NCBI GenBank assembly: GCA_013297875.1
Contig: JAAFIW010000002.1
Span: forward strand, 180,627-244,626
Length of the DNA stretch: 64,000 bases
Source: Comamonadaceae bacterium
Lineage (GTDB): Bacteria; Pseudomonadota; Gammaproteobacteria; Burkholderiales; Burkholderiaceae_C
Reading direction: 5' to 3'
Every line of letters begins with the position of its first letter. The stretch's first letter is position 1. Below, piece after piece: positions 1-64,000 of this stretch. The position numbers were made by a program, and so were the translations under genes. Under the pieces are notes generated by a model. That model searched no databases. It was not told where the DNA came from and saw nothing but the letters and a program-made list of their open reading frames with translations.

Positions 1-2375
1 TCTGCCGCAATTTCCGCGTCTGTGAACGGCAGCTTGACGAATTTGCCCGTGCTCAGTTGCACCGTCTGGTCTGCAAAGTACGGCGAGGCGCTGTTGGTGG
101 ACTGGCTGTAGGTCAGCAACCCCCGCGCATTCACGCCCGTCGGTTCAAACGACACAATCTGGATGTAGCTACTGCCGCTGACGATGCTGGTGTAGCCGCC
201 CGCCGAGAGGCCTGGGGGTGTCATCTTGTTGTAGATGCCTTCAAATTCGTCACCCCCATCCATCGGCAGCCTCACACCATTGCGCGTGACGTACTGCACG
301 CTGCCCAGTGTGGCGTTCAGTGGCACCCCGGCCGTTCTCAGTGCGACCACGGCGTCTGCCAGTGCCTTCAGCATCGCTGTGGCAACGGCTGGGGTGGCCA
401 CCGCAGGGTCACGCGGCGTGGTCACCGGTGCGGTGGCGCTGAACGGCGTGCCAAACAGGCCTGGAATGGCTTGGGCCTGCCGCCAGAACTCGCGGAACAC
501 GGGCGTGCCCACGCTGCTGACTTTGGCGCGACGATCCCACGAAGCCAGTACGCCACAGGCCTCAGCCAGGTTCACCACCGTGCCATTGGTGGCGGTGGCC
601 GTGGTGTTGTTCTGGCACAGCGTGAGCAGTGACGGGAGCACGAGTTCGGCGCTGAGCATGCGGCTTTGAAAAAACACGGCTTCCAGGTTGTCGGGCGTGA
701 CTTTGTTGCCGGGCAGACCATCGGTGCCGGCAAGCCGGTCTTGCACTTGGGTGAACGCCATGCGCGTGCGCAGCGACTGCGCTTTGGCCTGGTCGCCCAC
801 CAGCGGGCTGAAGCCGGTGAGCAACTGCGCCGGATTCGCCAACCAGGCGCTTTCGTTGCTGTTGCCCACGTGGTCGGTGCGGCTCAAGCTGGGCAAGGTG
901 GCCGCGCTCATGATGCCGGGGCTGGCGGCGGCTGGGTCGACCGGCCAGTTGCAGGCAGCTTTGGTGCCGTCCAGCAAGTAGGTGCGAGCTGCAGCGAGGG
1001 TTCGGGCCTGAACGGATGTGGCGCAGGTAGCCAGGTGCTCGGCGCTGACATTGGGCGTCACCGAGTAGTCGGCATACAGCGCATTGCCGCCCCGATCAGC
1101 CGCAATGGTGTTGACCCAGGACAGCGCCATGGACTTGGCCATGGCCTGACGCAATTGCTCGGTGGAGGTGGCCCGCCCCATGTCCCAGGCCTGCTCGACG
1201 AAGCGTCCGTTGTCCAGATTGGCATCGCGAATGGCATAGGCTTTGGTGGCTGTCCAGGTGGCACCCAAAGGTGCAGAGACCAGGATGGGGCCGTGCTCGC
1301 TGGCGTAGTAGGTGCGGGTTTGCGGGGTGACCACGCCATTGGCCAGCACGTCTACCGTGACGGTCTTGCGCAGCAGTGGTTTGGACACACCGTCCACTAC
1401 GTAATTCGAGCCATTCAAGGTCAACTCAAACAAGGTAAATCGCCGTCCAGTCGAGACGGTGTGCGTCCAGGCGACGTCGTTGTTGAACCCGATTTGGGGC
1501 AGCGCGATGCCCCCCAAGCTGGCACCCATCACGTTGTATTGGCCCGGAATCTGAACATGGGCTTGGTAAAAGCGCAGCGCGCCCGTCCACGGGAAGTGCG
1601 GATTGCCAATCAGGATGCCGCGCGCGTTGTCGGTGACGGCGCTGCCAAATGCCTGACCGTTGCTGCCCATGGGCCGCGCTTCAAACTGGCGGTTGAACTC
1701 GGCGGCGGTGCGTTGCAGCTGGGCCGTCTGAATGGCTTTGCTACGCGCTGTGGACTTTGCCAATGCCACCGTAGCCACCGGTGGCGCAGCATCTGCAATG
1801 GCGGGTATGAACGCACCCAAACCTGCCTGTGTGGCCAGCGCCAGCATATGGCGCTTCAAGTCGTTTTCGGTCAGTGGGCGTTTGGCCCAAGCTGCGCCGG
1901 CGCAATCGGCAAAGTCAGCATCTTTGGCATCTGCCAGAAAGCGGTTGTAGCCGGCCACGTAACCCGCCACGCCTTCGTTGGTCAAGGAACCCGCCTTGGC
2001 AAAGGCCAGGTCCAGGGCGGCCTGATCCAGCACGTTGCGGTAGAAAAAGTCGCTGCGCAGGTTGGTCAGGGTAGAGCCGGGTGCAGAAGCGCCGTCTGCA
2101 CCGAGGTATTTGGAGCGTTCGCCCGCCACCGTCATGAAACGGTCGGCAATGATGCAAAGGTTGTCCTGAGCGTAGGCGTAGGCGATGCCGTAAGACGCGC
2201 TGCGCAGGTTTTTGCCCACCACGTGCGGCACCCCAAAGGCGGTGCGCGTCACCTCAACTTTGATTGTGGGCTCAGGTGCTGCAGGCGCCGGGTCATCGCC
2301 GCCGCACGCGGTCAACACGGCAATCGAAACAGCGCTTAGGACGTAAGCGCGACGAGTCAATGAGCGAATGGGCAT
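1..2375 (-). CDS. Penicillin-acylase-family Ntn hydrolase, PvdQ/QuiP-like acyl-homoserine-lactone acylase. The C-terminal end runs off the window start. Lipoprotein-type signal peptide.
   Basis: The reverse-strand frame is open from the ATG at 2375-2373 (GGAGA Shine-Dalgarno upstream) to position 1. Hand translation gives MPIRSLTRRAYVLSAVSIAVLTAC..., and then ...RPMGSNGQAFGSAVTDNARGILIGNPHFPWTGALRFYQAHVQIPGQYNVMGASL. The GSN nucleophile start, NPHFPW, RFYQ and VMGAS are hallmarks of the PvdQ-type beta subunit. It is absent from the ORF track only because there is no in-window stop. The + strand ORFs 57-632, 235-669 and 666-2339 are antisense artefacts of this gene. Confidence 0.75.
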   Translation of the reverse strand, partial: MPIRSLTRRAYVLSAVSIAVLTACGGDDPAPAAPEPTIKVEVTRTAFGVPHVVGKNLRSASYGIAYAYAQDNLCIIADRFMTVAGERSKYLGADGASAPGSTLTNLRSDFFYRNVLDQAALDLAFAKAGSLTNEGVAGYVAGYNRFLADAKDADFADCAGAAWAKRPLTENDLKRHMLALATQAGLGAFIPAIADAAPPVATVALAKSTARSKAIQTAQLQRTAAEFNRQFEARPMGSNGQAFGSAVTDNARGILIGNPHFPWTGALRFYQAHVQIPGQYNVMGASLGGIALPQIGFNNDVAWTHTVSTGRRFTLFELTLNGSNYVVDGVSKPLLRKTVTVDVLANGVVTPQTRTYYASEHGPILVSAPLGATWTATKAYAIRDANLDNGRFVEQAWDMGRATSTEQLRQAMAKSMALSWVNTIAADRGGNALYADYSVTPNVSAEHLATCATSVQARTLAAARTYLLDGTKAACNWPVDPAAASPGIMSAATLPSLSRTDHVGNSNESAWLANPAQLLTGFSPLVGDQAKAQSLRTRMAFTQVQDRLAGTDGLPGNKVTPDNLEAVFFQSRMLSAELVLPSLLTLCQNNTTATATNGTVVNLAEACGVLASWDRRAKVSSVGTPVFREFWRQAQAIPGLFGTPFSATAPVTTPRDPAVATPAVATAMLKALADAVVALRTAGVPLNATLGSVQYVTRNGVRLPMDGGDEFEGIYNKMTPPGLSAGGYTSIVSGSSYIQIVSFEPTGVNARGLLTYSQSTNSASPYFADQTVQLSTGKFVKLPFTDAEIAA

Positions 2376-2449
2376 GGATGTCTCCTAAGTTGTGAATAGG
2401 TTCGCAATCCAGTTTAGGAACCACGCCGGGTTTTTCCATACGGACTTGC

Positions 2450-3268
2450 CTACCCCAACATCACCACCGCGCCCAAGTAAAACGCCAGCTCGCACACCTG
2501 CTGCGTTGCGCCCAGGCAATCACCCGTGAAGCCCTGCAAACGCCTGGCCAACAAGCGGGCCATGTAGACCAATGCGGCCAGCGAAGCTGCACAGGCAGCG
2601 ACAAATACCCATGGCTGTGTAGCCAGCCACAGCAATGGCAGCAGGGCCAAACACCACAGCCCGTTGCTCAGCAGCGCGCCAGAGGTGATCTGGTCGGCCA
2701 GCGGCTTGGATTTGGATGCCGCGGTGTCGCCCACATGTGGCAGCCAGCGCACCAGCACCATGGGGCAGGCCCGCGAAACCACATGGGCAGCCAGGATGAC
2801 CAGGCAAACCAGTGGCATGCCCCACACGGTGCCTGCGCTGGGTGAGCTTCCCAGGGCTGCAAGCAAAGCCACCTTCGTGCCCAGCGCCAGCACCAGGGCA
2901 ATGGCACCGTAAGCGCCCACGCGCGAGTCTTTCATGATGTCTAGCGCTCGCTCGCGGCTGACGCTGCCGCCCAGGCCGTCCGCGGTGTCAGCCAGGCCGT
3001 CTTCGTGAAATGCGCCGGTGAGCAAGACCGTGGCCACGGTGGACACAAAGGCGGCCACCGCGGGCGCAAACACCGATGAAATTTGCAGCGCCAACAAGGC
3101 ATAAACCCCCGCCGCCACCACGCCCACCAGCCAGCCCACACCCGCAAAGTGCGCCGCACTGGAGCGCAACATGGCGGGGCTGAAACCCACCCAAGAGGCC
3201 AGACGGCCAGTGACCGGGATGCGGGTGAAAAACTGCACCGCGAGCAGAAAGTGACGGATGAAGCGCAT
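2450..3268 (-). CDS. cobS: Adenosylcobinamide-GDP ribazoletransferase (cobalamin synthase)
   Basis: 272-aa polytopic membrane protein with the FFTRIPV motif and DTADGLGG typical of CobS. Confidence 0.85.
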   Translation of the reverse strand: MRFIRHFLLAVQFFTRIPVTGRLASWVGFSPAMLRSSAAHFAGVGWLVGVVAAGVYALLALQISSVFAPAVAAFVSTVATVLLTGAFHEDGLADTADGLGGSVSRERALDIMKDSRVGAYGAIALVLALGTKVALLAALGSSPSAGTVWGMPLVCLVILAAHVVSRACPMVLVRWLPHVGDTAASKSKPLADQITSGALLSNGLWCLALLPLLWLATQPWVFVAACAASLAALVYMARLLARRLQGFTGDCLGATQQVCELAFYLGAVVMLG

Positions 3269-3311
3269 GGGGGCAATTTTTGAATCAAAACAAACAAATG
3301 TGCACGTCCAG

Positions 3312-3353
3312 TTTGCTCAAGCAGCTATATATTTTGTAGCATTTTCACGATAG
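3312..3353. repeat. Copy (reverse orientation) of the dispersed ATAGCTGCTTGAGCAA repeat, with an AT-rich tail
   Basis: tttgctcaagcagctatatattttgtagcattttcacgatagc. The low-GC patch forms the 3' end of purN. Confidence 0.6.
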
Positions 3354-3906
3354 CCTCCGGGTAGATCAGGTGCTCTTGCGACAGCACCCGCGCGGCCAGC
3401 GCGTCTGCCGTGTCGCCCGCCAGCACCGGCACCACGGCCTGCGCCAGGATGGGGCCGTGGTCCAACTCGGCGGTCACCTGGTGAACGGTGGCACCGGCAA
3501 ACTGGCAGCCCGCGTCGAGTGCGCGCTGGTGGGTGTGCAGGCCGGGAAAGGCGGGCAGCAGCGAGGGGTGGATGTTGATGAGCCTGCCGTCAAAGCGCTG
3601 CACAAACGCAGGCGTGAGGATGCGCATGAATCCGGCCAAAACCAACAGTGCGGGCTGGTATCCGTCTACGGCATCGGCCAGCGCTGCATCAAAAGCTTCG
3701 CGGCTGGCAAAGGCTTTGTGGTCGACGACCCGGGTGGCAATGCCTTGCGCCTGGGCGAACGCCAAACCAGCGGCATCGGCACGGTTGCTGATAACGGCGG
3801 CCACCTGCGCGTTGAGTTGTTCGCGCCAGCCCCCCTGCTGCTGCGCCCGCACGATGGCCGCCATGTTGGAGCCGCCGCCGGAAATCAAGATCACGATATT
3901 TTTCAT
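3325..3906 (-). CDS. purN: Phosphoribosylglycinamide formyltransferase
   Basis: MKNIVILISGGGSNMAAI... and ...INIHPSLLPAFPGLHTHQRALDAG are classic PurN motifs. The C-terminal 8 codons are encoded by an AT-rich copy of the dispersed repeat. Confidence 0.9.
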   Translation of the reverse strand: MKNIVILISGGGSNMAAIVRAQQQGGWREQLNAQVAAVISNRADAAGLAFAQAQGIATRVVDHKAFASREAFDAALADAVDGYQPALLVLAGFMRILTPAFVQRFDGRLINIHPSLLPAFPGLHTHQRALDAGCQFAGATVHQVTAELDHGPILAQAVVPVLAGDTADALAARVLSQEHLIYPEAIVKMLQNI

Positions 3907-3977
3907 AGCGCCGCGATTATCTGGTTGCTACGATGTGCGGCAGTTTCAAACAACAAACAACGAGGACACAAAGACAC

Positions 3978-4562
3978 ATGGCAATGGACCGCATCACGAT
4001 GGCTTTTTGGGCGCTGGTGCTCAGCCTGCTGGCGGCCGCCACGTTTTTTGCCGTGGGCACCTGGCGTCATCAAAACACCCAGCAGCAGCGGGACGCCAAG
4101 CTGGATAGCGGCGACGTGGTGCAACTGTCCAAAGTGATTGACGGCGACACGCTGGTGGTGCAAAAAGACGGTCAGGGTGTGGCCACCGTGCGGGTGCTGG
4201 GCATCAAGAGCTTTGAGTCCAAGCATGGCAAAGACAGCGCCGCGCTGTATGGCCGCGCCGCAGAAGAAGCCCTGCAGCGGTTGGTGGCCGACAAGCCCAT
4301 GCGCGTGCTGGTGAACAACCCGCCGCGCGACAAGCATGGCCGCACCCTGGCCACCTTGTATGTGGGCGACCAGGATGTGGGCCTGGCCCTGGTCTCGCAG
4401 GGCCACGTGCTGGTGTACTCGGTCTTTCCCTTTGCCTCGATGCCGCTGTATTTGCAGCAACAGCAGCAAGCCCGCGCAGCCAACCTGGGGCTGTGGGCCG
4501 ATTCCGAGGTGACGGCACGGGCCGAAGGCATGATTCGTGACTGGGCAAGGGGCGCGCCATGA
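3978..4562 (+). CDS. Thermonuclease (SNase-like) family protein with an N-terminal signal/TM segment
   Basis: The ORF track lists 3933-4562. ATG at 3978 gives MAMDRITMAFWALVLSLLAAATFF. The DGDTLVV...RVLGI...HGRTLATLYV pattern is typical of micrococcal-nuclease-like proteins. Confidence 0.65.
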   Translation: MAMDRITMAFWALVLSLLAAATFFAVGTWRHQNTQQQRDAKLDSGDVVQLSKVIDGDTLVVQKDGQGVATVRVLGIKSFESKHGKDSAALYGRAAEEALQRLVADKPMRVLVNNPPRDKHGRTLATLYVGDQDVGLALVSQGHVLVYSVFPFASMPLYLQQQQQARAANLGLWADSEVTARAEGMIRDWARGAP

Positions 4563-5635
4563 TTCAGATTCTGTTGCGCTACTTTTCCCCGGCCTACATC
4601 AAGCGCCACGTGATCGGCAACCCCGGCGTGATGCTGCGCGCCGTGGTGTTGCTGGCTGCCGTGCTGACCTATGGAACCAGCGGCTTTTTGTACTTTGAGC
4701 TGCCGGGCAACCCCGATCTGGTGTGGAGCGATGCGCTGTGGTATTCCATCGTGACCTTGACCACCGTGGGCTATGGCGACTTTTTCCCCAAAACGGCGGG
4801 CGGGCGCTTTCTGGTGGGTGTGCCGCTGATGTTGATTGGCATTGGTTTGTTGGGGTTTATCTTGTCGGTGGTGGCCAATGCGCTGATTGCGGCCAAAAGC
4901 AAGGAGTTGAAAGGTATGAGCCAGGTTTATTTGTCCAAGCACGTGGTGCTGATCAACTTCCCCGGCTTGCCCAAGCTGCTGCGCCTGCTCGATGAGCTGT
5001 CGCACGACCCCAGCATCGGCCCCGACACGCCGCTGCTGCTGATCGACCGCGAGTTGCCCGAGCTGCCGCCCGAGTTGCTGGCGCGCGGTGTGCGCTACGT
5101 GCGCGGCGACCCCACGCGTGACGACACGCTGCAGCGCGCCGCCATCAAAACCGCCAGCCATGCGATCGTGCTGTCCAGCCCCACGTGTGTAGACGGCGCA
5201 GCGGCAGATGCTTTGAACGTCACTATCACGCTGGCGATTGAGGCGCGCAGCTCGCACGTGAACACCGTGGTGGAGTGCCAGGACCCTGGCACCGAAGAAC
5301 TGCTGCGCAAAGCCGGCTGCGACCGGGTGGTGTGCAGCGCCCGGTTTGAGGCCTTGTATGTGAGCCAGGAACTGCTGAACCCCGGCATGCAGGACATCGT
5401 GGCGGACCTGCTCAGCACCGCGCATGGCCAGCAGTTTTATGTGACATCGCTGGCGCTCTCCGGCGCGGCCACGTTTAGCCAGCTCACGGCAGCTTGCGCC
5501 AGCGCGGGCCACATTGCGCTAGGCCTCAAACGCCAGCACAGCAACCTGTTGAACCTGCCGCCCGAGCACGCGGTGCTGCCGGGCGACCTGGCGATTTCGC
5601 TGGGTGCCAAGCGCCTCGCATCGTTTTCCCTTTGA
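4559..5635 (+). CDS. Potassium channel protein (2-TM pore with TVGYGD selectivity filter plus C-terminal RCK/TrkA-N-like domain)
   Basis: YSIVTLTTVGYGDFFP selectivity filter. It overlaps the upstream stop by 4 nt (ATGA). Confidence 0.8.
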   Translation: MIQILLRYFSPAYIKRHVIGNPGVMLRAVVLLAAVLTYGTSGFLYFELPGNPDLVWSDALWYSIVTLTTVGYGDFFPKTAGGRFLVGVPLMLIGIGLLGFILSVVANALIAAKSKELKGMSQVYLSKHVVLINFPGLPKLLRLLDELSHDPSIGPDTPLLLIDRELPELPPELLARGVRYVRGDPTRDDTLQRAAIKTASHAIVLSSPTCVDGAAADALNVTITLAIEARSSHVNTVVECQDPGTEELLRKAGCDRVVCSARFEALYVSQELLNPGMQDIVADLLSTAHGQQFYVTSLALSGAATFSQLTAACASAGHIALGLKRQHSNLLNLPPEHAVLPGDLAISLGAKRLASFSL

Positions 5636-5658
5636 TTGACATCTGAAAGCCCTAGACC

Positions 5659-6315
5659 TTGAGAAACCTGACCCCTACCGAAGCCCGCGTGCTCGGCACC
5701 TTGATGGAAAAAGCCCGCACCGTGCCCGACAGCTACCCGCTGACCCTGAACTATGTGCTGACCGGCTGCAACCAGAAAACCAGCCGCGAGCCGTTGATGA
5801 ATCTGGACGAAATCGAGGTGCAGGGCGTTTTGGACGAGCTGAAACTGCTGTCGCTGGTGTTTGAGTCCAGCGGCGGCCGCGTGCTGCGGTTTGAGCACAA
5901 CTTTCAGCGCGTGGTCGGCGTGCCGGAGCAGTCGGCCGTGCTGCTGGGTTTGCTGATGCTGCGCGGGCCGCAGACGGCGGGTGAGCTGCGCATCAACAGC
6001 GAGCGCTGGTACCGGTTTGCCGATATCTCGTCGGTGGAAGGCTTTTTGGACGAGCTGCAGGAACGCTCGGAAGAAAAGGGCGGTCCGTTGGTCGTGAAAC
6101 TGCCGCGCGCCGCCGGTATGCGCGAGCAGCGCTGGGCGCATTTGCTGTGCGGGCCGGTGGACGTGTCGGTGCTGCAAGCCGCGCCCGACGGCCCGGTGGA
6201 CACGGCCGACACGCGCCACCTGGAGCGCCGCGTGGCCCAGCTGGAAACCGAGCTGCAAGACCTGCGCGGCACGGTGCAAAAACTATGTTCCGAGTTGGGT
6301 TTGTCGCCACCCTGA
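5659..6315 (+). CDS. yceH: YceH/UPF0502 (DUF480) family protein
   Basis: TTG start. The N-terminus [43 protein letters not shown] aligns with E. coli YceH. Confidence 0.8.
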
Positions 6316-6382
6316 CACGCTAAATCGAACGACCGTGCCTAAACTGCACTGCATCTGAACTGAACGCAAGCTGGAGACCGCT

Positions 6383-7576
6383 ATGGACTTGGCCTTTACC
6401 CCCGAAGAGCAAACCTTCCGCGAGACTATTCGCGCCTGGGTGCGCGAAAACCTGCCCGCCGAGATTTCTCACAAAGTCAAACATGCGTTGCGCCTGACCC
6501 GCGACGACCAGCAGCGCTGGGGGCAAATCCTGGGCAAAAAAGGCTGGCTGGCTCACGCTTGGCCCGCCGAATTTGGTGGCCCTGGTTGGAACGCGATTCA
6601 AAAGCACCTGTTTGAAGAAGAGTGTGCTCTGGCTTGCGCACCGCGCGTGGTGCCCTTCGGCCCGGTGATGGTCGCGCCGGTCATCATGGCCTTTGGCAAT
6701 GCCGAGCAGCAAAAACGCTTTTTGCCTGGCATTGCCAGTGGCGATGTGTGGTGGAGCCAGGGCTACAGCGAGCCGGGCTCTGGTTCAGATTTGGCCTCGC
6801 TCAAATGCAAAGCCGAACTGAAATCGGGTGTTGGTGGCAACAAATACATCATCAACGGCCAGAAAACCTGGACCACTCTGGGCCAGCACGGCGACTGGAT
6901 GTTCAACCTGGTGCGCACCAGCAACGAAGGCAAGCCGCAAACCGGCATCAGCTTCATCGTGCTGGACATGAAATCACCCGGTGTGAGCGTGCGCCCCATC
7001 AAGCTGCTTGATGGTGAATGCGAAGTCAACGAGGTGTGGTTTGACAACGTGGAAGTGCCCGCCGAAAACCTGATTGGCGAAGAAAACAAGGGCTGGAATT
7101 ACGCCAAATACCTGCTGGCCCACGAGCGCACCAACATTGCCGACGTGAACCGCGCCAAGCGCGAGTTGGAGCGCGTCAAGCGCATCGCCAAACAAGAAGG
7201 CGTGTACGACGATTTGCGGTTCCGCGACGAAATCGCCAAGCTGGAAGTGGATGTGGTGGCGCTGGAAATGATGGTGCTGCGTGTGCTGTCGGCCGAAAAA
7301 GCCGGTAAGCAAAGCCTGGACATTGCAGGCCTGCTCAAAATTCGTGGCAGCGAAATTCAGCAGCGCTATGCCGAGCTGATGATGCTGGCCGCCGGGCCCT
7401 ACAGCCTGCCGTTTATTGAAGAGGCGATGGAGGCGGGCTGGCAGGGTGACTACCCGGGGCTGGTGACGAGCAACGCGCCGCTGGCCAGCACGTATTTCAA
7501 TATGCGCAAGACGTCGATTTACGGTGGCAGCAATGAGGTTCAGAAGAACATCGTGGCTCAGACTGTTTTGGGCTGA
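6383..7576 (+). CDS. Acyl-CoA dehydrogenase (PimC-like large subunit type)
   Basis: 397 aa. GYSEPGSGSDLASLK and IYGGSNEVQKNI are acyl-CoA dehydrogenase family signatures. Confidence 0.85.
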   Translation: MDLAFTPEEQTFRETIRAWVRENLPAEISHKVKHALRLTRDDQQRWGQILGKKGWLAHAWPAEFGGPGWNAIQKHLFEEECALACAPRVVPFGPVMVAPVIMAFGNAEQQKRFLPGIASGDVWWSQGYSEPGSGSDLASLKCKAELKSGVGGNKYIINGQKTWTTLGQHGDWMFNLVRTSNEGKPQTGISFIVLDMKSPGVSVRPIKLLDGECEVNEVWFDNVEVPAENLIGEENKGWNYAKYLLAHERTNIADVNRAKRELERVKRIAKQEGVYDDLRFRDEIAKLEVDVVALEMMVLRVLSAEKAGKQSLDIAGLLKIRGSEIQQRYAELMMLAAGPYSLPFIEEAMEAGWQGDYPGLVTSNAPLASTYFNMRKTSIYGGSNEVQKNIVAQTVLG

Positions 7577-7590
7577 GCTGCAAGAAAACT

Positions 7591-7706
7591 TTGAACGCAG
7601 AGGACGCAAAGGTTACGCAGAGAGCGCAGAAAAATACCAAAGAGCAATCAAATTTTTGGCTGTTCTTTTGCGTCCTCTGCGAATCCTTTGCGTCCTCTGC
7701 GTTCAA
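7591..7706. repeat. 116-bp MITE-like element with a perfect 22-bp terminal inverted repeat TTGAACGCAGAGGACGCAAAGG
   Basis: Left end at 7591-7612, right end at 7685-7706 as the exact reverse complement. The same ends occur at 51267 and 51602. The ORF-track entry 7524-7724 is a translation of this element (FERRGRKGYAE). Confidence 0.65.
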
Positions 7707-7747
7707 AAAATGAACCCGCTTTAAACCCGTTCCCAAAAGGGCAAATC

Positions 7748-8860
7748 ATGGATTTCGATTTTTCTGACGACCAAGAGCAATTGCGTGACGCCGTGCGCAA
7801 GTGGGTGGACAAGGCCTACAACTTCGACCGCCGCCGTGCCGCTGCGCACGCGGGTGGCTTTGACCGGGCCACCTACGGCGAATTGGCCGAGCTGGGTCTG
7901 ACGGGTCTGTACATCGCCGAAGACCACGGAGGCATGGGCATGGGGCCGGTGGAGGGCATGGTGGTGATGGAAGAGCTGGGGCGCGGCATCACGCTGGAGC
8001 CGCTGGCGCAGAGCTTGATGGCAGGTGGCGTGATCAGCGGCTATGGCGGTGCTGATGCCAAAGCCTGGTTGCCCAAAATCGCCAGTGGTCAGGCCCTGGT
8101 GGTCTTGGCCGACCAGGAGCGCAAAGCGCGCTACCAAATTGCCGTTTGTGAAGCAAAAGCGGTAGTAGCCCTTGATAAATATGCTGTAACAGCTATCAAA
8201 AACATAGTGCCTGCGGGCGATCAGGCTGATGCGTTCCTGGTGCCGGCCATGCTGAACGGCGCGATGGCCTTGTTCCTCGTTGAACGCAATGCAAGCGGCG
8301 TCACCACCCGCGGATACGCCACGCAAGACGGCTCGCGCGCAGCCGATGTGCACCTGGTCAACGCACCAGCCACCCTGGTCACGCTGGACGGCCAGACCGC
8401 GCTGCAACATGCAGTCGACATCGGCATTGCTGCCACCTGCGCCTACGCCGTGGGCGTGATGGACAAGACCCTGGCCATCACCGTGGACTACATGAACACC
8501 CGCAAGCAGTTCGGCGTGGCCATCTCCACCTTCCAGGCCCTGCGCCACCGCGTGGCCGACGTGAAGATGCAGCTGGAACTGGCTCGCGGCATGAGCTACT
8601 ACGCCAGCCTGAAACTCAACGCCCCCGCCGCCGAACGCCAAAGCGCCATGGCCCGAGCCAAGTACCAACTGGGCCAATCGATGCGTTTTGTCGGCCAGCA
8701 GGCGGTGCAGCTACACGGCGGCATCGGCGTGACCGACGAATACATCGTCAGCCACTATTTCAAGACCCTCACCCAGCTGGAAATGACATTTGGCGACAGC
8801 CTGCACCACCTGGGGCAGGTCAGCGAGCGCATGCAGGAGACGGCTGGGGTGTTTGCTTGA
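7748..8860 (+). CDS. Acyl-CoA dehydrogenase (PimD-like small subunit type)
   Basis: ATG at 7748 (MDFDFSDDQEQL). The C-terminal QLHGGIGVTDEY motif fits. It carries an in-frame AT-rich insertion at about 8145-8212. Confidence 0.8.
   Translation: MDFDFSDDQEQLRDAVRKWVDKAYNFDRRRAAAHAGGFDRATYGELAELGLTGLYIAEDHGGMGMGPVEGMVVMEELGRGITLEPLAQSLMAGGVISGYGGADAKAWLPKIASGQALVVLADQERKARYQIAVCEAKAVVALDKYAVTAIKNIVPAGDQADAFLVPAMLNGAMALFLVERNASGVTTRGYATQDGSRAADVHLVNAPATLVTLDGQTALQHAVDIGIAATCAYAVGVMDKTLAITVDYMNTRKQFGVAISTFQALRHRVADVKMQLELARGMSYYASLKLNAPAAERQSAMARAKYQLGQSMRFVGQQAVQLHGGIGVTDEYIVSHYFKTLTQLEMTFGDSLHHLGQVSERMQETAGVFA
8145..8212. repeat. In-frame AT-rich insertion inside the acyl-CoA dehydrogenase gene, possibly a degenerate dispersed-repeat copy
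   Basis: gtttgtgaagcaaaagcggtagtagcccttgataaatatgctgtaacagctatcaaaaacatagtgcc encodes AVCEAKAVVALDKYAVTAIKNIV. Its GC content contrasts sharply with the surrounding gene. Confidence 0.45.
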
Positions 8861-8977
8861 TGGAATGACAGATGGCGCATGAGCGCATGACGCGTCCTTT
8901 GCGCTGCAATGACAGGCTGTAGCAGCGGTTTACGGTCATCTGTCATCAAGCCGCCAAGGCGGCAAGGTCATTTGTCA

Positions 8978-9973
8978 TCACGGCGCTACTGCGGCACCCT
9001 TTTCCCATTGCTCCAACCACCGCGCAAACCCCTTCAACCCCTCCCCCAATTCCGTGCGCGGCTCAAATCCCGTCCAGGCCTGCAAACGGGTGGTGTCCGC
9101 ACAGGTCATGGGCACGTCGCCCGGCTGCATCGGGGCGAATTCAATGATGGCCTTGTGCCCCAGCGCCGCTTCCAGCAAACGCACAAATTCCACCACTTGC
9201 ACCGGGTTTCGATTACCCACATTGAACACGGTGTGCGGCACTTCCTGCCCCAGTGCGGGCGCGGCTTGATTCAGCAGGCGGCGGATGCTTTCCACCACGT
9301 CGGCTACGTGGGTGAAGTCGCGGTGTAGCAGGCCGTCGGCAAACAGCGTGATGGGCTGGCCTGCCAGGATTTTTTGGGCGAATGAAAAATAGGCCATGTC
9401 GGGCCGGCCCCAGGGGCCATACACGGTGAAAAAGCGCAAGCCGGTGGCGGGTAGTTTGAACAAATGGCTGTAGGAATAGGCCATGGCTTCGTTGGCGATT
9501 TTGGTGGCGGCGTACAGGCTGGTGGGCTGGCGGGTTTCGTCGTCTTCGCGAAACGGGGTCTGGTTGCGCGCGCCATACACGCTGGACGAGCTGGCATAGG
9601 CCAGGTGCTGCACCGCGTGCTGGCGGCAGGCCTCCAGCACATTGGCAAAGCCCACCAGGTTGGACTGCACATAGGCCGCCGGGTCCACCAGCGAGTAGCG
9701 CACACCGGCTTGCGCGGCCAGGTTCAGCACGTGGGTGGGTTGATGTTTGTCAAACAGCGCATTCACGGCGGCGGCGTCGCTGATGTCCAGCGCCTCGCAG
9801 GGCACGCCCAGAGGGGAGAGCAGGGCGGCCACGCGGTCGTGCTTCAGGCGCGGGTTGTAGTAACTATTGAAGTTGTCGCAGCCCACCACGCGCCAGCCGT
9901 CGGCGGCCAGGGCGGCTGCGGCGTGGGCGCCGATAAAGCCGGCCGCGCCGGTCACGAGAAGGGTCTTGGTCAT
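8978..9973 (-). CDS. NAD-dependent epimerase/dehydratase (UDP-glucuronate 4-epimerase-like)
   Basis: LVTGAAGFIGAH Rossmann N-terminus and the YAASKIANE (YxxxK) motif. Confidence 0.85.
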   Translation of the reverse strand: MTKTLLVTGAAGFIGAHAAAALAADGWRVVGCDNFNSYYNPRLKHDRVAALLSPLGVPCEALDISDAAAVNALFDKHQPTHVLNLAAQAGVRYSLVDPAAYVQSNLVGFANVLEACRQHAVQHLAYASSSSVYGARNQTPFREDDETRQPTSLYAATKIANEAMAYSYSHLFKLPATGLRFFTVYGPWGRPDMAYFSFAQKILAGQPITLFADGLLHRDFTHVADVVESIRRLLNQAAPALGQEVPHTVFNVGNRNPVQVVEFVRLLEAALGHKAIIEFAPMQPGDVPMTCADTTRLQAWTGFEPRTELGEGLKGFARWLEQWEKGAAVAP

Positions 9974-10017
9974 AGCGCCTTGTTGATAATCGAAACAATT
10001 ATCTGTGAAGGATTTCC

Positions 10018-10959
10018 TTGCGTTTGCTGCGGTTTTTGTTGGGTTGTGCGCTGGCGGCGGCGCTGCTGTGGTGGCTGCTGCGGGGTGTCGATACTTCGCT
10101 TTTCGCCCAGCAATTGCGCGCCCTCCCCATCTGGCTCTGGGTCGCTGCGCCGCTGGGTTTGTTTGCCAGCTACGGCTTGCGCGCCGCGCGGGTGCGCAGC
10201 GAGTTGGGCGCGGTGCAGCCTGTTCGGTGGCTGGATGCGCTGCAGGTAACCCTGATTCACAACGCCGCAGTGAACCTGATTCCGATGCGCGGTGGCGAAT
10301 TGGCCTACCCCTACCTGGTGCATAAAAAATTGGGCATCTCGCCCGCTGAATCGGTGGCCAGTTTGCTGTGGATGCGGCTACAAGACCTGTTGGTGCTCAC
10401 CACCCTGGGTTTGATGCTTTTTCTGCCACTAGCCCATATAAAACGTGCTGGGGCAGCTATTATTTTTATAGTGATTGCCGCCCTGTTGATCACCGGCTTG
10501 CGGCGCTATGCCAGCCTGCACGGTGCGCGCTGGCGCGCCAGCCGCACCGCATCGCCGGGCTGGCGTGGCCGCCTGCGCGGCTGGCTGCTGCCGGTGCTGG
10601 CTGCTTTGGCCGACGGTGCGCGCCACAGCTGGGCCAGCTGGTTGTATTGCATCGCCAACTGGTGCCTAAAGCTGCTGGTGATCGCCGCCATCCTGCAAGC
10701 GGCCGGTGCCTTGCCGCTGGGGGTAGGGCTGCAGGGCGCGCTGGGCGGCGAGCTGGCGGCGCTGCTGCCCATCCAGGGGCCGTCGGGCCTGGGCACGTAT
10801 GAGGCCGGGGTGTGGGCCGGGGTGGCGCTGGCCGAGTCGCCAGCAGCGTCTTTGCCGGTGGCGGCTTTGCTGGCGCACGGGTTTATTTTTGCCACGGCGG
10901 TGCTGGCCGGGGTGGTGGCGTGGTTGATGATGGTGTGGAGGGGTTCACGCCGAGCGTAG
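10018..10959 (+). CDS. Flippase-like/lysylphosphatidylglycerol-synthase-TM-region (UPF0104) family membrane protein
   Basis: 313-aa polytopic membrane protein with a TTG start. Call is from overall architecture, not a diagnostic motif. It contains an in-frame AT-rich patch at 10426-10478 (ctagcccatataaaacgtgctggggcagctattatttttatagtgattgcc). Confidence 0.5.
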   Translation: MRLLRFLLGCALAAALLWWLLRGVDTSLFAQQLRALPIWLWVAAPLGLFASYGLRAARVRSELGAVQPVRWLDALQVTLIHNAAVNLIPMRGGELAYPYLVHKKLGISPAESVASLLWMRLQDLLVLTTLGLMLFLPLAHIKRAGAAIIFIVIAALLITGLRRYASLHGARWRASRTASPGWRGRLRGWLLPVLAALADGARHSWASWLYCIANWCLKLLVIAAILQAAGALPLGVGLQGALGGELAALLPIQGPSGLGTYEAGVWAGVALAESPAASLPVAALLAHGFIFATAVLAGVVAWLMMVWRGSRRA

Positions 10960-11034
10960 ATGCTTCGAAATAGTTTAAACGCAAAATAAAATTATAATTT
11001 CTCACGTGATTCCAATCATGTAAGGAGCGTCTCT

Positions 11035-11295
11035 ATGTCCCAAGTCACCATCTACCTCCAACCCAGCACCCTGGAAGCGGCCAAATCTGCTGCAGCCAAG
11101 GCGCAGCTGTCGGTCAGCCAGTGGTTTGCGCAATTTGCGCTGGCTGAGGAGCGCAAAAGCAGCTGCAGCTGGAAAGCATTTCTGGATCAGCTTGACAGCA
11201 CGCATGGCCAGGCTTCAAAAGACGGGCTGGACTTTTTGCTGGGCACTGAGCGTTACGCCGATCTGGCACCGCAGCGCGAGCGGGAGTCGTTTTGA
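11035..11295 (+). CDS. vapB: Type II antitoxin (VapB-like)
   Basis: 86 aa, good Shine-Dalgarno, overlaps the downstream PIN gene by 4 nt. Confidence 0.65.
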   Translation: MSQVTIYLQPSTLEAAKSAAAKAQLSVSQWFAQFALAEERKSSCSWKAFLDQLDSTHGQASKDGLDFLLGTERYADLAPQRERESF

Positions 11296-11693
11296 AGTAT
11301 TTGCTGGATACCGACATCCTGATCTACATCAGCAAGCAGGCGGGCAACTGCCTGGCCCATCTGGAAAAGCTGCCCGACAGCAGCGTGGCGATCAGCAGTG
11401 TGAATGTATTTGAGCTCGAATACGGCATTGCCCGCTCCACCAGCCCCGCGCGAGCACAAGCTTTTCTGTTGGCGCTGCAAGCCCGGTTTGTGGTGCTGCC
11501 GTTTGACGTTGTTGCTGCCACCCACGCGGGCCGCATCAGGGCGCAATTGCGGCTGTCGGGTGACCCGATTGGTGCCTATGACTTGCAACACGCGGGCATT
11601 GCGCTGGCGAACGACTTGATATTCGTGACCCGTAACACGCGGGAATTTGCGCGTGTGCCGGGTCTGCGGCTGGAAAACTGGTTTGATGCGTAA
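11292..11693 (+). CDS. vapC: PIN-domain toxin VapC
   Basis: MKYLLDTDILIY...VFELEYG...FVTRNTREF gives the PIN acidic residues. Confidence 0.8.
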   Translation: MKYLLDTDILIYISKQAGNCLAHLEKLPDSSVAISSVNVFELEYGIARSTSPARAQAFLLALQARFVVLPFDVVAATHAGRIRAQLRLSGDPIGAYDLQHAGIALANDLIFVTRNTREFARVPGLRLENWFDA

Positions 11694-11817
11694 GGACGTG
11701 CTTGATGCGTAAGGACGTGCGCAAGCTGGCGTTAGCGCCTTCCCCCGGCAGGGGAAGGAGCAAAAGACAGGGGTCCGGCAATCGCAACACTGAATTCCGC
11801 GTAGTCACTACGAAATC

Positions 11818-11870
11818 AATAGCTGCTTGAGCAATATTCACATGGGCTACAGGCCAATTCGGCTTAAATC
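11818..11870. repeat. Dispersed repeat copy (AATAGCTGCTTGAGCAAT ... CATGGGCTACAGGCCAATTCGGCTTAAATC)
   Basis: Long form of the repeat family that is also seen at 18236, 29555, 45934, 46151, 52635 and elsewhere. Confidence 0.65.
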
Positions 11871-11897
11871 AACAGCCTAAAAAACCTAAAATCCGCC

Positions 11898-12938
11898 ATG
11901 ACTCAAGAACTCTCGACGACCATCACCCCTTCCGTATCGGGGGTGGCACCCCCACCCACCGTCTCGGTGGTGGTTCCCATGTACAACGAAGTGGCCAATG
12001 CCGTGCCGCTGATCGACGCCATCCAATCTGCCTTGGCCGCCGCACCCTGGCCCTGGGAGTTGATCGTGGTGGACGATGGCAGTGCCGATGGCACGGCAGA
12101 CGCCTTGCAGGCGCGCGCCGCGCAGCTGGGCTCGCACATCCGGGTGATCAGCCTGTGGCGCAACTTTCGTCAGACGGCGGCCATGCAGGCGGGCATTGAT
12201 GCAGCGCGTGGCGACGTGATCGTGACGCTGGATGGCGACCTGCAAAACGACCCCAAAGACATTCCCGCGCTGGTGGACAAATTGCTGCGCGAAGACCTGG
12301 ATCTGGTGGCTGGCTGGCGCGTGAACCGGCAAGACGGCTTGTGGCTGCGCAAGGTGCCCTCCAAAATTGCCAACCACCTGATCCGCAAGCTCACCGGCCT
12401 GCCGTTTCGTGACCTGGGTTGCAGTCTGAAGGTCTACCGCACCCGCGTGCTGCGCCAGGTGCGGCTGTTTGGCGAAATGCACCGCTTCATTCCGGCCTGG
12501 ATGGCGACCGTGACCTCGCCACGCCGCATGGCCGAAGCGCCGGTGAGCCACCATGCGCGCACGGCGGGTGTGTCCAAATACGGCTTGTCGCGCACCTTTC
12601 GGGTGATTGTGGATTTGCTGTCGGTGCACTTTTTCCTGAAATACAGCGCACGACCCGGGCACTTTTTTGGCGGGCTGGGGCTGGTCATCATGGCGCTGGG
12701 CATGGGCATCTTGAGCTACCTGGGCGTGCTGAAAATCATGGGTGAATCGGTGGTAGGCCGCCCCTTGTTTTTCTTTGGCTTTTTCTGCGTGGTCAGCGCC
12801 ATCCAGCTGCTCACCACGGGCGTGCTGGCCGAGTTGCTGATCCGCATTTATTTCACCCGCGAGCTGCCCGCCAAGCCTTACTACGCCGCGCCGGAGCTGA
12901 CGCCACAGGCCGATGCAGGCTGGCACAGGTCGTCATGA
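11898..12938 (+). CDS. Glycosyltransferase family 2 (ArnC/dolichol-phosphate-mannose-synthase-like)
   Basis: VSVVVPMYNE, VVDDGSADGT, DGDLQNDP and C-terminal TM helices. Confidence 0.8.
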   Translation: MTQELSTTITPSVSGVAPPPTVSVVVPMYNEVANAVPLIDAIQSALAAAPWPWELIVVDDGSADGTADALQARAAQLGSHIRVISLWRNFRQTAAMQAGIDAARGDVIVTLDGDLQNDPKDIPALVDKLLREDLDLVAGWRVNRQDGLWLRKVPSKIANHLIRKLTGLPFRDLGCSLKVYRTRVLRQVRLFGEMHRFIPAWMATVTSPRRMAEAPVSHHARTAGVSKYGLSRTFRVIVDLLSVHFFLKYSARPGHFFGGLGLVIMALGMGILSYLGVLKIMGESVVGRPLFFFGFFCVVSAIQLLTTGVLAELLIRIYFTRELPAKPYYAAPELTPQADAGWHRSS

Positions 12939-12961
12939 CCGGCTGGCCAAGCAAACAAGGC

Positions 12962-13046
12962 ACGTCATTCCCGCGCAGGCGGGAATCCAGGTTCGCGATG
13001 CCACTGCACGCAAGCGCTGGATTCCCGCCTGCGCGGGAATGACAGA
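12962..13046. repeat. dRS3-like inverted repeat pair (ATTCCC-N8-GGGAAT)
   Basis: gtcATTCCCGCGCAGGCGGGAATccag at 12967-12986 and ctggATTCCCGCCTGCGCGGGAATgac at 13021-13040, in inverted orientation. The ORF-track peptides containing RLRGND are translations of this repeat. Confidence 0.65.
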
Positions 13047-13049
13047 TCG

Positions 13050-14615
13050 TTGAAGGTTGGAGGGGTGGCACATTCAGTCAGCCGGGGCCTGGGTTGGCTG
13101 GTGTTCGCCGCCATCGCCGCGCTCACCGCCTGGCGTTTCTGGCTGATTGAGCACACCGGCATCTCGCTGTATGTCGACGAGGCTTATTACTGGGGCTGGG
13201 CGCAGCACCTGGCCTGGGGCTACTACTCCAAGCCGCCGCTGGTGGCCTGGTTGATTGCGGCCAGCACCGCGCTGTTTGGCAACGGCGTGCTGGGTGTGAA
13301 AGCGCTGGCGATGCTGCTATACCCGGCCACCGCGGGTGTGCTGTATCTGCTGGGCCGCGACCTGTTCAATGAACGATGTGGAAACGCGCTGGCGCAGCGC
13401 GTGGGCCTGGTGGCGGCGCTGCTGTTTGCCAGCTCGTTCATGGTGGGTTTGCTGGGCTTGTTTGTGTCAACCGACTCCCTGCTGGTGCTGTGCTGGGCGC
13501 TGGCGGCATGGTGCTGGTGGCGGGCGTTGCACAGCGATCGTCTGCTGTGGTGGGTGGCTTGCGGCGCGGCGCTGGGGCTGGGGCTTTTGTCCAAATACAC
13601 GATGGCGGCGTTTGCGGCCACGGCGCTGTATAGCCTGTGGGCGCATCGCTTGCCAGACGGTCGGCCGCTGTGGCGCACACCCGGCCCCTGGCTTGCCGCC
13701 GCCGTGGCGCTGGCGCTGTTTGCGCCGCACCTGGTGTGGAACTGGCACAACGGCATGCCCACCCTGCGCCATACGGCGGAGATCACCGCCACCGGCATTC
13801 GCAGCGGCGGCTGGGCGTCGGTGGGGGAGTTTTGGGTGGGGCAGTTGTTGATGCTGGGGCCTGTGCCCTTGCTGGTACTCGGTATCTGCTCCCTCCCCCG
13901 CTGGGGGAGGGCGGGGGTGGGGGCAAGCGCGCTACCACCTTCAGAAACCCCTCCCAAACCCAACCCCATCCCCTACCTCCTCGCCCTGGCCCTGCCGCTG
14001 CTGGCCGTCACCACCGCGCAATCGTTTCGCGCCCAGTCCAATCTGAACTGGGCAGCCCCGGCCTACGTCGCCATCAGCCTAGTGTTTGCCGCCTGGGCCT
14101 GCGGCGCATTGAACAAATCCCATCCGCGTTGGCTGGCTGCCACCCTGGCCGTGAATGCTTTGCTGGTGGCCACGGTGTGCCACGCCGCCGACATCGCCCG
14201 CCTGCTCGGCCAGCCGCTGCCGACGAATACCGACGCCTTTGTGCGCATGCGCGGCTGGCACGAGGCGCTGCAATCCCTCAAACCCATCGCGGCCCAGCAC
14301 ACCGGGCTGCCGGTGTTGGGCGTGGGCCGCACGCTGCTGGCCCAAACCACCTACGAGTGGCGCAGCCTGGGCACGCAGCCTGTGGCCTGGAACCCTGCAC
14401 AGCATGCCGACGACCAGTACCAGCTCACCACCGACCTGCAGAAATCGCTCGGACAAGACCTGCTGCTGGTCGTGCAAGGCCCGGTGCCGCCCGACCTGGC
14501 TCAGCGCTTTGCATCGGTGGACTTGCTGGGCCAGGTGACCGTGGGCACCGCACCCCGGCGGTACCTGACGATCACGCTGTGGCGGGCACGTGGGTTTAAA
14601 GGCTATGTGTTGTAA
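13050..14615 (+). CDS. Glycosyltransferase family 39 (ArnT/PMT-like undecaprenyl-phosphate-sugar transferase)
   Basis: 521-aa polytopic protein. LYVDEAYYWGWAQHLAWGYYSKPPL is the ArnT-family N-terminal signature. The annotated start is TTG and the true start may lie slightly downstream. Confidence 0.75.
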   Translation: MKVGGVAHSVSRGLGWLVFAAIAALTAWRFWLIEHTGISLYVDEAYYWGWAQHLAWGYYSKPPLVAWLIAASTALFGNGVLGVKALAMLLYPATAGVLYLLGRDLFNERCGNALAQRVGLVAALLFASSFMVGLLGLFVSTDSLLVLCWALAAWCWWRALHSDRLLWWVACGAALGLGLLSKYTMAAFAATALYSLWAHRLPDGRPLWRTPGPWLAAAVALALFAPHLVWNWHNGMPTLRHTAEITATGIRSGGWASVGEFWVGQLLMLGPVPLLVLGICSLPRWGRAGVGASALPPSETPPKPNPIPYLLALALPLLAVTTAQSFRAQSNLNWAAPAYVAISLVFAAWACGALNKSHPRWLAATLAVNALLVATVCHAADIARLLGQPLPTNTDAFVRMRGWHEALQSLKPIAAQHTGLPVLGVGRTLLAQTTYEWRSLGTQPVAWNPAQHADDQYQLTTDLQKSLGQDLLLVVQGPVPPDLAQRFASVDLLGQVTVGTAPRRYLTITLWRARGFKGYVL

Positions 14616-14658
14616 GCCCCTTTTTTGAACAAATTGGCTTAACGTGCAGTATCCACAG

Positions 14659-14689
14659 GCTCAAGCAGCTATGTTTTGTATAGCAAACC
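14659..14689. repeat. Dispersed repeat copy (reverse orientation, AT-rich tail)
   Basis: gctcaagcagctatgttttgtatagcaaacc. Confidence 0.55.
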
Positions 14690-14743
14690 GTGCGTGAGAA
14701 AATCCACACATCTTTCAGATCGAAAACACAAGGACTTCTCCCC

Positions 14744-15848
14744 ATGGACGCAGAACACATCAACCAGATCGGCACCACCCTTAGCTCCTTGAGCGTGCGC
14801 ACCGAAGACCTCCGGAGGTATCTTTGACTACGATGCCAAAGCCGAGCGCCTGCGCACCGTCAACGCCAGCCTGGAAGACCCCACCGTCTGGAACGACCCC
14901 AAGCGCGCGCAAGAACTAGGCAAGGAGAAAAAGGCGCTGGATGGCGTGGTGGGCGTGCTGGATACGCTGACCAGCGAACTGTCGGACAACACCGAGCTGT
15001 ACGACATGAGCAAAGCCGACGGCGATGAAGACGGCCTGCAGACCATTGAAGCCGAGAGCGCCAAGCTGATTGCCCAGGTCGAGCAGCTGGAATTCCGCCG
15101 CATGTTCAACAACCCGGCCGACCCGCTGAACGCTTTCCTGGACATTCAGGCCGGCGCAGGCGGCACCGAGGCCTGCGACTGGGCCAGCATGCTGCTGCGT
15201 CAATACCTGCGCTACGCCGAGCGCAAGGGCTTTAAAACCCAGGTTGAAGACGAGTCACCCGGCGACACCGCAGGCATCAAGGGCGCGACCATCAAGATCG
15301 AAGGCGAATACGCCTTTGGCCTGCTGCGCACCGAGACTGGCGTGCACCGCCTGGTGCGCAAAAGCCCGTTTGATTCCGCCGGTGGCCGCCACACCAGCTT
15401 TGCCAGCGTGTTTGTCTACCCCGAGATTGATGATTCGATCGAGATCGACATCAACCCGTCCGACGTGCGCACCGACACCTTCCGCGCCAGCGGCGCAGGC
15501 GGCCAGCACATCAACAAAACCGACTCCGCCGTGCGCCTGACCCACATCCCCACCGGCATCGTGGTGCAGTGCCAGGATGGACGCAGCCAGCACAGCAACC
15601 GCGACGTGGCCTGGAAGCGCCTGCGCTCGCGCTTGTATGACTTTGAATTGCGCAAGCAGCAGGAAGTCCAGCAGAAACTGGAAGACACCAAGACAGACGT
15701 CGGCTGGGGCCATCAGATTCGCAGCTACGTGCTGGACCAAAGCCGCATCAAAGACCTGCGCACGAATCATGAAACCTCGGCTACGCAAAAGGTGCTGGAT
15801 GGGGATCTGGATCCGTTTATTGAGGCTTCGCTGAAGCAGGGCGTGTGA
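14744..15848 (+). CDS. prfB: Peptide chain release factor 2 with programmed +1 ribosomal frameshift. Coding is 14744..14824 joined to 14826..15848.
   Basis: Frame 0 gives [27 protein letters not shown] and then an in-frame TGA at 14825-14827. The sequence cggAGGtat CTT TGA C is the canonical RF2 shift site, with an internal Shine-Dalgarno-like AGG. The +1 frame continues [15 protein letters not shown]...[10 protein letters not shown]... through the [16 protein letters not shown] (GGQ) motif to the stop at 15848. Confidence 0.85.
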
Positions 15849-15929
15849 TGCTGCAGTCCACACGAGAAATTTGAATTACTTTGACGATTGCCTAAGCGCT
15901 ATCCTTGATGGTTTTTAAAGGGAAATCAA

Positions 15930-16412
15930 ATGAATCTAATGGATTGTTTTGGCTATCTAGGACTCCCATCTACTGATTCGGCAGTTAAAGGCTTATTACA
16001 AGATTCAGGCTGCAAAAAAGAACCAAAATGCAAAAGAGATGAGCCCAATTTTTATTTCACCAGCAAAGAGCATTTGGTTGAGTTAATTTTCGAAGATGAA
16101 GATCATCTAAAAAATGATGACTCAAAAGATGTTTATGGCATCGCACCTTTAATTTTGGTGGCCATCAACCTACCAATGCAAAGCACTCTAAAGTCTTACC
16201 CCAATAGCTTCATTACCTTGCCTAAAGGAATTGATTTTGGAATCAATCGAGAAAAGGTTCTGGAAATTATAGGCAAAGCATCAAAGACTTTTGAATCAGG
16301 CAGTAAGGTACGCAATGACCAATGGATACACAGCTTAGGGCGTATCGTGATTACATATAACCCTGATTCGGTCATTAAGAGTATTCAAATAGTCTCTTCT
16401 AAGTACGATTGA
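15930..16412 (+). CDS. Hypothetical protein, markedly low-GC orphan gene between prfB and pepN
   Basis: 160 aa (MNLMDCFGYLGLPSTDSAVKGLLQDSGCKKEPK...) with AT-rich codon usage unlike its neighbours. Clean ATG and stop, no recognisable motif. Confidence 0.5.
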   Translation: MNLMDCFGYLGLPSTDSAVKGLLQDSGCKKEPKCKRDEPNFYFTSKEHLVELIFEDEDHLKNDDSKDVYGIAPLILVAINLPMQSTLKSYPNSFITLPKGIDFGINREKVLEIIGKASKTFESGSKVRNDQWIHSLGRIVITYNPDSVIKSIQIVSSKYD

Positions 16413-16460
16413 CGAGATTCAAGCGCCCCACATTAATCCAAGACCATTTGAAAGACACCC

Positions 16461-19160
16461 ATGCTCCGTGAAGGCCAATCCCCCGTCGTGCTGCGTGCCG
16501 ACTATCAACCCCCTGCGTGGTGGATCGACACCGTCGATCTCACGTTTGATCTAGACCCCGCCAAAACCCGCGTGCTCAACCGCATGCGGATTCGTCGCAA
16601 CCCGGACATGCCAGCCCAGGCGCTGAAGCTCGATGGTGATGAGCTGAACCTGGCGCGCGTGATGGTCAATGGCGCGGGGACCTCGTTCAAGATGGAAGGC
16701 AGCCAGCTGGTGCTAGAGAATCTGCCGGAGGGCCATGAGCCGGTGGATCTGGAAATTTTCACCACCTGCAACCCGGTCAAAAACACCAAGCTGATGGGTT
16801 TGTATGTCAGCAACGACTCGTTTTTTACGCAGTGCGAGGCCGAGGGTTTCCGGCGCATCACCTACTTTTTAGACCGGCCGGATGTGATGGCCAGCTTCAC
16901 CGTGACCTTGCGGGCGGACAAAAAGGCCTACCCGGTGCTGCTGTCCAACGGCAACCTGGAAAGCGCGGGCGAATTGGACGATGGCAGGCACTTTGCCAAG
17001 TGGGTAGACCCGCACAAAAAGCCCAGCTACCTGTTTGCGCTGGTGGCCGGCAACCTGGTGTGCCGCGAGCAGCGCATTCGCTCGCGGGCGGGCAAAGACC
17101 ATTTGCTGCAGGTGTTTGTGCGCGCGGGTGACCTGGACAAGACCGAGCACGCGATGAACTCGCTGATGGCCAGCGTGGCCTGGGACGAGGCGCGCTTTGG
17201 GCTGCCGCTGGACCTGGAGCGCTTCATGATCGTGGCGACCAGCGACTTCAACATGGGCGCAATGGAAAACAAGGGCCTGAACATCTTCAACACCAAGTTT
17301 GTGCTGGCCAGCCAGGCCACGGCGACAGACGCTGACTTTTCCAATATTGAAAGCGTGGTGGGCCACGAATACTTTCACAACTGGACCGGCAACCGCGTGA
17401 CCTGCCGCGACTGGTTTCAGCTGTCGCTCAAAGAAGGCTTGACGGTGTTCCGCGACCAGGAATTCAGCCAGGATTTGTGTGCCGAAGCGTCGGCCCGCGC
17501 CGTCAAACGCATTGAAGACGTGCGCGTGCTGCGCACCGCCCAGTTCCCCGAAGACGCGGGCCCAATGTCGCACCCCGTGCGGCCCGACCAGTATGTGGAG
17601 ATCAACAATTTCTACACCGTGACGGTGTACGAAAAAGGCGCAGAAGTCGTGCGCATGATGCAGACGCTGGTGGGAACTGACGACGACCCTTTGGGTCGGG
17701 CAGGTTTCGCCAAAGGCATGACGCTGTACTTTGAGCGCCACGACGGCCAGGCCGTGACCTGCGACGACTTTGCCCAGGCCATTGCCGACGCCAACCCCAG
17801 CTCGCAACTGGCCCAGCTGCTGCCCCAGTTCAAGCGCTGGTACAGCCAGGCCGGCACGCCGCGCGTGCAGGCCACGGGCGTGTACGACGCGGTGGCGCAG
17901 ACCTACGCGCTCACGCTGGCGCAAAGCTGTCCTGCGACCGCCGGCCAGGCGGACAAGCAGCCGTTTGTCATCCCCATCGCACTCGGTTTGGTCGGCACAG
18001 CCGGCCAGGAACTCACCGCTGCATGCACCCATGTGCTCACCCAAGCCACAGAAACCTTGAACTTTGACGGCATCAGCCAAGAGCCCGTGCCCTCGTTGCT
18101 GCGCGGATTCAGCGCCCCGGTGATCCTGGCGCTGGACTACACCGACGCACAGCTGCTGACCCTGCTGGCGCATGACACCGATGCCTTCAACCGCTGGGAA
18201 GCCGGCCAGCGTTTGGCCCTTCGTATGGCTTGCAGCGCTATTAATTCAATAGCTGCTTCAGCAAGTAATACATGGGCGGATGGCACTTTTTCCTTGAATT
18301 CCGGGTTTGTGGAGGCCATGCGCGCCGTTTTGCGCCACCCCACGCTGGACGCCGCCTTCAAAGAGCTGGTGCTCACCCTGCCGTCTGAAACCTATATCGC
18401 CGAGCAGCTGGACGTGGTCGACCCGCAGCGCATCCACGCCGTGCGCGAGGCCATGCGCGAGCAGTTGGCTGTGGCGCTGCAGGCCGACTGGCAGTGGGCC
18501 TACGAGCAGCATGCGAACACCGGTGCCTATGTGCCCGACGCCACCTCGTCGGGCCGCCGCGCGCTGGCCGGCATGGCGCTGTCGCAGCTGTGCCTGGTAG
18601 CCCGCAGCACGGGTGATGCGGTGTGGCCCGGCAAAACCTACCAGCGCTTCAAAGACGCCGGCAACATGACCGACCGCTTCAACGCGCTGACCGCCCTGGT
18701 TTCCAGCGGCCACGCGCTGGCGGCACCGGCGCTGGCCCGCTTTCACGAGCTGTTCAAAGACGAGCCGTTGGTACTGGACAAGTGGTTCGCCCTGCAAGCC
18801 GGTGCCAGCGACCGCGCGGGCCACGTGCTGCCCGCCGTCAAACAACTGCTCAAGCACCCCGACTTCAACATCAAAAACCCCAACCGCGCCCGCAGCCTGA
18901 TCTTCAGCTACTGTAGCGGCAACCCCGGCGGCTTTCACCGTGCCGATGCCGCAGGCTATGTGTTCTGGAGCGAGCGCGTGATTGAACTCGACGCCTTCAA
19001 CCCCCAGGTGGCCGCCCGCCTGGCGCGCGCGCTGGATCGGTGGAAGAAGCTGGCTGAGCCGTATCGCAGCGCGGCGCGTGAAGCCATTGCGCGGGTGGCG
19101 GCGAAGACCGATTTGAGCAACGATGTGCGCGAAGTCGTCTCGCGTGCGCTTGCCGAATGA
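16461..19160 (+). CDS. pepN: Aminopeptidase N
   Basis: GAMENKGLNIFN, the HEYFHNWTGNRVTCRDWFQLSLKEGLTVFRDQEF (HEXXH...E) zinc site and full M1 architecture. Confidence 0.9.
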   Translation: MLREGQSPVVLRADYQPPAWWIDTVDLTFDLDPAKTRVLNRMRIRRNPDMPAQALKLDGDELNLARVMVNGAGTSFKMEGSQLVLENLPEGHEPVDLEIFTTCNPVKNTKLMGLYVSNDSFFTQCEAEGFRRITYFLDRPDVMASFTVTLRADKKAYPVLLSNGNLESAGELDDGRHFAKWVDPHKKPSYLFALVAGNLVCREQRIRSRAGKDHLLQVFVRAGDLDKTEHAMNSLMASVAWDEARFGLPLDLERFMIVATSDFNMGAMENKGLNIFNTKFVLASQATATDADFSNIESVVGHEYFHNWTGNRVTCRDWFQLSLKEGLTVFRDQEFSQDLCAEASARAVKRIEDVRVLRTAQFPEDAGPMSHPVRPDQYVEINNFYTVTVYEKGAEVVRMMQTLVGTDDDPLGRAGFAKGMTLYFERHDGQAVTCDDFAQAIADANPSSQLAQLLPQFKRWYSQAGTPRVQATGVYDAVAQTYALTLAQSCPATAGQADKQPFVIPIALGLVGTAGQELTAACTHVLTQATETLNFDGISQEPVPSLLRGFSAPVILALDYTDAQLLTLLAHDTDAFNRWEAGQRLALRMACSAINSIAASASNTWADGTFSLNSGFVEAMRAVLRHPTLDAAFKELVLTLPSETYIAEQLDVVDPQRIHAVREAMREQLAVALQADWQWAYEQHANTGAYVPDATSSGRRALAGMALSQLCLVARSTGDAVWPGKTYQRFKDAGNMTDRFNALTALVSSGHALAAPALARFHELFKDEPLVLDKWFALQAGASDRAGHVLPAVKQLLKHPDFNIKNPNRARSLIFSYCSGNPGGFHRADAAGYVFWSERVIELDAFNPQVAARLARALDRWKKLAEPYRSAAREAIARVAAKTDLSNDVREVVSRALAE
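18236..18303. repeat. Dispersed repeat copy inserted in-frame inside pepN
   Basis: gcgctattaattcaatagctgcttcagcaagtaatacatgggcggatggcactttttccttgaattccggg is translated as ...ACSAINSIAASASNTWADGTFSLNSGF... inside the 899-aa PepN. Confidence 0.6.
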
Positions 19161-19201
19161 CGAGATATGACCTCGCGGCCTGTACGCAGACACCACCGGC
19201 C

Positions 19202-19303
19202 CGTCATTCCCGCGAAGGCGGGAATCCAGCGGTCGCGCCGCGTCGCCCGATGCCATGAGCCAAGTACCTCGCGCCTGGATTCCCGCCTACGCGGGAATGA
19301 CGA
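19202..19303. repeat. dRS3-like inverted repeat pair
   Basis: ATTCCCGCGAAGGCGGGAAT at 19206-19225 and ATTCCCGCCTACGCGGGAAT at 19279-19298, in the pepN-fbp intergenic region. Confidence 0.6.
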
Positions 19304-19353
19304 TCTGGGGCTGGTAGCTATTCAGGTACGTCATTGACCAAACAAGGAACAAC

Positions 19354-20364
19354 ATGCCCCACAAAATCTCCCTGACCCGCTACCTCGTTGAACAACAACG
19401 CATGGATGGCCACATTCCGTCCGAGCTGCGCTTGCTGCTCGAAGTCGTCGCACGCGCCTGCAAAACCATCAGCCAAGCGGTGAACAAAGGCGCTTTGGGT
19501 GGCGTGCTGGGCACCGCTGGCAGCGAAAACGTGCAGGGCGAGGTGCAAAAGAAGCTGGACATCATTGCCAATGAGGTGCTGATCGAGGCCAACGAATGGG
19601 GCGGGCACCTGGCGGCCATGGCCAGTGAAGAGATGGACGGCATTTACCTGGTGCCCAACCGCTACCCACAAGGCGAATACCTGCTGCTGTTTGATCCGCT
19701 GGATGGCTCCAGCAACATCGACGTGAACGTGAGCATTGGCACCATCTTCAGCGTGCTGAAAAAGCCCGATGACGACCGTGGTGTGGAAGCGGCAGACTTT
19801 TTACAGGCTGGCAACAGGCAAGTGGCGGCGGGCTACTGCGTCTACGGCCCGCAAACCACCTTGGTACTCACTGTGGGAGACGGCGTGGCCATGTTCACGC
19901 TGGACCGCGAGCAGGGCAGCTTTGTGCTGACGCAAGAGAACGTGCAGGTGCCGCCCGATACGCAAGAGTTCGCCATCAACATGAGCAATATGCGCCACTG
20001 GGCACCGCCCGTGAAGCGCTATGTGGACGAATGCCTGGCTGGCAAAACCGGGCCGCGCGGCAAAGACTTCAACATGCGTTGGGTGGCCAGCATGGTGGCC
20101 GATGTGCACCGTATCCTGACCCGTGGTGGCGTGTTTTTATACCCCTGGGACGCCCGCGAACCCACCAAGCCCGGCAAGCTGCGCCTGATGTACGAAGCCA
20201 ACCCCATGGGCTGGCTGATCGAGCAGGCTGGCGGTGCCGCCAGCAACGGCCAGATGCGCATTCTGGACATACAGCCCACACAACTGCACGAGCGGGTCAG
20301 TGTGATGCTGGGGTCAAAAAACGAGGTGCAGCGGCTGGTGAGCTACCACGCAGAAGAAGAGTAA
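19354..20364 (+). CDS. fbp: Fructose-1,6-bisphosphatase class 1
   Basis: [23 protein letters not shown] and [12 protein letters not shown] are FBPase I signatures. Confidence 0.9.
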
Positions 20365-20429
20365 TTCCACCGATACCGGAGTCCATGGCCACTTGCTATG
20401 TTATTTATAGCTACTCGTGCCTGTCCAGT

Positions 20430-20945
20430 GTGCACGTTAGGAACCTCTGCATAAGTCCCTGCGGAACTGTGGCGTGTGGATCGGGATGGGATGCTAGCCC
20501 GCATATTTGTACGCAGCAAAAGGACTCGACACCCACGGCATCGTTTTGGCGGGCGCAGGGTCGCACGCCCCTGCATCCCGCGAAAACGCGCCGTGGGTGC
20601 CGCCACGGTGAAATATGTGGGCAAGGCGTCTTTTCGCAGCCAATAGAGGTGCTATTGGCAAGAGAAACAACGTGGCAGACCGCCCGAGGCCACACGATCA
20701 CAGACCGCAAGGACTTATGCAGAGGTTCCCTTGCCGTATTTGGATCGAAAACCGGCAAAAGAGAGGCTGGCAGCGACTCTGAAGGAACCTCTGCAAAACC
20801 CCTGACGGCCAGCCCGACCGCAGCCTCGGGCGCATCGCGGCGTTGAAAAACTCACCAATAGCAATGCTATTGGTGAGTTTTTCGCCTAGCGCTGCATCCC
20901 GATCTGCATTCGTTCTGGCTCGCCATGAGTTTTGCAGAGGTTCCT
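20430..20945. repeat. Structured repetitive element(s) with GGAACCTCTGCA...TGCAGAGGTTCC ends and perfect internal hairpins
   Basis: ggaacctctgcataagtccctgcgg at about 20440 and ccgcaaggacttatgcagaggttccc at about 20707. A second unit ggaacctctgcaaaa...ttttgcagaggttcc lies at about 20780-20945. Hairpins gccaatagaggtgctattggc and caccaatagcaatgctattggtg are present. It is related to the module at 53495-53665. The ORF-track ORFs in this span are translations of the repeat. Confidence 0.55.
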
Positions 20946-20989
20946 TAAGCGACTCAAGCGGCCCACACCGCTGCCCTCAGGCTGACAGC

Positions 20990-22078
20990 TTATAAGGGGC
21001 TGGTGCTTCGGCACAGCACGCCGCTGCAAGCGCTAGGTTTGAAGTACACCTCGCGGGCGGTGGTACCGACGATCACGCTGAACCAATAAACAAAGCCTGC
21101 TACACCCTCGGTGTTGGCTTGGCTGACGAGATTCGCGGCACTGGTAGCGGGCGCATTGGTTTTCCACTCAAACCTGGACGACTGCGATGTGTCCTTGACG
21201 TAGATGTTGCGAAACCCGCTCACCGGCTCGCCGCTGAACACATTGAGACCGCTGAATTTGTAGCCGTCTCTGCCTTCGGCATTGGCCTGGGCCAGCAGGG
21301 CATCGTGGCCGGCGGGTTCGGCGCCCAGGCGGTAGGTGTATTTGGCGTTGCCGCTGGCTGACTTCATGTAGATATTCCCGAACGTATAGGGGCCCACATA
21401 CAAAAAGCCCTTGTCACCCTGGGCGTTGGCCTGGAGTGCGAAGGCAGATACTGTGGTGACCTGTGGTAGTACTTCATAGGTATAGGTCGGGGCATTGCTC
21501 TCTTTGACAAAAATCGTGCCTTCGGTGGTCGGGCCCCAGAACTCGAAGCCTTTCGCGCCCTGGGCATTGAGCTGCGACAGGAAGGTGGCGGCGGTCGTTG
21601 GAGCGTCCAGCACTTCATAGCTGAAGGTGGTGTCACTGTCTTTTGAATAAAAGTTGAAAGCCGTGCCGCCCAGGATGTTGGGGCCGAAGTAGTTGAAGCC
21701 CTTGGCACCCTGAGCGTTCAGTTGGGTCAGCAGCGCGGCGCGCGTGTTGGTGTTGGGCTGCGACTCGTAGCTGGCGGTGGTGCTGGCGGCCGGTGCAGGA
21801 GCGCTTGGCGCAGGTGTGCTGGGTGCGGGAGCGCTTGGTACAGGTGCGCTCGGTGCGGGCGCACTGGGGGCAGGAGCGCTGGGTGCGGGCGCGCTCGGGG
21901 CGGGCGCGCTCGGGGCGGGCGCGCTCGGGGCGGGAGCACCGGAGGCGGGTGGTGGTACCGGTGTTGCTGGACTGTCGTCACCGCCACCGCAGGCAGCCAA
22001 GCCGGCCACGCTGGCGGTCAGCGCAAAGTAAATAGTCAACTGGGCCAATCGCTGGCGTGTCAATTCATGGGTGAACAT
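20990..22078 (-). CDS. Lipoprotein with a Pro/Ala-rich (PAPSA)n linker and five ~40-aa internal repeats
   Basis: Start MFTHELTRQRLAQLTIYFALTASVAGLAAC (lipobox LAAC). There are 15-bp tandem DNA repeats at about 21780-21960. Repeated modules run LLTQLNAQGAKGFNYFGP... / FLSQLNAQGAKGFEFWGP... / FALQANAQGDKGFLYVGP.... Confidence 0.6.
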   Translation of the reverse strand: MFTHELTRQRLAQLTIYFALTASVAGLAACGGGDDSPATPVPPPASGAPAPSAPAPSAPAPSAPAPSAPAPSAPAPSAPVPSAPAPSTPAPSAPAPAASTTASYESQPNTNTRAALLTQLNAQGAKGFNYFGPNILGGTAFNFYSKDSDTTFSYEVLDAPTTAATFLSQLNAQGAKGFEFWGPTTEGTIFVKESNAPTYTYEVLPQVTTVSAFALQANAQGDKGFLYVGPYTFGNIYMKSASGNAKYTYRLGAEPAGHDALLAQANAEGRDGYKFSGLNVFSGEPVSGFRNIYVKDTSQSSRFEWKTNAPATSAANLVSQANTEGVAGFVYWFSVIVGTTAREVYFKPSACSGVLCRSTSPL

Positions 22079-22225
22079 AGGATCAATACTCGATGAAGGT
22101 AAATAAAAGCGCTGTAACAAACAGCCTGGCCACTGTTTGTCACGTTTGAGTGTGCGATGCCCGGCATCTCACCGATACCCTACCAAGGTCGGGTTGGTGT
22201 AACGGGCTGCGTCAGGCACGTGCCG

Positions 22226-23092
22226 TTACGTGTTCTGTAAAAACGTGATGGCAGATTCAGAGACGGCCTGTGCGGCTTCTATTTGCGGCCAATGGCCAAT
22301 GCCCGGCAAGCGTTGAATGTCAGCGCCGGGCACCAGGGCCTGGTACGCATCGGCCATGTGGGCACCGGAATTGGGATCGGCTGCGCCATTGACCAAACGG
22401 ATGGGCACCACCTGTTGCACCAACGGGGCGGTCAATCGCTCGCTCAATGCCAGGCGTTCGATGTAAAACCGGCCCACCCGATGCGCCACCGCAAGCCCCC
22501 GGTTGTGCGTGACCAACTCCCAGAATTCTTGCAGCAGTTGGGGGCAGGGGCCTGTCTTTGGCCCAAACAGGGTGCGAATCGAGCGCTCGAAGGCGCGGCG
22601 TGGCAGTCGCGGCCCGATGAATTGACCCAACGGCGACGACAGCATGTGTTGTATCCAGCGCGGCTGGTAGGCCTGCGGGCACAGGCCCCCATTGAGCAGC
22701 ACCACGCGCTGAATCAACGGCAAGCCCGTTGCCGTCATGCGACGGGCCAGCATCTCCTGCGCCACGCTCACACCCAGGTCATGCGCCATGACATATGCGG
22801 TGCGCACCCGCAGCCGCGCCAGCAAGGCCTCATGCAGGTCAACATGCTCCATCAGGCCATAGCTGTGTTGGGTCGGCTTGTCGGAAAAGCCCATGCCTAG
22901 CATGTCGGGTGCAACCACGTTGAAATGCGCGGTCAGCTGCGGCCAGATGGCGTGCCAGTCAAACGAGCTCGTGGGAAAACCGTGAATCAGCAGCAGGGTG
23001 GGGCCGGTTCCGCCTTGCCGCACGAACACGCTGTGCCCGCGTAACTGAATGAACCTGCCCTGCGTCATCCAGTTCGACAGTCGCTGGCTCAT
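22226..23092 (-). CDS. Alpha/beta-fold hydrolase
   Basis: LLLIHGFPTSSFDW and the nucleophile-elbow AHDLG motif. Confidence 0.75.
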   Translation of the reverse strand: MSQRLSNWMTQGRFIQLRGHSVFVRQGGTGPTLLLIHGFPTSSFDWHAIWPQLTAHFNVVAPDMLGMGFSDKPTQHSYGLMEHVDLHEALLARLRVRTAYVMAHDLGVSVAQEMLARRMTATGLPLIQRVVLLNGGLCPQAYQPRWIQHMLSSPLGQFIGPRLPRRAFERSIRTLFGPKTGPCPQLLQEFWELVTHNRGLAVAHRVGRFYIERLALSERLTAPLVQQVVPIRLVNGAADPNSGAHMADAYQALVPGADIQRLPGIGHWPQIEAAQAVSESAITFLQNT

Positions 23093-23493
23093 AGGCTGAT
23101 TCGTGTTGCTGCGACATAGGCGATGGCCATGCTCAGCGCCAGTTGGGTCAGCACACTCAGTGTGTGGGCCAGCTGGCGCAGGGGCAGCTGGCGGGTAAAC
23201 ACCGCAATGCAGTACAGAGCCCGGCTGACGACAAAAACACTGGCTGTGACGGCCAGTGTGTAGCCGCCCACAGCGGATGCCATCTGGGCACCAGCCAAGA
23301 GCACAATGAAGAGCAATGATTGCTCCAGGGTATTGCCATGTGCACGGATGGCCAGCACCAGTTCTTTTTGTCCGGCGTCGCCATAGGTGGCTCGGTATTT
23401 CATCCGCAGGCGTGACACGTTGAGCGACAGGCCGATTAATAGCAGTGCCAGCACCGCAGTGGTCGTGGTGGTGATAGAAAAATTAATACTCAT
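23089..23493 (-). CDS. MAPEG-family small membrane protein (YecN-like)
   Basis: 134 aa, about 4 TM helices, 4-nt overlap with the downstream hydrolase gene. Confidence 0.5.
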   Translation of the reverse strand: MSINFSITTTTTAVLALLLIGLSLNVSRLRMKYRATYGDAGQKELVLAIRAHGNTLEQSLLFIVLLAGAQMASAVGGYTLAVTASVFVVSRALYCIAVFTRQLPLRQLAHTLSVLTQLALSMAIAYVAATRISL

Positions 23494-23646
23494 TTACTTT
23501 TGGGCTTGCGTTGATCGGCATTTATTCTCGCAACAATTGATTAAATTAAAACCCTACCGTGGTAGGGTTTGCTGCATCAGCGATATGACAAACAATTGCA
23601 GCTTGTTTTCGTTACACACCTGACCTATTGAATTTGAAAGAAAAGT

Positions 23647-24294
23647 TTGAATAAACCCCGCTACGCGCTCATTGTTGATGACCATCCGCTGGTAGGGCGG
23701 GGTATTGCCGAGCTGTTGAAGACCTTTGAGTTACTGGATGCCACCCATCAAGTGAGTGATGCCGCGGCTGCTCTGGAGCTGGCGGCCCGCTTGGGTGAAC
23801 CAGCGATTGCGGTGGTGGATTTCTGGTTGAATAACGACACCAGTGTTGAATTGATCGGACAGTTGCGAACCCAGTATTCTCAATGCGCGGTATTGGTGAT
23901 CAGCGCCGATGCCAGTGCGGAAGTGCAAGCCAAAGCCAGGCATATCGGTGCGCAAGGCTTTATCGACAAGCAGGCAAGTGCCGATACTTTTGGGCAAGCA
24001 ATTCTGGCGGTGTTGGGCGGCATGACCTACTTTGACGCGCAGGCCAGTACAAAAAACTCCGCCATCCGGCCGTATGATGTGCCAGTGACGGCCGCCGAAC
24101 TGGGTTTGTCGCCCCGGCAAGGTCAAATACTCGCACTGGTTTTGGAAGGGTTGCCAAACAAGCGGATCGCCCAGTCCTTGTCGTTGTCTGAAAGCACGGT
24201 GAAAGAGCACGTAACCGGTATTTTGCAGCGGTTGGGGGTGACCAACCGGGTAGAAGTCATTACCAAACTAAGAGGTCGCAGGCTGGTCATTTGA
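23647..24294 (+). CDS. LuxR/FixJ-family response regulator
   Basis: Receiver domain (ALIVDDHPL...) plus a C-terminal LuxR helix-turn-helix (LSPRQGQILALVLEGLPNKRIAQSLSLSESTVKEHV). TTG start. Confidence 0.8.
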   Translation: MNKPRYALIVDDHPLVGRGIAELLKTFELLDATHQVSDAAAALELAARLGEPAIAVVDFWLNNDTSVELIGQLRTQYSQCAVLVISADASAEVQAKARHIGAQGFIDKQASADTFGQAILAVLGGMTYFDAQASTKNSAIRPYDVPVTAAELGLSPRQGQILALVLEGLPNKRIAQSLSLSESTVKEHVTGILQRLGVTNRVEVITKLRGRRLVI

Positions 24295-24310
24295 GAGCAG
24301 CATTCCAATC

Positions 24311-26131
24311 ATGACAGCAAGGCCCGGAGCCGATCAAGTGACCCTCGTGCAAGAGGAATCCAGCGTATCTGGACGAATCCGGCTTTTCGAGATGACCTTC
24401 TCCCGGATCAAGCTGGGCATCGGTCTGCTGCCGGTCGTTGCCATCCCCTTTGCATGGTTTTATTCACAAACCAATGGTTCCGCCACGCTACTGGCATGGG
24501 TGTGGATATATATTGTTCTGGTGGTGATTCTCGTTGTCATGCATCGTTCCTATGTGCGCGACAGGATTACCAAGCCCGATTCTGAAGTATTCAAAAAGTG
24601 GCGCGATTTATTGCAGAAATTTGCATTGCTGCACGGCACGGCCATGACCGCGTCTGTGATCGTGACGATGGAAAACAAAACCCTGGAGGTTTCTCTTGCC
24701 CATTATTTGATATTGGCGCTGATTATCACGACCAACGCTACCCATCAGGCACCTGTTCTGGGCGTTTTCTTCCGGTTTTTTATCACCGGCTGGATTCCGT
24801 CGGCCTTTCTCATGTATTGGATATTCTCCGATATGTGGCAGATTTTTCTTCCGATTTCTCTTGTATTCAGTGCCGTCATCAGTCGGCACGCGTTCATCGC
24901 GCACCGTTATTTTGTGCAGCAAATCAGGTTTGAAGAGCGCAGCGTGCTGTTGGCCCGGGAATACAAGGCTGCGAAAGACGAGGCCGAAGCGGCCTTGTTT
25001 GCCAAAAACCAGTTTTTGACGACAGCCAGTCACGACCTGCGACAACCGGTGCACGCCATGGGTCTTTTGATAGCAACGATTCACCTGCGCAACAAGGACG
25101 CATCGTTGGAGCCGCTGTTGGACGATCTGCGCAGCAGTGTGCGCTCGGTCAACCAGATGTTCAATTCCTTGCTTGATCTGTCCAAAATCGAGGCGGGCAT
25201 TGTGCAAACCCAGCCCGTGCCGATTGAGCTGCGCGCCTTCGTGAACGACACGGCCACCTTGTTTCGTGAGGAAGCCAACAGCCGCAACCTGCAGTTGCGT
25301 TTTCGCTGGCCAAAAGCCCAGGTGGTGGTGCTGGCTGACCCGGCGCTGCTGCGCCAGGCTTTGTCCAACCTGGTGCACAACGCGTTGCGCTACACCCAGC
25401 GTGGCGGCATTTTGATTGGTGTGCGGCGGCGGGCGCAGCAATGGCAAGTGGAGGTGTGGGATACCGGCATCGGCGTGGCAGAGGAAGAGCAAGCCAAGAT
25501 TTACTCGCCCTTTTTTCGCAACGAGCATGCGTGGCGTGTGGACACAGCAGGACATGGACTGGGGCTGTCGGTGGTGGCGCGTTGTGCCGAGCGGATGGGT
25601 GCGTCGTATGGGCTCAGCTCACGCCTGGGGCGTGGTTCGCGGTTCTGGCTGCGTCTGCCCGCAGGCTCGTCCCGCTTCATTCCTGCGGCGTTTTCTGAGT
25701 TGGAGCCCGTATGGCGCGCTGTGCAGCCGGATGCAAAACCTTTTCATGGCAATTGCCTGGTGTTGGAAGACGACCCCCAGGCCAGCGCCGCCTGGCTGGC
25801 CTTGTTGAAAGCCTGGGGACTGAACACGCGCGCGGCGACCCGTGCCAGTGAGGCGTTTGCCCTGCTGGACGAGGGCTTTGCGCCGCAAGTGATTCTCTGT
25901 GACCAGCGCCTGCGCAGCGGAGAAAGTGGCTTTGACATCCTGCGCGCGCTGCTCACGCGCTGCCCCGCAGCACACGGAGCCATGGTCAGCGGTGAATTCA
26001 ACTCGCCCGAGCTGCTGGAGGCAGAAAGCGAAGGTTATCTGGTGCTGCGCAAGCCGCTGGAGGCCAACGACTTGCGGGCGGTGTTGAGCCAGTGGCTGCC
26101 GGTTAGCAATAGTCCATCCTGTAGTCAATGA
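24311..26131 (+). CDS. Hybrid sensor histidine kinase (TM sensor, HisKA, HATPase_c, C-terminal receiver)
   Basis: H-box LTTASHDLRQPVHAMGL, N/G boxes (VWDTGIGVAEEEQAKIYSPFFR, GHGLGLSV) and the receiver CLVLEDDPQASAAW...D. Confidence 0.8.
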   Translation: MTARPGADQVTLVQEESSVSGRIRLFEMTFSRIKLGIGLLPVVAIPFAWFYSQTNGSATLLAWVWIYIVLVVILVVMHRSYVRDRITKPDSEVFKKWRDLLQKFALLHGTAMTASVIVTMENKTLEVSLAHYLILALIITTNATHQAPVLGVFFRFFITGWIPSAFLMYWIFSDMWQIFLPISLVFSAVISRHAFIAHRYFVQQIRFEERSVLLAREYKAAKDEAEAALFAKNQFLTTASHDLRQPVHAMGLLIATIHLRNKDASLEPLLDDLRSSVRSVNQMFNSLLDLSKIEAGIVQTQPVPIELRAFVNDTATLFREEANSRNLQLRFRWPKAQVVVLADPALLRQALSNLVHNALRYTQRGGILIGVRRRAQQWQVEVWDTGIGVAEEEQAKIYSPFFRNEHAWRVDTAGHGLGLSVVARCAERMGASYGLSSRLGRGSRFWLRLPAGSSRFIPAAFSELEPVWRAVQPDAKPFHGNCLVLEDDPQASAAWLALLKAWGLNTRAATRASEAFALLDEGFAPQVILCDQRLRSGESGFDILRALLTRCPAAHGAMVSGEFNSPELLEAESEGYLVLRKPLEANDLRAVLSQWLPVSNSPSCSQ

Positions 26132-26306
26132 TCAGATTGCTGAGCGTACGGTCAGCCACACGATCCCTACCGCCACCGGTTGATACTTGGGAGCCTGGCA
26201 GGGGCCTGAAGACATTAAAGAAATCACTCGAACAGCCAATTCAGAAAACCGCCTCACACACAGAATTTCTGACACTCCCCTACTTGGATCACTGCGGAAC
26301 ATAGGG

Positions 26307-27914
26307 CTAACGCAACACGGCTGACCACAGACTGACACGCGCCCCGGTATTGGCCACATCATTCTGATTCCACACCACAACACCCTGCCCTGCGGCGTTC
26401 ATAGCGAAGTCTGGATCGTTACCCACACTGCCTGCGCCAGTTTCAACCGGAGTGGAAGCGCTCCATTGGCCACCTAAGGTCAGTCGACGCGACACCAAAT
26501 CAAAGTTGAGTGTTGCAACCAGGTTGGGGGAATAGACCAACACCGCTTGTCCGTTGCTATCCATTTGTAGCGTGCGGTTGATGTTGTAGGTGTCTACAAC
26601 GACGGGCGCAGTCCATCCGGTCGCAGGGTTGTACTGCATGCTGCTCAAAGCTGCCAATGCGCCGCCGGACCACGCAGCTACGGCACGGCCATCGGGCGTC
26701 ATGGCCAACTGAATGCGTGCACTTCCTACGGAGCTGGTCTGGCCTGTCACTTCAACTGCACCTTGCCACCCGGTGTCGGCGCGGTAAATGTTGTAGTGAA
26801 CCGTTCTGTTTTGCAGCCACATCGCAATGCCGTTGCCTTGTGCATCGATGGCTACAGCTGGATTGTTGTCGGGATCCACATTGGTGAACAGCGTCTCTAT
26901 GCTGACTGGCACACCCCAGCCACCTGCGGTGGTGAAGCGCGCCGCCTTCATGCTGTAGTTGTTGTCGCCTGGGTTGCTTTCTCTCCATACGGCCAGTGAA
27001 CTGCCATTGCTGCTAAGGGCAAGCGCGGCTCGCTGTGCTACAGACGAGCCGCCATTGTCCACTCGCGTCCACGTTCCCCATTGCCCGCCAACTGGCAGTG
27101 CAGCACTCTCGACGTCCGAGCCCGAGCGTAGAACACTGATGTTTCCACCGACGTCTATCACCGCAGAGGTCAATTCTTGGGTAAACCTGAGGTTAGGCGG
27201 AGAAAACGCAGCACTCCAACCCGTAGCCACCGTGTTGCGGCGCGTTTCCATATTGGGTCGAATCCAGGTGGCAACGCCAGCATCGTCCAAAAACACTCTT
27301 CCTTGCGCCGCAGCGGTGGAAGACGAAAGCGTCAGTCCAGGAACCACAACGGCTGTCTGCCAACCTGTCGCTGGCTGATAACGGCGGGAAAAAACTTTGA
27401 ACGTGCTGCCGTCAGGCGTGCCATCTGACTGCTCCCACAGCGCAATCGCATCGCCTCTGCTGTTCACAGCCACCAGCTGCCTGCTACGCACATTGAAGTC
27501 ATCACTGTTTTCCAGCAATTGCGGCGCTTGCCAAGCAGCGGCGGGCGGGACAGGTGTGCCGGCCGCAGGTGGTGGGGCGGGTGTAGTCGGTGGAGGAGTC
27601 GGGGTACCAGCCGCAGGTGGAGCGGGTGTGCCAGCCGCAGGTGGTGCAGGTGTGCCAGCCGCAGGTGGTGCGGGCGTACCAGCGGCAGGTGGAGCGGGCG
27701 TTCCAGACGCAGGCGGGGCGGGCGTACCAGCTGCAGGTGGTGCAGGTGTGCCAGCCGCAGGTGGTGCGGGCGATGCGGGGGGTGTGCTAGCACTGGGGGG
27801 TGTTGCAGCAGCCGGTGTGTCGTCGTCGCCACCACAGGCGCCCAGGCCCAGAGTCAACGCAAACAACACGGTGAGTTGGGCCAGCTGTTTGCCCTTTGTC
27901 GATTTGGTTTTCAT
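26307..27914 (-). CDS. Lipoprotein with a (PAAGTPAP)n linker and a C-terminal repeat-rich (Trp/Gly-containing, possibly beta-propeller-like) domain
   Basis: MKTKSTKGKQLAQLTVLFALTLGLGAC lipobox. A 24-bp tandem repeat lies at about 27560-27790. Recurring ...TGW.. motifs occur in the C-terminal 400 aa. Confidence 0.6.
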   Translation of the reverse strand: MKTKSTKGKQLAQLTVLFALTLGLGACGGDDDTPAAATPPSASTPPASPAPPAAGTPAPPAAGTPAPPASGTPAPPAAGTPAPPAAGTPAPPAAGTPAPPAAGTPTPPPTTPAPPPAAGTPVPPAAAWQAPQLLENSDDFNVRSRQLVAVNSRGDAIALWEQSDGTPDGSTFKVFSRRYQPATGWQTAVVVPGLTLSSSTAAAQGRVFLDDAGVATWIRPNMETRRNTVATGWSAAFSPPNLRFTQELTSAVIDVGGNISVLRSGSDVESAALPVGGQWGTWTRVDNGGSSVAQRAALALSSNGSSLAVWRESNPGDNNYSMKAARFTTAGGWGVPVSIETLFTNVDPDNNPAVAIDAQGNGIAMWLQNRTVHYNIYRADTGWQGAVEVTGQTSSVGSARIQLAMTPDGRAVAAWSGGALAALSSMQYNPATGWTAPVVVDTYNINRTLQMDSNGQAVLVYSPNLVATLNFDLVSRRLTLGGQWSASTPVETGAGSVGNDPDFAMNAAGQGVVVWNQNDVANTGARVSLWSAVLR

Positions 27915-28120
27915 GGATGAATGATCCCTTTGGATGAAGAAAAAAGAATTGACCGCAGATTTCCAAAAGCCTCTGCGACCCGCGCAGTTTCTGTGGGCAC
28001 GAATCCCACGTGAACCCTACCAAAGGTGGGTTCGGGTAACAGACTGTTTGCATCCACTCACAGCAGACCGCAAGCTGATGCGATACGCTCAACAAATCAA
28101 CGACTCGCCGCCCCAAAACC

Positions 28121-29122
28121 ATGCCCACCCGCCCCCTTGGCCCCTTCCACGTCAGCCCCATCGGCCTGGGCTGCATGAACTTGAGCCATGCCTATGGCCC
28201 GCCGGTTTCCACCGAAGAGGCCAGCCGCGTGCTGCTGGCCGCGCTGGATGCCGGTGTGACCTTGTTTGATACCGCCACCTTGTATGGCTTTGGTGCCAAC
28301 GAAACCCTGGTAGGGCAGGTGATGAAGCCGCACCGCCAGCAGTTCACGCTGGCCAGTAAATGCGGCATGCAGGGGGTGGATGACGGCAGCGGCAAGTTGG
28401 TGCGGGTGATTGATGGCCGCCCGGCCACGCTGCGCAAGACCTGCGAAGACAGCTTGCGCCGCCTGCAGACCGATGTGATTGACCTGTACTACCTGCACCG
28501 CTGGGACAAGCAGGTGCCGATTGAAGACAGCGTGGGCGCACTGAGCGACCTTGTGCGGCGTGGGCACATTCGTAGCGTGGGCTTGAGCGAGGTGTCGGCC
28601 AGCACCTTGCGCCGCGCGCATGCGGTGCACCCAATTGCAGCCCTGCAAACCGAATACTCGCTGTGGACGCGCAACCCCGAGATTGCGGTGCTGGATGCCT
28701 GCCGCGAGCTCGGCATCGCCTTCGTGGCCTTCAGCCCCGTGGCGCGTGGGTTTTTGTGCGGCAAGCCAATTGACGTGGAGGCACTGCACACCGGCGACAT
28801 TCGCCGCAGCATGCCGCGCTTCGCACCCGAGGCCTACGCCGCCAACAGCCGCTTGCTACCCGCGTACCACGCGGTGGCGCAAGAAGTGGGCTGCACGCCC
28901 AGCCAGTTGGCACTGGCCTGGCTGCTGCACAAGGCATCGCACATCATTCCGATTCCGGGCACCACCCGCGTGGCGCATTTGCAGGATGATCTGGGTGCTT
29001 TGCAGGTGCAATTGAGCGCAGACGTCATGGCCAGGCTGGACGGCTTGATCAATCACCAAACCGTCACAGGGCAGCGTTACAACGCACAGAACGCATCGGA
29101 AGTCGATACGGAAAATTTCTAG
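28121..29122 (+). CDS. Aldo/keto reductase
   Basis: GLGCMNLSHAYG, TLFDTATLYG and IDLYYLHRWD signatures. Confidence 0.85.
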   Translation: MPTRPLGPFHVSPIGLGCMNLSHAYGPPVSTEEASRVLLAALDAGVTLFDTATLYGFGANETLVGQVMKPHRQQFTLASKCGMQGVDDGSGKLVRVIDGRPATLRKTCEDSLRRLQTDVIDLYYLHRWDKQVPIEDSVGALSDLVRRGHIRSVGLSEVSASTLRRAHAVHPIAALQTEYSLWTRNPEIAVLDACRELGIAFVAFSPVARGFLCGKPIDVEALHTGDIRRSMPRFAPEAYAANSRLLPAYHAVAQEVGCTPSQLALAWLLHKASHIIPIPGTTRVAHLQDDLGALQVQLSADVMARLDGLINHQTVTGQRYNAQNASEVDTENF

Positions 29123-29160
29123 GTTTTCTTTTTCTATCAACCCAACCCCAGGAGATTGCT

Positions 29161-29532
29161 ATGTCCACTGAAACCATGTCTGTTCAAGAAATCGCCACCG
29201 CCTTCACCGCCCTGTGCAAAGAAGGCAAGTTTGAAGACGCTGGCCACCGCTTCTGGTCGGACGACATCGTCTCCTGCGAGCCCAACCCTGGCGACATGAG
29301 CGAGGTCAAAGGCCGCGCTGCGGTGGATGCCAAGGGTGCCTGGTGGTATGCCAACAACGAAGTGCATGGCGTGAAGGTCGAAGGCCCTTACGTACACGGC
29401 CACCAGTTTGTGGTGCGCTTCACCATGGACATCACCCCCAAAGGCGAGGCCCGCGCCAGCTTTGACGAGGTGGGTGTGTACACCGTGCAGGCTGGCAAAA
29501 TTGTGGAAGAACGGTTTTTCTACGGTAGCTGA
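29161..29532 (+). CDS. SnoaL-like / NTF2-fold small protein
   Basis: 123 aa. The size and fold-like pattern suggest a ketosteroid-isomerase-like protein. No strong motif. Confidence 0.45.
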   Translation: MSTETMSVQEIATAFTALCKEGKFEDAGHRFWSDDIVSCEPNPGDMSEVKGRAAVDAKGAWWYANNEVHGVKVEGPYVHGHQFVVRFTMDITPKGEARASFDEVGVYTVQAGKIVEERFFYGS

Positions 29533-29554
29533 CCTGAATAGGTGCTATCGAAAA

Positions 29555-29609
29555 AATAGCTGCCTGAGCAAGTAATCCCTGGGCTGATGGCCGATTTGAC
29601 CTGAAAGCG
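29555..29609. repeat. Dispersed repeat copy (AATAGCTGCCTGAGCAAGTAAT CCCTGGGCTGATGGCCGATTTGACCTGAAAGCG)
   Basis: Lies immediately upstream of the flotillin-ATPase-PLD operon. Confidence 0.65.
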
Positions 29610-29625
29610 TAGTTGCCACGAGTTG

Positions 29626-30288
29626 ATGGACAAAATCGCCATTTTTTTGCAGTCCCGCGCCAACTGGTGCGGCATCGGCCTGTCCACGCTGGCCCTGGTG
29701 CTCGGCGGCATGAGCCCGATGCTGGCAAGCGCCGGTGCACTGGCGGCGTTGGCGGTAGTCGGATATGCAGTTGGCTTTGGTGTGTGCGGCTGGCTGTTTG
29801 GTTTTCCCCACCTGTCGGGCGCGGCCTGGGCTGAGCTTGAGTTTGAAGACCACAGCGATGCCCGTACCAGCATGCAGCCCGCATTGAATGCCATCGCCCG
29901 GCTGGCGGAGCAAAACCCGCAGAACCGATTGCCAGACAGCCTGCAACGCAAGGTACTGGACTTGTGCCAGCGATTAACCGCCTTGCTGGAGCAGTGGGAG
30001 CGCAGCAAGGGCGATTTGTCACTGCAAGACAGTTTCAATGCCCGTCACATTGCTTTGACCTATCTGCCCGATGCGCTGAAGACCTACTTGGCCATTCCCC
30101 AGCGGTTTGCTACCCACAAACGCCTGGACAACGGCCAAACGGCACAAGAGACTTTTTCGGCGACACTGGACGATCTGAGTGCGAAGATTTTGCAACTCAG
30201 TGAAGACTTGGCGGCGCAAGATGCCCAGTCGTTCCTGAACCATTCGCAGTTCCTGCAAGAGAAATTCAGTCGGTCGCGGCTTTCATAG
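29626..30288 (+). CDS. Small membrane protein (2 TM plus soluble C-terminal domain), first gene of the flotillin/ATPase/PLD operon
   Basis: ATG at 29626 (MDKIAIFLQSRANWCGIGLSTLALVLGG...). The ORF track starts it at a TTG at 29623. There is a 9-nt gap to the next gene. Confidence 0.5.
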   Translation: MDKIAIFLQSRANWCGIGLSTLALVLGGMSPMLASAGALAALAVVGYAVGFGVCGWLFGFPHLSGAAWAELEFEDHSDARTSMQPALNAIARLAEQNPQNRLPDSLQRKVLDLCQRLTALLEQWERSKGDLSLQDSFNARHIALTYLPDALKTYLAIPQRFATHKRLDNGQTAQETFSATLDDLSAKILQLSEDLAAQDAQSFLNHSQFLQEKFSRSRLS

Positions 30289-30296
30289 GGGGGGTC

Positions 30297-30920
30297 ATGC
30301 TTGGTTTTCCAGACGCTGTATTGGCATTCCCAACAGCGATATTCACCACGCTGCTGGGCGTGGCGGCGTTTTACTGGCTTTTGGCCTTGGTGGGGCTGGT
30401 CGATTTTGAGTCGGTCGACCTGCATGCCGACCCTGACATCGCCGATCCAGACGTGAGCAGCCTGGCCGGAATCATCGTGGCCTTTGGGTTACACGGCGTG
30501 CCGTTTTCCATCGTTTTCAGCCTGTTGGTGCTGCTGTCGTGGACGCTCAGTTGCCTGGGTGCCATGTGGCTGCTGGGGCTGCTTCCTGCATCCATTCCGA
30601 TCTATGTCAGTGGCTCGCTGCTGGCGCTGGCCAGCGTGTCGCTGGCCGTGCCGATTGCGGCGCGCATGGTCAAGCCGCTACGCCGTTTGTTTGTGACCCA
30701 CGCAGCCATCAGCAATGCGTCGCTGGTCGGCCAACACTGCAAGGTGCTGACCCAAACGGTAGATGAAAAGAACGGCCGGGCCGAGGTGGTACAACGGGGC
30801 GCGAATATCAACATCCGGGTGTGGGCCCGCATGCCCAACACACTGGCGCGCGGCGGCAGTGCCCGAATCGTTGCCTACGACGAGCAGACCGCCCGCTACC
30901 GCATCGAGGCCGACGGGTGA
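30297..30920 (+). CDS. NfeD/YqiJ-like membrane protein (TM helices plus C-terminal OB-fold)
   Basis: N-terminal TM region and a C-terminal ...GRAEVVQRGANINIRVWA...ARIVAYDEQTARYRIE OB-like domain. It sits directly upstream of a flotillin gene, as in yqiJ-yqiK. Confidence 0.65.
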   Translation: MLGFPDAVLAFPTAIFTTLLGVAAFYWLLALVGLVDFESVDLHADPDIADPDVSSLAGIIVAFGLHGVPFSIVFSLLVLLSWTLSCLGAMWLLGLLPASIPIYVSGSLLALASVSLAVPIAARMVKPLRRLFVTHAAISNASLVGQHCKVLTQTVDEKNGRAEVVQRGANINIRVWARMPNTLARGGSARIVAYDEQTARYRIEADG

Positions 30921-30980
30921 TGACCCACCTCAAAAATATTTACTGTTGATTTGTTGTTTCACTCGACTTGGAGTCTTTCT

Positions 30981-33020
30981 ATGGAACCCATCCTCATATC
31001 CGTCGCAGCGCTGGTCATCCTGGTTTTTGTGCTGTTTGCGATGTTCGCCAAGTTCTATCGAAAGATCGAACAGGGCCATGCGCTGATCGTCAACACCATG
31101 CGCGCCGAGCCCACTGTCACCTTCACCGGTTGCATGGTCTACCCGATCATCCACAAGGCGGAGCTGATGGAAATTTCGGTCAAAACCATCGAGATTGACC
31201 GCTCCGGCCGCGAGGGGCTCATCTGTAAAGACAATATTCGCGCCGACATCAAGGTCAAGTTTTTTGTGCGCGTGAACAAGACCGCCGAAGACGTGTTGAA
31301 AGTGGCCCAGGGCGTGGGCTGCGAACGGGCTTCGAATCAAGATGCGTTGGAAGACCTGTTTTCTGCCAAATTCTCCGAGGCGCTGAAGACCGTGGGCAAG
31401 TCGATGGAATTTGTCGACCTGTACCAGGCGCGGGACCATTTCCGCGACGAGATCATTCGCCAGATTGGCGACGACCTGTCGGGTTATGTGCTGGAAGACG
31501 CAGCCATTGACTACCTGGAGCAAACGCCGCTGTCCAAGCTGGATGGCAGCAACATCCTGGACGCCCAGGGCATCAAAAAGATCACCGAACTGACGGCCGT
31601 GGAAAGCGTGCGCACCAATGAGTTGCGCCGCAATGAAGAGATGCAGATCAAGAAGAAGAACGTTGAAACACAAGAGACGTTGCTGGAGTTGGATCGCCAG
31701 GCGGCTGATGCGCAGGCCCGCCAGAGCCGCGAAGTGGCCTCGGTGCGCGCCCGCGAAGAAGCAGAAACCGCCAAGGTGCAGGCCGAAGAGCGCACCAAGT
31801 CTGAAATGGCCCGGCTGCAGGGCGAGCAACTGGTGGCGGTGCAAAGCGAAAACTCGCAGCGCGAAAAAGAAGTGGCTGAAAACAACCGCAAGCGTGCGGT
31901 GGCGATTGAAGAAGAAAAGGTCACACGCGCCCGTGAGCTGGAAGTGGTGGACCGCGAAAAGGAAGTGGCCTTGCAAAGAATCGACAAGGAGCGTGCGCTG
32001 GAGGTGCAGAAGAAAGCCATTGCCGACGTGATCCGCGAGCGCATCGTGGTGGACCGCACTGTGGCCGAGCAGGAAGAAGCCATCAAGGAATTGCGCATGG
32101 TGTCGGACGCCGAGCGCAACAAGAAATCCATCATCATCCTGGCCGAGGGCGAGGCCGAGCAAAAAATGATCACCGAAGTGAAAGCCGCCGAAGCCCAGGA
32201 GCGCCGCGCCCGCCACAAGGCCACCGAAGACATTACCCTGGCCGATGCCCACCTGAAGGTTTCCGAGAAAAACGCCGAAGCCAAGAAACGCGACGCAGAA
32301 GGCATGGAGGCCATCGGCGCTGCGCCAGGCCTCGCTGCCGCGCGCGTCATGACCGTGACGGCCGACGCCAGACAAAAGCAGGGTATGGCCGAAGCCCAGG
32401 TCGCAGAGGCCACGGCACTGGCCGAAGCCAGCGGTATGAAGGCCAAGTTTGAAGCCGAGGCGCAAGGCAAAGAGAAACTGGGCTTGGCTGACGTGCAGGT
32501 GCGCGCTGCTGACGCCGAAGCCACCATCAAGGTCGGCGATGCCGATGCACAAACCGTGCAGGCCCGCTTCTCCGCCGAGGCCAAAGGCCTGCGCGAGAAG
32601 TTCGAAGCCATGAAAGCCATGAGCCCCGAGACACGCGACCACGAAGAGTTCCGCATGCGGCTGGAAATGCTGCACGCCGAAACCCTCAAGGGCATCGACG
32701 CGCAAATGGTCATTGCCAAAGAGCAGGCCGAGGTGCTGGGCAAAGCCTTGGCCAATGCCAAGATCGAAATGGTTGGCGGCGACGGCAGCTACTTCGACAG
32801 TTTCGTCAAGGCACTGGCCGTGGGCAAAGGCATAGACGGCGCGATTGCCAAGAGCGACACGCTGAAAATCGCGTTGAAAGACCACTTGAATGGCGATCGC
32901 AACATAGTTGACGACGTGGGCCGCCTGGTGGGCGCTTTAGGCGATTCATCGGGTGAGCTGAAGGATCTGGCGATTGCGTCCCTGCTGTCCAAGACCGGCA
33001 AAGATGGCAAAGCCCTGTGA
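30981..33020 (+). CDS. Flotillin-family SPFH/band-7 protein (YqiK-like)
   Basis: ATG at 30981 with GGAG 8 nt upstream. N-terminal TM, then an SPFH domain, then a long Glu/Ala/Arg/Lys-rich coiled coil and a C-terminal flotillin tail. Total 680 aa. Confidence 0.85.
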   Translation: MEPILISVAALVILVFVLFAMFAKFYRKIEQGHALIVNTMRAEPTVTFTGCMVYPIIHKAELMEISVKTIEIDRSGREGLICKDNIRADIKVKFFVRVNKTAEDVLKVAQGVGCERASNQDALEDLFSAKFSEALKTVGKSMEFVDLYQARDHFRDEIIRQIGDDLSGYVLEDAAIDYLEQTPLSKLDGSNILDAQGIKKITELTAVESVRTNELRRNEEMQIKKKNVETQETLLELDRQAADAQARQSREVASVRAREEAETAKVQAEERTKSEMARLQGEQLVAVQSENSQREKEVAENNRKRAVAIEEEKVTRARELEVVDREKEVALQRIDKERALEVQKKAIADVIRERIVVDRTVAEQEEAIKELRMVSDAERNKKSIIILAEGEAEQKMITEVKAAEAQERRARHKATEDITLADAHLKVSEKNAEAKKRDAEGMEAIGAAPGLAAARVMTVTADARQKQGMAEAQVAEATALAEASGMKAKFEAEAQGKEKLGLADVQVRAADAEATIKVGDADAQTVQARFSAEAKGLREKFEAMKAMSPETRDHEEFRMRLEMLHAETLKGIDAQMVIAKEQAEVLGKALANAKIEMVGGDGSYFDSFVKALAVGKGIDGAIAKSDTLKIALKDHLNGDRNIVDDVGRLVGALGDSSGELKDLAIASLLSKTGKDGKAL

Positions 33021-33029
33021 TGCTGTGCC

Positions 33030-36000
33030 ATGGAATCTGCTGACATCGACCCCGCACCGGCTGAGCAAACCGAAAGCCTGGTCGCCGCAAGCGGCAGCTA
33101 CGAGCTGCTGAAAAAACGCCTGACGGCCCACGGCCTGGCGCTGCGCGACAAGGCGCAGGCGCTGAACGCGGCGCGCGTGGCGCAGTTTGGCAAGTCTGAA
33201 CAGTCGCTGGTGCTGCGCACCCGTGCCCGCACGCAAAACAACTGCGTGGCGCGCGACATCGTGCGCATTGGTGACCAGCTTTTGTTTGGCTACAACGTCT
33301 TCATTGGCCTGCGCAAAGAAACCAGCGTGGGCGATGTGTTTGGCTTGTACCGGCTGGCCGCGCATGCCGGTGAGCCCGAGCTGGAAGCCTTGCCGTTGGC
33401 GGGCAGCTTTCTGGAAGACGCCCGTTTTGCGTCTGACTTCAAGGAGCTGTACGCTTACTACAAGCAAGCGCAGTTGCTGCAGTTGCGCGTCACGCAGGGC
33501 AAGCTGCTGGCGTCGTTTCAGATCGGCCAGCAGGTGCAGGATGTGCGGGTGTTTCGCTGGCAATTGGCAGCCGATGGTGCGCCCCAGTACATCGACAACC
33601 GGGGTGAGCGCGACATGGCGCTGCCCCCCAGCCATGACTTTGAATGGATACCCACCACGCGAGCCGACCACGCCGAGGGCCGCCACCCGCACATCAGCAT
33701 TCTGGACACGGTGTTTGTGGAAACGGTGGGCGGCGACCTGACCGTCAAGATCGAGAACAACACCGAAACCGGCCTGGGCATCTACAGCGAGCCGGTGGAC
33801 GACAAGAACCAGTCGCTGACCGATGCCGAGGTGGCCTACGCCAAGCTGGGCCAGTTGATCCTGCTGCGCATACGGCCGTATCGCGAGCAAACCACGCGCT
33901 ACCTGGTGTTCAACGAGCGCACGCAGCAGGTCACGCGCATCGACGCGCTAGGTCTGTCGTGCGTGCAGTTGCCCGAAGACCATGGCATTGTGTTTCCCGG
34001 TGGCTACTACCTGCAGTCGGGCGAGTTCAAGCACTTTGACCTGCCCGCTGACGTGGGCAGCAGCCTGCGCTTCAAACGCATGCTGCGCTCGCCCAACGGT
34101 GAGGACGTGTTGTATTTGTTCTACCAGCCGGGCAGCGGCCACTATGCGCTTTTCACCTACAACCTGATCGACAAGACGCTGGCTGCGCCCATCGTGGCCA
34201 ATGGCTATGCGCTGTACCCCGATGGCAAGGTGCTGGTGTTTCAGGTGGGGCCGGGCGAGCCCACACGCGTGCACCCCATGCAGCTGTGGCAAACCGCGTT
34301 TTCCAGTGAAGAACACGCCGGTACTGCCGCGCTGGGCACCGGCTTCTTTGGCCGCATTGGTAATGCCGAATTGGTGCGAGGTGTGGCCGACCTGATGGGC
34401 ATTGCCCGCGCTGTGCAAGAGCAGGCACCCACCCGCGCTGCCTACGACGACCTGATACGCCAGTGCGCCCGCGTGACCGATGCCTATTTCTGGCTGGCCG
34501 ACCCCGAGGCCGGCGCGGCCTTATCTGACCTGCAACGCATCAGCGAGGCCGCACGCACCACGCTGGCCGAGTTTGAAAAGGTCGAGCAAATCCGCCGCGA
34601 GACCGCACGTGCACTCGACGAGGCGCAGACCAAGCAGAAAACGCTGATGGTCGATATCGCCAGCACACTGTGGCGCAAACCGGAAGACTTCATCCACGCG
34701 CTGGGTCGCCTGCGTGAGCGCCGCGGCAACCTGGAAACGCTGAAAGAGCTGCGCTACACCGATTTGCCCCGCATTGAGGCAATGCAAACCGAGCTGGAAG
34801 CCGAGCAGCAGCGTGTGGGCGAGCGGGCCATGGTCTTTTTGGCTGATGAACAGGCGTTTGCCAGCCACCGCCAAAACCTCACCAAGCTCGGCACCGACCT
34901 GGCACAAGCATCTACCAGCCCTGGCCTGCAAATCATTCTGGATAGCCTGGACGAAACCGCCGCTGGGCTGGACTTGCTGACCGAGCAACTGGGCGGCCTG
35001 CCCGGTGGCGATGCGGTGCAGCGCACCACCATTCTGGAGCGCATCTCGGCGCTGTACACCGACATCAACCGCCTGCGCGCCGATGCCCGAAGCCGCCGCA
35101 AGGCGCTGGGCTCGCACGAGGCTGCGGCAGAGTTTCTGGCCCAGTTCAAGCTGTTTGGCCAGGCGGTGGAAAACGCGCTGGACTTTGCCGATAGCCCCGA
35201 AAAATGTGACGAGGCACTCACCCGCCTGCTAGCCCAACTGGAGGAACTGGAAGGCCGCTTTGCCGAGCAGGAAAATTTCCTGGCCGACATTGCCACCAAG
35301 CGCGAGGCTGTTTATGAAGCGCTAACCGCCCGCAAACAAACGCTCACGCAAGCACGCCAGCAGCGCGTGCAAGGCCTGGTGACGGCGGCCGGCCGCATTC
35401 TGGACGGCACGCAACGCCGTGTGGCGCAACTGAGCAAGCTGGAAGAGGTGCACAGCTACTTTGCCGCCGACATGTTGATCAGCAAGCTGCGCAAGCTGGT
35501 GGCCGACATGCGCGCGCTGGGTGCGCAAGTGGCAGCCGACGACATCGAGACCCGGCTCAAAACCAGCCGCGACCAGGCCCTGCGCGGCGTGCGCGACCAG
35601 GCCGAGCTGGTGACCGAGGGCGGCAACAACCTGCGCCTGGGCAAGCATGTGTTCACCATCAGCCGGCATCCGCTGGAGCTGACACTGGTGCCCCACAGCG
35701 ACGGCCTGGCCTACCACCTGACCGGCACCGACTACCTGGTGCCCGTGAACGACCCCGCACTGCAGGCCTACAAGCCGTATTGGCAACAAGCCCTGCCGTC
35801 TGAAACCGCCGCCATCAGCCGCGCCGAATACCTGGCCGGTTGCCTGCTGGACGCATCGCTACAAGGCAGCACGCCACTGCCCTGGGCACGCATGACAGAG
35901 CTGGTCGCGCTGGGGCCAGAAGGCCATGCGGCGCTGCTGGATCAGGTGCGGCAATTTGCCGCCGAGCGTTACCAGGACGGCTACGACAAAGGCGTGCACG

Positions 36001-38216
36001 ACGAAGACGCCACACGCATCTTTGGCGCGCTGGCGGCGATGCAAGACGCAGCCGGTCTGCTGGCCTGGGGCCCGACCGAACGCGCACTGGCCCTGCTGTT
36101 CTGGCACGATGGCCGCAGTGGCAGCGAACGCGAGTCGCTGCAGCGCCGCGCCCGCTCGGCGCTGCAGGTGCAGCAGCTGTTTGGCGCACGTGACAGCCTG
36201 GCGTCGCTGGAGCGGGAATGTGCCCAGGCCCTGGCGGTGTTTGCCCAGGCCGTGGGCTTTGAACTGGAAGGGGCTGCTGATGCCGAGCGCATGGCATCGC
36301 TATGCGCGCAGGCCGCCGCCTATCTGGTGCGCGAAGTGGCCCACGAGGGCGGCGCTGAAACCTGGGTCATCAGCGGCGCGGGTGAAGACCTGGCTGCCGC
36401 CCTGCGGCGCGAGCTGGAGCGCGGTGGCCAATGGGCCAGCTGGCAGCGCAGCCTGGAGGCGTCGACTCCCACCGAGCGCTGGCAGCAGGCGCGCAGCTGG
36501 GTCAAGGCCTTTGCCGGCAAGCAAGACGCGTCTACCCATGACTGGGTCGACGATGCGGCCGGCCTGCTAGCCGTTCCGGTCAAACGCAAGCGCGTGAATG
36601 CCTCGCTGGACGCGACGGTAGAAGGCCTGCGCGGCGAACACACGCGGGTGGACAACAGCCGCATGGCCTTGAACCTGAACGATTTCTGGCGGCGCTTCAG
36701 CTTTCACCGCGACCGCGTGGTGCCCGGCTTCCAGGCGCTGCAAAAGTTGCACCACAGCCTACTCGCCACTGAGAAAACCCGGCTCAGCCTGGCGCAGTTT
36801 CAGGCCAAGCCCTTGCCCAGCTTTGTGCGCAACCGCCTGATTGATGAGGTGTATTTGCCGCTGATTGGCGACAACCTGGCCAAGCAGCTGGGCACCACCG
36901 GCGCAGGCAGCCGCACCGACCGCATGGGCCTGCTGCTGCTGATCTCGCCGCCTGGTTATGGCAAGACCACGCTGATGGAATACGTGGCTGACCGCTTGGG
37001 CCTGGTGTTTGTGCGCATCAACTGCCCGGCGCTGGGCCACGACGTGACCGCGCTGGACCCTGTGTCGGCCGCCAACAGCGCCGCGCGCCAGGAGCTGGAA
37101 AAGCTCAACCTGGGCCTGGCCATGGGCAGCAATGTGATGCTGTACCTGGACGACATCCAGCACACCAGCCCGGAGTTTCTGCAAAAGTTCATCGGCCTGG
37201 CCGACGGCACCCGCCGCATCGAGGGTATGTGGCAGGGCCAGGCCCGCAGCTACGACATGCGTGGCAAGCGCTTTGCGATTGCCATGGCCGGCAACCCCTA
37301 CACCGAGTCGGGCGATGTGTTCAAGATCCCCGACATGCTGGCCAACCGGGCCGACATTTACAACCTGGGCGATGTGCTGGCTGGGCGCGAGGCCTTGTTT
37401 GCGCTGTCGTACATCGAAAACAGCCTGACCAGCAACCCGGCGCTGGCACCGCTGTCGTCGCGCGACCCGCGTGATGTGCAATTGCTGGTGCGCCTGGCGC
37501 AGGGCGAAGACGTGGCCAGCGGCGACTTTGCCCATGCCTACAGCAGCGCCGAGCTGGAGGAGTTGACGGCCTTGCTCAAGCGCCTGTTCCGCGCCCGCGA
37601 CCTGTTGCTCAAAGTCAACCTGGCCTACATTGAGTCTGCCGCTCAGCGCGACAGCTACCGCACCGAGCCGCCCTTCAAGTTGCAGGGCAGCTACCGCAAC
37701 ATGAGCAAGCTGGCCGCCAAGATCACGCCGCTGATGCACGACGACGAGCTGAACGCGCTGCTGCGCGACCACTACCGCGGCGAGGCACAAACGCTGACCA
37801 CCGGCGCGCAAGAAAACCTGCTGAAGCTGGCGCAGCTGATGGGCGCCGCCACCGACGAAGAGAACGCACGCTGGAAAGCCATTTGTGATGAATTCGTGCG
37901 CCAGCGCAAGGCCGGTGGGCAAGACGCCGATGGCACCACCCGCATCGCCAACGCCCTGATGGACGTGAGCCGCGCGGTCGATGAACTCAAACCCGACGGG
38001 CAAGCCCCCGACAGCGAAGGCAAACGAATGGCCGAAGCCGTGCTGCAACTGGCCGTGACCTACCGCACGGTCATCATGCCGCTGATCGCTGCCACCGAAA
38101 AACGCATGGACGTGGACCACAACATCAGCAAGCGGCTGGAGCTGCTCTTGGCCCAGGCTGACGAGATCCGGTCTTCGCGCCCACGGCAGCCCAAAAATAC
38201 GGACGGTTCAGCGTGA
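33030..38216 (+). CDS. 1728-aa protein with a C-terminal MoxR/AAA_5-like P-loop ATPase domain and a very long helical N-terminal region. Function unknown.
   Basis: Single uninterrupted ORF. Walker A LLLISPPGYGKTTLMEYV at about aa 1290, Walker B NVMLYLDDIQH, and the sensor-like RFAIAMAGNPYTE (ATMNP-type). The remaining ~1250 aa are coiled-coil-like with no motif I can name. It sits 9 nt after the flotillin gene and is translationally coupled to the PLD gene downstream. Confidence 0.7.
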   Translation: MESADIDPAPAEQTESLVAASGSYELLKKRLTAHGLALRDKAQALNAARVAQFGKSEQSLVLRTRARTQNNCVARDIVRIGDQLLFGYNVFIGLRKETSVGDVFGLYRLAAHAGEPELEALPLAGSFLEDARFASDFKELYAYYKQAQLLQLRVTQGKLLASFQIGQQVQDVRVFRWQLAADGAPQYIDNRGERDMALPPSHDFEWIPTTRADHAEGRHPHISILDTVFVETVGGDLTVKIENNTETGLGIYSEPVDDKNQSLTDAEVAYAKLGQLILLRIRPYREQTTRYLVFNERTQQVTRIDALGLSCVQLPEDHGIVFPGGYYLQSGEFKHFDLPADVGSSLRFKRMLRSPNGEDVLYLFYQPGSGHYALFTYNLIDKTLAAPIVANGYALYPDGKVLVFQVGPGEPTRVHPMQLWQTAFSSEEHAGTAALGTGFFGRIGNAELVRGVADLMGIARAVQEQAPTRAAYDDLIRQCARVTDAYFWLADPEAGAALSDLQRISEAARTTLAEFEKVEQIRRETARALDEAQTKQKTLMVDIASTLWRKPEDFIHALGRLRERRGNLETLKELRYTDLPRIEAMQTELEAEQQRVGERAMVFLADEQAFASHRQNLTKLGTDLAQASTSPGLQIILDSLDETAAGLDLLTEQLGGLPGGDAVQRTTILERISALYTDINRLRADARSRRKALGSHEAAAEFLAQFKLFGQAVENALDFADSPEKCDEALTRLLAQLEELEGRFAEQENFLADIATKREAVYEALTARKQTLTQARQQRVQGLVTAAGRILDGTQRRVAQLSKLEEVHSYFAADMLISKLRKLVADMRALGAQVAADDIETRLKTSRDQALRGVRDQAELVTEGGNNLRLGKHVFTISRHPLELTLVPHSDGLAYHLTGTDYLVPVNDPALQAYKPYWQQALPSETAAISRAEYLAGCLLDASLQGSTPLPWARMTELVALGPEGHAALLDQVRQFAAERYQDGYDKGVHDEDATRIFGALAAMQDAAGLLAWGPTERALALLFWHDGRSGSERESLQRRARSALQVQQLFGARDSLASLERECAQALAVFAQAVGFELEGAADAERMASLCAQAAAYLVREVAHEGGAETWVISGAGEDLAAALRRELERGGQWASWQRSLEASTPTERWQQARSWVKAFAGKQDASTHDWVDDAAGLLAVPVKRKRVNASLDATVEGLRGEHTRVDNSRMALNLNDFWRRFSFHRDRVVPGFQALQKLHHSLLATEKTRLSLAQFQAKPLPSFVRNRLIDEVYLPLIGDNLAKQLGTTGAGSRTDRMGLLLLISPPGYGKTTLMEYVADRLGLVFVRINCPALGHDVTALDPVSAANSAARQELEKLNLGLAMGSNVMLYLDDIQHTSPEFLQKFIGLADGTRRIEGMWQGQARSYDMRGKRFAIAMAGNPYTESGDVFKIPDMLANRADIYNLGDVLAGREALFALSYIENSLTSNPALAPLSSRDPRDVQLLVRLAQGEDVASGDFAHAYSSAELEELTALLKRLFRARDLLLKVNLAYIESAAQRDSYRTEPPFKLQGSYRNMSKLAAKITPLMHDDELNALLRDHYRGEAQTLTTGAQENLLKLAQLMGAATDEENARWKAICDEFVRQRKAGGQDADGTTRIANALMDVSRAVDELKPDGQAPDSEGKRMAEAVLQLAVTYRTVIMPLIAATEKRMDVDHNISKRLELLLAQADEIRSSRPRQPKNTDGSA

Positions 38217-38920
38217 CGACCAACGCCGAAGCCATGCAAGACCTGCTGGATCAACTGGAAAGCTCTCTGGCCGACCTACGCCTGGACGACGCTGAAAAGC
38301 ACAGCCTGGCCCACACCCTGCGCCAGGCCCAACCGCCAGAAGACGGCTTCAGGCAACTGCGCAACCACGCCTTCGCGCTGGCCCGCAACCGCCTGGCTGC
38401 GCAACAAGACCCCATGGATGTGCTGCGCTGGCTGGAAGCCGTGGTGCGCGCGCTGGACGTGGCCCGTGCCCCGGCGCAGGCCATTCGCTCCAGCGCCCAC
38501 TTCAGCCCCGGAGAAGCCTGCCTGAACACCATCGTTCACCACTTGCGCAGCGCCCGTCGAACGGTCGATTTGTGCGTCTTCACGGTGTCCGATGACCGCA
38601 TCGCTCAAGAGGTGCTGGCCGCCCACGCACGTGGCGTGGCGCTGCGCTTCATCACCGACAACGACAAGGAAACCGATTCCGGCAGCGACGTGACCCGCTT
38701 GCGCGCAGCCGGTGTGCCCACGGTGGTTGACCGCACCGACGCCCACATGCACCACAAGTTTGCAATCTTTGATGGGCAGTGGTTGCTCAACGGCAGCTAC
38801 AACTGGACGCGCAGTGCTTGTACGCACAATGAAGAGAATCTGGTGGCGACGAATGACGCAACGTTGGTGCGGCAGTTTCAGGGGGCGTTTGATCAGTTGT
38901 GGGGGCAATTGGGCGATTGA
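38213..38920 (+). CDS. Phospholipase-D-superfamily (HKD) nuclease-like protein
   Basis: GTG at 38213 overlaps the upstream stop (GTGA). An alternative ATG lies at 38234. Single HKD motif HMHHKFAIFDGQWLLNGSYNWTRSA (HxK...D...GSxN). About 235 aa, typical of Nuc-like endonucleases. Confidence 0.8.
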   Translation: MTTNAEAMQDLLDQLESSLADLRLDDAEKHSLAHTLRQAQPPEDGFRQLRNHAFALARNRLAAQQDPMDVLRWLEAVVRALDVARAPAQAIRSSAHFSPGEACLNTIVHHLRSARRTVDLCVFTVSDDRIAQEVLAAHARGVALRFITDNDKETDSGSDVTRLRAAGVPTVVDRTDAHMHHKFAIFDGQWLLNGSYNWTRSACTHNEENLVATNDATLVRQFQGAFDQLWGQLGD

Positions 38921-38950
38921 CGCGTTGTGCTTGAGCGATGGCATGTAGCG

Positions 38951-39029
38951 GCAGAGTTTGGGTCAGTGGCCCCCACCTGAAACTGTCAAAGGGCCAGAAA
39001 TCGGCGGGAACCACTGCCCCAAACTCTGC
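38951..39029. other. 19-bp inverted repeat (1 mismatch) around a 41-nt loop, immediately 3' of the PLD gene and at the left edge of the low-GC island
   Basis: gcagagtttgggtcagtgg at 38951-38969 and ccactgccccaaactctgc at 39011-39029. No U-tract follows, so it is either an atypical terminator or a recombination/boundary structure. Confidence 0.4.
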
Positions 39030-39309
39030 GGATGGAGTTGATGGGGCGCGCAATGGATTTTGAATCGCCTGAGACGGCAGATCCGGTGCGCTTGCAGTCG
39101 GTCACCCGGAAATCGAGATTAGGCGGTCTGAGCCATAAGCGACGAAAGCTGTACGTCCGCTTTGGGCAAGTTGCAGTCTTCCGTCAGTGACTGCTTTCAG
39201 GTTGCATGCTCAGGGATTGCACCTCTTAGCTTGGGCGGGAGATTCGTGCAGAGCATCCTAAATGGTTCACCTGTCGAAGTGCTAGTATGGCCAACCAAGG
39301 GAGTCAGAC

Positions 39310-40725
39310 ATGCCAGCACTTGAACGAAAGCTTATTGACAATCTCAAAGAACGTCTTATCAAGCATCTGGAATCTACGGGTGGCTATGAGTCCATTGATT
39401 TCATCGATGCGGGGGGGTCAGCGGCAATATTTAAGGTTCGAAGAAGTGATGGACTTAGGGCCGTCAAGATTTTCAATCCTGACCTATTTTCTGGAGCACC
39501 AGCCGCAGCAAGCAAGCGGCGCCTTGACGTCCAGCGGCGGCTAATTGATCACAAGTGCCCCAGCCTCATCCAGACTTATTTTGCCGATGAGTCGGACGGT
39601 ACAGCGATTGTTGAAATGGAATTCAACGAATGGCCGCAACTTTCGAGGCAACTTGGCAAAGTCCCAGATGACGCCATTGGCCGGCTTATGGACCAACTGG
39701 TAGACGCGGTCAAATATCTTGAAAGCATGAATATTGTTCATCGGGACATTAAGCCAGAGAACATACATGTATCTGCAAACTTCCAAGAGCTGAAGTTACT
39801 TGATTTAGGCGTTGCTAGAGAGTTCGACCACTCTGACGAGAGCGACGCCGGAATGACCGACTCGGGCGTTGGCCGACCCTTCCTTGCTACTGCGCAATAC
39901 AGCTCGCCGGAATATCTATTCCGATTAGATGAGCCCACCGATAAATTATGGAAGGGCTTGAACTTTTATCAAGTTGGCGCAGTTCTTCACGACCTCATTA
40001 AGAAAGAGGCGTTGTTCCAACATGAAATTCTGCTAGAGAATCGCTGGCTAGTCGCTCGGGCGGTTCTCACGAAGCAACCCAGCTTCTCCGACAGTGACAC
40101 GAAGCGCCTCGCAGCAGAAAAGGCGCTAGCGCTTCGCTGTTTGACCAAAGACCTCGACACACGTTTGTCTTTGGTTGGCTGGGAGGAGTTCCAATTCAAC
40201 ACGATCGATGACCCACTAACTGCGCTGAAGACCAAGTTGTCGAAAGGATTAGGACATTTAGGAGAAGTTTCCAAATCAACTTCCGCTGCCCGACTCAAAT
40301 ACGAACGACATGAGTACTGCACTCGAATATTTGAGAGGGTTCGAACCGAGCTAATAGCAGTTTGCGGCACGGAATTGCCAGTAACAATGATTACCGACTA
40401 CTCTGGCGATCCCATGAATATCGGGTTTGCCGTCAGTCCAGAAAAGTCAATTCTCGTCCGTATCGAATGCGACGTCTCTTGGAACGCTGGAATCTATGAA
40501 AAATCAGCGCTGATGGAGGTTGGAGCCATGTTTCTTCCAACTTCATCCAAAGCCCGATATGCGGAAACCCCGATGAAGGCCTGCTTAGAGATGAGCGTTG
40601 GTGCCGCCGAGGACGAAACGGTAACGTCTATCGCGAATAGTATTGCCAAACTGATAGGACTTGCACTTTCGCGCATTGAAGCAACGGGCGGAGATCCAAG
40701 GACGCTTCAGGGAATTTCGGTTTAA
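39310..40725 (+). CDS. Hanks-type Ser/Thr protein kinase domain protein with a ~220-aa C-terminal domain that has no recognisable motifs
   Basis: Gly-rich loop DAGGSAAIFKV, the VAIK-type Lys in RAVKIF, catalytic loop IVHRDIKPENIHV, LLDLGVARE (DFG-equivalent) and YSSPEYL (APE). Low GC. Confidence 0.8.
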   Translation: MPALERKLIDNLKERLIKHLESTGGYESIDFIDAGGSAAIFKVRRSDGLRAVKIFNPDLFSGAPAAASKRRLDVQRRLIDHKCPSLIQTYFADESDGTAIVEMEFNEWPQLSRQLGKVPDDAIGRLMDQLVDAVKYLESMNIVHRDIKPENIHVSANFQELKLLDLGVAREFDHSDESDAGMTDSGVGRPFLATAQYSSPEYLFRLDEPTDKLWKGLNFYQVGAVLHDLIKKEALFQHEILLENRWLVARAVLTKQPSFSDSDTKRLAAEKALALRCLTKDLDTRLSLVGWEEFQFNTIDDPLTALKTKLSKGLGHLGEVSKSTSAARLKYERHEYCTRIFERVRTELIAVCGTELPVTMITDYSGDPMNIGFAVSPEKSILVRIECDVSWNAGIYEKSALMEVGAMFLPTSSKARYAETPMKACLEMSVGAAEDETVTSIANSIAKLIGLALSRIEATGGDPRTLQGISV

Positions 40726-40742
40726 ACAAACGGAGGTGGCAG

Positions 40743-41903
40743 ATGAAATCGAGCTGGTGGCGAAAAAAGAACGAACTGGTCCCGGAGCAAATTAACTTTA
40801 TTAATCTGCCGCCTCAGGGGCGCTATTCGCTGGTGGGCCCGCCGGGCTCTGGCAAGACCAACCTATTGCTGCTGCGGGCCCAGTTCCTGGCTGGTAACGG
40901 CGAAAAGAACGTCCTAATCATTACCTATACCAATTCACTCTGTGACTTCATCCGCTCTGGGATTGGAAAAACGGGTCATATTCTCGCTCGTCAAGTGATG
41001 ACCTACCACTCTTGGGCGGGAAATCACATCATCGACCAACTAGGCGTCAGCAAAAAGCCCAAGGGGAGCGCCTTTGACGATGAAACCCGTGCCGAAATTC
41101 TTGAGAGGCTGAAGGAAGCAAATTCGAAGCGCCCCTCAGAGAAGATGTACAGCGCGATTTTTGTCGACGAGGCTCAGGACCTGTCGGCGAATGAACTGGA
41201 GCAGCTACTCTGTCTGAGTGACAAAATCTGTATTTGTGGTGATGACAAACAGGGCATCTTCTATCAGGACGGATTGTCCGTTGCGGAGAAACTGAAGCTC
41301 GAGAAGCATGAGCTCACAAGCCACTTCCGCATCGGTCAGCGAATAGCGGAGGTAGCAGATAGATTGGTTCCTCCTCCTGCAGGAGAGACAGGTCTTGCCG
41401 CTCGAGCGAACTACAATGAGAAGCTCCAAGGCAAGTCCACTGCTGAGCTACATCCAAGGGATAGCCGTGACGAGCAGTTTGCCAAGATGGCAGAGCTGAT
41501 TCGTGTGCAACTAGTGGCTTTCATTGATGACAATATTGGCGTCTTTGCTGGAACCAATGAGGCTATCGCGGAACTGAAGGAGCGATTCGACGCAACTGAA
41601 CTTTCTGGCCTTGTTGCATACCACGGTCAGGAAGGGGGCGGTTCATTTTCGTCGGATTCACGAATTCATGTGATGACTCTCCATAACTCAAAGGGTACGG
41701 AGTTCCGAGCCGTCCACATTTTCGCTGCGGAAGAGCTTCATGGGTTTCCACTTCGCCGAACCAAGTTGGCCTATACAGGTATCACCCGAGCCCGTACTGC
41801 ATTGAATGTGTTCCGAACAGGCCCCACAAGTGTAGGCCTCGAGAATGCCTTCGCGAAACCGTCGCTCATGGACATGGATGCCCTCTTTGAGGAGGATGCA
41901 TGA
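40743..41903 (+). CDS. Minimal UvrD/Rep-like superfamily-1 helicase (about 386 aa, core motifs only)
   Basis: Motif I GPPGSGKT, Ia IITYTNS, II FVDEAQD, III CGDDKQGIFYQ, V MTLHNSKGTEFRAVHIF and VI YTGITRAR. GGAGG Shine-Dalgarno. The stop overlaps the next ATG (ATGA). Confidence 0.85.
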   Translation: MKSSWWRKKNELVPEQINFINLPPQGRYSLVGPPGSGKTNLLLLRAQFLAGNGEKNVLIITYTNSLCDFIRSGIGKTGHILARQVMTYHSWAGNHIIDQLGVSKKPKGSAFDDETRAEILERLKEANSKRPSEKMYSAIFVDEAQDLSANELEQLLCLSDKICICGDDKQGIFYQDGLSVAEKLKLEKHELTSHFRIGQRIAEVADRLVPPPAGETGLAARANYNEKLQGKSTAELHPRDSRDEQFAKMAELIRVQLVAFIDDNIGVFAGTNEAIAELKERFDATELSGLVAYHGQEGGGSFSSDSRIHVMTLHNSKGTEFRAVHIFAAEELHGFPLRRTKLAYTGITRARTALNVFRTGPTSVGLENAFAKPSLMDMDALFEEDA

Positions 41904-43378
41904 ACGAAGTGATTCGATGGTTTGCAATCGGTAAAGAGGATTTACTGGATGTGCTCCTCGGCGAAGCATCGCCGAGCGGGCAATCCTCCAGCGTTCCGCC
42001 GCTGCCTGACCTTCGGGCCGGGAAACTCGCGCTTGGGTACAGGGCGGACGACTGCGTGGCGATGTCCCCAATGTGTGGGCCCGCGCTAGTGATCGTTGAG
42101 GACGACTCCGCCACAGAAACAATGTCGTGGCTACGCGCGTTCGCCGACGAAGCGTTTCCCATGAGTCAGTTTGCGCGAATAGTGAAACTCAGTGACTGGG
42201 TCATGTTCTCGTCAATGCGGAAGAACTTCAGCCAGGTTGGAGATTTCTACCCGGAGAGGTGGGCTTCGGTTTCGGTTGGTGAAGTGATGGCACAGGCCGA
42301 GTCGGATGTCGATTTGCAGAACATGCCGCTGTCCCGCTTGGCAAGTTCACTAACTTTGCCAGTTGGACGAGCCTCCCATCTTTTTGACAGCGGCGACGCG
42401 ACCCAGCAATGTGTGGATAGACTTCGGATCGTTTCGAGCGATGCGAGGTTCGTTCATAGACCCATAACCGTTTCTCAACTCACTCCTATCTGGGCTCTAT
42501 GCAGCGCCAGGATTGGGGGCCATCTTGAGGCGCAAGAGTCAGCTCAAATGGTGGTCAAGGCGGCAAGCGGATACTTTCGCGACCAAGCGGACCTAATGCC
42601 ACCAGAAGACGGTCTCTTCCTTGAGCGCTATGTGGGTCTCCAAAGCGATTCCGCGGAGGAGCGCGTCATGGCGTTCAATGAGTTCTCTCGCGATGTTCTC
42701 AAGTTCCCAGCCTCGCAGTTAGCGTCGTCGGGTGCGCCCCTGCTCGCTGCAGCCGCCTTCATGGTGGGGCGCAGCACATCTCATGTGTTCCTGTTGAATC
42801 ACTTTCGTAGAGCAGCACCCGTGGCGTTTGCTTGGTTTGGCCTGATAGCTGCCCTCGCAGGCTCACGCTGCTGGGATGGCGAATGGCTGCGGGCAGTCAA
42901 GGGTGCGGAGCGCCTTCTCAAGCCTCGGTTCGAATGGACCGACACCTCACCAGCAGACATTGGATGGCCTGAGTTCGCATGGCTCGCCAGCTTGCGCGAC
43001 GATGTCTACCAGTTGGTAGAACTGCCTAAGATGCTGCCGCGTACTCTCGGGGTCGAGGTCGTGCCCGGTGTTGTACTACAGGTTCGCCTTGGACAGGGAA
43101 GCGGAGGCGATGAGATGCACGCTGTTCGTGTGACCTCTGCGAGGGAGCATGAATTGGCGGATGCACTCAACCAAATCCTGGAAGTTGCACTAAAGGTCCG
43201 AGGACATGAAGTGCGAAGCAATGCCCCTGAACGTGGCCGCTACGCCGGGCGTGGCCGCCAATCTCAACAGTCTTTCGACCTAGATCAACAGTCTTTCGAC
43301 CTAGAGGACCGCCCAACCGGCATCACAGGTAAAACATCTAGTGGGAAAAAGGGTAAGCGCGACATAGAGAGCCCCTGA
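41900..43378 (+). CDS. Hypothetical protein (492 aa), translationally coupled to the helicase, no recognisable domain
   Basis: Clean ORF with a GAGGAGG Shine-Dalgarno. GC content is intermediate between the island and the host. C-terminal Arg/Gly/Gln-rich tail with the short tandem QQSFDLDQQSFDLE. Confidence 0.6.
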   Translation: MNEVIRWFAIGKEDLLDVLLGEASPSGQSSSVPPLPDLRAGKLALGYRADDCVAMSPMCGPALVIVEDDSATETMSWLRAFADEAFPMSQFARIVKLSDWVMFSSMRKNFSQVGDFYPERWASVSVGEVMAQAESDVDLQNMPLSRLASSLTLPVGRASHLFDSGDATQQCVDRLRIVSSDARFVHRPITVSQLTPIWALCSARIGGHLEAQESAQMVVKAASGYFRDQADLMPPEDGLFLERYVGLQSDSAEERVMAFNEFSRDVLKFPASQLASSGAPLLAAAAFMVGRSTSHVFLLNHFRRAAPVAFAWFGLIAALAGSRCWDGEWLRAVKGAERLLKPRFEWTDTSPADIGWPEFAWLASLRDDVYQLVELPKMLPRTLGVEVVPGVVLQVRLGQGSGGDEMHAVRVTSAREHELADALNQILEVALKVRGHEVRSNAPERGRYAGRGRQSQQSFDLDQQSFDLEDRPTGITGKTSSGKKGKRDIESP

Positions 43379-43614
43379 ACTTAGCGCTAGCAAGGTGCCG
43401 AGCACGACCGCTGGGGCCTTTCATCAAGACAGCGGCAATCTACCTAGGCGCCTAACGGAGAAAGCTGACTAGTCTGAAGTCATATTGCGTGTGTCAGCGT
43501 CGATCAGCAAAACGCCTTTTGTTGTGTCTCTGCTTGGCGGGCACTAATGGCCTTTGTTGTCATGTAACTCGGGTAAAAAGACGTGGTGAGTTACGAATTC
43601 CGTGGAGGCTCCTT

Positions 43615-45369
43615 ATGATTGACCTAGCCAAGTTGTTTTTCGAGAAAGTTCCGAAGTTTTTTTTCGATCACTTGCCTCGCCGCAGCGGCATCTCGCGACT
43701 TGAGAAAATCGCATTTGAATGCGACGCACTAGCGACTGCACTAGAGCTGCAAGGCGCACCTTTTCCAGTTTCACGATTGAAGCTGCAACTGAGTCGGTTT
43801 CGAAATCAGCCACCCGAGAAGATCGAAGAAGAAAATATTGACGAAATTGTGGAGGATATCGAGGATAGATTGATAGATCTAGATAACCTCTCTGCTCAGA
43901 CCGAGAGCCCGCGGAGTACATTTCTTGAGCAACAAAAGACGGCAAAGGAATTAAGGGCGATAGCGCTTAGGCTTCGCAACACTCGCACTAAAAAGCAGAT
44001 TGTCCGGCGGGCGTTCGGGATCACAGCAGCGGTTACGGTTGTTGGCTTTGCACTATTTGGCGGCTCCAGACTATTAGAGTCTTGGAAATCGTGGAAGCGC
44101 TCTTCGAGAGCAAGAACCGAATTTGTCAAAGCCAATGTAAAGAGGATGGACGGACCGTACACCATTGATACTTGGGATAGCGGGCTTGCGCCTTCAGCAA
44201 ATTGGAGAGTTGTCGACAGGGAGTTCAAGCTTATTCGATTCAACCCAGAGTTCCCGGCGGCTCCGCGTGAGCCTGGGGAACGGATCGCCAATGTGGAATC
44301 AACAGTTGCAAGGCTTAGCGCTTTTCTTGCCCAAAAGCCTCCGCCTCCCGCTGTAATCATTAAAGGTCGACTAGGAGAAGGGATGGGATACGTCCCGGCG
44401 CACCTCTTTTCCAGGCTGCTTGAAAATGCATTAAACGCAGACAACTTTGACGCATCATTTGCCGGATACAAACGCTGGGTGTTTACTGTTGATCAGACCC
44501 AGCTACAGCACTTTAGCGATGCCACAAAATATCCAGTGGACGATTTTCGAAAGTTCCTCCTAGATAAGGCAAAAAAGCATCTTCTGCCAGAGACACTTAC
44601 GGATGAAGCGATATTCGAAAATTCTATTATTATTTTTAACAACACGCCGACTTTGGCACTGGCAAAGCTGCTGCCTATCTTAATAGCCGCCGCCGAAGAG
44701 TGGTTCGCCACTATGGTCGTCTCTATACCAATTCAAGGCCTGACTGGACTAAATTCCCTCTCGCTTCAGAAAGGCATTCAACTCGAGCTTTTGGCGTACA
44801 AGGACGACGTGCAAACTCTAAGTAATCTGGCAACGGTATCGCTGACTCATTATTTAAACAGTAGGAAAACGCTGGCCAGAGACAGTGGCCACATTCAAAA
44901 GGCTGCAGCGGTCATGCTTTCCGACCCTTTCGCACCGCACATGCTTGCGAACTGGCGAATATCCAGACACTACATTCGAGCGCGATTCGAAGGAGTGACT
45001 GACCTTGCCTCAATGAAACCGCTTTCTCCTGTCGATAGCACCGCAGTTGCCTCTACTGCCGTTAAGGCAGCCCTTGATGCCTATGTCAATAGCTGGCTGG
45101 GAGAACTTAGTAATAAATCCCCTCTCATTCAGTTTAGCAGGCTCACAACACTTATCAGGGATGCTCTATTGCGTTCCGGCTCGAATCAGCCCTTTACTGA
45201 TACCGATTGCTACGAGTTAATCATCGCATCAGGTATCGTTGAACGAGGATCAGTTGAAATCGAAAATGTGCGACTAGTCATCAAGGGATCTCCATTCTTC
45301 AAGTCGGATTCGAACGGTGAAATGACTTGGTTGCCATTTACCCCCAACGTTAGCCAAATAATCTCGTAG
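43615..45369 (+). CDS. Hypothetical membrane-anchored protein (585 aa). Acidic and coiled N-terminal region, one predicted TM helix, large C-terminal domain.
   Basis: ATG at 43615 with GGAGG 7 nt upstream. The ORF track extends it to 43489. Acidic stretch EKIEEENIDEIVEDIEDRLIDLDNL, hydrophobic segment AFGITAAVTVVGFALFGG. Low GC. Confidence 0.55.
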   Translation: MIDLAKLFFEKVPKFFFDHLPRRSGISRLEKIAFECDALATALELQGAPFPVSRLKLQLSRFRNQPPEKIEEENIDEIVEDIEDRLIDLDNLSAQTESPRSTFLEQQKTAKELRAIALRLRNTRTKKQIVRRAFGITAAVTVVGFALFGGSRLLESWKSWKRSSRARTEFVKANVKRMDGPYTIDTWDSGLAPSANWRVVDREFKLIRFNPEFPAAPREPGERIANVESTVARLSAFLAQKPPPPAVIIKGRLGEGMGYVPAHLFSRLLENALNADNFDASFAGYKRWVFTVDQTQLQHFSDATKYPVDDFRKFLLDKAKKHLLPETLTDEAIFENSIIIFNNTPTLALAKLLPILIAAAEEWFATMVVSIPIQGLTGLNSLSLQKGIQLELLAYKDDVQTLSNLATVSLTHYLNSRKTLARDSGHIQKAAAVMLSDPFAPHMLANWRISRHYIRARFEGVTDLASMKPLSPVDSTAVASTAVKAALDAYVNSWLGELSNKSPLIQFSRLTTLIRDALLRSGSNQPFTDTDCYELIIASGIVERGSVEIENVRLVIKGSPFFKSDSNGEMTWLPFTPNVSQIIS

Positions 45370-45490
45370 AGACTGTAATGGCTGCAGCGGCTGCAACGAC
45401 GCTGGAACGAGCGCGCGTGCGCGTCAAACAACTTCTTCTGCCCTTGGATGGGATACGCCACCAGCCAGAAAGCCCGGCTCGCGCACAGCT

Positions 45491-45760
45491 TTAAATGCGC
45501 GACCCCCACGTTGTACAACACGCCGCCCACAACATCGCCTCGTCGCTCCAGTCAAACTGGAACGCCTCGCCCAGCTCAAAGCTCAAGGGCACGAAGGCCT
45601 TGGCAGGCCTGCGTCCGAGCGCGTACGCCACGAGCGGATGAAGTCCGTGACCGCGCTGTAGCCACCGCGGTAAACCTGCGTCTAGATCTATAGTCCGCTC
45701 GACTTCGCTGCACAGGTTGTTTAAGAGGCCGCTCTTGGAAAGCGAAATTGACGTGCGCAA
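45491..45760 (-). pseudogene. IS21-family transposase (IstA) remnant
   Basis: ...KAFVPLSFELGEAFQFDWSDEAMLW matches the IstA region around the first catalytic Asp (compare E. coli IS21 ...RFETQPGYQLQHDWGE...). It is truncated immediately afterwards. Confidence 0.45.
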
Positions 45761-45933
45761 CTTCCGCTTTGGGCTCGGAACCAGCCGGTCACTGCGAAAA
45801 CCTGAATGCCCGTTTTGGGTCTTTAACGGCCATGAAGCCTGACAACGAGGCAGGCCCGCTTTCGAGGAACACAGCGGACTTTACAAACCACCGTGGGGAA
45901 TGATCGAGTGACCGACGAAGTCGCTATTTCTTT

Positions 45934-45990
45934 AGTAGCTGCTTGAGCATATCCCCTGGGGGTTAGAGGCGTATTTGGCATAAGTGTTAA
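45934..45990. repeat. Dispersed repeat copy (AGTAGCTGCTTGAGCAT...CCTGGGGG...)
   Basis: Sits just left of DR2. Confidence 0.55.
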
Positions 45991-46022
45991 GTGGGAGCAA
46001 CCTAGTTATCCAGTCGCAGACG

Positions 46023-46108
46023 CCACCGTGGTCGACCGCACCGACGCCCACATGCACCACATGTTTGCCATTTTTGATGGGCAGTGCTTGCTCAATGGAA
46101 GCTACAAC
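46023..46108 (+). pseudogene. Displaced, diverged duplicate of the PLD-gene 3' end (right-hand direct repeat of the island)
   Basis: ccaccgtggtcgaccgcaccgacgcccacatgcaccacatgtttgccatttttgatgggcagtgcttgctcaatggaagctacaac matches 38718-38803. It encodes TVVDRTDAHMHHMFAIFDGQCLLNGSYN, then diverges. Confidence 0.55.
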
Positions 46109-46150
46109 CCGAAGCCAGTCACGGACACACTATGTTCTTTGCCTGCTCTT

Positions 46151-46210
46151 AAATCAATAGCTGCTTGAGCAATGTATCTCTGGGCTGTTGGCCGATTTGG
46201 CTCATATTCC
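46151..46210. repeat. Dispersed repeat copy (AAATCAATAGCTGCTTGAGCAATGTATCTCTGGGCTGTTGGCCGATTTGGCTC)
   Basis: Sits just right of DR2. Near-identical to the copies at 11818 and 29555. Confidence 0.65.
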
Positions 46211-46277
46211 AGCCCGTCTTCATGCCGCACTACACTTTTGACTGTGTGAGTTAAAAACCCCGAGAGGAAACGGTGTC

Positions 46278-47450
46278 ATGAACATCTTGTCAATCGCCAA
46301 CGGCCAGCTCTGGCACACCCAAGGCTCGGCGCCCGCCAACCAACTGCAATCGCAGTTCGCCAAGGAACTGATCGAGCGCGAAGCCCAGAGCCGCCGCACC
46401 ACCGGCTGGAAGCATGCCGAGCGTGAGGGTCAATCCGGCATGCTTTCCGGCTCGCAGCTGTGGGGCCGAGGCGGCGGTAGTGGCGAGCTGGCACCGCCGC
46501 GCTATTTGTATGCCTGCACCGGTGCCGACCCGCAAACCCTGTACTACACCTTGAGCGTGGCCCGCAGCGTGGGCCTGTTTCGCTACCACGTGGGCGAGCA
46601 GCGCGAGGTGCGGCTGTTTCACCGCAACAAGGTGCCGGTGCTGGGCATGGCGTTTGACCCGCGCGCCAACCGCATCATTTTGGCTAACGGTAACGACGAT
46701 GGCACGGCCCAGCTGGATGTGTATGACGACGAAGGCAACCACAAAGGATCGATCACCGGTGGCGACTGCGTGGACGCCGCGCCCGCGATGATTCCGGCGC
46801 TGGCCTCCACCCTCATTTACCAGTCGTGCGGTGTGGCGCGTCACCCGCAAACCGGCCAGGTGGTGGCCATGGGCCACAGCACCATCAACCGCTTGAACTA
46901 CGCCAACGGCCAGCTCGACACCATTCTGGAAGACCCGGCCTACGACTTTGTGGCCCCCAAAGCTGGTGTCGACGGCACGCTGTACGCCATTCGCCGCCCG
47001 GTCGAAAAACCGGTGCAAGAGCAGGCGGGCAGCGCCATTAAAGACACCTTGCTGCTGCCCTTTCGCCTGGGCAAAGCCATCTTTGGCTACCTGAACTTCT
47101 TCTCGATGATCTACGGCAAAGAACCCTTGCGCTCCGCCGGCGGCCCCCGCACCCCTGAGCTGGACCAAGACCTGGGCAAGCTGTGGCTGCACGGCCGAAT
47201 GATCGAGCTGTCCAAAATCAAACTCGATGCGCAATACAACGGCAGCCTGGTGCCTGCGTCGTGGGAGCTGGTCTGCCTGCCGCCCAACAGCTCGGCGATG
47301 CAGGTGCTGGCGTCACATGTGGCCAGTTTTGATGTGACGGCCGATGGCACCGTGGTCTACACCAATGGCTATGACTTGACCGCGCTGCGCGGAGGAACTG
47401 CGCAGAAGCTGGGGCGGCACGAGTTGGTGGAAGGCGTAGCAGTGGGGTGA
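46278..47450 (+). CDS. Hypothetical protein (390 aa, host-like high GC)
   Basis: Clean ATG with a Shine-Dalgarno. No recognisable motif. Before the island insertion it would have sat immediately downstream of the PLD gene. Confidence 0.6.
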   Translation: MNILSIANGQLWHTQGSAPANQLQSQFAKELIEREAQSRRTTGWKHAEREGQSGMLSGSQLWGRGGGSGELAPPRYLYACTGADPQTLYYTLSVARSVGLFRYHVGEQREVRLFHRNKVPVLGMAFDPRANRIILANGNDDGTAQLDVYDDEGNHKGSITGGDCVDAAPAMIPALASTLIYQSCGVARHPQTGQVVAMGHSTINRLNYANGQLDTILEDPAYDFVAPKAGVDGTLYAIRRPVEKPVQEQAGSAIKDTLLLPFRLGKAIFGYLNFFSMIYGKEPLRSAGGPRTPELDQDLGKLWLHGRMIELSKIKLDAQYNGSLVPASWELVCLPPNSSAMQVLASHVASFDVTADGTVVYTNGYDLTALRGGTAQKLGRHELVEGVAVG

Positions 47451-47719
47451 GGCTCAGCAACGCTTGCTGGGCTTTCTGTTTGGTCAGCCGGGCCGCAGCT
47501 AGTACGCCAATGAGTTATTGGCCTGGCAGGTGGCCCATTTACGCCGAACTGTGTGGCATTGCATGCAAAACGGTTGGCCTTTTGGGTACCTCTTGCAACT
47601 CCACCGGGGCTTGGGATGGATTCCATACCCAGGACTGGCATTTGCTGCGCAAAACAAGCTCACGTGCGCTACCAGAGCGCACAACCAGCTATTAAAACAA
47701 GAGCGTTGATCGATACAGC

Positions 47720-48619
47720 CTAAACCTGCTGCTGGGCCAAATGCGCCATCAGCAACCGCGCCGGAGCGCTCAAGCCGGCCGCGTCTTTGCAAAACACCGC
47801 AAACTGCCGCTGCGCCCACGGCTCAGCCAGCGGGATCACGCGCAGGCCGTACACCTGGGCGTAGGGCTGGGCCACCTGGCTGGGCACCACGCTGATGGCC
47901 AGGTTGGCGCGCACCACACGCAGGGCGGCATCAAAGTTGGAGACGATCACGCGGTAGTGCAGGGTGCGGCCTTCTACGGCGGCGGCGCGCTGCAGCATCA
48001 CCTGCACGGCGCTGGTCACCGGCAGGCTCACATGGTCGTAGTCCAGGGTTTGCGCAAACTGCAGGCTGTCAAACGCGGCCAGGGGGTGGCCGGTGTGAGC
48101 CACGATGGCCAGGTTGTCGCGGCGGTAGGGCTGGCTGGCCAGGCCGTGGCGGTCGGCCGCGTCCCAGCACAGGCCCAAGGCCGCGCGGCCTTCGCGCACA
48201 CCGGCCACCACCTCGTGGCTGAGCTGCTCCTGAATGTCGATGCGAATGTCGGCGCAATCCGGGTTTTGCAAAAAGCTGGCCACATCGTCGGCCAGCGAGC
48301 CGGCCAGCACCGAGGCAGTGGCCAGCAGCCGCACCTGGCCACGCACGCCGGTGGCATAGGCGGCCATGTCAAAGCCAATGCGCTGGGCGCTGGCCAGCAT
48401 CTGGCGTGCATGCTCCAGCAGGGTTTCGCCGGCGGGCGTGGGCTCCACCCCGTGGCGGCGGCGCACCAGCAGCGGCGTGCCCACGGTGTGCTCCAGCTGC
48501 GCCAGGCGCTTGCTGATGGCCGAGCCCACCCGATTGGCCTGGGCAGCGGCGCGGGCGATGTTGCGGGTCTCGCACACGGTCACAAACAGGCGCAGGGTGG
48601 TCAAATCCAGGTCGTGCAT
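47720..48619 (-). CDS. LysR-family transcriptional regulator
   Basis: N-terminal LTTLRLFVTVCETRNIARAAAQANRVGSAISKRLAQLE helix-turn-helix. It is divergent from the HMG-CoA lyase gene. Confidence 0.85.
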   Translation of the reverse strand: MHDLDLTTLRLFVTVCETRNIARAAAQANRVGSAISKRLAQLEHTVGTPLLVRRRHGVEPTPAGETLLEHARQMLASAQRIGFDMAAYATGVRGQVRLLATASVLAGSLADDVASFLQNPDCADIRIDIQEQLSHEVVAGVREGRAALGLCWDAADRHGLASQPYRRDNLAIVAHTGHPLAAFDSLQFAQTLDYDHVSLPVTSAVQVMLQRAAAVEGRTLHYRVIVSNFDAALRVVRANLAISVVPSQVAQPYAQVYGLRVIPLAEPWAQRQFAVFCKDAAGLSAPARLLMAHLAQQQV

Positions 48620-48717
48620 TGAGGTGTTCCAGTTTGGAAATTCAAGACTGATTAACTTTCACTTTACTTGTTTTTTGGAATATCTAAACTGCTGCTCAAT
48701 CAACACATCGGCTCCAC

Positions 48718-49641
48718 ATGCACCCCAACAATCCTGTAACCCGCACCGCCATCGTGCGAGAAGTTGGCCTGCGCGACGGCTTGCAAAACATCGTCCGCAC
48801 GCTGCCCACCGAGCAAAAAATACAGTGGATGGCCGCCGCCTACGAGGCGGGCCAGCGCGAAATAGAGGTGGGCTCGTTTGTGCCCGCGCATTTGCTGCCG
48901 CAACTGGCTGACACCGCTGAACTGGTGGCGTTTGCCAACACCTTGCCGGGTCTGATGGCCTCGGTGCTGGTGCCCAATTTGAAAGGTGCGCAGCGGGCGT
49001 TTGATGCGGGCGCGCATTCGCTGCTGGTGCCGCTGTCAGCCAGCCATGCGCACAGCCTGGCCAACTTGCGCAAAACGCCCGATGAGGTGCTGGCCGAGAT
49101 TGGCCGCATCGTGGCCGCGCGCGATGCCGCGGGTGTGGACACGCTGGTCGAGGTGGGCATCAGCACCGCGTTTGGCTGCACGCTGCAAGGTGAGATTCAG
49201 CCATCTGAAGTGCTCAGGCTGGTGCAGGGTGTGCTGGACGCTGGCGTGCAAGGCATTGGCCTGGCAGACACCGTGGGCTATGCCAACCCGGCCAGCGTGC
49301 AGGCGCTGTTTCGGCAAGCCAAAGCCATTTCAGGCGATGTGCTGAACACCGCCCACTTTCACGACACGCGCGGCATGGGCCTGGCCAACAGCCTGGCCGC
49401 CTGGCAATGCGGCATCACCCGGTTTGACGCCAGCCTGGCCGGCCTGGGCGGCTGCCCGCATGCGCCCGGTGCCAGTGGCAATGTGTGCACCGAAGACCTG
49501 GTGTTTATGTTGGAGAGCATGGGGATTGATACGGGTGTGCATTTGCCTGCTTTGCTGGTTCTGCGCCAGCAGGTGGCGGGATGGCTGGATGGCGAAACCT
49601 TGCATGGCACGTTGTGGCGGGCCGGGGTGCCCAAAACGTGA
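48718..49641 (+). CDS. Hydroxymethylglutaryl-CoA lyase family (HMGL-like)
   Basis: VREVGLRDGLQN, GLADTVGYANP, HFHDTRGMGLAN and GLGGCPHAPGASGN. Confidence 0.85.
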   Translation: MHPNNPVTRTAIVREVGLRDGLQNIVRTLPTEQKIQWMAAAYEAGQREIEVGSFVPAHLLPQLADTAELVAFANTLPGLMASVLVPNLKGAQRAFDAGAHSLLVPLSASHAHSLANLRKTPDEVLAEIGRIVAARDAAGVDTLVEVGISTAFGCTLQGEIQPSEVLRLVQGVLDAGVQGIGLADTVGYANPASVQALFRQAKAISGDVLNTAHFHDTRGMGLANSLAAWQCGITRFDASLAGLGGCPHAPGASGNVCTEDLVFMLESMGIDTGVHLPALLVLRQQVAGWLDGETLHGTLWRAGVPKT

Positions 49642-49644
49642 TTG

Positions 49645-49965
49645 AACGGCCCACTTTTGAGTCAAATCAGGCAAACGTGCGCACTGGGAGCGCACGAATA
49701 GCTACTGATTTGGTAGCGAATCGAGGCCCGGTGACATGCGTAGATGTCGGGGGTTGCCCGACAGCAACTCACTTTCTTTTGCGTCGCCAAAAGAAAGTAA
49801 GCAAAGAAAAGGCGACCCGCAGTCTGGGTCCCTACGCTTCGCTGCGGGCACCTTGCGGTGCTCAAACCCAGTGGGGTCACGTGCAAACTCGCCTGCGGCT
49901 CAAACAAGCACGTGCCCTGATCCACTGGCTTTTGCGCTCCTCAGCCCAGCCTGAACGGGTTTCTG
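49645..49965. repeat. About 320-bp repetitive element (copy A), present in inverted orientation at about 53401-53880
   Basis: Reverse-complement matches include gcacgtgccctgatccactggcttttgcgctcctcagc at 49908-49945 versus 53447-53484, and a long stretch ...ggcgacccgcagtctgggtccctacgcttcgctgcgggcaccttgcggtgctcaaacccagtggggtcac versus 53684-53760. The ends resemble the dispersed repeat. Confidence 0.6.
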
Positions 49966-50045
49966 TCATTTTTTTCAGCGTTTTATGCCTTTAGTGTAGG
50001 CCCAGATAGCACAGATAGCTATGATTTACGTAGCAAAGAAAACAC

Positions 50046-51245
50046 ATGACTCAAACTAATAAAGCCCAGCCTTTAGCCGGTCTCCGCGTCGTCGAATTCA
50101 CCCACATGGTCATGGGCCCCACCTGCGGCATGGTGCTGGCTGACATGGGGGCTGAGGTCATCAAGGTGGAGCCGATTGCCGGTGACCGCACGCGGCATTT
50201 GCTGGGCGCGGGCGCGGGGTTTTTTCCCATGTTCAACCGCAACAAGAAGAGCATTGCCATCGACCTGCGCCAAGCCGAGGGCGCGGCGCTGGCCCGCCAG
50301 TTGGTGGGCACGGCGGATGTGATGGCCGAGAACTTCAAGCCGGGCACCATGACGCAATACGGGCTGGACTATCCATCGCTGGCCGAGGTCAACCCGCGCC
50401 TGATCTACATCAGCCACAAAGGCTTTCTGCCCGGCCCTTACCAGCACCGCACCGCGCTGGATGAAGTGGTGCAAATGATGGGCGGCCTGGCCTATATGAC
50501 CGGCCGCTCCGGCGACCCGCTGCGTGCGGGCACCAGCGTGAACGACATCATGGGCGGTATGTTTGGTGCCATTGGTGCCTTGGGCGCACTCATTCAGCGC
50601 GGCATCACCGGGCGCGGCCAGGAGGTGCAAAGCGCGCTGTTTGAAAACAATGTGTTTCTGGTGGGCCAGCACATGCTGCAATACGCCATCACCGGCCAGC
50701 CCGCCGCGCCCATGCCCGAGCGCATTTCGGCCTGGGGCATTTACGACGTGTTCACCGTGAAAGACGGCGAGCAGATATTTCTGGCCGCAGTCAGCGACGG
50801 GCAATGGGTCACCTTTTGCGACGCACTGGGCTTTGCAGATTTGAAGGCGCAGGCGCGTTACGCCACCAACAACCAGCGCGTGCAACAGCGCGCAGAGCTG
50901 ATGCCCGTGCTGCGTGAGCGCCTGGCCTCGCGCAGCGCTGCAGACCTGGCCGCCACCTTTGAAAAAGTGGGCCTGCCGTTCGCTCCCATCCGCAAACCCG
51001 AAGAGCTATACGACGACGAACACCTGCTGGCAACCGGCACCCTGGCCGACATCACCTTGCCCGACGGCGAGCGCGCCGGGCAAACCACGCAGACCACCTT
51101 GCTGCCCTTTACGCTGGGTGGCGAGCGCATGGGCGTGCGGCTGAACCCGCCGACCAAGGGGCAGCACACCGATGATTTGCTGGCGAGTCTGGGGTATGAC
51201 GCGGTGCAGATTGAGGCGCTGCGGGCGAAGTCGGTGGTGGCTTAG
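50046..51245 (+). CDS. CoA-transferase family III (CaiB/BaiF-like)
   Basis: LAGLRVVEFTHMVMGPTCGMVLADMGAEVIKVEP N-terminus. Confidence 0.85.
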   Translation: MTQTNKAQPLAGLRVVEFTHMVMGPTCGMVLADMGAEVIKVEPIAGDRTRHLLGAGAGFFPMFNRNKKSIAIDLRQAEGAALARQLVGTADVMAENFKPGTMTQYGLDYPSLAEVNPRLIYISHKGFLPGPYQHRTALDEVVQMMGGLAYMTGRSGDPLRAGTSVNDIMGGMFGAIGALGALIQRGITGRGQEVQSALFENNVFLVGQHMLQYAITGQPAAPMPERISAWGIYDVFTVKDGEQIFLAAVSDGQWVTFCDALGFADLKAQARYATNNQRVQQRAELMPVLRERLASRSAADLAATFEKVGLPFAPIRKPEELYDDEHLLATGTLADITLPDGERAGQTTQTTLLPFTLGGERMGVRLNPPTKGQHTDDLLASLGYDAVQIEALRAKSVVA

Positions 51246-51266
51246 CGCGGGGGCAGTTGGCAGACT

Positions 51267-51602
51267 TTGAACGCAGAGGACGCGAAGGTTGCGCAGAGGA
51301 CGCAGAAGAACAGCCAAAGCAATTTTTTGGTTTTCAACTGAATCAGGACTTACGCAAAACCATCCGAACGCTTGGTTGTCATCCCCGCGCAGGCGGGGAT
51401 CCAGGCGCGAAGACTGCGAGGCCAACGGGTTTTGCGGCTCTCAGGGGTAGATTCCCTCCCCCGATCAGGTCGAGGGCAGGCTCTTCGCGGGAATGACGGA
51501 ATTGAGTTGTGTGCGTAAGTTCTATGAATCCCTTTTTGAATCTTTTTTTCCCCTGACTCCTTCTGCGTCCTCTGCGTAACCTTCGCGTCCTCTGCGTTCA
51601 AA
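51267..51602. repeat. 336-bp composite MITE-like element with about 41-bp terminal inverted repeats (TTGAACGCAGAGGACGCGAAGGTTGCGCAGAGGACGCAGAAG). It carries an internal dRS3-like repeat (ATCCCCGCGCAGGCGGGGAT at 51381-51400).
   Basis: Same terminal motif as the 116-bp element at 7591-7706. The ORF-track peptides with FERRGREGYAEDAE are its translations. Confidence 0.6.
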
Positions 51603-51633
51603 AATCCCCTCTCCAACAAAACCAAACCACGTC

Positions 51634-52605
51634 ATGAAAACCGCCACAACCACCCGCCGCACCGCCATCGCCCTGGTCTCAGCCCTCACCCTTCCACGCT
51701 GGGTGTTCGCCCAAGACGGCAAAGTCGTCAAATTCATCCTCCCCGTCAGCGCAGGTTCCGGCGTAGACGGCATTGCCCGCGCCGCGCAAAACCAGCTGGC
51801 CAAAGCCTTGGGCCATGGCGTGGTGTTTGAAAACCAGCCCGGCGCAGGCGGTGTGGTGGGCACGGCCGCGATGATCAAATCCGCACCCGATGGCTTGACG
51901 CTGAGCATGGTCTCCAACAACCACGTCATCTACCCCAGCGTGCTCAAAAGCGTGCCCTTTGACCCGATCGCCGACATCACCCCCATTGCCATCGTCGGCG
52001 CCACGCCGCTGGTGCTGGTGGTCAACCCCAAAGTGCCTGCCAAAAACATGGCTGAGCTGGTGGCCCTGTTCAAAGCCAAGCCTGGCCAATACAACTACGC
52101 CTCATCAGGCAACGGCACCATCCTGCACCTGGCGGCCGAGCTGTTCAAAGACGTGACCGGCACCTTTTCCACCCACATTCCCTATCGAGGCTTCGCGCCC
52201 ATGCTGCAAGACATCGTCAGCGGCCAGGTCGACTGGGGCGTGGGCGCGCTGCCGGCGGTGCTCGGCCAGATCAAAGCCGGCAACCTGCGTGCCATCTGCG
52301 TCTCAGCGCCCGAACGCATCCCCGCAGCACCCGACATTCCCACCTCGGCCGAGCAGGGCTTTCCCAAGTATTTGGTGGAAGGCTGGATTGCAGTCGTCGG
52401 CCCTAAAGGCATGCCCCCGGAGCAGGTCAAACGCATCAACACCGCGTTTGCCACCGCCTTTGCAAGCCAGGAAGTCAAAGAAGCCATGGCCAAACAGGGC
52501 AACACCATCACCATCAGCACGCCTGAGGCAGCGCTGGCGCATTTCAAGGGCGAGTTGGTGCGTTATGCGGGGTTGGTGAAGAAGGCGGGGGTGGTGGCGC
52601 AGTGA
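51634..52605 (+). CDS. Bug/TctC-family tripartite tricarboxylate transporter substrate-binding protein
   Basis: Signal peptide plus the Bug-family pattern (...SGNGTILHLAAELFK...). Confidence 0.8.
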   Translation: MKTATTTRRTAIALVSALTLPRWVFAQDGKVVKFILPVSAGSGVDGIARAAQNQLAKALGHGVVFENQPGAGGVVGTAAMIKSAPDGLTLSMVSNNHVIYPSVLKSVPFDPIADITPIAIVGATPLVLVVNPKVPAKNMAELVALFKAKPGQYNYASSGNGTILHLAAELFKDVTGTFSTHIPYRGFAPMLQDIVSGQVDWGVGALPAVLGQIKAGNLRAICVSAPERIPAAPDIPTSAEQGFPKYLVEGWIAVVGPKGMPPEQVKRINTAFATAFASQEVKEAMAKQGNTITISTPEAALAHFKGELVRYAGLVKKAGVVAQ

Positions 52606-52634
52606 TTCGGCATGACAGGGGCGCTATAAATAGA

Positions 52635-52690
52635 GTAGCTGCTTGAGCAGTTTTTACCTGGGCGAGTGGGCGATTTGACCTGAAAACATG
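52635..52690. repeat. Dispersed repeat copy (AGTAGCTGCTTGAGCAG TTTTTACCTGGGCGAGTGGGCGATTTGACCTGAAAACATG). A partial dRS3-like half-site follows at 52708-52719.
   Basis: Near-identical architecture to the copy at 29555. Confidence 0.65.
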
Positions 52691-52806
52691 CATGCCTCAT
52701 ACCCGTCATTCCCGCGCAGTCGCGCGTCCATCTGCGCAAGCCTGTCAGAAACGGCGCGCTTAGATGTAGCATTGCATCACTTTTGATGCATCAATAAGGC
52801 CACTGC

Positions 52807-53010
52807 ATGCGCACCACTGTCACCATCGACGACGCCCTGTACGAAAAAGCCATGGAAATGGCTGATACCAACATGGATAAATCAGACATCTTTCGGGAAG
52901 CCATGAAGACGTTTGTCCGGGTGCAGGCCGCCAAGCGGCTGGCAGCGTTGGGCGGCGCGATGCCCGAGATTCAAGACGTGCCGCGCCGGCGGGAAGAGCC
53001 GACACCGTGA
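52807..53010 (+). CDS. Type II antitoxin (VapB-like)
   Basis: 67 aa (MRTTVTIDDALYEKAMEMADTNMDKSDIF...). Overlaps the downstream PIN gene. Confidence 0.65.
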   Translation: MRTTVTIDDALYEKAMEMADTNMDKSDIFREAMKTFVRVQAAKRLAALGGAMPEIQDVPRRREEPTP

Positions 53011-53390
53011 ATGTGCTGGTTGATACGTCCGTGTGGATAGACCATTTCCGCCGCCGCAATGACGCGCTGGTCGATCTCATCGGGCTAGACCTTGTGCTGA
53101 CGCATCCGATGGTGATGCTGGAGCTGGCCTGCGGAACGCCCCCGGCACCGCGCAAGCAGACGCTGAGCAACATCGCCCTTTTGCAAACCTGCAACCAAGC
53201 CAGCATGGGCGAGGTGATGGAATTCATCGAGCGGGAAAAGCTGTACGGGCTCGGTTGTGGCTTGGTGGATATGAGCTTGTTGGCCTCTACGCTGGTGACG
53301 CCAAGCTCCAGGTTGTGGACGCTGGACAAGCGCCTGGCTGCGCTGGCTGGGCGTTTCGGCGTGGCCTATGGGGCGACGATCCGTCATTGA
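53007..53390 (+). CDS. PIN-domain toxin (VapC-like)
   Basis: MNVLVDTSVWIDHF...MLELACG... PIN pattern. GTG start overlapping the antitoxin stop. Confidence 0.75.
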   Translation: MNVLVDTSVWIDHFRRRNDALVDLIGLDLVLTHPMVMLELACGTPPAPRKQTLSNIALLQTCNQASMGEVMEFIEREKLYGLGCGLVDMSLLASTLVTPSSRLWTLDKRLAALAGRFGVAYGATIRH

Positions 53391-53400
53391 TTCGGTTTGA

Positions 53401-53880
53401 GTTTTCCGTTCGGGCCGAGTGGGGAACCCCCGCAAACAGAACCCCTTTCAGGCTGGGCTGAGGAGCGCAAAAGCCAGTGGATCAGGGCACGTGCGGGGGA
53501 ACCTCTGCACAAGTCCTTGCGGCCTGTGATCGCGCGGTCTCGGGCGGTCCGCTGCGTTGCTTTTATTGCCAATAGCACCGCTATTGGCTGCAAAAAGACG
53601 CCTTGCATCCCATCCCGATCCGCGCGCCACAGTTCCACAAGAACTTATGCAGAGCTTCCCTCTGAGCCGCAGGCGAGTTTGCACGTGACCCCACTGGGTT
53701 TGAGCACCGCAAGGTACCCGCAGCGAAGCGAAGGGCCCAGACTGCCGGGTCGCCTTTCTTTTTCTTACTTTTCTTTGGCGACGCAAAGAAAAGGCAGGCG
53801 CTTGTCGGGCGACCCCGACATCTACGCACGCCACTGAGCCCTGTTTTGCTACTGAATTAGTAGCTGCTTGTGCTCTACCA
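53401..53880. repeat. Copy B of the about 320-bp element (inverted relative to copy A), interrupted by a nested ~170-bp GGAACCTCTGCA...TGCAGAGCTTCC module and ending in a dispersed-repeat copy (AGTAGCTGCTTGTGC at 53859)
   Basis: The nested module at 53495-53665 (gggggaacctctgcacaagtccttgcgg ... ccaatagcaccgctattgg ... ttatgcagagcttccc) is related to the element at 20440-20732. The ORF-track ORFs 53397-53837 and 53384-53638 are its translations. Confidence 0.6.
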
Positions 53881-53928
53881 GGTTGCAAGTTAGCTAGATT
53901 TGACTCAAAAATTGGAACGGAAATCCCC

Positions 53929-54615
53929 TCAAATCCGCCGCCTGCGCGGCACCACCTGCAACTGCACATTCGACTGACTCGGCGTCGCACCCACGGTGAT
54001 GTTCAGCGGTGCCAGATCCAGCAACTGGTCGGCCTGCCACACACGCACCTGGGCGGCTCCGTCGGGCACGTCGGTGAACTGGGCGACGCCGTCGGCATTG
54101 GTTTTCAGGGCCCAGGGCGAGTCGCTCACGTACACGTGGCCACGCATGCTGCTGTGCAGGTGGCAGCCCAGCAGCATGGCACCGGGTTTGTCGACGGTGA
54201 TGGAGGCGGCGGATGCGGGGCGGCCTTCTGCCTTGCCGTCCAGCCGCAGCTCGAAGCCGCCTGCTGTGCCCGCCGCGAATTGCGCCATGCCTGCCGCCGA
54301 GCCACGCACGTGGTGCTCCCAGGTGTCGTTGTTCATGAAGCTGAGCTTGGAGCCCACCGGCACCACCGAGACCTGGGGCTGAAACTGCATCTTGAATTGG
54401 GTGATGGTGGTCTGCTGCGGCAGCGCTTCTTTGGGCTGGCCAGGGTTTTTGGTGAGCACCACCACCACGGCATCGGGCACGGGCTTGCCTTCTTTGTCGG
54501 TGACGGTGACGGAGACGGTGCCGGCCAGGCAGGTCAGGGGTAGCAGGGCCAGAGCGGCAAGGAGTCGGGTGAGGTGGGTCATGGCCATTGAGGTGCGTAG
54601 TGGTTTGATAGACAT
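53929..54615 (-). CDS. Secreted cupredoxin-like protein (putative type-1 copper site)
   Basis: Start MSIKPLRTSMAMTHLTRLLAALALLPLTCLAG (an alternative ATG lies at 54588). Candidate copper ligands are WEHH and GCHLHSSM (C-x2-H-x2-M, as in amicyanin/pseudoazurin). The ORF-track version extends to 54705. Confidence 0.5.
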   Translation of the reverse strand: MSIKPLRTSMAMTHLTRLLAALALLPLTCLAGTVSVTVTDKEGKPVPDAVVVVLTKNPGQPKEALPQQTTITQFKMQFQPQVSVVPVGSKLSFMNNDTWEHHVRGSAAGMAQFAAGTAGGFELRLDGKAEGRPASAASITVDKPGAMLLGCHLHSSMRGHVYVSDSPWALKTNADGVAQFTDVPDGAAQVRVWQADQLLDLAPLNITVGATPSQSNVQLQVVPRRRRI

Positions 54616-54667
54616 ACGTGGTGGGAGCCCAAGCGGATGCAAGACATGTCTAAATTTCCTGTTTGTC

Positions 54668-55060
54668 GATTGCCTGGAAAACAGAACACAGAGGCACAGA
54701 GACACAGAGGTAAGAAGAGGAAGAAAAACAAGGGGTTGTGACGGCAGAGGTTTTCAAAGCCTTTGGCTGCATTCGAGCTTGCTGCTCCTCTGTGTGCCTC
54801 CGTGCCTCTGTGTTCTGTTTCTTGTATCTCGATTGCCTGGAAAACAGAACACAGAGGCACAGAGACACAGAGGTAAGAAGAGGGAGAAAAACAAGGGGTT
54901 GTGACGGCAGAGGTTTTCAAGCCCTTTGCCTGCATTCGGGGTTGGTGTTCCCTCTGTGTACCTCTGTGCCTCCGTGCCTCTGTGTTCTGTTTCTTGTGTT
55001 TGCCTTGCCCAGAACACAGAGGCACAGAGGAAAGAGGAGGAAGAAAAACGGGTTATGCGG
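54668..55060. repeat. Tandem repeat of a 163-bp unit (2 full copies plus a partial third). Each unit contains an internal inverted repeat (aacagaacacagaggcacagagacacagagg / cctctgtgtgcctccgtgcctctgtgttctgtt).
   Basis: Unit 1 at 54668-54830, unit 2 from 54831, both beginning gattgcctggaaaacagaacacagaggcacagagacacagaggtaagaagag. Intergenic between two minus-strand genes. Not CRISPR-like, as there are no short unique spacers. Confidence 0.7.
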
Positions 55061-55082
55061 GCGTCAAGATGGGTTTGCAAAC

Positions 55083-55955
55083 TCACATCCACAGCGCCCG
55101 CCAAACCATGACCGGCACATCCCAGCCGGTGATGCGCACCCGCTGGCGGTCGCTGCGCCAGCGAATCGCTTCGATTTTGTCCAGGATGCGCAGACCGCCT
55201 TGCACCACCAGGCGCAACTCCCAACCGGCCCGGCCGGGCACCTGGTGCACCAGTTTTGAGCCATTTTGCATGGTAGCCCTTGCAGATCCTGCTAGGGAAG
55301 CTATCAAAACAGGAGTGGCTGGGTGTTCATTCAAGGCGCTCAGGTCGGTGTGCGGCAGGCCATGGGCGGCGCAGTCAGCCAGCGGCAGGTAGTAGCGGCC
55401 ACGGGGAATGTCCACGCTGATGTCTTGCCAGAAATTGATCAGTTGCAGCGCTGTGCAGATCGCGTCGCTGCGTTCCAGGGCTGTTTCGTCGCAGATGCCG
55501 TACAGGTGCAGCAGCAGGCGGCCGACCGGGTTGGCCGAGCGGCGGCAGTAGTCCAGCAGCTCGGCCTCGTCGCTATAGCCTTGCGCGGCGGCGGTTTTGT
55601 GCACGTCTTGGGTGAAGGCACTGAGCAAGTCGGCTAGCAGGGGCTGGGGCAGGTGGTGCTGGGCAATGGCGACCTGGAGCGGCGCAAACACATGGGGCCA
55701 GCGAGGGCTTGATCGGGGCGTTGGGGCGTAGCAAGCGGCCAGGTCGGCAGCAAATTCAGCCAGGTCGGCCAGGCGCTGGGCGGCGGGTGCATCGCCTTCG
55801 TCAGCGATGTCGTCGGCGGTGCGGGCAAAGCCGTAAATCGCGGCAATCGGAGCCCGCAAATGGGCGGGGCACAGCCACGACGCCACGGGGAAATTCTCGT
55901 AATGCTGGGCTAATTCGGCGCTTGCTGGGGAGTTGGGTTGGGTGCTCGGGTTCAC
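55083..55955 (-). CDS. Squalene/phytoene synthase family (HpnC-like presqualene diphosphate synthase)
   Basis: The YENFPVASWL N-terminus is characteristic of HpnC/HpnD. DxxxD motifs ARTADDIADEG. Confidence 0.75.
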   Translation of the reverse strand: MNPSTQPNSPASAELAQHYENFPVASWLCPAHLRAPIAAIYGFARTADDIADEGDAPAAQRLADLAEFAADLAACYAPTPRSSPRWPHVFAPLQVAIAQHHLPQPLLADLLSAFTQDVHKTAAAQGYSDEAELLDYCRRSANPVGRLLLHLYGICDETALERSDAICTALQLINFWQDISVDIPRGRYYLPLADCAAHGLPHTDLSALNEHPATPVLIASLAGSARATMQNGSKLVHQVPGRAGWELRLVVQGGLRILDKIEAIRWRSDRQRVRITGWDVPVMVWRALWM

Positions 55956-56033
55956 CCCTGGATTGTCGCTTGACAGACCCGGATATTGGATTTAGATTAC
56001 TAACCAGTCAGTCAGTAACACCATTTTCCAACT

Positions 56034-57218
56034 ATGTCCAAACCCTCTTTTTCAGGCATTCACCGCAGCCACATCTCCCTGCTGCTGGCCGCTGCCCTGC
56101 TGGCCGCCTGCAGCAAACCCGCCCCCACCGAAGAGCCGGTGCGCGCGGTGCGGGTGCTCACCGTGGGTGAGGCGCGTTTTGATGCAACCTACGAGTTTGC
56201 CGCCGAGGTGCGGGCGCGCACCGAGTCGCGCCTGGGCTTTCGGGTGGCCGGCAAGATCATTCGCCGCCAGGCCGAGTTGGGCCAGCGCGTGAAGGCGGGC
56301 CAGGTGTTGGCGCAGCTGGACCCGCAAGACTACAAACTGGCCGCCGACGCAGCCCAGGCCCAGGTGGCCGCCGCCGCCACCAACCGCGACCTGGCAGCAG
56401 CCGATTTCAAGCGCTTCAAAGAGCTGAAAGAGCAGAACTTCATCAGCGGCGCCGAGCTGGAGCGGCGCGAGAGCGTGCTGAAGGCCGCGCAGGCCTCGCT
56501 GCAGCAGGCACAGGCGCAGCTCTCGTCGCAAGGCAACCAGGCACGCTACACCAACCTGGTGGCCGATGTGTCGGGCGTGGTGACGGCCGTAGAGGCTGAG
56601 CCGGGCCAGGTGGTCACGGCCGGTACGCCGGTGGTGCGCATTGCGCAAGATGGGGTGCGCGACGTGGTGTTTTCAGTGCCCGAAGACAAGGTGGCGGCGA
56701 TTCGCGTGGGCTCGGATGTGGGTGTGCGCGTGTGGGCCGAGGCCTCGGCGCAAAAGGCCCAGCTGACTGGCAAGGTGCGCGAAGTGGCCGCCACTGCCGA
56801 CCCGGTGACCCGCACCTTCCCCATCAAGGTGGCACTCGACGCGGCGGCCAATTTGCCCCTGGGCTCCACCGTGTACGTGACGCCGCAGGCCTTGGGCGCT
56901 GCCGGTGCCCAGGTCATCAAGCTGCCCACCACGGCGCTGCGCCAGGAAAGTGGCAACACCACGGTGTGGGTGCTGGACAAAGCCAGCATGGCCTTGAAAG
57001 CACAGCCCGTCACCGTGGCCACTGCCGACGGCAACGAGGTGGTGATTGCCAGTGGCTTGCAGCCCGGCATGCTGGTGGTGTCGGCCGGTGTGCATGTGCT
57101 GCAGCCGGGGCAAAAAGTGACGATTTATCAAGAAAAGGGGGTATCAGCCCAGGTGAATACTGCTCAAGCAGCTACTAAACCTGTAGCAAGTGCTTCTGCC
57201 TCCGGCGCGGTGAAGTGA
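56034..57218 (+). CDS. Efflux RND transporter periplasmic adaptor subunit
   Basis: Lipobox LLAACS, coiled-coil hairpin and beta-barrel (HlyD-like) pattern. The C-terminal tail is encoded by a dispersed-repeat copy (57161-57176). Confidence 0.85.
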   Translation: MSKPSFSGIHRSHISLLLAAALLAACSKPAPTEEPVRAVRVLTVGEARFDATYEFAAEVRARTESRLGFRVAGKIIRRQAELGQRVKAGQVLAQLDPQDYKLAADAAQAQVAAAATNRDLAAADFKRFKELKEQNFISGAELERRESVLKAAQASLQQAQAQLSSQGNQARYTNLVADVSGVVTAVEAEPGQVVTAGTPVVRIAQDGVRDVVFSVPEDKVAAIRVGSDVGVRVWAEASAQKAQLTGKVREVAATADPVTRTFPIKVALDAAANLPLGSTVYVTPQALGAAGAQVIKLPTTALRQESGNTTVWVLDKASMALKAQPVTVATADGNEVVIASGLQPGMLVVSAGVHVLQPGQKVTIYQEKGVSAQVNTAQAATKPVASASASGAVK

Positions 57219-57225
57219 GCCCGCC

Positions 57226-60200
57226 ATGACGCAAGAACAACCCAAATCTGGCTTTAACCTGTCCAAATGGGCGCTGGACCATCCGGCGCTGACCCGCTAC
57301 CTGATGGTGGTGCTGCTGCTACTGGGCGGCGCGGCCTACTTTCAGCTGGGGCAAGACGAAGACCCGCCGTTCACCTTTCGCGCCATGGTGGTGCGCACCA
57401 ACTGGCCGGGTGCCACCGCGCAGCAAGTGGCCGAGCAAGTCACCGACAAGATTGAGCGCACCCTGCAAGAGGTGCCTTACGCCGACAAGATTCGCAGCTA
57501 CTCCAAGCCGGGCGAGTCGCAAATCATTTTTCAGATTAAAGACAGCTCGCGCCCGGCCGATGTGCCCAACGTCTGGTACACCACCCGCAAAAAAGTGGCC
57601 GACATGCGTCACACCCTGCCAGCAGGCATTCAAGGCCCGTTTTTCAACGATGAGTTTGGCGATGTGTATGGCGTGATTTACGCACTGGAAGCCGACGGCT
57701 TTAACTATGCCGAGCTGAAAACATTTGCCGACGACGTGCGCCAGACCCTGTTGCGCGTGCCCGATGTGGCCAAGGTGGAGCTGTTTGGCGCGCAGGACGA
57801 AAAGCTGTACATCGAACTCTCGCAAAAGCGCCTGTCGCAGCTGGGGCTTGATTTCGGTGCTGTGCTGGCGCAGCTGGGTCAGCAAAACGCCATTGAGCCT
57901 GCGGGCACGGTGCAAACGCCGCTGGACGTGGTGCAGGTACGGGTGGCCGGGCAGTTCAATGCGGTGGAAGATTTGAAAGCCATGCCGATTCGCGGAAGCT
58001 CGGGCAACCAGCTTAGGTTGGCCGACATTGCCGAGATCAAGCGCGGCTATGCAGACCCACCGTTTGTGAAGGTGCGCCACCAGGGCAAAGAGGTGATTGC
58101 GCTGGGCGTGTCCATGGCCAAGGGTGGCGACATCATTGCTTTAGGCAAGTCGCTGAAAACCACCTTCGCCAAAATCGAGCAAAACCTGCCGGCGGGCATC
58201 AAGCTGGTGCAGGTGCAAGACCAGCCCAAGGCGGTGGCCAAATCGGTCAACGAGTTTGTGGCCACCTTGATTGAGGCGGTGGTGATTGTGTTGGCGGTGA
58301 GTTTTCTGGCGCTGGGCTTTCACAAGCGGCAAGGGCAGGTGCCGTTCTACCGGCGCTACTACATCGACATGCGGCCCGGCCTTGTGGTGGGCATCACCAT
58401 TCCGCTGGTGCTGGCCGTCACGTTTTTAGCCATGCTGTACTTTGGCATTGGCCTGCACAAAATCTCGCTGGGCTCGCTCATCATCGCTTTAGGTTTGCTG
58501 GTGGACGACGCCATCATTGCGGTGGAAATGATGGTGCGAAAAATGGAAGAGGGCTACGACAAAGTACGTGCCGCAACCTTTGCCTATGAGCTCACCGCCA
58601 TGCCCATGCTCACGGGCACCTTGATCACCGCCACCGGCTTTTTACCCATTGGCCTGGCCCGCTCACTCACCGGTGAATACACCTTTGCCATTTTTGCGGT
58701 GACGGTGATTGCGCTGGTATTGAGCTGGATCGTGTCGGTGTATTTCGTGCCCTACCTGGGCGTGTGGCTGCTCAAGCACAAGCCCGTACCCGCAGGCGGG
58801 CAGCCGCAGCACCACGAGCACTTTGACACGCCGTTTTACAACGTCTTTCGCCGCACGGTGAACTGGTGCGTGCAATACCGCTGGATCACCATTGGTGCCA
58901 CTGTTTTGGTGTTTGCATTGGGCATTTTTGGTATGGGCAAGGTGCAGCAGCAGTTCTTCCCCGACTCCAGCCGCCCTGAAATCTTGATGGACATCTGGTT
59001 CCCCGAAGGCACCTCATTTGCGGCCAATGAGCAGGTGGTCAAGCGGGTCGAAGAGCGTTTGCTGAAAGAAGCTGGCGTGCTCACCGTGAGCACCTGGGTG
59101 GGCTCGGGCGTGCCGCGCTTTTATTTGCCGCTGGACCAGGTTTTTCCGCAAACCAATGTGTCGCAGTTCATCATCATTCCGCAAGATTTGAAGGTGCGTG
59201 AGAGCCTGCGCGTGAAGCTGCCCGCACTGATGGCGCAAGAGTTTCCCGAGGTGCGTGGCCGCGTGAAGCTGCTGCCCAACGGCCCGCCCGTACCTTACCC
59301 CGTGCAGTTTCGCGTGGTCGGCAGCGACCCGCTGGTGCTGCGCCAACGTGCCGACGAAGTGAAAGCGGCCATGCGCGAAAGCCCCAACACCCGGGGCACC
59401 AATGACAACTGGAATGAATCGGTGAAAGTGCTGCGCCTGGAAGTCGACCAATCTAAAGCCCGCGCGCTGGGCGTGACCAGTCAGTCCATCGCCCAAGCCT
59501 CTAAAACCATTCTGTCGGGCACCAACGTGGGTCAGTTCCGCGAAGGCGACAAACTGATCGACATCGTGCTGCGCCAGCCGCTGGACGAGCGCAACGCCAT
59601 CACCGACATTGGCAATGCGTATCTACCCACGGCGTCGGGCCGCTCCATTCCGCTCACGCAGATTGCCAAGCCGGTGTTTGCCTGGGAGCCGGGCGTGATG
59701 TGGCGCGAGAACCGTAACTACGCCATCACCGTGCAAAGCGACATCATTGAAGGCCTGCAAGGTGCCACCGTCACGGCCGAGCTGCTGCCCAAGCTGAAAG
59801 CGCTGGAGGCCAAATGGCTGCCGGGTTACCGCATTGAGGTGGCTGGGGCGGTGGAAGAAAGCTCCAAAGGCTCTGCGTCAATTGCAGCGGGCGTGCCCAT
59901 CATGCTGTTCATCACCTTTACCCTGCTCATGCTGCAACTGCACAGCTTCAGCCGCGCCATGCTGGTGTTCATCACTGGCCCCTTGGGCATTGCCGGTGTG
60001 GCCGGCGCGCTGCTGGTGCTGAACCGGCCGTTTGGCTTTGTGGCCTTGCTGGGCGTGATTGCACTGATGGGCATGATCCAGCGCAACTCGGTGATCCTGA
60101 TCGATCAGATCGAGCAAGACCGTTCGCGCGGCATACCCGCGTGGGACGCCGTGGTGGAGTCGGCCGTGCGACGCTTGCGACCCATCGTGCTCACAGCAGC

Positions 60201-60351
60201 TGCGGCGGTGCTGGCGATGATTCCGCTGTCACGCAGCGTGTTCTGGGGGCCGATGGCCGTGGCCATCATGGGCGGTTTGATTGTGGCGACGCTGCTGACC
60301 TTGCTGTCGCTGCCGGCGATGTATGCGGCGTGGTTTCGGGTCAAGCGGTGA
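57226..60351 (+). CDS. Efflux RND transporter permease (AcrB/AcrD/HAE1 family)
   Basis: 1041 aa, 12-TM plus periplasmic-loop architecture. N-terminal GFNLSKWALDHPALTRYLMVVLLLLGGAAYFQLGQDEDPPF. Confidence 0.9.
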   Translation: MTQEQPKSGFNLSKWALDHPALTRYLMVVLLLLGGAAYFQLGQDEDPPFTFRAMVVRTNWPGATAQQVAEQVTDKIERTLQEVPYADKIRSYSKPGESQIIFQIKDSSRPADVPNVWYTTRKKVADMRHTLPAGIQGPFFNDEFGDVYGVIYALEADGFNYAELKTFADDVRQTLLRVPDVAKVELFGAQDEKLYIELSQKRLSQLGLDFGAVLAQLGQQNAIEPAGTVQTPLDVVQVRVAGQFNAVEDLKAMPIRGSSGNQLRLADIAEIKRGYADPPFVKVRHQGKEVIALGVSMAKGGDIIALGKSLKTTFAKIEQNLPAGIKLVQVQDQPKAVAKSVNEFVATLIEAVVIVLAVSFLALGFHKRQGQVPFYRRYYIDMRPGLVVGITIPLVLAVTFLAMLYFGIGLHKISLGSLIIALGLLVDDAIIAVEMMVRKMEEGYDKVRAATFAYELTAMPMLTGTLITATGFLPIGLARSLTGEYTFAIFAVTVIALVLSWIVSVYFVPYLGVWLLKHKPVPAGGQPQHHEHFDTPFYNVFRRTVNWCVQYRWITIGATVLVFALGIFGMGKVQQQFFPDSSRPEILMDIWFPEGTSFAANEQVVKRVEERLLKEAGVLTVSTWVGSGVPRFYLPLDQVFPQTNVSQFIIIPQDLKVRESLRVKLPALMAQEFPEVRGRVKLLPNGPPVPYPVQFRVVGSDPLVLRQRADEVKAAMRESPNTRGTNDNWNESVKVLRLEVDQSKARALGVTSQSIAQASKTILSGTNVGQFREGDKLIDIVLRQPLDERNAITDIGNAYLPTASGRSIPLTQIAKPVFAWEPGVMWRENRNYAITVQSDIIEGLQGATVTAELLPKLKALEAKWLPGYRIEVAGAVEESSKGSASIAAGVPIMLFITFTLLMLQLHSFSRAMLVFITGPLGIAGVAGALLVLNRPFGFVALLGVIALMGMIQRNSVILIDQIEQDRSRGIPAWDAVVESAVRRLRPIVLTAAAAVLAMIPLSRSVFWGPMAVAIMGGLIVATLLTLLSLPAMYAAWFRVKR

Positions 60352-60479
60352 GGCCCTGAAAAGCGTCAATGGTGCCTACAAAATTTAATCTTCTACGCAA
60401 CCTGAGAAATTTGGTGTCAATGGCGCTACGCTTTAATTCCTCCGAACATCAATTTCATTTTTAACCCAGAATTTCCATC

Positions 60480-61382
60480 ATGGGCAACGCAATTGGCTTA
60501 ATTGGTTTGGGTGCCATGGGCAGTGGGATGGCCAAATCCCTGCGCCGCGCCGGGTATGCACCTTATGTTTTTGACGTTCGCCGTGAGGTTGCACAGGCTT
60601 TTGCGACAGAGGGCGGCACGGCCTGCGCATCACCCGCTGCGTTGGCTGAAAAAGCCGATGTCGTGGTGTCTGTGGTGGTCAACGCTGCGCAAACCGAAAG
60701 CGTCTTGTTTGGCCACAACAACGACAACAGCGGCTGCGCCAGCGCCATGAAGCCCGGCAGCGTGTTTGTGATGTGCTCCACCGTCGATCCCAATTGGTCG
60801 ATTGCTTTGGAAGCGCGCCTGGAAAAGCTCGGCATCTTGTACATCGATGCACCGATTTCCGGCGGTGCGGCGCGCGCAGCCAGCGGCGAGATGACGATGA
60901 TGAGCGCTGGCAAACCGGAGGCCTTTGCCATCGCCGAGCCATTTTTACGTGCGATGGCTGGCACGCTGTACAAGCTGGGCGACAAAGCCGGTGCGGGCAG
61001 CAAAGTCAAAATCATCAACCAGTTGCTCGCCGGCGTACACATCGCCGCCGCAGCCGAAGCGATGGCGCTGGGCTTGCGCGAAGGCGTTGATCCGGCGGCG
61101 CTCTACGAGGTGATCACGCACAGCGCAGGTAACAGTTGGATGTTTGAAAACCGCATGGCACATGTGCTCGCGGCGGACTACACGCCGCTGTCAGCGGTGG
61201 ATATTTTTGTGAAAGATTTAGGCCTCGTGCTCGACATGGCACGCGCCAGCAAATTTCCGCTTCCGCTATCCAGCACCGCGCATCAAATGTTCATGCAAGC
61301 TTCCACCGCAGGCTTTGCCAAAGAAGATGACAGCGCCGTGATCAAAATTTTTCCTGGTATTGAATTGCCGCAAAAGAAATAA
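60480..61382 (+). CDS. NAD(P)-dependent oxidoreductase, 3-hydroxyisobutyrate dehydrogenase family
   Basis: N-terminal IGLIGLGAMGSGMAKSL Rossmann motif and the HIBADH-type catalytic region (KVKIINQLLAGVHIAAAAEA). Confidence 0.8.
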   Translation: MGNAIGLIGLGAMGSGMAKSLRRAGYAPYVFDVRREVAQAFATEGGTACASPAALAEKADVVVSVVVNAAQTESVLFGHNNDNSGCASAMKPGSVFVMCSTVDPNWSIALEARLEKLGILYIDAPISGGAARAASGEMTMMSAGKPEAFAIAEPFLRAMAGTLYKLGDKAGAGSKVKIINQLLAGVHIAAAAEAMALGLREGVDPAALYEVITHSAGNSWMFENRMAHVLAADYTPLSAVDIFVKDLGLVLDMARASKFPLPLSSTAHQMFMQASTAGFAKEDDSAVIKIFPGIELPQKK

Positions 61383-61473
61383 ATGCATCGGAACAAGGTG
61401 CTTCATTGCGCCGCCAAGCCCTCAAGGGTGCCTTGAGGCATCCCACTCATTACACCCAATCGCTCTCAATTCC

Positions 61474-61494
61474 ATAGCTGCCTCAGCAATGAAT
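61474..61494. repeat. Dispersed repeat core copy (ATAGCTGCCTCAGCAATGAAT) upstream of tRNA-Leu
   Basis: Variant of the ATAGCTGCTTGAGCAA core. Confidence 0.45.
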
Positions 61495-61608
61495 ACAAGG
61501 GCTGCAATCACGACGCATCGGTCAGATACATGCCGTTGGATAGTGCCAGTGCGTCCATCAGCGCCGCTGGTCACTCCGTCATCGCATAAAATACGCGGTT
61601 GCCTAAAA

Positions 61609-61695
61609 GCGCGGGTGGCGAAATTGGTAGACGCACCAGGTTTAGGTCCTGACGGTGGCAACACTGTGGGGGTTCGAGTCCCCCCTCGCGCACCA
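61609..61695 (+). tRNA. tRNA-Leu (anticodon UAG), class II with long variable arm
   Basis: Acceptor GCGCGGG/CTCGCGC (one G-U pair), D-arm GCGAAATTGGTAGACGC, anticodon arm CCAGG-TTTAGGT-CCTGA with UAG at 34-36, long variable arm, T-arm GGGGG-TTCGAGT-CCCCC, discriminator A, encoded CCA. Folded by hand. Confidence 0.8.
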
Positions 61696-61748
61696 GAATT
61701 TTTCCGTCTTCCCAAGACAAGTAACAAGCACTGATTGAGAGATCCAGC

Positions 61749-63059
61749 ATGGCCGTCACCGTTGAAACCTTAGAAAAACTCGAACGCAAGATCACCCTGG
61801 TATTGCCCGTGGGCATCATCCAGTCGGAAGTCGACAGCCGCCTGAAAAAGCTGGCCCGTACCGTCAAGATGGACGGCTTTCGGCCCGGAAAAGTGCCGAT
61901 GAGCGTTGTTGCGCAACGCTACGCTTACTCCGTTCACTACGAGGTGATGAACGACAAAGTAGGCGAAGCCTTTGCGACCGCTGCCAACGAAGCCAAGCTG
62001 CGCGTCGCTGGCCAGCCCCGCATTTCAGAAAACGAAACTGCACCCGAAGGCCAAATGGCGTTCGATGCGATTTTTGAAGTGTTCCCAGATGTGCAAATTG
62101 GTGATCTGTCGACCGCTGAAGTGGAAAAAATCAGCGCTGAAGTGTCTGACAGTGCCATCGACCGCACCCTGGACATACTGCGCAAACAACGCCGCACCTT
62201 TGCTCAGCGTGGTCTGGATGCACAAGCCCAGGACGGTGACCGTGTGACGGTTGACTTTGACGGCAAGGTCGATGGTGAAGCCTTTCAGGGCGGCAAAGCC
62301 GACGATTTCCAGTTTCTGGTGGGCGAAGGCCAGATGCTCAAAGAGTTTGAAGATGCCGTGCGCGGCATGAAACTGGGCGAAAGCAAGACATTCCCGCTGG
62401 CTTTCCCGGAAGACTACAACGGCAAAGACGTGGCGGGCAAGCAGGCTGATTTCATGGTCACGATCAAGAAAATCGAAGCCTCACACCTGCCGGAAATCAA
62501 TGAGGCCCTCGCCAAGTCGCTGGGCATTGCCGATTCGTCCATTGAAGGTTTGCGTGCCGATGTGCGCAAAAACCTGGAACGCGAAGTGAAGTTTCGCTTG
62601 CAGGCGCGCAACAAGCAGGCGGTGATGGATGCACTGGTTTCCAAAGCCGAACTCGATTTGCCCAAGTCCAGCGTGCAAGCTGAAGTGGATCGCATGATTG
62701 AAGGTGCCCGCGCCGATTTGAAGCAGCGCGGCATCAAAGACGCTGACAAGGCCCCCATTCCTGACGACGTGTTCCGCCCGCAAGCCGAGCGCCGCGTGCG
62801 CCTGGGCCTGGTGGTGGCCGAGCTGGTGCGTGCCCATGAGTTGCAGGCGCGCATGGAGCAACTGAAAGCGCATGTGGATGAGCTGGCCGCCAGCTACGAA
62901 AAGCCCGCCGAGGTGGTGCGCTGGTACTTCAGTGACAACCGCCGCCTGGCCGAGGTGGAAGGCCTGGTGATTGAAAACAACGTGACCGAGTTTGTGTTGT
63001 CCAAAGCCAAAGTGGTCGAGAAGTCAATGTCATTCGATGAGTTGATGGCCAACAACTGA
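61749..63059 (+). CDS. tig: Trigger factor
   Basis: 436 aa. The N-terminal ribosome-binding region has GFRPGKVP. Confidence 0.9.
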   Translation: MAVTVETLEKLERKITLVLPVGIIQSEVDSRLKKLARTVKMDGFRPGKVPMSVVAQRYAYSVHYEVMNDKVGEAFATAANEAKLRVAGQPRISENETAPEGQMAFDAIFEVFPDVQIGDLSTAEVEKISAEVSDSAIDRTLDILRKQRRTFAQRGLDAQAQDGDRVTVDFDGKVDGEAFQGGKADDFQFLVGEGQMLKEFEDAVRGMKLGESKTFPLAFPEDYNGKDVAGKQADFMVTIKKIEASHLPEINEALAKSLGIADSSIEGLRADVRKNLEREVKFRLQARNKQAVMDALVSKAELDLPKSSVQAEVDRMIEGARADLKQRGIKDADKAPIPDDVFRPQAERRVRLGLVVAELVRAHELQARMEQLKAHVDELAASYEKPAEVVRWYFSDNRRLAEVEGLVIENNVTEFVLSKAKVVEKSMSFDELMANN

Positions 63060-63142
63060 CCTGGGTTGGGAAGAGATTTTCAGATGGGGCTTGATGCTGT
63101 CGCGTCAGGCCCCAATTGTTTTGTTCAATTCACGGAGAAACC

Positions 63143-63751
63143 ATGAGCGCACTCGACATTCAAGGCCTGGGAATGATTCCCATGGTGATTGAGCAATCTG
63201 GCCGCGGCGAGCGGTCGTATGACATTTACTCCCGGCTGCTCAAAGAGCGCGTCATTTTTCTGGTGGGCGAGGTCAACGACCAGACCGCCAACCTGGTCGT
63301 GGCGCAGCTGCTGTTCCTGGAAAGTGAAAACCCTGACAAGGATATTTCGTTTTACATCAACTCCCCCGGCGGTTCCGTGAGCGCAGGTCTGGCGATTTAC
63401 GACACCATGCAGTTCATCAAACCCAATGTGTCCACGCTGTGTATGGGCATGGCCGCCAGCATGGGATCGTTTTTGTTGATGGCGGGTGCCAAGGGCAAGC
63501 GTTTTGCGTTGCCCAATGCCAAGGTCATGATTCACCAGCCATCTGGCGGCACATCCGGTCAGGCGACCGACATTGAAATCCACGCACGTGAAATCATCCG
63601 CACGCGTCAGCGGCTCAACGAGATTTATTCAGAGCGCAGCGGCCAGCCGATTGAGAAAATCGCCAGCGACATGGAGCGCGACCGTTACATGACGGCTGAA
63701 GAAGCCAAAGACTACGGTTTGATCGACGACGTATTGTCCAAACGGCCCTGA
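63143..63751 (+). CDS. clpP: ATP-dependent Clp protease proteolytic subunit
   Basis: ATG at 63143 (GGAGAAACC Shine-Dalgarno). [11 protein letters not shown] and the catalytic Ser in [11 protein letters not shown]. Confidence 0.9.
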
Positions 63752-63858
63752 CGAAGCCTTGGGCGGTATTTTTGACCAGTGACGGCGTTCGCCCGGCGGG
63801 GCGAGCGCCGTTTGCTTGTGGTTATCATTCGATTACACGATAACAAGGTGTTATTCCT

Positions 63859-64000
63859 ATGGCCGAAAAACGGGGTTCCCCCAGCGAAAAAACCCTCTAT
63901 TGCTCCTTTTGTGGCAAGAGCCAGCATGAGGTGAAAAAACTCATTGCGGGGCCGTCGGTCTTTATTTGTGACGAATGCATAGACCTGTGCAATGAAATTA
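63859..64000 (+). CDS. clpX: ATP-dependent Clp protease ATP-binding subunit ClpX (N-terminal part; continues beyond the window)
   Basis: [47 protein letters not shown] is the ClpX zinc-binding (C4) N-domain, following tig-clpP in the conserved order. Confidence 0.85.

Follow-up and report, generated by a model that had tools for sequence, protein, structure and literature searches.

In type I Mokosh, an STK domain and an SF1 helicase occur together with a PLD nuclease (bioRxiv 10.1101/2022.05.11.491447). DarHTG (Liu-DS3), protective against T4 and T7 in experiments, consists of the UvrD-like helicase DarH, which has no 2B domain, together with DarT and the ARH-like protein DarG3 (PMC13069673). 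In Gabija and Hachiman, a helicase (UvrD-like in the case of GajB) is paired with an effector from the adjacent gene. Stk2 is itself an effector, with host or phage proteins as its phosphorylation substrates. Here we describe a cassette of a Hanks-type Ser/Thr kinase, a minimal UvrD-like helicase and a protein of a novel family, P3, in a stretch of 64,000 nucleotides from a Comamonadaceae bacterium (the window). From its genomic context, we incline to the view that this triad is an unnamed anti-phage or anti-mobile-element defence system.

A preliminary description of this DNA had reported four plus-strand genes with strong Shine-Dalgarno sequences; the corresponding open reading frames are present, and ribosome-binding sites are located before all four starts (AAGGGAG, GGAGGTGG, GAGGAGG and GGAGG). 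The kinase and helicase genes are separated by 17 nt, and the helicase and P3 genes share a 4-nt ATGA overlap, both as first given. By contrast, the gap between P3 and the fourth gene (P4) measures 236 nt rather than 237, and P4 has 584 residues rather than 585, because its start is the ATG at 43615. The helicase and P3 are translationally coupled via the ATGA overlap, and a 4-nt overlap of the two genes recurs in five of the seven other loci with called genes. The segment had also been called AT-richer than the surrounding chromosome, and GC is indeed 0.47–0.60 across 39.2–46.2 kb versus 0.61–0.67 in both flanks, climbing back to >0.62 at ~46.2 kb; over the four ORFs (39310–45369) it is 0.47–0.58, with ~0.62–0.67 in the flanks. 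A simple scan of the leader found no sigma-70 consensus promoter.

Table 1. Features of the cassette and its surroundings, in window coordinates.
Feature	Coordinates	Strand	Basis or remark
Gene 1, Hanks-type Ser/Thr kinase, 471 aa	39310..40725	+	ORF
Gene 2, minimal UvrD-like SF1 helicase/ATPase (1A+2A core), 386 aa	40743..41903	+	ORF
Gene 3 (P3), novel family, 492 aa	41900..43378	+	ORF
P4, strain-specific orphan, 584 aa	43615..45369 (ORF opens 43489)	+	ORF; low-GC island; outside conserved cassette
Leader/promoter region travelling with the cassette	39191..39309	+	Nucleotide similarity to L038 starts at 39191
21-nt perfect tandem duplication in P3 tail	43264..43305	+	Repeat family D6
IS21-family istA transposase remnant, approximate coordinates	45440..45650	-	tblastn vs plasmids
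Isolated 93-nt copy of PLD gene (HKD-motif segment)	46023..46115	+	Repeat family D1; tblastn

The order kinase, helicase, P3 is kept in every one of the 20 species-level genomes whose upstream DNA is long enough, and likewise in 7 of 7 additional distinct contigs spanning the genes. Carriers include Verrucomicrobiota, diverged triads reside on Rhizobium and Cupriavidus plasmids, and the synteny holds down to 25% P3 identity (Luteolibacter). Judged from gene order, the arrangement is far beyond chance. Among the three genes, conservation is highest in the helicase (50–68% identity versus 30–49% for P3), and both P3 and the C-terminal domain of the kinase diverge fast. The family is rare, with 24 carriers among 185,579 species genomes; none of 5,426 complete E. 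coli genomes contains the triad, and P3 has no match at E<=1e-5 in plasmid and phage collections.

Nucleotide comparisons delimit the unit further. The two closest copies, L038 and L007, lie in unrelated contexts and are similar to the window only within 39191–43382, at 85–89% identity. In L038 (89% identical), the similarity starts at 39191 and so takes in 119 nt ahead of the kinase gene, and in L007 it starts at 39300; the DNA common to these copies comprises the three genes and the leader. The flanks differ at every locus and contain no recurrent fourth family, and the GC of the triad lies below that of the locus in 23 of 23 cases. On these comparisons, 39191–43382 is a self-contained, horizontally mobile three-gene operon, and the conserved unit comprises three genes instead of four. 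At its right edge the insert carries the istA remnant, which is 90% identical to Variovorax istA over ~50 aa (147 matching records in the tblastn search of plasmids; no detection by Pfam), and the isolated copy of a PLD gene that lies upstream of the cassette. This copy is 88% identical to 38718–38810 of that gene (E 3e-15 for tblastn of the PLD protein), and the two segments form a direct repeat around the low-GC insert of 7.3 kb. The horizontal acquisition first proposed from base composition is thereby also supported by the 85–89% identical copies in unrelated contexts and by the IS21 remnant and PLD duplicate at the right edge.

The preliminary description had counted P4 as a membrane-anchored component of a four-gene system; it might then act, for example, as a membrane effector. 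P4 does begin 236 nt after P3 on the same strand, behind a good ribosome-binding site and in the same low-GC tract, and the acidic N-terminus and single transmembrane helix ascribed to it are found as a stretch at residues 60–100 with a net charge of -9 and one hydrophobic helix at ~134–152. Yet P4 has no match in Pfam, NCBIfam, PADLOC or PHROGs, and among 5.8 billion proteins it has no homologue outside its own strain, the only matches being to itself (L005/L006). It occurs in none of 31 other cassette loci (L001–L004, L007–L010, L012–L035), and the genes downstream of other triads are similar neither to P4 nor to each other. Moreover, P4 sits beyond the DNA shared with L038 and L007, which ends at 43366–43382. 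Of the four families whose co-occurrence elsewhere was to be traced, kinase, helicase and P3 stay strictly together and P4 never joins them. This distribution makes P4 cargo unrelated to the triad, and a role for it as a system component is scarcely tenable.

The same data bear on a housekeeping reading, in which the kinase would regulate a repair helicase in DNA-damage or stress signalling and genetic conflict would play no part. Both kinds of enzyme, UvrD-like helicases and Hanks kinases, are active in repair and in stress signalling, and the Limnobacter copy adjoins uvrA-ssb. Such a function is nonetheless very improbable given the sporadic distribution of the triad, its atypical GC in every host, an insertion site that differs in each genome, its presence on plasmids and beside integrases, and the fast divergence of P3 and the kinase C-terminal domain.

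The kinase matches Pfam Pkinase (E 8e-23, residues 29–288) and contains the beta3 lysine (K53), the catalytic-loop motif HRDIKPEN (144–151), a DFG-type Mg loop (DLG, 165–167) and an APE-type motif (SPE, 199–201), as befits a Hanks kinase. The initial claim that every Hanks catalytic motif is present stands for these elements; it does not extend to the helix-C glutamate, which alignment A2 suggests is not conserved at the expected place. The kinase domain spans residues ~20–295 and is followed by a fast-evolving C-terminal domain (296–471) of ~175 aa, shorter than the ~220 aa originally estimated. This domain is predicted to consist of a helix, a five-stranded antiparallel sheet and another helix; it has no match in PHROGs, and a profile search against PDB sequences returned nothing meaningful. 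Similarity to PD-T4-6, Stk2, MAD6 and PglW is limited to the generic kinase domain, and the present kinase has a C-terminal domain of its own. PD-T4-6 shares the Hanks kinase domain (PADLOC match E 1.9e-22, positions 8–259 of 292) and acts as a stand-alone kinase, whereas the kinase described here never occurs without helicase and P3 at the loci examined. The PADLOC model mad6, for the MADS kinase MAD6, matches at E 7.5e-20, and NCBIfam matches to MAD6 and to PglW of BREX/Pgl fall far under their cut-offs. The 840-position PADLOC model C3a189 ('kinase') is matched by the kinase core only. Two further candidates were set aside: the DNA-damage kinase CapK/CapS (PMC13373217), because it is of the GHKL type, and DefensePredictor DS-6, whose kinase is of the HipA type.

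The helicase contains all SF1 motifs in order (Q; I, GPPGSGKT; Ia, TYTN; II, DEAQD; III, GDDKQ; IV, HFR; V, HNSKGTEF; VI, TRAR) and two RecA-like domains, consistent with a UvrD/Rep-like SF1 enzyme, and it scores over the cut-off for Pfam UvrD-helicase, AAA_19 and UvrD_C_2. It covers the UvrD_C profile only at positions 280–345 of 350, and just 78 residues separate motifs Ia and II, so that most of 1B and 2B would be missing. Length and profile coverage thus agree with the minimal helicase of the first reading, in which the accessory 1B/2B domains are largely absent. Its best PADLOC match is C3a187 ('NERD+UvrD'; E 2.5e-22, nearly full length), but the NERD domain is absent here and no CRISPR-cas genes lie nearby. 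C3a187 and C3a189 are presumably type III CRISPR accessory gene families.

P3 had been said to have no recognisable motifs. At the level of sequence searches this holds: P3 matches nothing in Pfam (including PF03747, the model for ARH/DraG), NCBIfam, PADLOC or PHROGs, and a profile search against PDB sequences was uninformative. The statement does not hold for the family as a whole, which comprises at least 752 sequence clusters, all unannotated. A wide alignment reveals a set of invariant acidic and histidine residues (E128, E253, H295, D353, E358 and E386) as well as conservation of the basic tail. The fold is predicted with confidence, beginning with a small alpha/beta domain at the N-terminus and a large all-alpha domain, followed by a beta-hairpin, a long helix and the basic tail, which is disordered. 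In a fold search, P3 bears a weak but consistent resemblance to ADP-ribosylglycohydrolases (ARH), enzymes whose two acidic motifs, which bind a binuclear metal centre, are widely separated in sequence. P3 probably is an enzyme that requires metal and, by analogy, serves as the effector of the system.

The weak ARH resemblance also brings DarHTG to mind, which likewise has three genes; by description these include a UvrD-family helicase without 2B and an ADP-ribosylglycohydrolase-like protein. The ADP-ribose-removing antitoxin of DarTG and DarHTG is a macrodomain, NADAR or ARH-like DarG3 protein. In an ADP-ribosylation defence of this kind, P3 would fuse an ART-like N-terminal domain, which writes the mark, to an ARH-like one that reverses it. 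The substrate would be single-stranded DNA laid bare by the helicase, and the kinase would decide whether writing or erasing prevails. However, the triad has no gene for a DarT (DUF4433) toxin, and neither DUF4433 nor any other ART Pfam model matches P3, even at E 0.1. The N-terminal domain of P3 has only ~100 aa, and its ART matches are short and low-scoring. The wide alignment weakens an R-S-E-like ART site there, in that distant homologues have G, K or Q in place of the sole candidate catalytic arginine, R93, and P87 is the only invariant residue of this domain. We regard a DarHTG-like mechanism as improbable.

Type I Mokosh resembles the triad in its Hanks-type kinase module, SF1 helicase, separate hydrolytic effector (putative in the case of P3) and carriage in defence islands, and the PADLOC model of MkoA matches the kinase at E 2.5e-10, over the kinase core only (positions 107–228 of 1112). 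MkoA, however, fuses kinase and helicase, which are separate genes here; its helicase is of the Upf1/COG1112 type, whereas the present one is minimal and has UvrD/GajB-type matches, not MkoA; and MkoB is a PLD, which P3 is not. The locus thus has no MkoA fusion with an adjacent MkoB as a conserved pair. The upstream PLD gene was considered as a Mokosh-like partner of the triad and rejected because it is absent from every other cassette locus; it is instead coupled to a DUF3686 ATPase gene, which it overlaps by 4 nt. A literature search on DUF3686 found nothing. Gabija GajB models match the helicase partially (E 5e-17), but the cassette has neither a GajA (ATPase-TOPRIM) nor a HamA (DUF1837) partner and has an extra kinase gene; no GajA match is found among the neighbours of the triad in the window. 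The triad corresponds to none of the systems in PADLOC-DB 2.0.0, no paper was found that describes a kinase-helicase-P3 cassette, a protein-language-model defence survey contains no matching system, and a survey of NAD/ADPr systems (PMC9503650) describes no such triad. The initial impression that no named defence system fits is therefore upheld, also by the PADLOC comparison proposed at the time.

Because P3 has no PADLOC match, the assignment of the triad to defence rests on context. In raw counts within 6 kb, pooled over 23 loci, upstream neighbours include QatA/B/C, PD-Lambda-5 A/B, RT_UG17, a type II MTase, mad3/mad8 and RmrA. Downstream lie Drt1a, GajA/GajB, PycC with PycTIR, Dsr1 (two ORFs), caspase (two ORFs), LmuB, E2, DpdH and a type II REase; a TIR and an SbcCD-like pair are also among the neighbours. 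Hachiman adjoins the triad on the Rhizobium plasmid, and the Citrobacter copy sits with EcoRII at a P4-type integrase site. As the suggested enrichment in defence islands would predict, defence genes are frequent in the flanks in these pooled counts, but many flanks consist of ordinary housekeeping genes (Limnobacter; Pfam list).

Integrases, IS66, transposases, resolvases and one ICE also occur next to the triad, and this company would suit toxin–antitoxin or addiction cargo that stabilizes its carrier elements, or competes with other elements, rather than acting against phage. Carriage on conjugative and other plasmids, proximity to a three-recombinase element, positions beside HigB and HTH-peptidase_M78 modules, and the tight coupling of the three genes all point the same way. 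Against this, the neighbours include many dedicated anti-phage systems, and the carrier elements differ at every locus; the triad is therefore not core machinery of any one element. Addiction and abortive-infection defence can, moreover, coexist. An addiction role in place of an anti-phage one seems to us unlikely.

If the triad is a defence system, as we favour, analogy with Gabija, Hachiman, type I Mokosh and DarHTG would make the helicase a sensor that is driven by ATP and engages either foreign DNA or intermediates of replication. P3, whose translation is tied to that of the helicase by the ATGA overlap, would be the effector, a metal-dependent hydrolase with an ARH-like all-alpha fold and a probably nucleic-acid-binding tail. 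The kinase may switch the helicase–P3 pair on by phosphorylation, or alternatively be a second effector whose phosphorylation targets are proteins of the host or the phage, in the manner of Stk2. Its fast-diverging C-terminal domain could plausibly sense phage or bind a partner. A bolder version, which we hold to be rather unlikely, would make the cassette a new class of immune system, where the Hanks kinase gates an ARH-like, metal-dependent P3 that rides on the minimal helicase, thereby connecting protein phosphorylation with chemistry on invading DNA, either of the ADP-ribose/NAD type or directed at nucleic acid. Were this gating to operate, P3 would be the first member of a new enzyme family, and the variable C-terminal domain of the kinase would represent a novel module for sensing phage.

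Should the triad protect against phage, it would be an unnamed system in which a Hanks kinase encoded by its own gene, a minimal UvrD helicase and a new enzyme family are combined for the first time. Such a system would provide a tractable case for kinases in bacterial immunity, as switch or weapon, and bear on why stripped-down SF1 helicases are repeatedly paired with unrelated effectors, of which Gabija, DarHTG and Mokosh are examples. With a clear candidate active site, the chemistry of P3, once assigned, would annotate the whole family. The homologue from Citrobacter portucalensis (L010, 8001–11978; 35% GC) occupies a hotspot of P4-type integrases and lends itself readily to tests in E. 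coli. In the strain described here, the P3 tail has seven extra residues that are found in none of the homologues (alignment A1); the tandem duplication at this position encodes QQSFDLD/QQSFDLE and is specific to the strain.

All four linked plus-strand genes, each preceded by a Shine-Dalgarno-like sequence, were found again in the ORF listing and the sequence as the preliminary description had them, with 17 nt between kinase and helicase and an ATGA overlap between helicase and gene 3. The last gap and the fourth product, put there at 237 nt and 585 aa, come to 236 nt and 584 aa from the best start of gene 4 (P4), an ATG preceded by GGAGG; the resulting protein is the same as database protein P0095. 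The segment is AT-rich as described, with a GC content of 0.47-0.60 over about 39.2-46.2 kb against 0.61-0.67 in both flanks. The remainder of the window is ordinary high-GC proteobacterial chromosome, encoding acyl-CoA dehydrogenases, aminopeptidase N, FBPase, TctC, AcrB, tRNA-Leu, trigger factor and ClpP, and its annotation revealed no phage genes near the triad.

The gene 1 product matches Pfam Pkinase (E 8e-23, residues 29-288) with catalytic motifs at K53, HRDIKPEN 144-151, DLG 165-167 and SPE 199-201. Its final ~175 residues, previously estimated at ~220 and rightly called uncharacterised, are arranged as a five-stranded antiparallel sheet with a long helix before it and another helix after it, and have no match in Pfam or a PDB-profile search. 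Among 56 homologues this domain diverges about twice as much as the kinase domain (mean identity 0.36 versus 0.68), and it is the foremost candidate for contact with phage proteins. Gene 2 encodes an SF1 UvrD-like ATPase with the full set of helicase motifs. Because the UvrD_C profile matches only at its last 65 positions and 78 residues separate motif Ia from motif II, the helicase appears to lack most of 1B and 2B, in line with the minimal architecture originally proposed.

Whether the four genes form a unit was judged from other genomes. In all seven neighbourhoods read (Methylomonas, Chromobacterium, Limnobacter, Pseudothauera, a metagenomic contig, Citrobacter portucalensis and the closest metagenomic relative), a kinase of ~470 aa is followed by a helicase of ~385 aa and the third protein, P3, usually with a 4-nt helicase/P3 overlap, and the outer flanking genes differ from locus to locus. 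A one-genome-per-species scan of 185,579 species yielded 24 loci, mainly in Beta- and Gammaproteobacteria, with three in Verrucomicrobiota and one in a MAG labelled Bacillota. By tblastn, kinase and helicase lie upstream of P3 in 20 of the 20 loci with enough upstream sequence, Luteolibacter included (P3 identity 25%), and none of P4, the upstream HKD-motif gene (PLD), the DUF3686 ATPase or the downstream 390-aa gene is found with the triad in any of the scanned loci. At the nucleotide level the window matches the two closest copies only at 39191-43366 (L038, 89%) and 39300-43382 (L007, 85%), which delimits the mobile unit as three genes plus a leader of ~120 nt, with P4 outside. P4 has an acidic segment in its N-terminal region and one hydrophobic, transmembrane helix, as described, and gave no matches in Pfam, NCBIfam, PADLOC or PHROGs. 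Its open frame is far too long for chance in 50% GC DNA, and a search of 5.8 billion proteins returned no homologue beyond its own strain. P4 does not belong to the conserved system; co-occurrence holds for kinase, helicase and P3, and the original reading of a four-gene system with a membrane protein is hardly tenable.

Horizontal acquisition is borne out by a triad GC content below that of its own locus in 23 of 23 loci and by shared DNA limited to triad and leader. When ORFs lying up to 6 kb from the triad were combined across 23 loci (127 on the upstream side, 123 on the downstream side), no Pfam family was seen more than three times, arguing against a hidden fourth partner. Very strong PADLOC matches were obtained among these ORFs: QatA/B/C, PD-Lambda-5 A/B, RT_UG17, a type II methyltransferase, mad3/mad8 and RmrA upstream, and Drt1a, GajA with GajB, PycC with PycTIR, Dsr1, caspases, LmuB, E2, DpdH and a type II endonuclease downstream. 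Individual loci carry TIR alongside an SbcCD-like pair, with IS66 and a SMEK-domain protein (Methylomonas), a 1323-aa reverse transcriptase, caspase, HigB and Trb genes (Pseudothauera), or EcoRII on the downstream side with a P4-type integrase on the other (Citrobacter, whose cassette DNA matched nothing in complete E. coli genomes). Such mobility would also fit an addiction or MGE-competition module, which we hold to be unlikely. Some flanks contain plain housekeeping genes only, and the association with defence genes is qualitative, drawn from the pooled ORFs of 23 loci and from individually annotated loci; that the triad itself is a housekeeping stress module is very improbable. In L038, which holds the closest relative of the cassette, the triad is directly followed by three tyrosine-recombinase-like genes in tandem (691, 518 and 429 aa), an array resembling a 'recombinase in trio' element. 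Three loci that are unrelated in other respects share a gene pair just upstream of the triad, in either orientation, for a family-less protein of ~200-220 aa and an HTH_3/Peptidase_M78 (ImmA/IrrE-like) protein, in L037 annotated just as an XRE regulator; it could be a regulator sometimes travelling with the triad.

More distant triads occur on plasmids of Rhizobium leguminosarum, where the copy adjoins a Hachiman-like pair (DUF1837 and DEAD helicase) split by IS481, and Cupriavidus. Their helicases follow a 470-aa kinase and precede proteins of 419-457 aa that share 36% identity; the Cupriavidus gene, annotated as 242 aa, is a 457-aa ORF overlapping the helicase stop. Between the Rhizobium protein and the P3 profile the alignment is colinear (hhalign E 0.0036), a link that is tentative since the hhalign probability is just 9%. 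Both proteins keep the P3-family invariant residues, so the family seems to comprise at least two clades.

Coordinates of the triad, its surroundings and related loci (window positions unless a locus is named)
Feature	Position	Strand	Remarks
Two small proteins without family, flotillin-like protein, ATPase and PLD, as apparent operon	29623-38920	+	4-nt gene overlaps
689-aa protein, weak flotillin match	30951-33020	+	
1728-aa DUF3686/DUF7902/AAA ATPase	33030-38216	+	
PLD nuclease, 235 aa	38213-38920	+	
PLD HKD segment and its direct repeat	38718-38810; 46023-46115		93 nt, 88% identity
Inverted repeat	38951-39029		27 nt, 85% complementary, 25-nt loop
Gene 1, Hanks kinase, 471 aa	39310-40725	+	ORF listing
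Gene 2, UvrD-like helicase, 386 aa	40743-41903	+	ORF listing
Gene 3, P3, 492 aa	41900-43378	+	ORF listing
Tandem duplication in P3 tail	43264-43305		21 nt, perfect
Gene 4, P4, 584 aa	43615-45369	+	ORF to 45369, first start GTG 43489
IS21-family istA remnant	~45440-45650	-	
390-aa ORF	46278-47450		
Second-clade triad, Rhizobium leguminosarum plasmid NZ_CP016292	L036 5586-9515		kinase 34%, helicase ~30%, P3-like third gene
Second-clade triad, Cupriavidus plasmid NZ_AP025174	L037 5588-9522		kinase 34%, helicase ~30%, P3-like third gene
Recombinase array	L038 8912-13822	-	
Upstream gene pair	L038 2011-3875; L002 75-1785; L037 1813-3524		

P3 itself has no match in Pfam, NCBIfam, PADLOC or PHROGs. 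A word-indexed search found 94 homologues, and a profile with full HMMER 752 clusters at 50% identity (E<=1e-3), nearly all of 460-490 aa among the matches listed; P3 occurs in 3 of 2.9 million IMG/VR contigs and was not found at E<=1e-5 in plasmid and phage collections. An AlphaFold2 model built on 65 aligned sequences has high confidence (pLDDT 82, pTM 0.79). In it, a small alpha/beta domain at the N-terminus is followed by a large domain made of helices only (about 105-375), a beta-hairpin (382-397), a long helix and a disordered tail. In that tail, the tandem duplication adds QQSFDLD, absent from all homologues. Foldseek placed the ADP-ribosylglycohydrolase (ARH) ARH1 first, without significance (E 0.046), and the P3 profile found nothing among PDB sequences; an ARH-like fold is therefore a lead, short of classification. 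Across 23 sequences with identities down to 15%, plasmid clade included, P87, E128, E253, H295, D353, E358, E386 and P389 are invariant and a Lys/Arg-rich tail closes every protein. A set of four Glu with an Asp and a His, kept despite such divergence, suggests a metal-dependent active site. The earlier statement of no recognizable motifs holds at the sequence level only. R93, considered as an ADP-ribosyltransferase-type catalytic Arg, varies across this alignment, weakening the idea of a fused transferase.

Several known systems encode a helicase beside an effector, namely Gabija, Hachiman, type I Mokosh (bioRxiv 10.1101/2022.05.11.491447) and DarHTG (DarH helicase, DarT and the ARH-like DarG3; PMC13069673). 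DarHTG was recently validated as a defence system (PMC13069673), and in both Mokosh and DarHTG the helicase ATP-binding residues are required for defence (bioRxiv 10.1101/2022.05.11.491447; PMC13069673). For Hachiman, the helicase is described as sensor and its partner as effector nuclease. Closest in design are type I Mokosh, with kinase, SF1 helicase and hydrolase, and DarHTG, with a 2B-less UvrD helicase and an ARH-like protein. The triad lacks a MkoB-type PLD as conserved neighbour, DarT, HamA of Hachiman and GajA of Gabija, whose GajB models match the helicase in part; the best PADLOC helicase model is C3a187 ('NERD+UvrD'), and PD-T4-6 (a further kinase-based defence), mad6, MkoA and C3a189 match the generic kinase core only. 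Judged by these profiles and the absent partners, the triad belongs to none of the systems compared, and DarHTG-like ADP-ribosylation, given the variable R93, is quite unlikely. Full-text literature searches turned up no description of a triad-like system, in keeping with the original view that none is named, although a newer DefenseFinder or PADLOC release may name one.

The triad is thus a genuine candidate defence system, conserved and mobile, that has no name to date; one of its components, enzyme-like, is wholly uncharacterised. The observations are that the three genes are inherited together and are mobile, that helicase and P3 are translationally coupled, that the catalytic motifs are intact and that defence genes are frequent neighbours; the steps beyond them are analogy. 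Following the helicase-effector logic of the systems compared, the minimal UvrD-like ATPase would be sensor or motor and P3 the effector; the reading we somewhat favour is a defence system of three genes that share the work roughly in this way. The kinase could be an activating switch on the helicase-P3 pair, or a broad-specificity second weapon, as Stk2 reportedly is.

The operon upstream of the triad looks like a separate one and may be a further conflict system; PADLOC yields just weak LmuB, MkoB and DrmC-type matches for it, and no mention of DUF3686 was found in the literature. The repeated HKD segment of its PLD gene encloses a 7.3-kb low-GC insert with triad, P4 and IS21 debris, the latter an istA remnant missed by Pfam with 90% identity over ~50 aa to a Variovorax plasmid istA. 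Neither flank of the copy at 46023-46115 is related to PLD gene sequence. This arrangement may reflect an insertion, rearrangement or recombination at a PLD gene. Directly right of the island, the 390-aa ORF has host-like GC and no matches in Pfam, NCBIfam, PADLOC or PHROGs. The inverted repeat, located after the PLD stop and ahead of the triad leader, was not called by a terminator scan; it could represent a terminator or else a repetitive extragenic element.
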